DNA of 32,000 nt from the NCBI RefSeq assembly GCF_000015025.1, contig NC_008578.1:900001-932000 (forward strand), read 5' to 3'. The notes below the pieces were generated by a model that worked only from the letters and a program-made list of their open reading frames with translations, searched no databases and had not been told where the DNA came from. Both the position numbers and the translations under genes were made by a program. The DNA comes from Acidothermus cellulolyticus 11B. GTDB taxonomy: Bacteria > Actinomycetota > Actinomycetes > Acidothermales > Acidothermaceae. The stretch's first letter is position 1, and each line of letters opens with the position of its first letter. This document shows positions 1 through 32,000 of the stretch, piece after piece.

Positions 1-2
1 TG

Positions 3-179
3 CAGGAGGTGCTCTCCGGGCTGGTCAAGGTCGCCGTGAAAACCGAGGATCTGCGCGCAGCCCTTCTCAAGAGTGGCTCACCGGCGACGCCGGCGGACAT
101 GAAGAAACGCTTCGATGAATACCTTGACGAACTCACCAAGGGCCATGAGCCTGGCAAGGTGAGAATTGTGCTGGAGTGA
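3..179 (+). CDS. 3' end (58 codons) of an upstream CDS cut by the window edge; product unknown (by context possibly the preceding gene of the BREX-like operon)
   Basis: Frame 3 is open from the window edge to TGA at 177-179 (...[24 protein letters not shown]). The stop overlaps the GTG start of the next gene (GTGA at 176-179), which suggests translational coupling. It is absent from the ORF track because it has no start codon in the window. Confidence 0.5.
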
Positions 180-1585
180 CCGTGAATCGGAATGAACTCG
201 AACAAATCGCCCAACAGGGTGAATCCGAAACCATCGAGTTCAAGAAATCCACAGCACAGATCCGGCGGGCGATGGAAACACTCTGCGGCATGCTCAACGG
301 CCATGGCGGCCGTGTGCTGTTCGGTATTACACCCCAGGGGCAGATCGTTGGGCAGACGGTTTCTGACAAAACTTTACGGGAGGTAGTCGATCAGCCGAGG
401 CGTTTCGAACCTCCGGGCACCGTTGCCCAAACACGCATTGACCTCGGTGATGACAAGGAGTTGCTGGTGCTGGAAGCACAGCCGGATCCTACCCGGCGCC
501 CCTATATCTTTGACGGTCGGCCTTATCAGCGGGTGGGTTCCACCACCTCCGTGATGCCCCAGGAAACCTACCACCGGCTTCTGGCAGAACGTCCCGACAG
601 TCGCACCCGCTGGGAAACGCTTCGAGCCGAGGGATATGGTGTGGCCGACCTCGACCAAGAGGAAATCCTGCGCACAGTGCGCCTTGGTGTTGCCGCCGGC
701 CGCTTGCCGGAATCAACGGGCGGCGACATTCCCGATATCCTGCATCGGTTGGAATTGCTCAAGGGCGGTCGTCTGAACAACGCAGCCATCGTTCTATTCG
801 GCACCTGCTTCCTCCCTGACTATCCTCAATGCCAGCTGCGTATGGCCCGCTTCCGTGGGGTGGACAAATCGGAGTTCCTCGACCAGCGCCAGATCGAAGG
901 GCACGCCTTTGCCCTGCTTGACGAGGCCATGCTGTTTTTGCGCCGCCATCTTCCCGTGGCGGGCCGGGTCGTCCCCGGGCTGTTCGAGCGTGAGGACGAG
1001 CCATTGTTTCCGCTGGAGGTCCTGCGTGAGGCGCTGGTCAATGCCTTCTGCCACCGGGACTACACCATCGCAGGCGGGGCGGTCAGCCTGGCCATCTACG
1101 ACGATCGCCTGGAGATTTGGAGCGACGGGACCTTGCCATCCGGTCTCACCCCGGAGGATCTCAAGCGAGACCACACGTCAAAACCGAGCAATCCGTTGAT
1201 CGCCAAGGTGTTCTACCTTCGCGGCGTCATCGAGCGCTGGGGACGCGGGACACAAAAGATCGTCGAGCTGTGTGTCAAGGCTGGGCACCCAGAGCCAGAA
1301 TTCGGCGAGCAGGCCGGTAGCGTCTGGGTGCGCTTCGTACCGAGCGGTTACATTGCCCCGCATCGCGTAGCGCATGACCTTACCGAGCGACAGCGGGAGG
1401 TCCTGCAAATCACTGCTCATCATGGCCCGATCCCTCTTCGAGAGATCATGCAGCAGATGGCAAGCCCGCCGGCCTCCGCTACGGTCCGGGATGATCTCTA
1501 CCACCTGAAGCGTCTGGAATTGGTCGATTCCGCTGGACATGGCCGAGGGGCCGTGTGGCGGCTGCGCAGAGAGGAAAGCTCATGA
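176..1585 (+). CDS. AlbA_2 (Schlafen-type 'divergent AAA') + HATPase_c_4-like + C-terminal winged-HTH protein; putative DNA-binding regulator/sensor
   Basis: 469-aa ORF. The N-terminal '[11 protein letters not shown]' motif is typical of AlbA_2 domains. The central '[14 protein letters not shown]' is typical of the HATPase_c_4-like module of this family. The C-terminal '[10 protein letters not shown]...[10 protein letters not shown]' looks like a wHTH. The GTG start overlaps the upstream stop. Families were recognised from memory. Confidence 0.8.
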
Positions 1586-1591
1586 GCACCG

Positions 1592-1651
1592 GAATAAGCT
1601 GGCATCGGCTGGAGAATAAGCGGGAATGGCCAGCGTATTTCCAGCTTATTC
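1592..1651. promoter_or_regulatory. Inverted repeat / candidate operator or terminator-attenuator between the AlbA_2 gene and the methyltransferase
   Basis: A perfect 11-bp inverted repeat, GAATAAGCTGG (1592-1602) / CCAGCTTATTC (1641-1651). A third 10/11 direct copy, GAATAAGCGGG, lies at 1614-1624. All sit in the only sizeable intergenic gap (1586-1763) of the operon, and this gap is visibly AT-richer. Confidence 0.35.
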
Positions 1652-1763
1652 GCATGAACCATCGGGAAGCCTTTCCATATGGGCATCTTATGGAGAACCC
1701 ATATAAGGCGAAAATAAGTCGGCTCCATTCCGCCCTATCCCTCCCAAGAGGAGCGAAATTCAC

Positions 1764-4742
1764 ATGAACCGGCAAAACAACCTTTTTGAAAACCAGGAGG
1801 CCAAAACCAGGGACCAGGAACCTGTCGAATGCCTTGGCAAGACCTTCGACTCCGACGAGGCGCGGCGGCAGCACTTCCTCCGCCTCTTGCGCGAAGGGCT
1901 GGAGGAACTCCACGCCAAGCTCGGCGGTGTGCCCTTCACCACGGTGGAAGACGCCGTGGAACGGATGAAGTCGGTCGAGAAATGGCCGATGGGAGGTGAG
2001 ACGCGCCTGCGTGAGCTTGCCGAGCGCATGCGCCATGCCGATTCAAGCAAGGACCTGCTCCAGCGCTGGAAGGACGAGGTCGGCTTCCCGCACGGTGAGA
2101 TCGAAGACATCCTGAACCTATCCGATCCGCCCTATTACACGGCGTGCCCGAACCCCTTCATCGCGGACTTCATCAAGCACTACGGCAAGCCATACGACCC
2201 GAACGTGCCTTACAGCAAGGAGCCGTTCGCGGTCGACGTGAGCGTGGGGAAAACGGACCCGCTTTACAAAGCCCATTCGTATCACACCAAGGTACCGCAT
2301 CTGGCCATCGTGCCTTCCATTCTCCACTACACAGAGCCGGGAGACGTGGTCTTGGATGGGTTCTGCGGCTCTGGTATGACGAGCGTCGCGGCACAATGGT
2401 GTAGCTCCGCACCGGAGAGCTACAAGCGTGATGTCGAGGCATCATGGGAGAAGGAAGGCCGGAAGAAGCCCAACTGGGGCCTACGCCGTGTGGTGCTGGG
2501 CGATCTCGCGCCTGCCGCCACCTTCATCGCTGCCAACTACAACTTGCCCTTCGATGTGGATGGATTTGCACGCGCGGCGCGCCAGATCCTCGACGAGGTC
2601 GAGCAGGAGATCGGCTGGATGTACGAGACCCTGCATACCGATGGCAAGACCAAGGGGCGCATCGAATATACAGTCTGGAGCGAAGTGTTCACCTGCTGGG
2701 ACTGCGCGGGCGAGGTGGTGTTTCTGGAGCAGGCCCTGGACCCGGAGACCAAGAAGGTAAGGGAGACCTTCCCTTGCCCCCATTGCGGTGCGGAGCTGAC
2801 AAAGAAGCGGCTGGAGCGCCTCTATGAAACCAAGCTAGACAGGGCGCTGAACACCATCATTCGCATCCCCAAGCGCCAGCCCGCTCTCATCGTCTACAGA
2901 ATTGGCAAGACACGTTACGAGAAGAAGCCGAATCAGACCGATCTTGAAACCCTCTCCAGGGTGGAATCTCTTGCCTGGCCGCATGAGGTTCCGATAGATG
3001 CCTTGCCCTATATGCACATGACCCATGAACGGGCGCGGATGGACAATGCAGGCATCACCCACATCCACCACTTCTTTCTCCCCCGCGCCGCCCACGTCCT
3101 GGCGGCGCTGTGGCGCAAGGCCCAGGCATGGCCGGACAAGCGCAACCGGCACATGTTGTTGTTTTTCGTGGAGCAGGCGATTTGGGGGATGTCCGTTCTG
3201 AATCGTTATTTGCCGACGGCGTTTTCGCAAACAAATCGCCAGTTGACGGGGGTATATTACATTGCATCCCAAATTGCCGAAGTCTCCCCGTCCTACAACC
3301 TTGAAGGAAAGCTCAAGGGTTTGGCGAAGGCCTTTCGAGGGCATCGAACATCATCCGGAAGCGCCATCGTCACCACCGTCACCACCGCACGTCTCGACCT
3401 CCCTGACAACTCTATTGATTACATCTTCACCGACCCGCCCTTCGGCGAGAACATCTATTACGCCGACCTAAATTTCCTGGTGGAGTCCTGGCACCGGGTG
3501 CTGACCAACGCCACCCCCGAAGCCATCGTGGACAAGGCCAAGAAGAAAGGCCTGCCCGAGTACCAGCACCTGATGCGGCAATGCTTCGCAGAGTATTGCC
3601 GAGTACTCAAGCCCGGCCGTTGGATGACGGTCGTTTTCCACAACTCCCGCAACGCCGTCTGGAACGCTATTCAGGAAGCGATACTGGCCGCGGGCTTCGT
3701 GGTGGCCGATGTCCGCACCCTCGACAAGCAACAGGGTTCCTACCGTCAGGTCACCAGCACGGCGGTCAAACAGGACCTGGTCATCTCCGCCTACAAACCC
3801 AACGGGGGCCTTGAGGAAAGGTTCAAGCTGACCGCCGGCACCGAGGAAGGTGTCTGGGACTTCGTCCGCACGCACCTGAGGCAGCTGCCGGTGTTCGTCT
3901 CCAAGGACGGCGAGGCGGAAGTCATCGCAGAGCGGCAGAACTACCTGCTATTCGACCGCATGGTGGCTTTCCATGTCCAGCGGGGCGTGACGGTGCCTCT
4001 CTCCGCGGCGGAGTTCTACGCCGGTCTCGCGCAGCGCTTCTCGGAGCGCGACGGGATGTACTTCCTGCCCGAGCAGGTGGCGGAGTACGACAAGAAGCGC
4101 ATGAAGGTTGGTGAGGTCCTGCCGCTGCAGCTCTTCGTCACCGACGAGGCCTCCGCCATCCAGTGGCTCAAGCAGCAGCTCACCAGGAAGCCGCAGACCT
4201 TCCAGGAGCTTCATCCGCAGTTTCTCAAGGAGATTGGAGGCTGGCAGAAGCACGAGAAGCCGCTCGAGCTGTCCGAGCTGCTGGAACAGAACTTCCTCCG
4301 CTACGACGGCAAGGGTCCGATTCCGAAGCAGATCGTTTCCTGGATGCGTCAGAGCGCGGAGCTTCGGAAGATCATCGATGAGCAGCTTGCGTCTGGACAG
4401 GCTCAAGAGGATGACAGCGGACTCGTGACCCGTGAGCCACGACTCATCGACCGCGCGAAAGCGCGCTGGTACGTCCCGGACCCCAACAAGGCCGGCGACC
4501 TGGAGAAACTCCGCGAGCGGGCCCTGCTGCGCGAGTTCGAGGAGTACCGCGAGTCCAAGCAGAAGCGCCTGAAGGTCTTCCGCCTCGAGGCCGTCCGCGC
4601 CGGCTTCAAGAAGGCATGGCAGGAACGGGACTACGCCACCATCATCGCCGTGGCGCGCAAGATCCCAGAGGACATCCTCCAGGAAGACCCCAAGCTCCTC
4701 ATGTGGTACGACCAGGCGCTTACCCGTTCTGGGGAGGAGTGA
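1764..4742 (+). CDS. Large N6/N4 DNA methyltransferase with internal Zn ribbon (PglXI-like, BREX type 3-type methylase)
   Basis: 992-aa ORF. RBS AAGAGGAG lies about 10 nt upstream of ATG 1764. AdoMet motif I 'VVLDGFCGSGMT' is at aa ~195-206. The CxxC-x23-CxxC motif (CWDC...CPHC) is at aa 311-341. Catalytic motif IV 'IFTDPPFG' is at aa ~554-561, followed by 'ESWHRVLKPGRWMTVVFHN'. There is a long charged helical C-terminal region. Confidence 0.85.
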   Translation: MNRQNNLFENQEAKTRDQEPVECLGKTFDSDEARRQHFLRLLREGLEELHAKLGGVPFTTVEDAVERMKSVEKWPMGGETRLRELAERMRHADSSKDLLQRWKDEVGFPHGEIEDILNLSDPPYYTACPNPFIADFIKHYGKPYDPNVPYSKEPFAVDVSVGKTDPLYKAHSYHTKVPHLAIVPSILHYTEPGDVVLDGFCGSGMTSVAAQWCSSAPESYKRDVEASWEKEGRKKPNWGLRRVVLGDLAPAATFIAANYNLPFDVDGFARAARQILDEVEQEIGWMYETLHTDGKTKGRIEYTVWSEVFTCWDCAGEVVFLEQALDPETKKVRETFPCPHCGAELTKKRLERLYETKLDRALNTIIRIPKRQPALIVYRIGKTRYEKKPNQTDLETLSRVESLAWPHEVPIDALPYMHMTHERARMDNAGITHIHHFFLPRAAHVLAALWRKAQAWPDKRNRHMLLFFVEQAIWGMSVLNRYLPTAFSQTNRQLTGVYYIASQIAEVSPSYNLEGKLKGLAKAFRGHRTSSGSAIVTTVTTARLDLPDNSIDYIFTDPPFGENIYYADLNFLVESWHRVLTNATPEAIVDKAKKKGLPEYQHLMRQCFAEYCRVLKPGRWMTVVFHNSRNAVWNAIQEAILAAGFVVADVRTLDKQQGSYRQVTSTAVKQDLVISAYKPNGGLEERFKLTAGTEEGVWDFVRTHLRQLPVFVSKDGEAEVIAERQNYLLFDRMVAFHVQRGVTVPLSAAEFYAGLAQRFSERDGMYFLPEQVAEYDKKRMKVGEVLPLQLFVTDEASAIQWLKQQLTRKPQTFQELHPQFLKEIGGWQKHEKPLELSELLEQNFLRYDGKGPIPKQIVSWMRQSAELRKIIDEQLASGQAQEDDSGLVTREPRLIDRAKARWYVPDPNKAGDLEKLRERALLREFEEYRESKQKRLKVFRLEAVRAGFKKAWQERDYATIIAVARKIPEDILQEDPKLLMWYDQALTRSGEE

Positions 4743-4745
4743 ACC

Positions 4746-5549
4746 ATGCATTTGCTCTATACGGACGAGGTGAATGTAGACCCCTGCAGTAGTGACTTCT
4801 TCATTTATGGTGGTGTCAGTGTCGATGCCAACCAAGCAGCATCGTTGTCCAGAAGGATCGACCTTCTGCGGCAAGAGCACGGATACGAGCCAGAGGATCT
4901 ATTGAAGTTCAACACCCGCGAGCGGCCCCACACCATTTCTCCCGAGACACATAGGGAGATAAAGAGAAGAGTCATTGAGGAGGCGGCTGCTCATGACGCT
5001 CTCCTGTTCGCTTCGTTTATTCTCCACGGCATCGCCGCGAGTCCGGAGGAAGCGAGACGGAAGGAAATCAATCGGGTGTGTTTTAACTTTGACTGTTTTC
5101 TCCGAGAACGAGATGAATACGGCATCGTCCTGATTGATATGTTCACCGATAACAACTTGCCACAGATATTGAGAGAAAAGTTTTCGATAGGATTGAGTGG
5201 GCTGCCGTATTCGGATCGGTACCGCCTTGAGCGCGTTCTTGGCTTTCATCTTGCGTCAATCGGTTCGTCCAATTTCTCGTCTGTTGTTGATATTGTCTTG
5301 GGTTCCTTGCGGTACGCCGTGAACTGTCTCGACGATCCCAGCCGTCAGGATGTAGTGCGGACGTTGCTAAGTCAGCTTGCTCCGCTCTGTTTGAAAAACG
5401 ACGACGGAAGTATCCGAGAGCTCAGCCTCTTTTTTAGCCCCGTTAGGGTCCGGGTACCCGAGTATTATCAGCAATACCAGAACCTACGGGACTCTCTGAC
5501 TCGAAACGGATTGGGGGGGATAGAGACGCGGCAAGAATGGGGAAAATAG
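4746..5549 (+). CDS. Hypothetical protein, possibly DUF3800-like; low-GC insert inside the operon
   Basis: 267-aa ORF. The ATG lies 3 nt after the methylase stop, and the TAG lies 1 nt before the helicase ATG. The N-terminal 'LLYTDEVN' weakly resembles the 'IYIDESG' start of DUF3800 proteins (from memory). Lines 5041-5100 and 5101-5160 count 47% and 45% GC, against 63% for helicase line 6001-6060. Confidence 0.6.
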   Translation: MHLLYTDEVNVDPCSSDFFIYGGVSVDANQAASLSRRIDLLRQEHGYEPEDLLKFNTRERPHTISPETHREIKRRVIEEAAAHDALLFASFILHGIAASPEEARRKEINRVCFNFDCFLRERDEYGIVLIDMFTDNNLPQILREKFSIGLSGLPYSDRYRLERVLGFHLASIGSSNFSSVVDIVLGSLRYAVNCLDDPSRQDVVRTLLSQLAPLCLKNDDGSIRELSLFFSPVRVRVPEYYQQYQNLRDSLTRNGLGGIETRQEWGK

Positions 5550-5550
5550 G

Positions 5551-8352
5551 ATGGGTGTTGACCACCTAGGCGACTGGTGCTACAGCCCCGAGCACGGGGA
5601 GCTCTGCCGGGTCATCGAGACCCAGACGCTCTGGGGTGAGACCGTCTGCCGTGTCTGGCTGCCGGGCAAGGATGCCGTCGTGCGGGTGCCCGCCGCGCGC
5701 CTCCGGCCCGTGCAGGAGGCAAGTGTCGGCACCGTGGACGGGATCGCTTATCTCGCCGCGGCGGCGCGGGTCGCCGATGCGCTGACCCAGGACGTCCTGC
5801 TTGCGCCTATCGAATCGTCCGTCATCCCGCTGCCGCATCAGATTCGAGCGCTCTCCAGGGCCGTTTCCAACGACCGCGTGCGCTATCTCCTGGCGGACGA
5901 GGTGGGCCTCGGCAAGACCATCGAGGCAGGTCTTATCATGCGGGAGCTCAAGCTCCGGGGCCTGGTGAGGCGGACGCTGGTCATCGCCCCGAAGGGCCTG
6001 GTGACCCAATGGGTGGCGGAAATGCGCACCCACTTCGGGGAGGAGTTCCGCCTGCTCATCCCGAGCGACTTCTCCGCCTACCGCCGCATCGCCCAGGAAG
6101 ACAACCTCTGGCAGAGCCATCCACAGGTGGTCTGCCCCATGGACTCTGTGAAGCCCCTGGACGGCCGGCGCGGCTGGTCGAGGGAACAGGTGGCCGAGTA
6201 CAACCGGGAGCGCTTCGAAGACCTGATCTCCGCCGGCTGGGACCTGGTCATCGTCGACGAGGCCCATCGCCTGGGTGGAAGCACGGACCAGGTGGCCCGC
6301 TACAAGCTCGGCCAGGGGCTGGCCGAGGCCGCGCCCTACCTGCTCCTGCTCTCCGCCACACCGCACCAGGGCAAGACCGACGCTTTCCACCGCCTGATCT
6401 CCCTGGTCGACGCGCAGGCCTTCCCCGACGTGAGCAGCGTGACAAAGGAGCGGGTACAACCGTACGTCATCCGCACGGAGAAGCGCCGCGCCATCGACGC
6501 GGAGGGCAAGCCGCTTTTCAAACCCCGGCGCACGGAGCTTGCGCCCGTCTCCTGGGAGGATCGCCACCGGGATCAACGGCTGCTCTACGAGGCGGTCACC
6601 GAATACGTGCGCGAAGGCTACAACCAGGCCATGCGCGAGAAGCGCAGCTACATCGGATTCCTCATGATCCTCATGCAGCGCCTGGTGGTCTCCAGCACCC
6701 GCGCCATCCGCACCACCCTGGAGCGGCGCCTCGAAGCGCTCGAGGCCCCACAGGAACAGCTCACACTCTTCCCCATGGTCTCCGAGGAGGAGTGGGCCGA
6801 CCTGGACGGCCAGGAGCAGATGGACACGCTACTCAAGACCCGCCTTGAGGCCCTGACAAATGAAAGGGCCGAGGTGAAGCTGCTCCTGGAAGCGGCCAAG
6901 CGCTGCGAAAGCCAGGGCCCGGACGCCAAGGCCGAAGCGCTCCTGGACTGGATCTACCGTCTCCAGGCCGAGAAAGGCGACCCGGATCTTAAGGTGCTGG
7001 TGTTCACCGAGTTCGTGCCGACCCAGGAGATGTTGTACGAGTTCCTGACCGAGCGCGGCTTCGAGGTGGTATGCCTCAACGGCTCCATGGACTTGGAGGA
7101 GCGCAAGCGGGTCCAGGACACCTTCGCCAAGGATGCCCGCATCCTCATCTCGACGGACGCCGGTGGTGAGGGCCTCAACCTCCAGTTTTGCCATGTGGTC
7201 ATCAACTACGACATTCCCTGGAACCCGATGCGCCTGGAACAACGCATCGGCCGGGTGGACCGCATAGGCCAGACCCACACGGTGCGCGCCATCAACTTCG
7301 TGTTTGAAGACTCGGTCGAACACCGTGTCTGCGAGGTCCTGGAGGAGAAACTGGCGGTCATCTTCGAAGAGTTCGGCATCGACAAGACCGGTGACGTGCT
7401 CGACTCTGCCCAGGCGGGCCAGATTTTCGACGATCTGTATGTGGAAGCCATCCTCAATCCCGATGTGGTGGAAACCAAGGTCGACGAGGTCCTGAAAAGC
7501 ATTCAGGAGCAGGCCCGCGAGTCTCGGCAAAGCGTTTCCGTGCTCGGCTCTGTCGAAGACCTAGATCCTGGAGAGGCACAGCGACTGCTGGCCCACCCGC
7601 TCCCGCATTGGGTCGAGCGCATGACGGTAAGCTACCTGCAGGCTCACGGCGGCAAGGCCGAGCGGAAGAACGGCGCCTGGGATCTCACCTGGCCGGGCGG
7701 CGAGCAACTGAGCAATGTCGTCTTCACCAGCAAGGAGGCTGCAGAGAGGCCTCTGAGTCGCCACGTGACGCTGGAAAATCCCAAGGTGCGTGGGCTAGCC
7801 ATGCGCCTTCCTCCCTTTGCCCCGGGACAACCGGTCCCGGTCATCACGCTCCCTGGCCTTGCCCAAGAGATCATGGGTTTCTGGTCGCTCTGGCGAATCT
7901 CGATCTCGACCGCCGACTGGAATCGTCGCCGGATCATGCCTTTGTTCCTGGCCGACGACGGTCGGGTGTTTGCGCCGACTGCCCGGCACATCTGGGATCA
8001 ACTGGTGGTAACGAAGCCCACGATCCTGCGGCATTTGGACGTCGAGACCTCGCATCAAGCCTTCGAGCAACTCCTGGAGCCGGCGGAACGACAGGGGAAG
8101 ACGATCTACGACGAGCTGGTGCAGGCTCACCGGGAGCGTCTTGCTCGGGAACGTGAGAAGGGCGAGTACGCCTTCGCTGCGCGACGCAGAGCCATCGAGC
8201 GCATCGGGCTGCCCCAGGTCCGTAACCATCGCCTGAGTCTCTTGGAGCAGGAGGAAGAACGCTTCCACGAACAACTCGAGCGCCGGGCCCAGATTCTGCC
8301 GGAAATGGCGCCCCTGCTTCTCGTCCGCGTGGAGGGAGGCACCCATGGGTAG
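5551..8352 (+). CDS. SNF2-family (RapA/HepA-like) helicase, BrxHII-like
   Basis: 933-aa ORF. Motif I is 'LLADEVGLGKTIEAG', motif II 'VIVDEAHRLGG' and motif III 'LLLSATPHQGK'. The C-terminal helicase lobe has 'ILISTDAGGEGLNLQ' and 'WNPMRLEQRIGRVDRIGQ'. About 290 aa of C-terminal extension have unknown function. Confidence 0.9.
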   Translation: MGVDHLGDWCYSPEHGELCRVIETQTLWGETVCRVWLPGKDAVVRVPAARLRPVQEASVGTVDGIAYLAAAARVADALTQDVLLAPIESSVIPLPHQIRALSRAVSNDRVRYLLADEVGLGKTIEAGLIMRELKLRGLVRRTLVIAPKGLVTQWVAEMRTHFGEEFRLLIPSDFSAYRRIAQEDNLWQSHPQVVCPMDSVKPLDGRRGWSREQVAEYNRERFEDLISAGWDLVIVDEAHRLGGSTDQVARYKLGQGLAEAAPYLLLLSATPHQGKTDAFHRLISLVDAQAFPDVSSVTKERVQPYVIRTEKRRAIDAEGKPLFKPRRTELAPVSWEDRHRDQRLLYEAVTEYVREGYNQAMREKRSYIGFLMILMQRLVVSSTRAIRTTLERRLEALEAPQEQLTLFPMVSEEEWADLDGQEQMDTLLKTRLEALTNERAEVKLLLEAAKRCESQGPDAKAEALLDWIYRLQAEKGDPDLKVLVFTEFVPTQEMLYEFLTERGFEVVCLNGSMDLEERKRVQDTFAKDARILISTDAGGEGLNLQFCHVVINYDIPWNPMRLEQRIGRVDRIGQTHTVRAINFVFEDSVEHRVCEVLEEKLAVIFEEFGIDKTGDVLDSAQAGQIFDDLYVEAILNPDVVETKVDEVLKSIQEQARESRQSVSVLGSVEDLDPGEAQRLLAHPLPHWVERMTVSYLQAHGGKAERKNGAWDLTWPGGEQLSNVVFTSKEAAERPLSRHVTLENPKVRGLAMRLPPFAPGQPVPVITLPGLAQEIMGFWSLWRISISTADWNRRRIMPLFLADDGRVFAPTARHIWDQLVVTKPTILRHLDVETSHQAFEQLLEPAERQGKTIYDELVQAHRERLAREREKGEYAFAARRRAIERIGLPQVRNHRLSLLEQEEERFHEQLERRAQILPEMAPLLLVRVEGGTHG

Positions 8353-10378
8353 TTGGCGTGACCAAATCCTGAGTGAGTTCACACCCCAGGTCGCCCGGCT
8401 TACCCTGGTCGCGGATCCGGACGGCCTGCTCCTTGAAGAAGGTGTGCTCGAAGGGATCCGGGAACGGGGCTTTGAGCTGATCCCGTTCGAGGATCATGTC
8501 GCCTTTCGCTATGCCTACGAATCCAAGTTCCGCTCCCGCTGGGACCGTCGTGAGGAAACCGATCTGGTGGTGGTGCTGAGATCGCCGTCGAGCGATCTCG
8601 ATGCCTTGCCCTACGACCTGCTGCAGGCTGGCCGCAAGCTCTCTTTCAACCTGGGCGATCTCTTCCCGAATCTCAGCTACCCCGTGGTCGCGGTACTCGA
8701 CCGGGCTGATCTCGACGTCTTGTTCGATGCGCAATTGAGGCACGCGCCGGGGCCGCTCGGCGACAACGCGACGAAGGAGTTCGTCCTTCGTCATGTGTTC
8801 GAGATCGCGCCGGAACTCATCAAGCAGCCATCTGACCTACTCCGGGTCTTGCTGCGTCGCCATTACCGCGGACAACGAATCCCCCACATCCTCGATGAGC
8901 GTTTTATCCAGGTGCTTCGTCAAAACGGCCTATTTGAGGATTGGCCTCTGGAAGCCATCATTCCGGACGAGCAAGCATTCTTTGCGTTCCTGCAGGAGCG
9001 TTGGCCGGTGTTCCTGGATTCGCTCGCGAATTCAAACGATGATGCCGTCTACGCGGGTGCGGCGGTCTACGGCTTCAAGTCCCCAGGACCTGCGCTCTTG
9101 CCTTTCGACCACGACGATGTCCGCGTCTACCTCGACAACCTGTTCTTCGAAGGATTGCTCCAGCCAGTTCTTCACGAGCAAGCGCAGACGCTTGCACAGT
9201 CTTGGGCAGTGTGTGGCGTGAGAATCTCGCCAGAGGAAGATCGCCTACGCCGCGTGAGGGGTCTTCTCGATTTTATCGAGAAGACGCTTCCCACAGTAGA
9301 CTCGCGGTACGCGGAGTGGCTTGAGTTTGCTCCTCGTTGGTCCGAACTCGTTGCGCTGACGTTGGACTCAGACCTGCCTACGCGCGACGCACAGGCAAGC
9401 GCTACGCTACCACCCGGATACGGGGAGCGTTTGGAGGCATTGAAAGCTCAGATCGATGTCACGTTCACCGAATGGATCGTGAAGCGCTACGCAAGTCTCA
9501 TCAACCTTCCGCCACTGCCGCCGGTGATGCTGCATCACATCCCTCCCTTCCTCGCTAGAAACCTTGACAATGCCCACGATGCAAAAGTCGCTCTTTTGCT
9601 CATGGACGGTCTTGCCTTGGACCAGTGGGTTGTCTTGCGTCGTGTACTTGAGGAGTCAGATGCGACGTTGCGGTTCCGCGACAACGTCGTATTCGCTTGG
9701 ATTCCGACTATTACTTCCGTTTCCCGACAAGCCACGTTTGCCGGTAAGCCGCCCATCTATTTCCCAACGAGTATCCTTACCACGACCAAAGAGTCGGAAC
9801 TTTGGACTCAGTTCTGGGTTGGGGAAGGGTTAACGAAACATGAGGTGGGCTACATGAAGGGACTCGGAGACGGAAGCTTGGACGGGCTTGCCGAGCTCCT
9901 GAGCCGACCCAGGTTACGCGTTGTCGGATTGGTTATCAACAAGGTCGATCGAATCATGCACGGCATGGAGCTAGGATCGGCGGGCATGCACAACCAAGTT
10001 CGACTATGGGCGAGGCAGGGATTCATGTGTGATCTCCTTCGTTTGCTCCATGACCGTGGATTTCAGGTTTATCTCACCTCAGACCACGGCAACATCGAGT
10101 CGGAGGGCATAGGTGAACCTTCCGAAGGATCGGTCGCGAAGGAAGCTGGCGAGCGTGTTCGGGTCTATTCGGATCTCAAGCTCAGGGCCCAGGTCAAGGA
10201 GCGGTTCCGAGGGGCAGTAGAGTGGCCGCCTTTCGGCCTACCGGAGGACTACCTCGCCCTTATTGCTCCTAACCGAGCCGCCTTCGTACAGAGAGGGAAA
10301 ACCAGGGTCGCTCATGGCGGTATCAGTGTCGAAGAGCTTCTTGTCCCCTTTGTCGAAATTGAGAGACAAGATCGATGA
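8345..10378 (+). CDS. pglZ: PglZ-domain (alkaline-phosphatase superfamily) protein
   Basis: 677-aa ORF. Its ATG overlaps the helicase stop (ATGGGTAG). The C-terminal half carries PglZ-type metal/catalytic motifs: 'LLLMDGLALDQW', 'IPTITSVSRQATFAGK', 'NKVDRIMHG' and 'YLTSDHGNIES'. Confidence 0.8.
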   Translation: MGSWRDQILSEFTPQVARLTLVADPDGLLLEEGVLEGIRERGFELIPFEDHVAFRYAYESKFRSRWDRREETDLVVVLRSPSSDLDALPYDLLQAGRKLSFNLGDLFPNLSYPVVAVLDRADLDVLFDAQLRHAPGPLGDNATKEFVLRHVFEIAPELIKQPSDLLRVLLRRHYRGQRIPHILDERFIQVLRQNGLFEDWPLEAIIPDEQAFFAFLQERWPVFLDSLANSNDDAVYAGAAVYGFKSPGPALLPFDHDDVRVYLDNLFFEGLLQPVLHEQAQTLAQSWAVCGVRISPEEDRLRRVRGLLDFIEKTLPTVDSRYAEWLEFAPRWSELVALTLDSDLPTRDAQASATLPPGYGERLEALKAQIDVTFTEWIVKRYASLINLPPLPPVMLHHIPPFLARNLDNAHDAKVALLLMDGLALDQWVVLRRVLEESDATLRFRDNVVFAWIPTITSVSRQATFAGKPPIYFPTSILTTTKESELWTQFWVGEGLTKHEVGYMKGLGDGSLDGLAELLSRPRLRVVGLVINKVDRIMHGMELGSAGMHNQVRLWARQGFMCDLLRLLHDRGFQVYLTSDHGNIESEGIGEPSEGSVAKEAGERVRVYSDLKLRAQVKERFRGAVEWPPFGLPEDYLALIAPNRAAFVQRGKTRVAHGGISVEELLVPFVEIERQDR

Positions 10379-11157
10379 TGAAGCACCCGGTGCAGATCGG
10401 CTTCAGCCAACGCGTGCGTCTCGAATGGTACGAGAGCACGGCAAACCTCGTACTGGCTGGAAATGATGAAGTGTCGATCTACCACATTCTCGATGAGATG
10501 CTCAAAGAGACGTTGTCGGTCGTTGGAAATGCGCGACGAGGTACTCGAGAGAAAGTCATCACCATTCTCATGAAGATCTGGGTTCGACCCCCACGTCACC
10601 TTGAAGATATGAAGCGGGAAGGACTCCAGTTCCTTCAGCGCTTGTCACGCCGGGATCGCATCACAGTCCACTGGGGTATGACCATGGCGGTCTATCCCTT
10701 CTGGGGAACCGTGGCAACTTACGTTGGGCGACTGCTCAGACTTCAGGGTACGGCCACTGCTGGCCAGGTGCAGCGGCGCGTTCGGGAGCAATTTGGCGAA
10801 CGCAGCACGGTCACGCGAGCAACGCAACGGGTGCTGCGGAGCTTTATTGATTGGGGAGTGCTACAGGAGACGTCGGAGCGAGGCAGTTATGCGGCTGGAT
10901 CGGTGCTGGACGTGACTCAGCGGGACGTCATCGCGTGGCTGGTCGAAGCAGCCTTACACGCCCATCAAGTCCGCGCTGCACCGCTCGGAACTGTTCTTGA
11001 GTCCACAAGCCTGTTTCCGTTCCGCTTTAGTTACCTCCCGCCGATGCGCTTAGTTGCTGAATCGGACCGTCTTGATCTGCTGCGGTACGATTTAAATCAA
11101 GAATTAATCACGTCCCGCTCGAATGCTCCGTCCGTGGCGCGCAGCGGAGGTATATGA
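10375..11157 (+). CDS. 260-aa hypothetical protein, BrxA-like (DUF1819) by position and weak resemblance
   Basis: ATGA overlap with the pglZ stop. It is the last gene of the operon, the slot occupied by brxA in type 3 BREX. 'GERSTVTRATQRVLRSFIDWGVLQE' is reminiscent of the DUF1819 C-terminal region (weak, from memory). Confidence 0.45.
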   Translation: MMKHPVQIGFSQRVRLEWYESTANLVLAGNDEVSIYHILDEMLKETLSVVGNARRGTREKVITILMKIWVRPPRHLEDMKREGLQFLQRLSRRDRITVHWGMTMAVYPFWGTVATYVGRLLRLQGTATAGQVQRRVREQFGERSTVTRATQRVLRSFIDWGVLQETSERGSYAAGSVLDVTQRDVIAWLVEAALHAHQVRAAPLGTVLESTSLFPFRFSYLPPMRLVAESDRLDLLRYDLNQELITSRSNAPSVARSGGI

Positions 11158-11457
11158 GGACTGGAGGCGTGCCTGCGAGTGAGTTGCGTCGTCGAGCGAC
11201 GAATAAGGAGCGGATCCGCAAATTGCGGATTAAGTCGCGCCGTGATTCTGCTTCGGCAACCTCTATACAGTAATTCGTGACCCAAGCGGGTGCTTGTCGC
11301 GCTGTTGGACACATATCGTCTGCACTCGCCGGAACTCGACGAGAAGAATGCCTCTGTGCTTGTAGCTGATGGGCGATACAGCTTTACTCCTAGCTATGCA
11401 TGCCCTGCTGGAGACAGTCTGCGGTGAGGACGTTATCGTCGGAATTCGCCTTAGTGA

Positions 11458-11721
11458 GCTTTATGGCGGCTCTCACATCTTTGGTGGCTACCACCTTATC
11501 ACCCCGTAGTTGACGGGGTGGATCCGCGGGTGGCGCCGGAGCATTACGTGTCGCACACCTACCGGGCGGCCCAGGCGGATGGGTGGGTGCGGCTTACCGT
11601 GCACTGGGAGGCGGTGTTCACCACCGGTGGGATCACCTACCCGATCGACCCGATCGACGTCACCACCACCATCCACTACCCCGTCCACCAAGCCCGCGCC
11701 GTCCTCGTCACCACTCCGTAA
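11458..11721 (+). pseudogene. Possible 3' fragment of a disrupted high-GC gene at the island/chromosome junction
   Basis: The frame is open from 11458. The only start listed is GTG 11518 (67 aa: ...VSHTYRAAQADGWVRLTVHWEAVFTTGGITYPIDPIDVTTTIHYPVHQARAVLVTTP*). The sequence looks protein-like and matches host-like GC. It has no RBS and no upstream ATG, and it abuts a lower-GC segment. Confidence 0.3.
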
Positions 11722-12179
11722 ACGCATTTATCCGGAATTTGCGTATTCAACCGGAGAAGACAGGGTGTGGTCGGCCGCTTCCGCGAAATGAGAAGTCGCG
11801 GCAATGCGAATGTAGCGGAAAATCCTGAATGAGTGTTTTCGTCCCTGGCCGTCGATAAAATAGGCACCTACCCATGACCGGGTCGACGCGCGTGTCGGTG
11901 TGGACTGCCGGGTCGGCGCGGACCAGTGGTAGGAGCGGCTGGCCGGGGCTGCGCTCAATGCCAGCGGCGTTCGGGTGGCCGGATCGGCAGCAAGGGCCGG
12001 ACAGGCATCGACGACCGGTCAGGTATGCCTCGCCGGGCGCTGCCAACCAGCCGCGCCAGCACGGCCCCGGCCAGCCCCGCCGCCGCGCCGACCCGGCCAC
12101 GACCCCCCGGGGCCGCGCACGACCGGGCCACACGCCCCGCCGGAGAGACACGGACCGCAGGATGGAGGAGCCAGCGGCA

Positions 12180-13517
12180 ATGAACCGGATCACCTTCCTT
12201 CACACGGCTGACTGGCAGCTCGGCAAACCATTCGCCCAGGTCGCCGATCCCGACAAGCGGTCCGCGATCCGAAAGGCGCGGATCGACGTCCTCGACCGTA
12301 TCAGCGAAATCGCAGCCCGTGAAGGTGCGGCCTTCGTCGTGGTCGCCGGCGACCTCTTCGACTCCACGACCGTGGACAAACCGACGGTCTCCGCCGCCTG
12401 CGCCGCCATTGGACGGTTTCCCGTACCGGTCCTCGTGATACCCGGCAACCACGACCACGGTGGCCCCGGCTCCATCTGGCAGCAACCCTTCTTTCAACGG
12501 GAATGCGCGCAGCTGGCCCCGAACCTGACCGTGCTGCTCGAACCCGCCCCCGTCCTGCTCGAGCAGGCTGTCATCCTGCCCTGCCCGTTGCTGCACCGCG
12601 CGGTATCCGGCGATCCGTCTGCGTGGCTGCACGACAGCACGACCTTCGACGCGCTGCCGCCGGATCTGCCGCGGATCGTGGTCGCACACGGCTCGACCCA
12701 ACGTTTTGTCGGCGGTTGGGCTGACGATGACGAGGAAGACCCCGTCACCAATTTCATCGATCTCGACCGGTTGGAGCGCATGCCCATCGACTACGTCGCC
12801 TTAGGTGACTGGCACGGGACGCTGCAGGTCGGCGTCCGCTCCTGGTACGCCGGCACACCCGAACCCGACCGCTTCCCGAAAGGCGACGACCAGGACCCCG
12901 GCAACGTTCTCGTGGTTCGCGTGGCCCGCGAAGAATTACCGGAGGTCCAGCCGATCCGCACCGCGCGGCTTTCCTGGCGGCGAATGACGTGTGCCTTCAC
13001 CGACGACGCGTCGCTGGACACCGTCGCAGACGACATCGGCCGGACCGTCGGAGACCGGGCCGGCGAAACGCTGCTCCGACTCGCGCTGAGCGGTTCGCTG
13101 GGCATTGAGGCGCACACCCGGCTTGAGCAGCTGCTCGATTCGTGGCAGGCCCGTCTCGCCTGGCTCAAAATAAGCGGGGACGTGCGCGTTGCCCCAACGG
13201 ACGCCGAAATCGCCGAGCTGGCAAGGCGTCCCGCCGATCCGCTGATCGCCGGTGTCGCAGCCGCCCTCATCGCTCGGGCTACCCGGGCCGCTCTTCCGGA
13301 CGTCGCCCACGACGCTCTGGCGACCGAGGTCCCGGCCGCCGAGCCCGCCGCCCCGCCCGCCCCGGACGCCACCCCGCCCGCCAGCCCGGACGACGACTCC
13401 GCCATCCCGGCCGCCGAAGCCGTCACCCCGCCCACCAGCCCGGACGACGACGCGCACGTGGCCCAGCTTGCGCTGCGTTTGCTCTACGAGGCCTGCCGTC
13501 AGGAGGCGACGATATGA
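12180..13517 (+). CDS. Calcineurin-like metallophosphoesterase, SbcD/YhaO-like DNA exonuclease subunit
   Basis: The true start is taken as ATG 12180 (MNRITFLHTADWQLGKPF), with GGAGGAG upstream; ATG 12162 is an alternative. Phosphoesterase motifs are 'HTADWQLG', 'VVVAGDLFD', 'VIPGNHD' and 'VVAHG'. The Pro/Ala/Asp-rich C-terminal tail contains an internal duplication. The ATGA overlap with the next gene lies at 13514-13517. Confidence 0.85.
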   Translation: MNRITFLHTADWQLGKPFAQVADPDKRSAIRKARIDVLDRISEIAAREGAAFVVVAGDLFDSTTVDKPTVSAACAAIGRFPVPVLVIPGNHDHGGPGSIWQQPFFQRECAQLAPNLTVLLEPAPVLLEQAVILPCPLLHRAVSGDPSAWLHDSTTFDALPPDLPRIVVAHGSTQRFVGGWADDDEEDPVTNFIDLDRLERMPIDYVALGDWHGTLQVGVRSWYAGTPEPDRFPKGDDQDPGNVLVVRVAREELPEVQPIRTARLSWRRMTCAFTDDASLDTVADDIGRTVGDRAGETLLRLALSGSLGIEAHTRLEQLLDSWQARLAWLKISGDVRVAPTDAEIAELARRPADPLIAGVAAALIARATRAALPDVAHDALATEVPAAEPAAPPAPDATPPASPDDDSAIPAAEAVTPPTSPDDDAHVAQLALRLLYEACRQEATI

Positions 13518-16267
13518 GACTCGACTCCGCTACCGTCCGCCGCTATCGGCTGCACCGGGACCTCACGGTCGAATTCGACCCGTCGCGCACGCTGATTACC
13601 GGAGATAACGAGACCGGCAAGAGCACGCTGGTCGAGGCGATTCACCGCGCCCTCTTCCTCAAGGCCACTGTCACCGGCAGCGTCCTCGCGGAGATGCGGT
13701 CTCACCTGTACGGCAGCTATCCGGAGGTGGAACTCCGGTTCACCGTCGGCGGTGACACGTACCAGCTGCGCAAACGCTTCGCCGGCCAGCAAGGCACCGC
13801 AACCTTGAGCCAGGTCGGCGGCCGAACCTGGCACGGCGAAGAAGCCGAGGAACGGCTTGCCGAGCTGCTCGGCGTCGAACCCACCGGCGGCGGCCGGGGC
13901 ATCGATAAACGGCTCAACGCCCAGTGGGCGCATCTGTGGGTCTGGCAGGGACAAGGCGGCGAGGATCCCGCCCAATACACGGCCGCCCACAACCAGCAAC
14001 TCCTTCAGCAGCTGCAGCGCGTCGGCGGTGCGGTGGCCATGCAATCTGCCCTGGACGGCCGGGTCGCTGAGCATTTCGCGCAGCTGTACGACCGCCTGTT
14101 CACCCAGACCGGAAAGGAAAGAGCCGGGTCAGACCTGGCCGCCGCCAAAACCGCTTATGAGCAGGCCCGGGAGCGGTTCGAGCAGGCGGCGCTGCGCCTT
14201 GAGCGCGTCGAAACCGCGATGAGTGACTTCGAGCACGCCGAGGAAACCATCCGCGAGGCCGCCGCCAGCCGGGAGGACGCCCAGCGGCAACTCCAGGCGG
14301 TCAACGAAAAATTGGAGAAACTCACCAGACTGCGCGACCAGGAGCAGGCGCAGGCCCGTGAATTGGCCGAAATCCAGGGCCGGTTGGCGGCCGTTGAAGA
14401 GACCGACCGGAAAATCCGGGAGTACCAGGACCAGGCCCGAAAGCTGCAGGACGACGCCGTCCCCTTGCACGCCAAGCTGGCGGACGCCGACCAGCGCTTG
14501 CGCGATGTACGGGACCAGGTAGGCCGCGCGCAGAAAATCCGTGACGAGGCGGCGGAAAAAGCCCGGCAGGCCCGCAGAATCCGGGATTTGGCCGTTGCGT
14601 ATGAACGGATGCTGGACGCCGAGCAGCAGCATCAGGCTCTCGCCCTGCGGGTGGCGGAGATCGAACGCCACGAGCAGACCATCCGGGAACGCGGCAGCCG
14701 GCTTGCCCAGCTCCCGGCCATTGACCGAAACGACCTGGAGGAGCTTCAGGAGCGCGATCGCGAGCGCGGCGAGGCCGACGCCCGTCTGACCGCAGCTGCG
14801 CCGGAAATTGAACTGCTCGAATCCTCCCTGCCCGTGCGGCTCGGCGACCGGGCGCTGTCGCCCGGGGAGCCGGTGAGAGTTCTAGAAACCACCGAATTGA
14901 CAGCCGGCGACCTGCGGGTGCGCATTCACCCCGGCCGTGGGGAGAATCTCGCGTCCCTTCGGGCCCGGATCGCAGAACTCGGTCGCGAGATCCAGGAAAA
15001 GCTGGACCGATGGGGGCTGCCGGGGATCGCCGAAGCCGCTGCGGTTGTCGTGCAACGGCAAGAGATTCAGCAGGAGATCGACCGGCTGCAGGCGGCGCGT
15101 GAGGCGCTGAATCCGGAATCGACCCGGGCGCAATTCCAGGAGGCCGAGCAGCGCCTGATCGCCGCCCGGGCCGAACGGGACCGGCTGCAGCCAACCGTGG
15201 GCGACGGGTACGCCGTCCCGGGAAACCTTGAGGCCGCCCGGCACCAGGTTGACGAGGCACAACAGCGCGTGGATGAGGCCGAAGCCGGCGAGCAGCACGC
15301 CGCCGGCGTCCTGGAGACCCTGACCGCGGAGTTGGCGCAACTCACCGCGGATCGGGAGAGCGTCGAGCAATCGCTCCGGGAGCTCCAACGCCAACAACAC
15401 GAAGCGGACGCCGCAATTCGCGTCCTCGTCGAACAAGCCGGCGACGAGACCCAGCGCCGCAGCCACCTCCAGGAATTGCACGAGGCGGTTCAGACCCTGG
15501 AAAAACGCCTCGAAGAAACCCGTGCTGCGATCGCCGAATTACAACCCGACCTTCTCGACGCGGATCGGGAACGCCTCGAGCGTGTCCTCCACAACGCCCA
15601 GGAAAGCATCCGGCTGTCGGAACAGCGGCGGGCCGCAGCCCACGCGCTCCTGCAGACCGACGGCAGCACGGATCCCCGCGCCGAATACGCCCACGCCCGG
15701 GCGCAGCTGGCTGAGGCCGATGAGCGGCGGAAGGCCGCGGAGCGTTACGCAGCCGCCGTCCGGCTGGTGCACGAACTCTTCGCCGCTCAGCAAAAACAGC
15801 TTGCCGAGCATTTCTCGCGGCCGCTGGCTGAAAAAATCACCACCTACCTTCAGCCCGTGTTCGGACCCCGCGTGCAGGCGGTGGCGAAATTCGACGGCAA
15901 CGATTTCAAAGGCGTCGAGCTGGTTCGCCCGGCCCTGGACGCCGCGCTGCCGTTCGACGCGCTCAGCGGCGGGACACGCGAACAGGTGGCCGCCGCGGTA
16001 CGCCTGGCGATCGCCGAACTGCTGGCGGCCGACCATGACGGCACGTTGCCCGTCGTCTTCGACGATGCCTTCGCCAATTCCGACCCGCACCGCATCGCGC
16101 TGCTGCAGCGCACCCTCGACCTCGGCGCCCGCCGCGGCCTCCAGATCATCGTTCTGACCTGCCACGGCACCTCCTATTCCGCGCTGGGGGCCCGGCACAT
16201 CGAGCTCGAATCACCGAGAGCACCTGCGGATTCCCGCCCGGTGTCGGTGACCGATCCTGCGCAGTAG
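13514..16267 (+). CDS. SMC/SbcC/YhaN-like AAA ATPase with long coiled coil
   Basis: The start is ATG 13514 (MRLDSATVRRYRLHRDL...). Walker A is 'TGDNETGKSTLVEAI'. About 600 aa of Ala/Glu/Arg/Gln-rich coiled coil follow. The ABC signature is 'LSGGTREQVAAAVRLA' and Walker B is 'LPVVFDDAFANSD'. The 5' extension in the track (from 13142) overlaps the upstream gene and is Arg/Pro junk. Confidence 0.85.
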   Translation: MRLDSATVRRYRLHRDLTVEFDPSRTLITGDNETGKSTLVEAIHRALFLKATVTGSVLAEMRSHLYGSYPEVELRFTVGGDTYQLRKRFAGQQGTATLSQVGGRTWHGEEAEERLAELLGVEPTGGGRGIDKRLNAQWAHLWVWQGQGGEDPAQYTAAHNQQLLQQLQRVGGAVAMQSALDGRVAEHFAQLYDRLFTQTGKERAGSDLAAAKTAYEQARERFEQAALRLERVETAMSDFEHAEETIREAAASREDAQRQLQAVNEKLEKLTRLRDQEQAQARELAEIQGRLAAVEETDRKIREYQDQARKLQDDAVPLHAKLADADQRLRDVRDQVGRAQKIRDEAAEKARQARRIRDLAVAYERMLDAEQQHQALALRVAEIERHEQTIRERGSRLAQLPAIDRNDLEELQERDRERGEADARLTAAAPEIELLESSLPVRLGDRALSPGEPVRVLETTELTAGDLRVRIHPGRGENLASLRARIAELGREIQEKLDRWGLPGIAEAAAVVVQRQEIQQEIDRLQAAREALNPESTRAQFQEAEQRLIAARAERDRLQPTVGDGYAVPGNLEAARHQVDEAQQRVDEAEAGEQHAAGVLETLTAELAQLTADRESVEQSLRELQRQQHEADAAIRVLVEQAGDETQRRSHLQELHEAVQTLEKRLEETRAAIAELQPDLLDADRERLERVLHNAQESIRLSEQRRAAAHALLQTDGSTDPRAEYAHARAQLAEADERRKAAERYAAAVRLVHELFAAQQKQLAEHFSRPLAEKITTYLQPVFGPRVQAVAKFDGNDFKGVELVRPALDAALPFDALSGGTREQVAAAVRLAIAELLAADHDGTLPVVFDDAFANSDPHRIALLQRTLDLGARRGLQIIVLTCHGTSYSALGARHIELESPRAPADSRPVSVTDPAQ

Positions 16268-16343
16268 CTGATTCCGCCGCGGGCAGGGCTGAACCACGGC
16301 CCCGCTGTGCAGACCACGCCGGACGGCGTCCGGCCGAGACGGC

Positions 16344-16384
16344 CTCGCGTGGAGTGGCCGACTCGCGTGGAGTGGCCGACTCGG
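16344..16384. repeat. 18-bp perfect tandem repeat x2 plus 5 nt of a third unit
   Basis: CTCGCGTGGAGTGGCCGA occurs at 16344-16361 and 16362-16379, followed by CTCGG. It lies in the intergenic region between the ATPase stop (16267) and the acyltransferase start (16437). Confidence 0.85.
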
Positions 16385-16436
16385 CTGCCTGTCCCGAAGA
16401 CGCAACACCTGTCGGAATGAACCCTAGGCTGCGGGT

Positions 16437-17942
16437 ATGACGACCCCGCGGGTGACCGCGCGTGATCCGTACGTCGACCTGGTGCGTGCGATTGCCATCA
16501 CGCTGGTCGTCATCGGCCACTGGCTTCTTTCGAACGTCACCTACCACGGCAGGACATTCAGCGCCGAGGACGCCATCACCGGCGTCTCCTTCGGGCCGTG
16601 GCTCACCCTGCTTTTTCAAGTCGTACCGCTGTTTTTCTTCGTCGGCGGCTACGCGAACGCGCTCTCGTGGAGTCGTCGCCGTGCGGAACGGTATTCGTGG
16701 CTTGGATGGGTCCGGCAACGCATGCGCCGCCTCCTCGTGCCGACCGGCGGTTACGCCGCCGCCATCGTGGCCGTGGTGGTGCTCTGTCGCCTGCTCGGCG
16801 TCTCCGCCGCCAACACGGCCTTGGCTGCATGGGGTGTCGCCTTTCACCTGTGGTTTCTTTCGGTCTACGCGGTCATCCTCTTCCTCACTCCGCTTCTCTT
16901 CGCCTTGCACGAGCGTTTCGGCATTACCGTCGTGCTGGTCATGGCCGCGTTTGCCGCTGTTTTCGACGTCGGGACCGTATTCGGGCATTGGCCGCTTGTC
17001 GGATGGGCGAATTACGTTCTGGTCTGGGGCGCGTTCCACCAGCTGGGCTTTTTCTGGCGGGACGGCGCTCATGTGCAGTACCGGCGGCGTCTTCCGCTTG
17101 TCATCGGTTGCTGCGTTGCCGTGCTCAGTCTCCTTATCGGTTTTGCCGGATATCCGGTGAGCATGGTGGGATTCCCCGGCGCCCGAATTCAGAACCCGTC
17201 ACCGCCGTCTGTGGCGTTGCTCACCTTCGGGCTCGCGCAATGCGGCCTGGCCGCCTGGGTGGACCCGTGGGTGCGCGGCTGGTGGGACCGGGTCACACCA
17301 GCTCGGCTGCGCGCCGCCGTGCGCTTTCTCGCAGTCTCCTCGATGAGCCTGTATGTGTGGCACATGGTGCCGGTCCTCATCGTCTCGGTCATCGGCTATC
17401 CGCTGCATTTGCTTCCCCAACCAACCGTGGGTTCCTTTTCGTGGTGGATTCAGCGCGTCGTGTGGGTCATTCTGCTTGCCGTTACGCTGGCGGGCGTCGT
17501 CGCCCTGCTCGCCGGCTTCCGCCGGAGCGTCAGGAAGCTTCGCCGGGTCGTATCCCTTCCGTTCGTGCCGGCCCGCCGGGAAGCCGCATCACCGCCCGCG
17601 CCGGCCCACCGGAGTATCGCGCTCCGGCGGTTGCACTCGACCGCCCACCCGGCCGCCCAGTCTCCACGGGTGCACTCGACCGCCCACCCGGCCACCGCGC
17701 TTCGGTCGGTGCGCGCCGGAACCCTCGGATGTGCCGTCGCCCTGGTGAGCGGTGCGCTGGCCCGGATTGCCTTGCGCGGCTTCGCCCCCCATGGCCGGAT
17801 CGACGTCGTCACACTTGGCGCACTCGCACTGGGCGGAATAGGTGCGGTCTACCCTGAGCGCGTATCCGACGAGGTGGCGCGCTCTCCATCCGGCCGCAGG
17901 ACGTCGCCGATCAGCGCTCCGGGGACCGGCGGCGAGAAGTAA
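16437..17942 (+). CDS. Acyltransferase family 3 (OafA/YrhL-like) integral membrane protein
   Basis: 501-aa ORF. The N-terminus 'DPYVDLVRAIAITLVVIGHW' is typical of Acyltransferase_3. There are about 10 hydrophobic segments. The low-complexity Ala/Arg/Pro tail contains a 23-nt direct repeat. The 3' end overlaps the convergent gene by 94 nt. Confidence 0.8.
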   Translation: MTTPRVTARDPYVDLVRAIAITLVVIGHWLLSNVTYHGRTFSAEDAITGVSFGPWLTLLFQVVPLFFFVGGYANALSWSRRRAERYSWLGWVRQRMRRLLVPTGGYAAAIVAVVVLCRLLGVSAANTALAAWGVAFHLWFLSVYAVILFLTPLLFALHERFGITVVLVMAAFAAVFDVGTVFGHWPLVGWANYVLVWGAFHQLGFFWRDGAHVQYRRRLPLVIGCCVAVLSLLIGFAGYPVSMVGFPGARIQNPSPPSVALLTFGLAQCGLAAWVDPWVRGWWDRVTPARLRAAVRFLAVSSMSLYVWHMVPVLIVSVIGYPLHLLPQPTVGSFSWWIQRVVWVILLAVTLAGVVALLAGFRRSVRKLRRVVSLPFVPARREAASPPAPAHRSIALRRLHSTAHPAAQSPRVHSTAHPATALRSVRAGTLGCAVALVSGALARIALRGFAPHGRIDVVTLGALALGGIGAVYPERVSDEVARSPSGRRTSPISAPGTGGEK

Positions 17943-19492
17943 TATCCCTGCCCGGTCGTGCACCCCAACCTGATCAGCACCTCGCGTTCGTCCTGCCGTT
18001 CGATTCCCTCGGCGACGACAGTCAGATCGAACACCCGGCCCAGCTCAACAACAGCGGCGACGATCGCCCGTTTGTCGTCGTCCCCGACTATCCCGGCAAT
18101 GAGCGTGTTGTCAATTTTCAGCTCGGCTAATGGCAGGTCACGCAATCGCGGCAGCGGCGTCGTCCCCGTACCGAAATCATCACAACTGAGCCGTACGCCG
18201 AGATCCCGCAGTTTCTTCGCGACCGCATCCGCTGGGTAAAGCCGGGAATTCAGCGTGGTCTCGGTGATCTCCAGGGTCAGGCGGTCGGCAGGAACACCGT
18301 GGAGATGCAGGAGCGTGTCCACGCGGTCAGGAAAGGAAGGGTCGTGGAGGTCCCGTGCGCTGATATTGACGGAGACCGGCAGCGCAATTCCTTTTTGCCG
18401 CCAATGCACGGCACTCGCCAGGGCGGCGTCCAACACGTAGCTGGTCACGAGGCCGATCAGTTCACTCTGCTCCGCCGCGGGAAGGAATTCCGCGGGCCGG
18501 AGCAGGCCGCGCCGCGGATGCTGCCAACGGAGCAGTGCTTCCACTCCGACCGTACGGCCGGTTGCGAGGTCCACGGTCGATTGGTAATGCAGGACGAGCT
18601 GACCGGTTCGCAAGGCGGCGTCGAGTTCCGCGTGCAGCGTGAGGCGCTCGGCGCCGGCCGGGTCGTGCGCGGGCCGGTAATTCTCCACCGCAGGGGAACG
18701 GGCATGCCGAGCCGCTTGCAGGGCCACCATCGCACGGCGCAGCAATTCGGCGGAGGTGTCCGCATCCCGCGGGGCGACAGCCAAACCGGCCGCGACGTCG
18801 AGCGTCAACGGGAGGCCGGCGACGTCGAAAGGCTCCCGGAGCGCACGAAGAATCGCCCTGCTCATGGCATCGGCTCCCTCCGGGCGGTTGAAATCCCGGA
18901 GCAGAACGGCAAATTCGTCCGCACCGAGTCGCGCCACCACGTCCCTGTGGCGTACCCGCGAAGCGAGCCGCATCGCAATATTCGTGAGCAGCTGATCAGC
19001 GGCGGAGTGTCCGACGATTGCGTTGATCTGCTTGAAACCCCTGATGTTGACGACGAGCAGGCCCGCGTACGCCGCGCGACGGTGGATGTCCTCGAACGTG
19101 TCGTCGAGCGCGGCGAGGAGCGCCGGACGGTTCGCCACACCCGTGAGGTCGTCACGCCCTGCGTGTTCGCTCGCGCGACGGTGCGTTGCGGTCGTGCCGC
19201 CGCCTTGGAGCTGAGATACCGGCGTGGCCGGCAGGCCGGCGTGGTCGGTGCAGTCGGCTCCGTCGGCGCCGTCGGTGTCGTCGCTCGACGCGTTCGCCGC
19301 TGCCGATGTCACCGGTGTCGAGGAATCTTCCACCGGCCGCCGTTGAGCGGGGACGAGCGCTCGAGACGCATCGCGGTAGTTGCGATCTGACCATCGAGAA
19401 ATCGTGTGCCATCGCTCGTTTTCGTCAGCATCGCGCGTCTGCGCGCCCGGCTCTCGGCGGGATCGCCGACGGAGAAATCCAGCGAAGCACAT
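17849..19492 (-). CDS. GGDEF (degenerate, GADEF) + EAL domain protein; likely c-di-GMP phosphodiesterase
   Basis: 547-aa ORF. The GGDEF region has 'DDLTGVANRPALL' and 'RLGADEFAVLL'. The EAL region has 'GVEALLRW', 'NISARDL', 'LEITET', 'CDDFGTG', 'LKID', 'VAEGIE' and 'QGYYFSPP'. The N-terminal ~100 aa are low complexity, so the start codon is uncertain. Confidence 0.85.
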   Translation of the reverse strand: MCFAGFLRRRSRREPGAQTRDADENERWHTISRWSDRNYRDASRALVPAQRRPVEDSSTPVTSAAANASSDDTDGADGADCTDHAGLPATPVSQLQGGGTTATHRRASEHAGRDDLTGVANRPALLAALDDTFEDIHRRAAYAGLLVVNIRGFKQINAIVGHSAADQLLTNIAMRLASRVRHRDVVARLGADEFAVLLRDFNRPEGADAMSRAILRALREPFDVAGLPLTLDVAAGLAVAPRDADTSAELLRRAMVALQAARHARSPAVENYRPAHDPAGAERLTLHAELDAALRTGQLVLHYQSTVDLATGRTVGVEALLRWQHPRRGLLRPAEFLPAAEQSELIGLVTSYVLDAALASAVHWRQKGIALPVSVNISARDLHDPSFPDRVDTLLHLHGVPADRLTLEITETTLNSRLYPADAVAKKLRDLGVRLSCDDFGTGTTPLPRLRDLPLAELKIDNTLIAGIVGDDDKRAIVAAVVELGRVFDLTVVAEGIERQDEREVLIRLGCTTGQGYYFSPPVPGALIGDVLRPDGERATSSDTRSG

Positions 19493-20159
19493 GAGGACCT
19501 ATGACTCCTGCCCATGCTCAAGCGTGCGCAGGTACCAGAGGGCGAAAAGGCCCGGCATAGGCTGCGGACAAATGCTCCCCCTACCGACGGAAAAGCTGAG
19601 AAATACGACCGTGCTCACGGCAGCGAGAATGGCGACGCCGGCCGGCTGCGCCGTGCGCAGCAGCTGTTGACGTTGCGGGCCCGTGACGACGGTCACCTCG
19701 CACCTCGACGGTGATGATTTCGTGGTCAGTCTACGGAACCGCGAGCGCGTGTGGGTCGCAATTGTCCTGATCGATAGGGCTACCCGTAGGGCCGTCATCA
19801 CCGGGAAAACTCTGCGACATAACGGCGTCCGCGTTCGCCGTGCGCCGCGCCTGATGCCGTGCGTACCGCACGGTGACACCGTCCGCGGCTGCCGGAAGCC
19901 GCGTGCTGTCAGCCGGAAAGCCGCCATTCGTTGCGGTTGAAGCGTCGCTTCGCATGCGCGCATCACCGTCCGTGAAATTGCGACTGTCGCAGGCGCGCTG
20001 GGGTTGCGGTGTGGCCAGGACTTTTCGTCGCAAGTCGCGGTCGGGGAGTCGCTTCGTCTTGCGTGCACCGGAAAACGCTGTTCGTCGCAACCGCATGGCG
20101 GTGACGTCGCCGCAATTTTCCGGTGCCCCTCGTCCGCTGGCCGTCGCTCGGGGTGCCCG

Positions 20160-20777
20160 CTAGCCGTCGTCCTGGTTACGGCGGGGGTGCGCCGTATCCG
20201 TAGCGGCGTTGCGTGTCAATGCCGCACGGAGCTCCGCCCGCACCTCCTCCAGTAACGCCGTCCGTAGCTTCTGCAAATCGGCTCGCGTCGCCGGCTGGGC
20301 GCCGTCCCGGAGCGTCACCGTGATGGCGCCGCTCGGCTCGAGCACAGCCCGCGCAACGTCGGAGACGTCGGTCGCACCCTGCCGGCGCAACGCGAGCCGG
20401 ATGTCGGCGACGCGCAGACCGAGCCGGTGAATCGTCGACGTACGCGGTCGGCCGTTCTCGACGATGACAAATTCCGGGCCTTCGAAGAGCCGGACCAACC
20501 GCCGATGCCGGTTGACCAGGCGGACCACGACGTTGTTGAGCGCAACGAGGACGAGAGCGCCGATGAGGCCGCCGGCGAGGCTGTTGTCATTGCCGATGAT
20601 CGCGTTCTGGACGACGTTGGACAGCAGCAGCATGACGACGAGGTCGAAGGTGTTCAGTTGGGCGAGGTCGCGCTTGCCGGCGAGCCGCAGCAGGATGGCG
20701 ATTCCGGCGTAGACCGCGACCGTCCTGATGATCTTCTCTGCGAGCGGGATCTGCAGATGAAAAAGATCATGCAGCAT
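20160..20777 (-). CDS. DUF421 (YetF-like) membrane protein
   Basis: 205-aa ORF. The N-terminal transmembrane segments with 'LAQLNTFDLVVMLLLSNVVQNAIIG' and a soluble C-terminal domain are typical of YetF/DUF421 (from memory). Confidence 0.75.
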   Translation of the reverse strand: MLHDLFHLQIPLAEKIIRTVAVYAGIAILLRLAGKRDLAQLNTFDLVVMLLLSNVVQNAIIGNDNSLAGGLIGALVLVALNNVVVRLVNRHRRLVRLFEGPEFVIVENGRPRTSTIHRLGLRVADIRLALRRQGATDVSDVARAVLEPSGAITVTLRDGAQPATRADLQKLRTALLEEVRAELRAALTRNAATDTAHPRRNQDDG

Positions 20778-21139
20778 GGTCGACCGTCCTTAGTGGGTGC
20801 ACGTCTCGACGCACTGCTCCCGGGCCGGCAGACGTCGCGGCGCCGTTCGCTTTCGCGAGGACGCTACCGCGTCGCGAATCGTGCCGTAGCCAGGCGCGCG
20901 GAATGAGACACGCCGGTGCAATGTGATCAGCGGCGTCGTCCTGGCCGCGTACCGGCGGCAGACAGGCCCGCAGAGCCGGTACGCTGGCCCGACGGCGTCC
21001 GCCCGGGCGGTTGCGTGGCGGGATAGGCTCAGGTACCGGCGCGACGCCGCGGGCCGCGGTGCTGCGGGCCCCGACGATCCCTCGATGTCGCGGGCGCGGG
21101 GCGTCGATACCGGAGTACGTCAGGAACGGCAGATGCCAC

Positions 21140-21213
21140 GGGGCGGTAGCTCAGCCGGTTAGAGCTGCGGACTCATAATCCGCTGGTCGCAGGTTCGAGT
21201 CCTGCCCGCCCCA
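21140..21213 (+). tRNA. tRNA-Met (anticodon CAT), elongator type; tRNA-Ile2 (lysidine) cannot be excluded
   Basis: The cloverleaf was folded by hand. Acceptor is GGGGCGG/CCGCCCC, D stem GCTC/GAGC, anticodon stem GCGGA/TCCGC, anticodon loop CTCATAA, variable loop TGGTC, T stem GCAGG/CCTGC, T loop TTCGAGT and discriminator A. Total length is 74 nt. CCA is not encoded. The G1-C72 pair argues against an initiator. Confidence 0.9.
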
Positions 21214-21214
21214 C
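21170..21214 (+). repeat. attL-like copy (3' part of tRNA-Met, from the anticodon stem/loop through 1 nt past the discriminator base) of a 45-nt direct repeat
   Basis: GACTCATAATCCGCTGGTCGCAGGTTCGAGTCCTGCCCGCCCCAC matches 22494-22538 at 44/45 positions. Confidence 0.85.
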
Positions 21215-21331
21215 GCAGTTTGCCCAGATCACCCACGCAGTTTGCCCACGTCAGAGGCCGTATTCCAGGTCATGTCCCCTTCGCCTGGAAAGGCTCGTGC
21301 TAACCCCCTGCTACCCAACTTCGGGCGAACG

Positions 21332-21586
21332 GAACGGTGGCACGGGGCAGGGCAGTATCAGACCGCGGACCCCCGGAACGGCCAGCGGATCTGGGGCGTC
21401 ATCGACCAGCTGCCTCGCGGATTCGACGGACGGCGGCGGAAGAAGTAGATCCAGGGGTTCCCGAGCAAGCGCGCCGCCCAGGTGAGGCTCACCGAGGAGT
21501 TGAACAAGCTCGACGGAGGGGGTTCGCAACCGTCGATGCCGCGAAGTAGTCGCCGCTCCGTGCGGATCGACCTCTCGCACCCGTGA
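21332..21586 (+). pseudogene. Tyrosine-integrase N-terminal remnant with an in-frame stop and no catalytic domain
   Basis: A single frame reads ...ERWHGAGQYQTADPRNGQRIWGVIDQLPRGFDGRRRKK*IQGFPSKRAAQVRLTEELNKLDGGG... This resembles the 'W.ar....dG.Rr....GF.TK.eA...L...l' N-terminal region of actinobacterial phage-type integrases. There is an in-frame TAG at 21446-21448. The frame ends at 21586, directly against the convergent PIN gene. Confidence 0.5.
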
Positions 21587-21600
21587 CCCCGCCGTGGCAG

Positions 21601-22194
21601 CTATCCCCTGCGTGCTCGCACTTGTCGACACCACGGGAGCCGTCCGGAGTTGATGTAGATGACAAGGAGATCCTCGGGGACGTTCGCGAAGCCAGCATCG
21701 GTCGTGACGATTACACGGCCGCTATATTCGACCGCCGTCGCGGCGTGGACGGCATCGTAGGACTGAAGCCCGTAGCGATCCATGAGTTCCGAGACAGCGG
21801 CGTAGACGGCATCGACCGGCACTATCGCGTACGTGAAGGCACTCAGCAGCTCCTGCCAAGCGCCCATGGTCGTCTCGATCAGCGTGCGGGCCATTCGAAG
21901 CGTCCGACCGTCGTGGCGTCGCCGCTTCCAATCCCTGGGGTAGCGCTGGATGAGGGGATAGCGGAAGGCGACCTCACGCAGCTCAAGCTCCAGGAGGCGA
22001 TTGAAGACGAGCTGTGTCCCGTGTGCGGCGAGGGACTCCAGGAACCGGCGAGCCGCATCGTGGTGCGGCTCCGCGCTGAGGAGCGCATTCACCGCGAAGC
22101 TGGAATCAAGGGTGGCAACGTCCGGTATCGGGCAGTCTCGCGATTCAAATGAGTAGACGTTCCGGGGAAGGGGCGGGCGACCCTGCCTGGGCAC
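21601..22194 (-). CDS. vapC: PIN-domain ribonuclease toxin (VapC-like)
   Basis: 197-aa ORF with a GTG start. The acidic residues sit at PIN-typical positions: 'TLDSSF' (N-terminal D), 'ELELRE', 'SYDAVHAATA' and 'VTTDAGF'. A small ORF lies immediately upstream. Confidence 0.7.
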   Translation of the reverse strand: MPRQGRPPLPRNVYSFESRDCPIPDVATLDSSFAVNALLSAEPHHDAARRFLESLAAHGTQLVFNRLLELELREVAFRYPLIQRYPRDWKRRRHDGRTLRMARTLIETTMGAWQELLSAFTYAIVPVDAVYAAVSELMDRYGLQSYDAVHAATAVEYSGRVIVTTDAGFANVPEDLLVIYINSGRLPWCRQVRARRG

Positions 22195-22197
22195 GCT

Positions 22198-22347
22198 TTA
22201 TCTGATGGCCTTCAGCGCCGACGTCCTCGTTCGCACGCGAGACGTCGCCCGCCGTACCGTGGCTTTCTTCGCGGCAGGCGACGCCATCTTGGCCTTGGTC
22301 ACTATGACCCCCGAGGCCCTATCCTCCCTGACCTTGACCTGCGACAT
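22198..22347 (-). CDS. 49-aa candidate antitoxin (VapB-like) not in the ORF track
   Basis: Minus-strand ATG at 22347, preceded by AAGAGGAGGT with a 5-nt spacer. Translation is MSQVKVREDRASGVIVTKAKMASPAAKKATVRRATSRVRTRTSALKAIR*. The TAA stop at 22198-22200 is separated by 3 nt from the PIN GTG at 22194. Confidence 0.5.
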   Translation of the reverse strand: MSQVKVREDRASGVIVTKAKMASPAAKKATVRRATSRVRTRTSALKAIR

Positions 22348-22493
22348 CGCCGACCTCCTCTTGACCACATGTTAGACGAGGGCAGCAGGGATCGGCTCCG
22401 CCTTCCTCCCTGGTGCGCCCCAGGAGGGGCCCCTGACCTGGACGGGCCGGCTCGCGACGGCCCCGGACGGACGGGGGAGCACGGACGCCGCAA

Positions 22494-22538
22494 GACTCAT
22501 AATCCGCTGGTCGCAGGTTCGAGTCCCGCCCGCCCCAC
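22494..22538 (+). repeat. attR-like orphan copy of the tRNA-Met 3' part
   Basis: GACTCATAATCCGCTGGTCGCAGGTTCGAGTCCCGCCCGCCCCAC. It has no matching tRNA 5' half upstream. There is one T-to-C difference in the T stem relative to the intact gene. Confidence 0.85.
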
Positions 22539-22540
22539 CA

Positions 22541-23353
22541 TCAGATGGCCAGTGACCGGTAGGGCGTTCGGCCGTACCGCCCGATGGGTGGACGCAGCCG
22601 CGGTTTCAGCCACGCCGTGACGATCACTCCGAATGCGAAGCCGATGACGTGGGCCAAGTACGCGACGCCGCTGCCCTGGGCGACGGCGCTGCCGGTTGCA
22701 TAGAACCACTGCAGGAGGAACCAGCCGCCAAGGACGAGCCACGCCGGCAGCGGTAACGGGATGAAGAAGAGGAACGGCACCAGCGACGTGACCCGCGCTC
22801 TGGGCGAGAGGATCAGGTACGCGCCCAGGACGCCGGCGATCGCACCGGATGCTCCGATGATCGGCGTATCGGAATTCCGGAACGCCAACGCGAAACCGTA
22901 GGCGGCGACGTACCCGGAGACAAGGTAGAAGAGGAGGAAACGGAACCGGCCGAACCGGTCCTCCACGTTGTTCCCGAAAACGTACAAAAACAGCATGTTG
23001 CCGAGGATGTGCAGCCAACTGCCGTGGAGGAACATCGACGTCAGCACCGAGAGCGCCGGGATTTTGTGGGGGAAGTAATGGGCGCACACGATCCGGCCGA
23101 AGGCATTGACGTATGCGTGCCGTTCCGGCTCGTTTGTGATCAATTCATGGGGAATGGCCGCGTAGTGGTCGAAGAACCGGTACTGGCCGCAGACCGTCGC
23201 CGCCGTGCCATGGTGCAGCACAGCGAAGTGGTGGATCGGTTCGAGGAGAAAGACGACAAAGTTGATCGCGATCAGCGTGTAGGTGACCACCGGGGTGCGG
23301 AGCACCGGATTGCGGTCGTGGATCGGTATGACCATGCGTGCAGTCTTCCCCAT
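22541..23353 (-). CDS. Rhomboid-family intramembrane serine protease
   Basis: 270-aa ORF with about 6-7 TM segments. Motifs are 'HGSWLHILGNMLFLYVFG', the catalytic 'GASGAIAGVLGAY' and 'AHVIGFAFG'. Confidence 0.85.
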   Translation of the reverse strand: MGKTARMVIPIHDRNPVLRTPVVTYTLIAINFVVFLLEPIHHFAVLHHGTAATVCGQYRFFDHYAAIPHELITNEPERHAYVNAFGRIVCAHYFPHKIPALSVLTSMFLHGSWLHILGNMLFLYVFGNNVEDRFGRFRFLLFYLVSGYVAAYGFALAFRNSDTPIIGASGAIAGVLGAYLILSPRARVTSLVPFLFFIPLPLPAWLVLGGWFLLQWFYATGSAVAQGSGVAYLAHVIGFAFGVIVTAWLKPRLRPPIGRYGRTPYRSLAI

Positions 23354-23366
23354 CCGTTGCCGATCT

Positions 23367-23460
23367 TTAGCGGAGGTTGGGGCAGCTGGTCTGGCGGAAG
23401 TTGGGGCGGCTCGTCTGGCGGAGGTTGGCGCAGTCGATCTTCAGCGGAGGCCACTTGGCC
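23367..23460. repeat. 24-bp imperfect tandem repeat, 3 full units plus a partial fourth
   Basis: The units are TTAGCGGAGGTTGGGGCAGCTGGT (23367-23390), CTGGCGGAAGTTGGGGCGGCTCGT (23391-23414), CTGGCGGAGGTTGGCGCAGTCGAT (23415-23438) and CTTCAGCGGAGGCCACTTGGCC (23439-23460). They lie in the divergent intergenic region between the rhomboid and EAL-HDOD genes. Confidence 0.85.
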
Positions 23461-23603
23461 CGCCTGCGGGTTGCTGATCCTGGACGCGGCCGGCCCGGAT
23501 TCCGCCGTCAGAGCCGCCGCTGTCCCGCTAAGCGCCGCGGGCGGCAGCTGCGCAGGGCTCTTCGGAACTCTCCGGCGATTTTCCTCAACTAGGCCGGTCA
23601 AAT

Positions 23604-24845
23604 ATGCGAAAGATAGCCGTGCGAGAGGTCTACGTCGGCCGCCAGCCGATCGTCGATCGTGAGCTGACGGTGCTCGGGTACGAGCTGCTCTTCCGGCACG
23701 GTCCGCACGCCCTCCGCGCCGCCGCCGACGATGATCGCGCTACCGGCCGGATCATCGTCAATACCTTCGCCGAGCTCGGACTGCAACGGTTGGTCGGCAG
23801 CCGGCTTGGCTTCATCAACGTGACCCGGCCCTTCCTCGTCGGGACCTTGCCGCTGCCGTTCGCGCCCGCCGACGTCGTCCTGGAAATTCTGGAAACGGTC
23901 GTCATCGACGACGACTTGCTCGACGGCGTACGACGCCTCCGCGCGGGCGGATACCGACTCGCGCTCGACGATTTCCGGGCTGACGACGCCGAGCGGGTGC
24001 GCCGGTTGCTTCCGCTGGTCGATTACGTGAAGGTCGACGTGCTCGACCAGTCACCGTCGGCGATCGCGCGGAGCGTCGAGTACTGCCGAAAGTGCTCGGG
24101 TGCCCGTCCGCCGGCGCTCATCGCCGAGCGGGTCGAGTCACTGCCGGTGATGCGCGACTGCGTCAACCTGGGATTCTCGTATTTCCAGGGATATCTGCTG
24201 GGCCGGCCGGCTACGGTGTCCAGCCCGACGCTGTCGCCAGCGACGGTCACCTGCATGGAATTGCTCAACCGCCTCGCCAAGCCGGACATCACGTACGACG
24301 AGCTGGAAGAAATCGTCCGGATGGACGTCGGTCTGAGCTACCGGGTGCTCCGCGCGGTCAACTCGGCGGCCGCTGGCCTGGTCCGTCCGATCTCCTCGGT
24401 GCGGGAGGCGCTTGTCCTCCTCGGACACCGGCAACTGCGCGCCTGGGTGCTGCTCATGGTCCTCGCCGATGCCAGCGACATCGTGGAAGAGCAGTTGTCG
24501 GTCGCGATGACGCGGGCGCGGATGTGTGAGCTGCTCACGGCGTACCTTCCGGGCGCGAATCCCGACGCGGCCTTCCTCACCGGGCTGCTCTCGAGCCTTG
24601 ACTTTCTCCTCGGCGTACCGATGACCGAGGTCGTTGCCCGGCTGCCGCTGGACGACACGATCGCCCGCGCCCTTGTCGACGGCGAGGGGCCGCTAGGGGA
24701 GATTGTGCGGATCGCGAAGGCGTACGAGGTGGCCGACCTCGAGACCCTTGCGCTCTGCCCGGTGGATCTTGCTGATCTGGCGCCGGCCTATTTGAACGCC
24801 TTGGCCTGGTCCATGGCCACGGTTGGCGAAGCGGTCACGGCCTAA
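23604..24845 (+). CDS. EAL + HDOD domain protein (c-di-GMP signalling; EAL partly degenerate)
   Basis: 413-aa ORF. The EAL region has 'RQPIVDRELTVLGYELLFR', 'INVTRPFL', 'LEILET', 'LDDFRAD' (degenerate DDFGTG), 'VKVD' and 'FQGYLLGRP'. The HDOD-like region is 'YRVLRAVNSAAAGLVRPISSVREALVLLGHRQLRAWVLLMV'. Confidence 0.8.
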   Translation: MRKIAVREVYVGRQPIVDRELTVLGYELLFRHGPHALRAAADDDRATGRIIVNTFAELGLQRLVGSRLGFINVTRPFLVGTLPLPFAPADVVLEILETVVIDDDLLDGVRRLRAGGYRLALDDFRADDAERVRRLLPLVDYVKVDVLDQSPSAIARSVEYCRKCSGARPPALIAERVESLPVMRDCVNLGFSYFQGYLLGRPATVSSPTLSPATVTCMELLNRLAKPDITYDELEEIVRMDVGLSYRVLRAVNSAAAGLVRPISSVREALVLLGHRQLRAWVLLMVLADASDIVEEQLSVAMTRARMCELLTAYLPGANPDAAFLTGLLSSLDFLLGVPMTEVVARLPLDDTIARALVDGEGPLGEIVRIAKAYEVADLETLALCPVDLADLAPAYLNALAWSMATVGEAVTA

Positions 24846-24871
24846 TCCGGCTCGAGATCCCGGCTCACCGG

Positions 24872-25171
24872 CTAAGCCGGCTCCGGGTGGGATCCTGCCG
24901 CACCGGCTGGCGGCGTCTGCCGCGCGCGTGACCGCACCTTCGGGACCTCGGACAGATCCTCGGCGAGGGTCTCCACCGCCGCCGAGGACGGCGATGCGGC
25001 AGCCCGGTTGGCACGTTGCAGTTCGAGGAAAACCTCTTCGCGGTGGACGTCGACGTCGCGGGGGGCTTTGATGCCGAGCCGGACCAGGTCGGATCGGACC
25101 TCCAGCACGGTTACGGTCACATCTTGCCCGATCATGATGCTTTCGCCAACGCGGCGGCTGAGCACGAGCAC
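24872..25171 (-). CDS. csrA: Carbon storage regulator CsrA (flagellar type, extended C-terminal tail)
   Basis: GTG start with GGAGGGA upstream. 'MLVLSRRVGESIMIGQDVTVTVLEVRSDLVRLGIKAPRDVDVHREEV' is a near-canonical CsrA fold sequence. About 45 extra C-terminal residues follow. Confidence 0.9.
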   Translation of the reverse strand: MLVLSRRVGESIMIGQDVTVTVLEVRSDLVRLGIKAPRDVDVHREEVFLELQRANRAAASPSSAAVETLAEDLSEVPKVRSRARQTPPAGAAGSHPEPA

Positions 25172-25378
25172 CCGGCGCTCCCTCCATGGTCGGCCAGTCG
25201 GCCGATTCTAACCGACGTCCCGGGTTCGTGCCGGACGGTCGCGCGGGGCTGTCGAAGTGGGCGACGAGCTGGTTAGACGCGGGAAGTGACAGAAGTGCGC
25301 GCGGCGCGCGGCGGAGGAGTGCCGGACGATGGCGTGGAGCGCGGGGGAGGCCCGCCGGTCGCGGGGCTGTCGATCGGG

Positions 25379-25873
25379 TCAGGTCGGTCGGCGGAGCGGT
25401 TCGCGCAGCGAGTATCCGCTGCCGACCAGCGGCACCTGACTCGCCATCCCGGTGTGCACGTTGACGACGATCGGTGCAAAGAGGTTCGCCGTCGTCTCCG
25501 CGATGGTCGGTCCGACGGTGAGGAGCACGAGCAGGACGGCGTCCGCCGAGCTGGTCAACTCCAGCCGTTCCGCCGTTTCGTCATCGATTTCCGGGGCGTA
25601 CTCCGGGAAGAACGGAAACGGCGCCGCCGCGACAAACTCCAGACCGGGCAGGTCGAGGCAGACCATCCGGAACAGCAACGGCGTGTCCGGCCGGACGCGG
25701 ACCAGGGCAAAGCGGTGGGCGTCGGGAAAGCCGGCCAGTGACCCGGCCACATTGATAATCGGTACGTCGACCGCGGTCGCTGTCACCGTCGTCCTCCGAT
25801 CTGCCGTGTACGGCACGTTCGTCCCATTCCGTTGCCCGGTTGCGGCATTCCGTCCATTGACCGGTTGCGCCAT
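25379..25873 (-). CDS. fliW: Flagellar assembly factor FliW
   Basis: The start is taken as ATG 25873 (MAQPVNG...), which leaves a 10-nt gap after the flgL stop codon (25884-25886). The track start at 25936 would overlap flgL. FliW-like segments are 'GSLAGFPDAHRFALV', 'FVAAAPFPFFPEYAPEI' and 'TANLFAPIVVNVHTGMASQV'. Confidence 0.8.
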   Translation of the reverse strand: MAQPVNGRNAATGQRNGTNVPYTADRRTTVTATAVDVPIINVAGSLAGFPDAHRFALVRVRPDTPLLFRMVCLDLPGLEFVAAAPFPFFPEYAPEIDDETAERLELTSSADAVLLVLLTVGPTIAETTANLFAPIVVNVHTGMASQVPLVGSGYSLREPLRRPT

Positions 25874-25883
25874 CCGCCTTCTG

Positions 25884-26780
25884 CTATCGCAGGAAATCTG
25901 TGAGCGACATTTGCAGCACCCGGGCCATCGCGGCAAGGGACGCCTGGTAGCTGACCTGCTGCATGGTCAGCTCGGTGACGGCCTGGGCCGTGTCCACGTC
26001 CTGGACGTCGGACAGGTTCCCGGTGAGCGTGTTGAGCTTCTGACCCGCGGCGTTATTCATGGCGGTGATCCGGTTGTACGCCGCACCCTCCGTCGCCTGG
26101 GCGCTCGTCATGCGGTCGAGGGCGCCGGCGATGAGGGAGAGGTCGTTGCTCAGATTTCCGGGATTGTTCTGCAGGTCGGACGCGATGGTGTCAAACATGG
26201 TGAAGACGTCATTTCCCGGGGGGCCGAACGCCTGGGCGGCGTCGATATTCACCTTGACCTGGACATTATCCCCGACCGTCCGCAGCACGGAGCCGGTATC
26301 ACCTTGGTACACAACGGTTCCCGAGCCGTTGACGGCGTACGCGACGGGACTTGATGTCGTCCCGCCGAAGATCGGCCGGTTCTGGTACGTCGTATTGGCC
26401 ACCGCCAGCATTTGTTCTTTGAGGCTCTTCACTTCTTCCAGAATGCTGGCGCGGGCGGTCGCGTCGGCGGTTCCGGTATTTGCGGCCTGCGTCGTGAGCA
26501 CCTGGAGACGCTGCAGGATGTTGACCCCGGTCTGCAAGGCGTTGTCGGCGATGCCGAGCCAGGCCAGGCCGTCGTTGGCATTCCGCTGATACTGCTTGGT
26601 CCGGGCGATTTGTTCGTTGAAGAGCATCGCCTGGCCGGTGCCGACCGGGTCGTCCGACGGCTTGCTGATGCGTCGTCCTGAACTGAGCTGCTGCTCCAAG
26701 GTGCTCAGCCGTGAACTGCTGGACTGCAAACCCGCCAGCATCAGCGACGTAACCGCATTCTGGGTGACCCGTAGGCTCAT
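25884..26780 (-). CDS. flgL: Flagellar hook-associated protein 3, FlgL
   Basis: 298-aa ORF. It has a flagellin-like N-terminus 'MSLRVTQNAV...LSTLEQQLSSGRRISKPSDDPVG' and C-terminus 'QVSYQASLAAMARVLQMSLTDFLR'. It lies downstream of flgK. Confidence 0.85.
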   Translation of the reverse strand: MSLRVTQNAVTSLMLAGLQSSSSRLSTLEQQLSSGRRISKPSDDPVGTGQAMLFNEQIARTKQYQRNANDGLAWLGIADNALQTGVNILQRLQVLTTQAANTGTADATARASILEEVKSLKEQMLAVANTTYQNRPIFGGTTSSPVAYAVNGSGTVVYQGDTGSVLRTVGDNVQVKVNIDAAQAFGPPGNDVFTMFDTIASDLQNNPGNLSNDLSLIAGALDRMTSAQATEGAAYNRITAMNNAAGQKLNTLTGNLSDVQDVDTAQAVTELTMQQVSYQASLAAMARVLQMSLTDFLR

Positions 26781-26799
26781 CGGCTGCTCCGTCCGTCCA

Positions 26800-28191
26800 T
26801 CAGGCGAGTGTGTGATTAATGAGCGTGTCGAGAATCGAGTCGATCACGCTGAGGTATTTGGCCGCCGCATCATACGCGTGCTGGAACGTGATGAGATTGG
26901 TCTGCTCCTCATCGAGGTCGACCCCGGAGGCGGAATCGCGCGACGCCTCTACCTGGTTGACGACGCTCTGCTGCGTCGTCGTGCGCTGCTGAATGGTGTT
27001 GGACTCCGACCCGAGCGCAACAATCATCTTTCGGTACGCCGCATCCGCGCCCGTGCCTGACATGTTCGCCAACGCCTGGGCGTTCCCGCCGTCCAGGCTC
27101 GGCTGGCCGGCGCTGGGTGGGACGGAGGACGCGGCGACCAGAGCCGGATCAGTGATCGCCACTTTGATGGTGGCCGCCGTAGTGCCGGTTGGATCGAAGA
27201 AATTCCCGCCGGCGTTGCCGTTCAGGTCGTATCCGAGCTGGTGTTGGGTGTTCACCGTGGTGACCAGCTGGTTGGCGACACTGTCGAGCTGACCGGCGTA
27301 CGACGGGATCGTCACGTTGAGCGCCGTGAGCAGCGCCGCTCCCTGGCCGGAGCTCACCGCGGCCGTTGTCCCGGTATCGGTCCAGGTCAGGGTGACGGGT
27401 GTCGTCGAAACCTGGTCGATGGCCGTTCCGCCGCCGAGCTGAAGCTGGCGCGCGAGACTACCGGAAACAAGCGACGATCCGCCCAGCAGGACGTCCGTGG
27501 ATCCGTCGGTCTTCGGTTTTGTCGTCACACCGACGAGGCTTGCCAGCTTGCGGATGAGCACGTCACGCTGGTCTTCCAGGTCGTTGGGTTGGTTGCCGGC
27601 ACTGGTGGCCGCGACAATCGCCTTGTTGAGCGCGGCGATGTCTTGTGCCGCGGCGTTGACTTGGTCGACGACGGATTGCAGTGACTGGCGGGAGGACGCC
27701 CATTGCGCGGACAGCGCGCCGGCCGCGACATTCAAGCCGCTGGCCAGCGCCTGCGCGTCACCGATGAGTGCGGTGCGAGCCGCGGTGTCCGCTGGGTTGT
27801 TCGCCACGTCGTCCCAGCCGTTCCAGAAGGTGGTGAGCAACGATTGGATGCCCGTCGTGCTCGGCTCGCCGAAGGAATTCTCAATGTCGGCAAGGGTCTG
27901 CTGGCTGCCCTGCAGAAACGCCAGTGTGCCGTTCTCCGTATTCGCCCGCTGTTCGAGGAAGGCGTTCTGCAGCCGCTGCACCTCGGAGACCACGACACCT
28001 GCGCCGACCCCGTCGGATCGGGAATACATCGCCGGGACGACCGAGCCGCCGATGCCTTGAAAAACCGCACGCTGCCGGGTGTAACCGCTCGTGCTCGCGT
28101 TGGCGATGTTCTGTCCGGTGACTTCGAGCGCCTTGCGTTCCGCTTGCAGCGCGGTCAGCGCCGTGGATAACGATCCGAATTCGGTGCCCAT
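26800..28191 (-). CDS. flgK: Flagellar hook-associated protein 1, FlgK
   Basis: 463-aa ORF. The N-terminus is 'FGSLSTALTALQAERKALEVTGQNIANASTSGYTRQ'. The C-terminus 'SGVDLDEEQTNLITFQHAYDAAAKYLSVID' is typical of FlgK. Confidence 0.9.
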   Translation of the reverse strand: MGTEFGSLSTALTALQAERKALEVTGQNIANASTSGYTRQRAVFQGIGGSVVPAMYSRSDGVGAGVVVSEVQRLQNAFLEQRANTENGTLAFLQGSQQTLADIENSFGEPSTTGIQSLLTTFWNGWDDVANNPADTAARTALIGDAQALASGLNVAAGALSAQWASSRQSLQSVVDQVNAAAQDIAALNKAIVAATSAGNQPNDLEDQRDVLIRKLASLVGVTTKPKTDGSTDVLLGGSSLVSGSLARQLQLGGGTAIDQVSTTPVTLTWTDTGTTAAVSSGQGAALLTALNVTIPSYAGQLDSVANQLVTTVNTQHQLGYDLNGNAGGNFFDPTGTTAATIKVAITDPALVAASSVPPSAGQPSLDGGNAQALANMSGTGADAAYRKMIVALGSESNTIQQRTTTQQSVVNQVEASRDSASGVDLDEEQTNLITFQHAYDAAAKYLSVIDSILDTLINHTLA

Positions 28192-28192
28192 C

Positions 28193-28678
28193 TTAGATGG
28201 CCTCGTCCAGAAGGCGCGGCGACCGTGTGGTGCTCTGCAGCCGGCCGGTCGCGGTGTAACCGTCGGCGGTGGCGCCGCGGAGACTGCGCAAGGCGGCTTC
28301 CGCCGAGTGGTACGCCGACGTCACGAATTCCCGGTTTGCTTCAGCAAGCGAGGTGATTTCCTGCGTGAGCCGGAGAAACGCTTCCCGATGTGCGCGCAGC
28401 AGATCGCTCCACGGGGGAGGGGCGGCGTCCGCGAGCTGGGCGAGACTCGGATTCGGTTCCAGGCCGAGGGTCGCCGCCACCGCGTCCACTTCCACTGCTC
28501 GGGTAAGCTCGGTGAGCCGGATTTGTTCGAGAACCAGCTCGACCTCCCGGGTGGCGCGCGCCAACCATCGTGCCTTGCCGGCGGCGAGGAGCAGCTGCTC
28601 CTCCTCCAACTTGAAGAGCAGGACGTCGAGCAGCTCTCGCTCACGCCAGAGGATGTCGGAGACCTCGGCGAGGCCCAT
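28193..28678 (-). CDS. flgN: FlgN-like flagellar export chaperone
   Basis: 'ILWRERELLDVLLFKLEEEQLLLAAG' is a FlgN-like helical N-terminus. The preferred start is ATG 28678, preceded by GAGGAGGTG with a 7-nt spacer. The track start at 28720 lacks an obvious RBS. The stop is coupled to flgK (TAAgATG). Confidence 0.6.
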   Translation of the reverse strand: MGLAEVSDILWRERELLDVLLFKLEEEQLLLAAGKARWLARATREVELVLEQIRLTELTRAVEVDAVAATLGLEPNPSLAQLADAAPPPWSDLLRAHREAFLRLTQEITSLAEANREFVTSAYHSAEAALRSLRGATADGYTATGRLQSTTRSPRLLDEAI

Positions 28679-28796
28679 CCGATACACCTCCTCGTCGGGG
28701 TCCTCGGTTGCTTCGCCCATCGGCGGTCCCGGTAGCGAGCTGAGCGGTTTTGCCGCGTTGTGTGTTGGGCCGTTCGGGTGAGGTACGACGGTCCGC

Positions 28797-28823
28797 TAAG
28801 GTCACGGCACCGGTGTCCGATGG
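28797..28823 (+). promoter_or_regulatory. Sigma-28 (FliA/WhiG/SigD)-type promoter for fliC
   Basis: TAAG-N15-TCCGATGG compares with the consensus TAAA-N15-GCCGATAA. It lies about 88 nt upstream of the fliC ATG. Confidence 0.45.
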
Positions 28824-28863
28824 TGTCGCTGGCCGGAAATTCCCACCGGCCACCGATCCAGCA

Positions 28864-28905
28864 AGCCCACGGATGGGCTGCCGCGACCCTAGATCAAGGA
28901 GGAAC
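28864..28905 (+). promoter_or_regulatory. Candidate CsrA binding sites in the fliC 5' leader (GGA hairpin plus SD-overlapping GGA)
   Basis: A perfect hairpin AGCCCA-CGGA-TGGGCT (28864-28879) presents GGA in the tetraloop. CACGGATG is close to the CsrA consensus ACA-GGA-UG. A second motif, ATCAAGGAGGAAC (28892-28904), overlaps the Shine-Dalgarno sequence. Confidence 0.45.
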
Positions 28906-28910
28906 AAGCC

Positions 28911-30110
28911 ATGGGTCTGCGCATCAACACCAACGTCGACGCACTCGACGCCTACCGGAACCTCTCGATGACGCAGAGCAAGCTGTCGGACAGCTTGCAG
29001 AAGCTCTCCAGTGGTTACCGGATCAACAAGGCTGCGGACGACGCAGCCGGTCTGTCCATCAGCCAGAAATTGCAGGCACAGATCGGCGGTCTCCAGCAAG
29101 CCGTGAAGAACGCTCAGGATGGAATCAACGTCGTGCAGACCGCCGACGGCGCCCTCAATGAGGTGCAGTCGATTCTGCAGCGCATGAACGTCCTTGCCGT
29201 GCAGGCGGCGAACACCGGTTCACAAGACCAAGCCGCCCGCCAAGCCGCGCAAACGGAAATCCAGCAGCTGAACGCTGACCTCGACGCGATCGGCAACAAC
29301 ACGCAGTTCGGTCAGAGCAAGCTCCTCGACGGATCGTTCGGCAGCTCGGCGGCGGCGAAGAGCTTTGCGGTCAGCGGTGGCTCGGTCACGGCGGCGACCG
29401 CCAGCTTCAAGATTTCCGGCACCTTCAACGGCGTCGCCTTGGCAAACGCCACGGTCAACGTCGCCAACGGTACCTACAGCACCGCCAGTTCGTTGCAGAC
29501 CGCATTGCAGAACGGGATCGACGCGACTCTCACCGCCAACGGCATCACCGCCGGTGCAGTGCAGGCCAGCGTGACCGACGAGGGCAACGGTGTCTGGAAG
29601 GTGACCCTGAGCTCGTCCGCGGTGGGCGCCGGTAACACGTTCTCCACGTCTGCGACGACGGGCCTCACCGACGGTAACGGCAATGCCGTCAGCCTCAACG
29701 GCACGACCTCGGCGCAGGGCTCCGGCGGTGGTGTGTTCCAGATCGGCGCCCAGGCCGGCCAAACCCAGACTGTCCAGATCGGGGCGGTGAGCGCCAACGC
29801 GCTTGGGACCGACACCATCGACCTGGTCAACAACGCAAGCGCTGCTATCGCGACGATCGCGAGCGCTATTACGACCGTGTCGACCGAGCGGTCCAGCCTC
29901 GGTGCATACCAGAACGGGTTCCAGCACATCATCAACAACCTGAATGTGACAGTGGAGAACCTGCAGGCGTCCAACTCCACCATCCAGGACACCGATATGG
30001 CCCAAGAGATGGTGCACTTCACGCAGGCGCAGGTTCTTCAGCAGGCCGGTGTGTCGATGCTGGCGCAGGCCAACGTCGAAACGCAGGCTGTCCTGAAGCT
30101 GCTGCAGTAG
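28911..30110 (+). CDS. fliC: Flagellin
   Basis: 399-aa ORF. The N-terminus is 'MGLRINTNVDALDAYRNLSMTQSKLSDSLQKLSSGYRINKAADDAAGLSIS'. The C-terminus is 'LGAYQNGFQHIINNLNVTVENLQASNSTIQDTDMAQEMVHFTQAQVLQQAGVSMLAQAN'. The central domain is Ser/Thr/Gly/Ala-rich. Confidence 0.95.
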   Translation: MGLRINTNVDALDAYRNLSMTQSKLSDSLQKLSSGYRINKAADDAAGLSISQKLQAQIGGLQQAVKNAQDGINVVQTADGALNEVQSILQRMNVLAVQAANTGSQDQAARQAAQTEIQQLNADLDAIGNNTQFGQSKLLDGSFGSSAAAKSFAVSGGSVTAATASFKISGTFNGVALANATVNVANGTYSTASSLQTALQNGIDATLTANGITAGAVQASVTDEGNGVWKVTLSSSAVGAGNTFSTSATTGLTDGNGNAVSLNGTTSAQGSGGGVFQIGAQAGQTQTVQIGAVSANALGTDTIDLVNNASAAIATIASAITTVSTERSSLGAYQNGFQHIINNLNVTVENLQASNSTIQDTDMAQEMVHFTQAQVLQQAGVSMLAQANVETQAVLKLLQ

Positions 30111-30120
30111 CGCACCGTTC

Positions 30121-30156
30121 GGTGGGGCGACGACAACCCCCGGCCGTCGCCCCACC
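30121..30156 (+). terminator. Stem-loop (12-bp perfect stem) after fliC; likely intrinsic terminator/attenuator without a U-tract
   Basis: GGTGGGGCGACG (30121-30132) and CGTCGCCCCACC (30145-30156) flank a 12-nt loop. The stem starts 10 nt after the fliC stop. No T-run follows, which is common in high-GC actinobacteria. Confidence 0.55.
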
Positions 30157-30202
30157 GGCCGCTCTCGTCAGCTAGAAACGTCCAGACTTGGGAGATCGTC
30201 CG

Positions 30203-32000
30203 GTGACAACGAGCAGCATCAGCGGCAGTAGCAGCAGCAATAGCAGCAGTGGCGTCGGCACATTTGTCAGTAGCACCGGCAGCAACAGCCGGATCGACGG
30301 CCTCATCAGCGGTCTCAACACCACCGCCATCATCAACGCCATCATGCAGCAGGCTGCCCAGCCGCAGACCAATCTGAAGAACCAGCTCACCGTTGAGCAG
30401 GCGAAGTTGACCGCCTACCAGGGCATCAACCAGCAGCTTGCTGCGCTGCAGAGCGCTGCCGATGCGGTGACGTCGCCCACCACCTGGCAGGCGATGGCGG
30501 TCACCTCGTCGTCCGCTTCGGTGACGGCCAGTGTTTCCGCCGGTGCCCAGGCCGGCACGTTTACCTTCGACGTGACTCAGCTTGCCAGCGGTCAGACCTC
30601 GGTCTCGGCCAATACTGTCTCGAGCACCTCCACGATCGTCACCACCGGTTCACCGGTCACCCTCACCGTCGGTTCCGGGAGTCCGGTCACCATCAATACC
30701 GGCGACGGTTCGCTTGCGGCGGTCGCGGCCGGCATCAACAGCGCGAACCTCGGCGTCCAGGCGTCGATCGTCCAGGTAGGCACCAGCAGTTACCGGCTGC
30801 AATTGTCGTCGACCTCCACCGGGGCCGATACGGCGTTCACCATCAGCGGGCTGAACGGCGGCCCACTTGGGTCCTTCAACAACACGTCAACCGCTCAAGA
30901 CGCCGTCATCACCGTGGGCGCGGGCACCCCTGGGCAGTACACCATTTCGTCGCACACCAACACGTTCAATCAAGTCTTGCCTGGTTTGACCTTCACGGTC
31001 AGCCAGGTGGCCAGTGGGGTCAGTCTCACCGTCACGCCCGACGCTAGCGGCATCGCCGATAAGATCAAGGCGATGGTGGACGCCGCGAACGCCGTCCTGT
31101 CGTCGATTGATACCGCGACCGCATACGATCCCAGCAACCAGCAGGCGTCCGTTCTCACCGGGGATCTCACCGTCAATCAAATTCGTAACAGTATTCTGAG
31201 CGCGGTCAGCTCGATCGTCGGGGCGAATCAGAGTGCGACCAGTGTCGGGCTGAGCGTCACCAAGGATGGTCAGATAACCTTTGACGCCAACGCGTTCCAG
31301 GCTGCATACACCGCAAATCCGGCGGCCGCACAGTCGGCGCTCGGGCCGGGCGGCAGTTTCGCTCCCGCGCAATCGGGGCTCACCGGCACGGTGACGTTGC
31401 AGAACAGCAGCGACGCGACCGTTCCCGGCAGCTACAACGTGACCGTCACCCAGGCGGCGACCAAGGCGACCGGAACGATTGACACCAGCAGCGGACTCAC
31501 CGCCGGACAGACCATCACCGTCAGCCTGGGCGGCACCAGCATCACCTACACCGTCCAGTCGGGTGACACGGTGCAGACGGTGGTGGACGGTCTCAACGCT
31601 CTTGCCGCGCAGAATTCGCTCGGCGTGTCGGCCAGTGTCGATCCGACGAACGGGTCGCTGATTGACCTGACCGCCAACGGGTACGGCTCGGCGTACACCT
31701 TTACCAGCTCGGCAACCGGCGGCCTGGTCGCTTCCGCGGTCACCCCAGGGAAAGACGTCGCCGGCACCATCAACGGCCAGCCTGCACAAGGCGTCGGTCA
31801 GCTGCTGTACACCATGCCGGGAACGCCCGGTGTCGACGCCATCACCCTCACGGTGACCCTGACGCCCGCTGATGTCGCCGCTCTCGGCGGTGGGAGCGCG
31901 GGTACGTTCACCTACACCGCGGGCGCCGCGCAGGCGCTCGCGCGTGTCGCCGAAACGGCCACGGACCCGGTGCGAGGCAGCCTGACCAGTGTCATCAACG
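30203..32000 (+). CDS. fliD: Flagellar filament cap protein FliD (hook-associated protein 2), 3'-truncated by the window edge
   Basis: GTG 30203 follows GGGAGA with a 7-nt spacer; TTG 30188 is an alternative start. Translation is VTTSSISGSSSSNSSSGVGTFVSSTGSNSRIDGLISGLNTTAIINAIMQQAAQPQTNLKNQLTVEQAKLTAYQGINQQLAALQ..., and the 'IDGLISGL.T..II..lM' block is typical of FliD. I translated this frame by hand only for about 30203-30480 and 30421-30880 and saw no stop there. Openness to the window edge was not checked and is inferred from the track listing no stop-terminated plus-strand ORF in this frame. Confidence 0.85.
   Translation, partial: MTTSSISGSSSSNSSSGVGTFVSSTGSNSRIDGLISGLNTTAIINAIMQQAAQPQTNLKNQLTVEQAKLTAYQGINQQLAALQSAADAVTSPTTWQAMAVTSSSASVTASVSAGAQAGTFTFDVTQLASGQTSVSANTVSSTSTIVTTGSPVTLTVGSGSPVTINTGDGSLAAVAAGINSANLGVQASIVQVGTSSYRLQLSSTSTGADTAFTISGLNGGPLGSFNNTSTAQDAVITVGAGTPGQYTISSHTNTFNQVLPGLTFTVSQVASGVSLTVTPDASGIADKIKAMVDAANAVLSSIDTATAYDPSNQQASVLTGDLTVNQIRNSILSAVSSIVGANQSATSVGLSVTKDGQITFDANAFQAAYTANPAAAQSALGPGGSFAPAQSGLTGTVTLQNSSDATVPGSYNVTVTQAATKATGTIDTSSGLTAGQTITVSLGGTSITYTVQSGDTVQTVVDGLNALAAQNSLGVSASVDPTNGSLIDLTANGYGSAYTFTSSATGGLVASAVTPGKDVAGTINGQPAQGVGQLLYTMPGTPGVDAITLTVTLTPADVAALGGGSAGTFTYTAGAAQALARVAETATDPVRGSLTSVIN

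Follow-up and report, generated by a model that had tools for sequence, protein, structure and literature searches.

Results

The window – 32,000 nucleotides of the genome of Acidothermus cellulolyticus 11B – opens with a block on the plus strand (positions 1–11157) comprising seven reading frames: 3–179, 176–1585, 1764–4742, 4746–5549, 5551–8352, 8345–10378 and 10375–11157. The successive junctions are a GTGA overlap (176–179), a 178-nt gap (1586–1763), three nucleotides after 4742 (TGA ACC ATG), a single nucleotide at 5550, an 8-nt overlap (8345–8352) and an ATGA overlap (10375–10378). Recomputed on the window, the frames, the junctions and every motif quoted in a preliminary description of this DNA are exactly as claimed there.

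Profile models from Pfam, PADLOC and NCBIfam assign the core genes of a type 3 BREX system, all on the plus strand. The first frame (3–179), unnamed in the preliminary description, is the 3′ end of brxC – the last 58 codons of the gene for a 1243-aa BrxC/PglY ATPase (Pfam DUF6079, 4.6e-18; PADLOC PDLC02482, 4.1e-20) – and aligns to the extreme C-terminus of both models, so that brxC extends into the window. Further downstream lie pglXI (brxXI; 1764–4742), for the predicted type 3 BREX N6-adenine DNA methyltransferase (PADLOC PDLC02541, full length, 1495 bits), in which FCGSGMT, CxxC-x23-CxxC and TDPPFG stand at residues 200, 311–341 and 556 and an internal target-recognition insert carries a 4-Cys zinc finger; brxHII (5551–8352), for a predicted SNF2/RapA-like helicase (PADLOC BrxHI/BrxHII model PDLC02500, full length, 1685 bits) with DEVGLGKT at 116, DEAH at 236, SAT at 268 and QRIGRVDRIGQ at 564; pglZ of the BREX-3 type (8345–10378; NCBIfam NF033449 BREX_PglZ_3, 919.5 bits, cut-off 250; PADLOC PDLC02558, 1090.7 bits), with MDGLALDQW at 420 and TSDHGN at 578; and the type 3 form of brxA (10375–11157; PADLOC PDLC02444, 388 bits, aa 1–250 of a 251-position model). 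In BrxHII, Pfam SNF2-rel_dom and Helicase_C both match, while the NCBIfam DrmD and RapA matches are under cut-off. The PglXI protein matches its counterpart in Acidothermus cellulolyticus 11B at 100% identity. The preliminary description had proposed PglZ and DUF1819 profiles as a check on 8345–11157: PglZ was recovered (Pfam, 96.5 bits) but DUF1819 was not, and the PADLOC model is the one model that identifies BrxA, which had no Pfam match, DUF1819 included. Judged by these matches the core-gene assignments are far beyond chance, and the order pglXI–brxHII–pglZ–brxA is, as had been read from motifs, that of type 3 BREX.

It had also been expected that brxF and brxC would lie upstream, outside the window. 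Both are indeed found on a contig (L001) that is 100% identical to the window over 1–11571 and adds, upstream, an HTH_17 gene, brxF and the part of brxC that the window lacks (full brxC at 1248–4979 of that contig, 2164 bits), but the last 58 residues of BrxC fall inside the window. With the extra genes in parentheses, the full order is HTH_17 – brxF – brxC – (slfn) – pglXI – (duf3800-like) – brxHII – pglZ – brxA, of which positions 1–11157 are the 3′ two-thirds. Window and contig together hold all six type 3 core genes, in canonical order and at full length; by its gene content the locus is a standard type 3 BREX with its core complete, and it carries two extra, predicted nuclease genes beside pglXI. 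GC content in the BREX island is 0.51–0.65, against 0.66 in the remaining window. About 440 bp separate the first operon gene from a tRNA-like sequence on its upstream side. Taken by itself, the tight gene spacing suggests that the two cargo genes are co-transcribed with the core. The one sizeable gap in the operon, the 178 nt before pglXI (1586–1763), gave no Rfam match, and promoter- and terminator-like sites within it did not exceed shuffle expectation.

Cargo gene 1 (176–1585, plus strand; GTG at 182 may be an alternative start) encodes a predicted prokaryotic Schlafen (AlbA_2) RNase with a histidine-kinase-like HATPase_c_4 domain and a C-terminal wHTH. Pfam scores are 62.7 bits for SLFN_AlbA_2, 84.8 bits for HATPase_c_4 and a weak 19.7 bits for the C-terminal Penicillinase_R wHTH; the Ex4ExK catalytic motif is intact (ESETIEFK, residues 16–23).

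Cargo gene 2 (4746–5549, plus strand) encodes a divergent DUF3800 protein of 267 aa. It scores 17.2 bits against Pfam DUF3800, under the cut-off of 21, and 36 of 59 members of its family match that model. The AF2 model (pLDDT 92.3) has an RNase H2-like fold: the top 13 matches in the PDB are all RNase HII/H2, and the best match among viral proteins is a DUF3800 protein (TM 0.63/0.68, E 1e-8). Residues D7, E8, N10, D131, H168 and D182 are conserved in the family (alignment A4), and a putative DEDD active site – D7/E8/D131/D182 – is kept in the 59 aligned members at identities down to 36%. The gene is low in GC, as earlier remarked (0.511, GC3 0.586, against 0.605/0.797 in pglXI and 0.647/0.828 in brxHII); no structured RNA was found associated with it.

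The DUF3800-like genes embedded in BREX fall into a single monophyletic clade, with identities of at least 63%, that sits just upstream of brxHII, and downstream of pglXI wherever the contig includes pglXI; in the window and in locus L168 the gene starts 3 nt past the pglXI stop. Family members at or below 60% identity are all solitary and outside BREX, with integrases, RM genes and other defence genes as neighbours, and the gene can therefore stand alone. Two relatives (L007 and L172) have housekeeping surroundings and no defence neighbour.

How commonly type 3 BREX carries such genes was surveyed in the 80 best PglXI-anchored loci out of at least 594 matches, and the slot frequencies are estimates for that reason. 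Within these best 80 of at least 594, the brxC–pglXI slot is filled in 46 of 67 loci (69%) and the pglXI–brxHII slot in 28 of 55 (51%), against 0/57 at brxF–brxC, 1/49 at brxHII–pglZ and 0/54 at pglZ–brxA. The operon's hotspots for accessory genes are the junctions on either side of pglXI; with cargo around pglXI the window shows the majority state among these 80 of at least 594 loci, and the earlier suggestion that its extras make the locus unusual is not supported. Both slots hold almost exclusively recognised defence families: Schlafen-HATPase_c_4 proteins, OLD-type ABC ATPases, HerA, SIR2, PLD, GmrSD and CBASS parts. Among the 80 best-matching of at least 594 loci, Schlafen homologues are the commonest occupant of the brxC–pglXI slot (24/67; 36%), a DUF3800-like gene is present in none of the 80, most loci are without both window extras, and many slots are empty.

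Cargo also differs between close relatives. The closest, L173, is 93% identical in BrxC, 86% in PglXI and 92% in BrxHII and keeps the Schlafen protein at 72% identity, but the gene in its second slot is a different one. In L088 the DUF3800-like protein (93%) and BrxHII (92%) are close to those of the window, whereas PglXI is just 63% identical. L168, which bears the DUF3800-like gene, has DUF6978+DUF1828 in the first slot and not a Schlafen gene.

Discussion

The type 3 BREX core set reportedly goes back to Goldfarb et al. (2015). Our locus shares with type 3 BREX the genes brxF, brxC, pglXI, brxHII, pglZ and brxA in canonical order, the PglXI insert with its 4-Cys zinc finger and the SNF2/RapA-like BrxHII; it differs in the HTH_17 gene before brxF and in the two cargo genes around pglXI, which had correctly been placed outside the six-gene core. 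Type 3 BREX has been re-analysed by Rakesh & Krishnan (NAR 2026; PMC12839542), and a term search of that paper found no mention of the small HTH_17 gene 5′ of brxF.

A central issue is the relationship of the cargo to the operon that holds it. We think it probable that an intact type 3 BREX was acquired horizontally, and that its two cargo genes are exchangeable – likely second-line nuclease effectors that stand apart from the BREX machinery.

Cargo 1 is an already known BREX companion. The preliminary description counted it as non-canonical and, by implication, as unusual, a view at odds both with its frequency in our survey and with a published listing of the Schlafen HisKinase-HTH class among backup effectors linked to BREX, in at least 1017 taxa (PMC12839542). 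It resembles that class in sitting between BREX core genes (PMC12839542) and in its N-terminal Slfn/AlbA_2 domain with Ex4ExK, central HATPase_c_4 and C-terminal wHTH (PMC13056530), with no substantive sequence difference. The HisKinase fusion is the second commonest pSlfn architecture; phage defence has been demonstrated for Schlafens of other architectures (DUF262 and Ig-like fusions), while the Schlafen-HisKinase fusions tried in E. coli did not protect against any phage of the panel (PMC13056530). Whether this gene set is already catalogued, a point raised earlier, has a divided answer: the Schlafen extra is (PMC12839542), but our literature search turned up no mention of a BREX-borne DUF3800 gene, nor any DUF3800 protein with a demonstrated biochemical or defence function.

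A precedent for cargo 2 is one of position. BxaP, a rare gene in the pglXI–brxHII slot of type 3 BREX, acts by apparent abortive infection independently of BREX (PMC10799925). Cargo 2 is likewise a rare single gene in that slot, but its DUF3800 RNase H2 fold is unrelated to the DUF4145/HEPN-like and HEAT-like regions of BxaP, and it gave no DUF4145 match. PARIS and other OLD-family modules lie within BREX and type I RM loci. Their common ground with the window is one of concept, a second layer of abortive infection housed inside an operon for direct immunity, whereas the proteins differ and neither cargo gene has a known anti-restriction trigger. DUF3800 occurs in other immune loci: as the retron type VII effector (PMC7736814), as a TPR-DUF3800 protein adjoining Cas12a2/Cas12a3 (PMC10910872, PMC13594972) and as Csx32 of the Cas13 kinase operon (bioRxiv 10.64898/2026.08.25.746378). 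Like cargo 2, all of these are accessories to a defence system, and they have in common with it an RNase H2-like fold and an N-terminal DE motif; the retron protein and ours both keep the C-terminal D and both are without the Q of QxxD. Unlike these proteins, that of the window stands alone at 267 aa, without a TPR or RT partner, belongs to a small divergent subfamily below the Pfam threshold and has BREX as its host system.

It is unlikely, in our view, that the extras are integrated, BREX-dependent parts in this lineage, the DUF3800-like protein, through translational coupling to pglXI, providing or reinforcing the restriction nuclease step and the Schlafen protein a sensor/regulator (a BrxR analogue) in place of an independent toxin. 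The retention of the DUF3800-like clade beside brxHII could mean functional integration with BREX and not independence: the clade is monophyletic, is fixed in position down to 63% identity, and the 3-nt spacing after pglXI recurs in L168. For the Schlafen protein the DNA-binding wHTH, its retention in L173 and the 36% share of its class in the first slot (best 80 of at least 594 loci) point the same way. However, most type 3 loci in that sample lack both genes and many slots are empty, the near-identical core of L173 accepts another gene in the second slot, L168 does without Schlafen despite its DUF3800-like gene, the more distant family members are all non-BREX, and BxaP works from the same slot without BREX (PMC10799925).

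It seems to us quite improbable that the extras are passengers without a defence role – genes of a selfish or addiction type, or insertions undergoing decay, at junctions by pglXI that tolerate insertion and supply transcription. The GC3 of the 267-aa gene, far from the value of about 0.8 in its neighbours, suggests a separate origin; relatives L007 and L172 lie amid housekeeping genes; and the Schlafen-HisKinase fusions tried gave no defence (PMC13056530). Against this, both reading frames are intact with conserved catalytic motifs, recognised defence families fill nearly all occupied slots, the putative active site of the DUF3800-like family persists across its 59 members, and DUF3800 recurs in retron type VII, Cas12a2/a3 and Cas13 kinase loci. 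Of the two options first offered, a decorated type 3 BREX stands, and a distinct PglZ-based system deserves next to no credence: eight genes in place of six and the DUF1819 miss on the last gene would favour it, but the extras vary among otherwise near-identical loci, and it is ruled out by subtype-specific model matches far over cut-off for six full-length core genes in order, together with HTH_17, brxF and brxC on the identical contig.

The core would be expected to function as in other BREX systems: from their families, PglXI would methylate a host DNA motif, and BrxF, BrxC, BrxHII, PglZ and BrxA would block replication of phage DNA that is without this methylation. Each cargo gene would most likely provide a self-contained abortive-infection-type nuclease effector acting independently of BREX. 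Cargo 1 would be a Schlafen RNase under the control of its fused histidine-kinase-like ATPase and wHTH and, by analogy with characterised Schlafens, would cleave tRNA; cargo 2 would be a nuclease, as its modelled DUF3800 RNase H2 fold and conserved DEDD-like site suggest, for which an RNA:DNA hybrid or structured RNA is a plausible substrate. While the hotspot and the Schlafen companion were known, a rare RNase H-like DUF3800 gene is, within the papers searched, new as BREX cargo.

A complete type 3 BREX locus

The seven consecutive plus-strand frames claimed in the preliminary description of this DNA are all present between window positions 3 and 11157, and the junctions proposed for them are exact: a GTGA overlap at 176–179, a gap of 178 nt at 1586–1763, 3 nt between 4742 and 4746, 1 nt at 5550, an overlap of 8 nt at 8345–8352 and an ATGA overlap at 10375–10378. 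Each of the peptide motifs, too, occurs at a single position and in the expected protein. The core genes, all on the plus strand, are recognised by profile: the C-terminus of BrxC (3–179; DUF6079, 4.6e-18; PADLOC BrxC model PDLC02482, 4.1e-20), PglXI (1764–4742; PDLC02541, 1495 bits, full length, aa 3–991), the helicase BrxHII (5551–8352; PDLC02500, 1685 bits, full length, with matches to SNF2-rel_dom and Helicase_C), the BREX-3 PglZ (8345–10378; NF033449 BREX_PglZ_3, 919.5 bits against a cut-off of 250) and BrxA (10375–11157; PADLOC BrxA model PDLC02444, 388 bits). Assignment of PglZ is specific, the remaining BREX PglZ subtype models reaching at most 41.5 bits. PglXI carries an internal insert with a four-cysteine zinc finger (CWDC-x23-CPHC, aa 311–341) between FCGSGMT (aa 200) and TDPPFG (aa 556). 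The expectation that both PglZ and DUF1819 profiles would match 8345–11157 was borne out for PglZ; Pfam DUF1819 gave no match to BrxA, which was identified by the PADLOC model.

An exact-protein look-up of the 267-aa product encoded at 4746–5549 led to L001, a public contig of 16.4 kb that is 100% identical to window 1–11571 and extends it by 4.8 kb in the upstream direction. This additional DNA encodes a 60-aa HTH_17 protein, the small iSTAND/AAA-like protein BrxF (L001 734–1210, outside the window; PADLOC PDLC02496, 326 bits, 1–158 of 158) and the complete BrxC (1243 aa; PDLC02482, 2164 bits), and brxF and brxC are thus where the preliminary description had placed them. Because the core profiles match and brxF and brxC are found upstream on L001, the locus – as judged from sequence – has the full set of six type 3 BREX core genes, arranged in the canonical order. 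The description had left a choice between a decorated type 3 BREX and a distinct PglZ-based system: the former stands, and the latter is excluded by the presence and order of the core genes.

The gap at 1586–1763 is the sole sizeable intergenic gap in the operon, measuring 178 nt as against 68 nt in the closest relative (L173). Rfam, promoter and terminator scans of the gap gave no match; it could house an internal promoter for pglXI. Across positions 1–12000 the scan returned no promoter-like and five terminator-like sites, both fewer than expected from shuffled sequence, and is uninformative for an actinobacterial operon.

The island and its surroundings

The GC content of individual genes ranges from 0.51 to 0.65 in the BREX region, against 0.66 in the remainder of the window. 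The low GC ascribed to the 267-aa gene proved correct: at 0.511, and with a GC3 of 0.586 (0.797 in pglXI, 0.828 in brxHII), it is the strongest outlier. At the start of contig L001 (1–72), some 440 bp before the first gene, lies a sequence resembling a tRNA, which the Rfam tRNA model scores at 38.7 bits with several mismatched pairs and which ARAGORN does not call. It hints at a tRNA-adjacent insertion site and, together with the difference in GC, is compatible with a horizontally acquired island; a comparison of L001 1–800 with window 11100–12100 for att-like direct repeats bounding the island yielded chance 8–10-mers only. The closest relatives of PglXI (80–86% identity) include thermophilic Deltaproteobacteria-like organisms, for example Deferrisoma and Dissulfurirhabdus.

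The HTH_17 gene (L001 510–692; the window begins at L001 4801) sits directly 5′ of brxF and resembles mad1 in PADLOC (2.8e-11). Of 55 surveyed type 3 BREX loci, at least 16 have a homologue in this place, as do the related loci L173 and L174, and the gene may be a regulator of type 3 BREX that has so far gone unlisted: a term search of the accessible text of the recent BREX survey (Rakesh & Krishnan, NAR 2026; PMC12839542) found neither HTH_17 nor MerR.

Directly downstream of the island, at window 11874–16267, is a pair of genes encoding SbcD-like (Metallophos) and SbcC-like (AAA_23/SMC_N) proteins, of host-like GC (0.68–0.70). PADLOC matches of the SbcC-like ATPase to LmuB-type models are weak (68.7 bits), and a proline/alanine-rich repeat of 21/33 nt spans 13330–13436, at the overlap of the two frames. 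The 547-aa open reading frames at 11874 and 17849 were considered as copies of an insertion sequence and rejected, one being the SbcD-like Metallophos protein and the other a GGDEF-EAL protein. Further downstream, the 45 nt at the 3′ end of a tRNA-Met gene (21140–21214) recur 1.3 kb away at 22494–22538 with 98% identity. This arrangement looks like the attL/attR of a small integrated remnant; the open reading frames between the repeats have no PADLOC match.

Two junctions of the operon hold cargo

Two genes of the operon fall outside the core: a Schlafen gene between brxC and pglXI (176–1585) and the 267-aa gene between pglXI and brxHII. The preliminary description placed them outside the published type 3 gene set, which implied that they make the locus unusual. 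We aligned 20 PglXI homologues, took 80 PglXI-anchored loci from contigs representing one genome per species – the best 80 of at least 594 matching type 3 loci – mapped the nine proteins of the window onto them, and scored a junction as occupied if it held more than 500 bp of extra DNA. The junction between brxC and pglXI (slot 1) was occupied in 46 of 67 scorable loci and that between pglXI and brxHII (slot 2) in 28 of 55. The others were empty (brxF–brxC, 0/57; pglZ–brxA, 0/54) or nearly so (brxHII–pglZ, 1/49, in a rearranged locus). The two junctions flanking pglXI are thus the cargo slots of type 3 BREX, the remaining three are not, and the supposedly unusual genes fill precisely these slots.

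By Pfam, open reading frames in slot 1 mostly carry HATPase_c_4 (22 besides that of the window), SLFN_AlbA_2 (18) and the Fic-like_C winged helix (17, counted across the slot as a whole; the Schlafen gene of the window has no Fic-like_C match); the remainder includes OLD-type ATPases, YhcG/DUF1016, GmrSD, DUF4276, HerA and SIR2. Slot 2 holds OLD-type ABC ATPases (12–14), DUF3696, HerA, SIR2, PLD, parts of CBASS, a kinase, patatin and a few Schlafens. Two closely related loci illustrate how, as sequence comparison suggests, cargo is exchanged while the scaffold stays almost constant. L173 matches the window at 93% in BrxC, 86% in PglXI and 92% in BrxHII, has a Schlafen at 72% in slot 1, and carries a 646-aa HATPase_c_4 gene in slot 2 instead; the cargo of L174, from Dissulfurirhabdus thermomarina, comprises 23S_rRNA_IVP, YopA-like and PDDEXK_3 genes. 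Conversely, in a third locus (L088, 238–7178, compared with window 1764–8352) the DUF3800-like counterpart of the 267-aa gene is 93% identical and BrxHII 92%, and PglXI only 63%, which suggests that near-identical type 3 loci may swap methylase (specificity) alleles.

Some loci depart from this pattern. L173 (17713–21478) has a Lactamase_B gene between brxHII and pglZ and a GIY-YIG gene between pglZ and brxA, junctions that are usually empty; in L174 (9615–18174) PDDEXK_3 separates brxHII from pglZ, and two small genes of the 23S_rRNA_IVP family lie on either side of pglXI. Ten of the 80 loci (L008, L010–L013, L023, L040, L049, L061 and L078) encode PglXI and PglZ without a BrxHII homologue, in agreement with the published presence of BrxHII in ~77% of type 3 systems.

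That the slots exist is, in qualitative terms, already known – auxiliary and backup nucleases nested among BREX core genes are recorded from at least 4363 taxa in the accessible text of PMC12839542 – and the counts per junction sharpen the picture.

The Schlafen companion

The product of the slot 1 gene combines SLFN_AlbA_2 (PF04326; 62.7 bits, cut-off 25.3, aa 16–127) with a histidine-kinase-like ATPase domain, HATPase_c_4 (PF13749; 84.8 bits, cut-off 26, aa 300–387), and ends in a weak match to the Penicillinase_R winged helix (19.7 bits, below the cut-off of 22.6, aa 402–464). Gene callers place its start at the GTG at 182 rather than at 176, and an exact-sequence look-up with the 176 start found no match. 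The motif Ex4(E/D)xK, by which Schlafen catalytic sites are defined (PMC13056530), is present as ESETIEFK at aa 16–23. Iterated local profile searches placed homologues in slot 1 of 24 of 67 loci and in slot 2 of four; the N-terminal motif is kept in 17 of those in slot 1. A PDB sequence search returned a single match, the uncharacterised structural-genomics entry 3lmm, and PHROGs a family named 'DNA helicase', a name that reflects old annotation.

Among prokaryotic Schlafens, the Schlafen–HisKinase–HTH architecture ranks second in frequency (19.2%; PMC13056530), and as a companion of BREX the gene is already known. Its activity we still infer from sequence, since the HisKinase-fused Schlafens tried in E. 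coli gave no protection against the phage panel used (PMC13056530).

The DUF3800-like protein

The slot 2 protein matches Pfam DUF3800 (PF12686) at 17.2 bits (E = 0.0085), short of the gathering score of 21. Its family does better: 36 of 59 aligned members match PF12686 at E ≤ 0.01 (best 2.2e-6), with no competing family. Homology searching found 123 relatives, almost all metagenomic and of ~265–270 aa, and of 1.84 billion cluster representatives searched by profile only 582 matched at E ≤ 1e-3; by these comparisons the family is small and single-domain. PHROGs held nothing for the protein, and a PDB sequence search found no solved relative.

The AlphaFold2 model built from the family alignment (pLDDT 92.3, pTM 0.90) points to an RNase H2-like fold. 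Its top 13 matches in the PDB are all RNase HII/H2 (probability 0.84–1.0, TM 0.31–0.44), and the top viral match in BFVD is a phage protein annotated DUF3800 (E = 1.1e-8, TM 0.63/0.68). Residues D7 and E8 – a DE motif at the end of strand 1 – are kept in at least 90% of the 59 members, and invariant or near-invariant positions comprise D7, E8, N10, N109, D131 (end of strand 4), D135, H168 and D182 (in a helix). At the C-terminal QxxD position D182 is invariant and the Q is replaced by S179. The DEDD site of archaeal RNase HII consists, in the Thermococcus enzyme, of D7, E8, D105 and D135, an arrangement that the conserved residues would resemble in their layout.

DUF3800 is described as having an RNase H2-like fold with DE and QxxD motifs, and is the effector of type VII retrons, whose DUF3800 proteins likewise lack the Q (PMC7736814). 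TPR-DUF3800 genes adjoin Cas12a2 and Cas12a3 (PMC10910872, PMC13594972), Csx32 of the Cas13-kinase operon contains DUF3800 (bioRxiv 10.64898/2026.08.25.746378), and eleven unexplained RNA motifs (DUF3800-I to -XI) neighbour DUF3800 genes (Weinberg 2017); none of these papers reports an activity for the domain. Searches for a structured RNA of this kind produced no Rfam match at E ≤ 1 in window 1–12000 except a chance snoRNA, and around seven stand-alone homologues nothing reached the gathering score.

The distribution of the family bears on its history. No homologue is present in the 80 surveyed type 3 loci (tblastn, E < 1e-5), and a metagenome scan with the family alignment provided a further 80 loci. 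Members of at least 82% identity directly adjoin pglXI and/or brxHII: both flanks are visible in L088, which alone is long enough, brxHII downstream in L089 and L090, and pglXI upstream in L108. Of the more divergent relatives, P0011 (69%, locus L168) and P0013 (63%, L170) both lie between pglXI and brxHII, P0011 being followed by an inserted DUF6119 gene and P0013 having one 230-aa gene without annotation on its upstream side and PDDEXK_3 on its downstream side; P0015 (63%, L171, from Dissulfurimicrobium) is immediately 5′ of brxHII, on a contig that stops before any pglXI. Members of 60% identity or less are found outside BREX, some amid plain housekeeping genes and others beside phage integrases (7), restriction–modification subunits, parts of ABC-3C and Pycsar systems, HNH and VapE. 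The seven sequences embedded in BREX group together, to the exclusion of all others, in a neighbour-joining tree of 73 members. On the simplest account, a solitary, mobile DUF3800-like gene would have entered slot 2 once and then been kept there and exchanged by recombination among type 3 BREX loci. Strict co-occurrence with Schlafen was rejected: L168 has the DUF3800-like gene but DUF6978 and DUF1828 in slot 1.

The role of the cargo

We think it probable that a standard type 3 BREX here carries two exchangeable genes for putative second-line nucleases, which would be transcribed with the core and would not need BREX to act. The best precedent for such independent cargo is BxaP, the product of a rare gene in the same pglXI–brxHII slot; in E. 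coli it confers protection, apparently by abortive infection, even when BREX and type I restriction–modification are absent (PMC10799925). The slot is common to both, but the proteins are unrelated: the 267-aa protein has no BxaP-type DUF4145 domain, and its Pfam scan gives the weak DUF3800 match alone.

Functional integration of the cargo with BREX, the main rival, would sit well with how long the DUF3800 clade has kept its place just 5′ of brxHII, and with a gene that begins 3 nt after pglXI, but is unlikely given that many type 3 loci lack the gene and that near-identical scaffolds carry other cargo.

A further reading is that the BREX-embedded clade is a nuclease recruited once and kept by cooperation, either with BREX – by degrading, for example, RNA:DNA hybrids or RNA fragments from stalled phage replication – or with tRNA-cleaving effectors, downstream of which it might act. 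DUF3800 genes do recur beside tRNA-cutting immune nucleases (Cas12a3, the Cas13 kinase operon), and here one operon encodes both a DUF3800-like protein and a Schlafen. We nonetheless hold this to be quite improbable, because at least one DUF3800-bearing locus has no Schlafen gene; if true, it would provide a first function for DUF3800 and a new effector layer for BREX. That the cargo genes are mere passengers or selfish elements is just as doubtful, given the conservation of the putative active-site residues and the defence character of everything else in the slots.

Neither the core system nor its Schlafen companion is new. We found no paper linking DUF3800 to BREX, and because of this the 267-aa gene is to be regarded as new cargo in a known hotspot; DUF3800 does not appear in the accessible main text of PMC12839542, and its supplements, so far as available as text, contain none of the terms DUF3800, RNase H and Acidothermus. 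The same literature search found no paper pairing Acidothermus cellulolyticus with BREX and no mechanistic study of type 3 BREX.

Our overall understanding of BREX is unchanged by these findings, and a specialist is unlikely to be surprised by them. The locus is nonetheless complete and comes from a cultured, sequenced thermophile, and is thus a possible test case for type 3 BREX. The small DUF3800/RNase H2-like subfamily has one clade that resides in slot 2, and guilt by embedding – the argument that led to BxaP in the same slot – makes the 267-aa protein a reasonable candidate for a single-gene defence effector, and one that offers a compact, high-confidence model for a domain that recurs in retron and CRISPR accessory sets.
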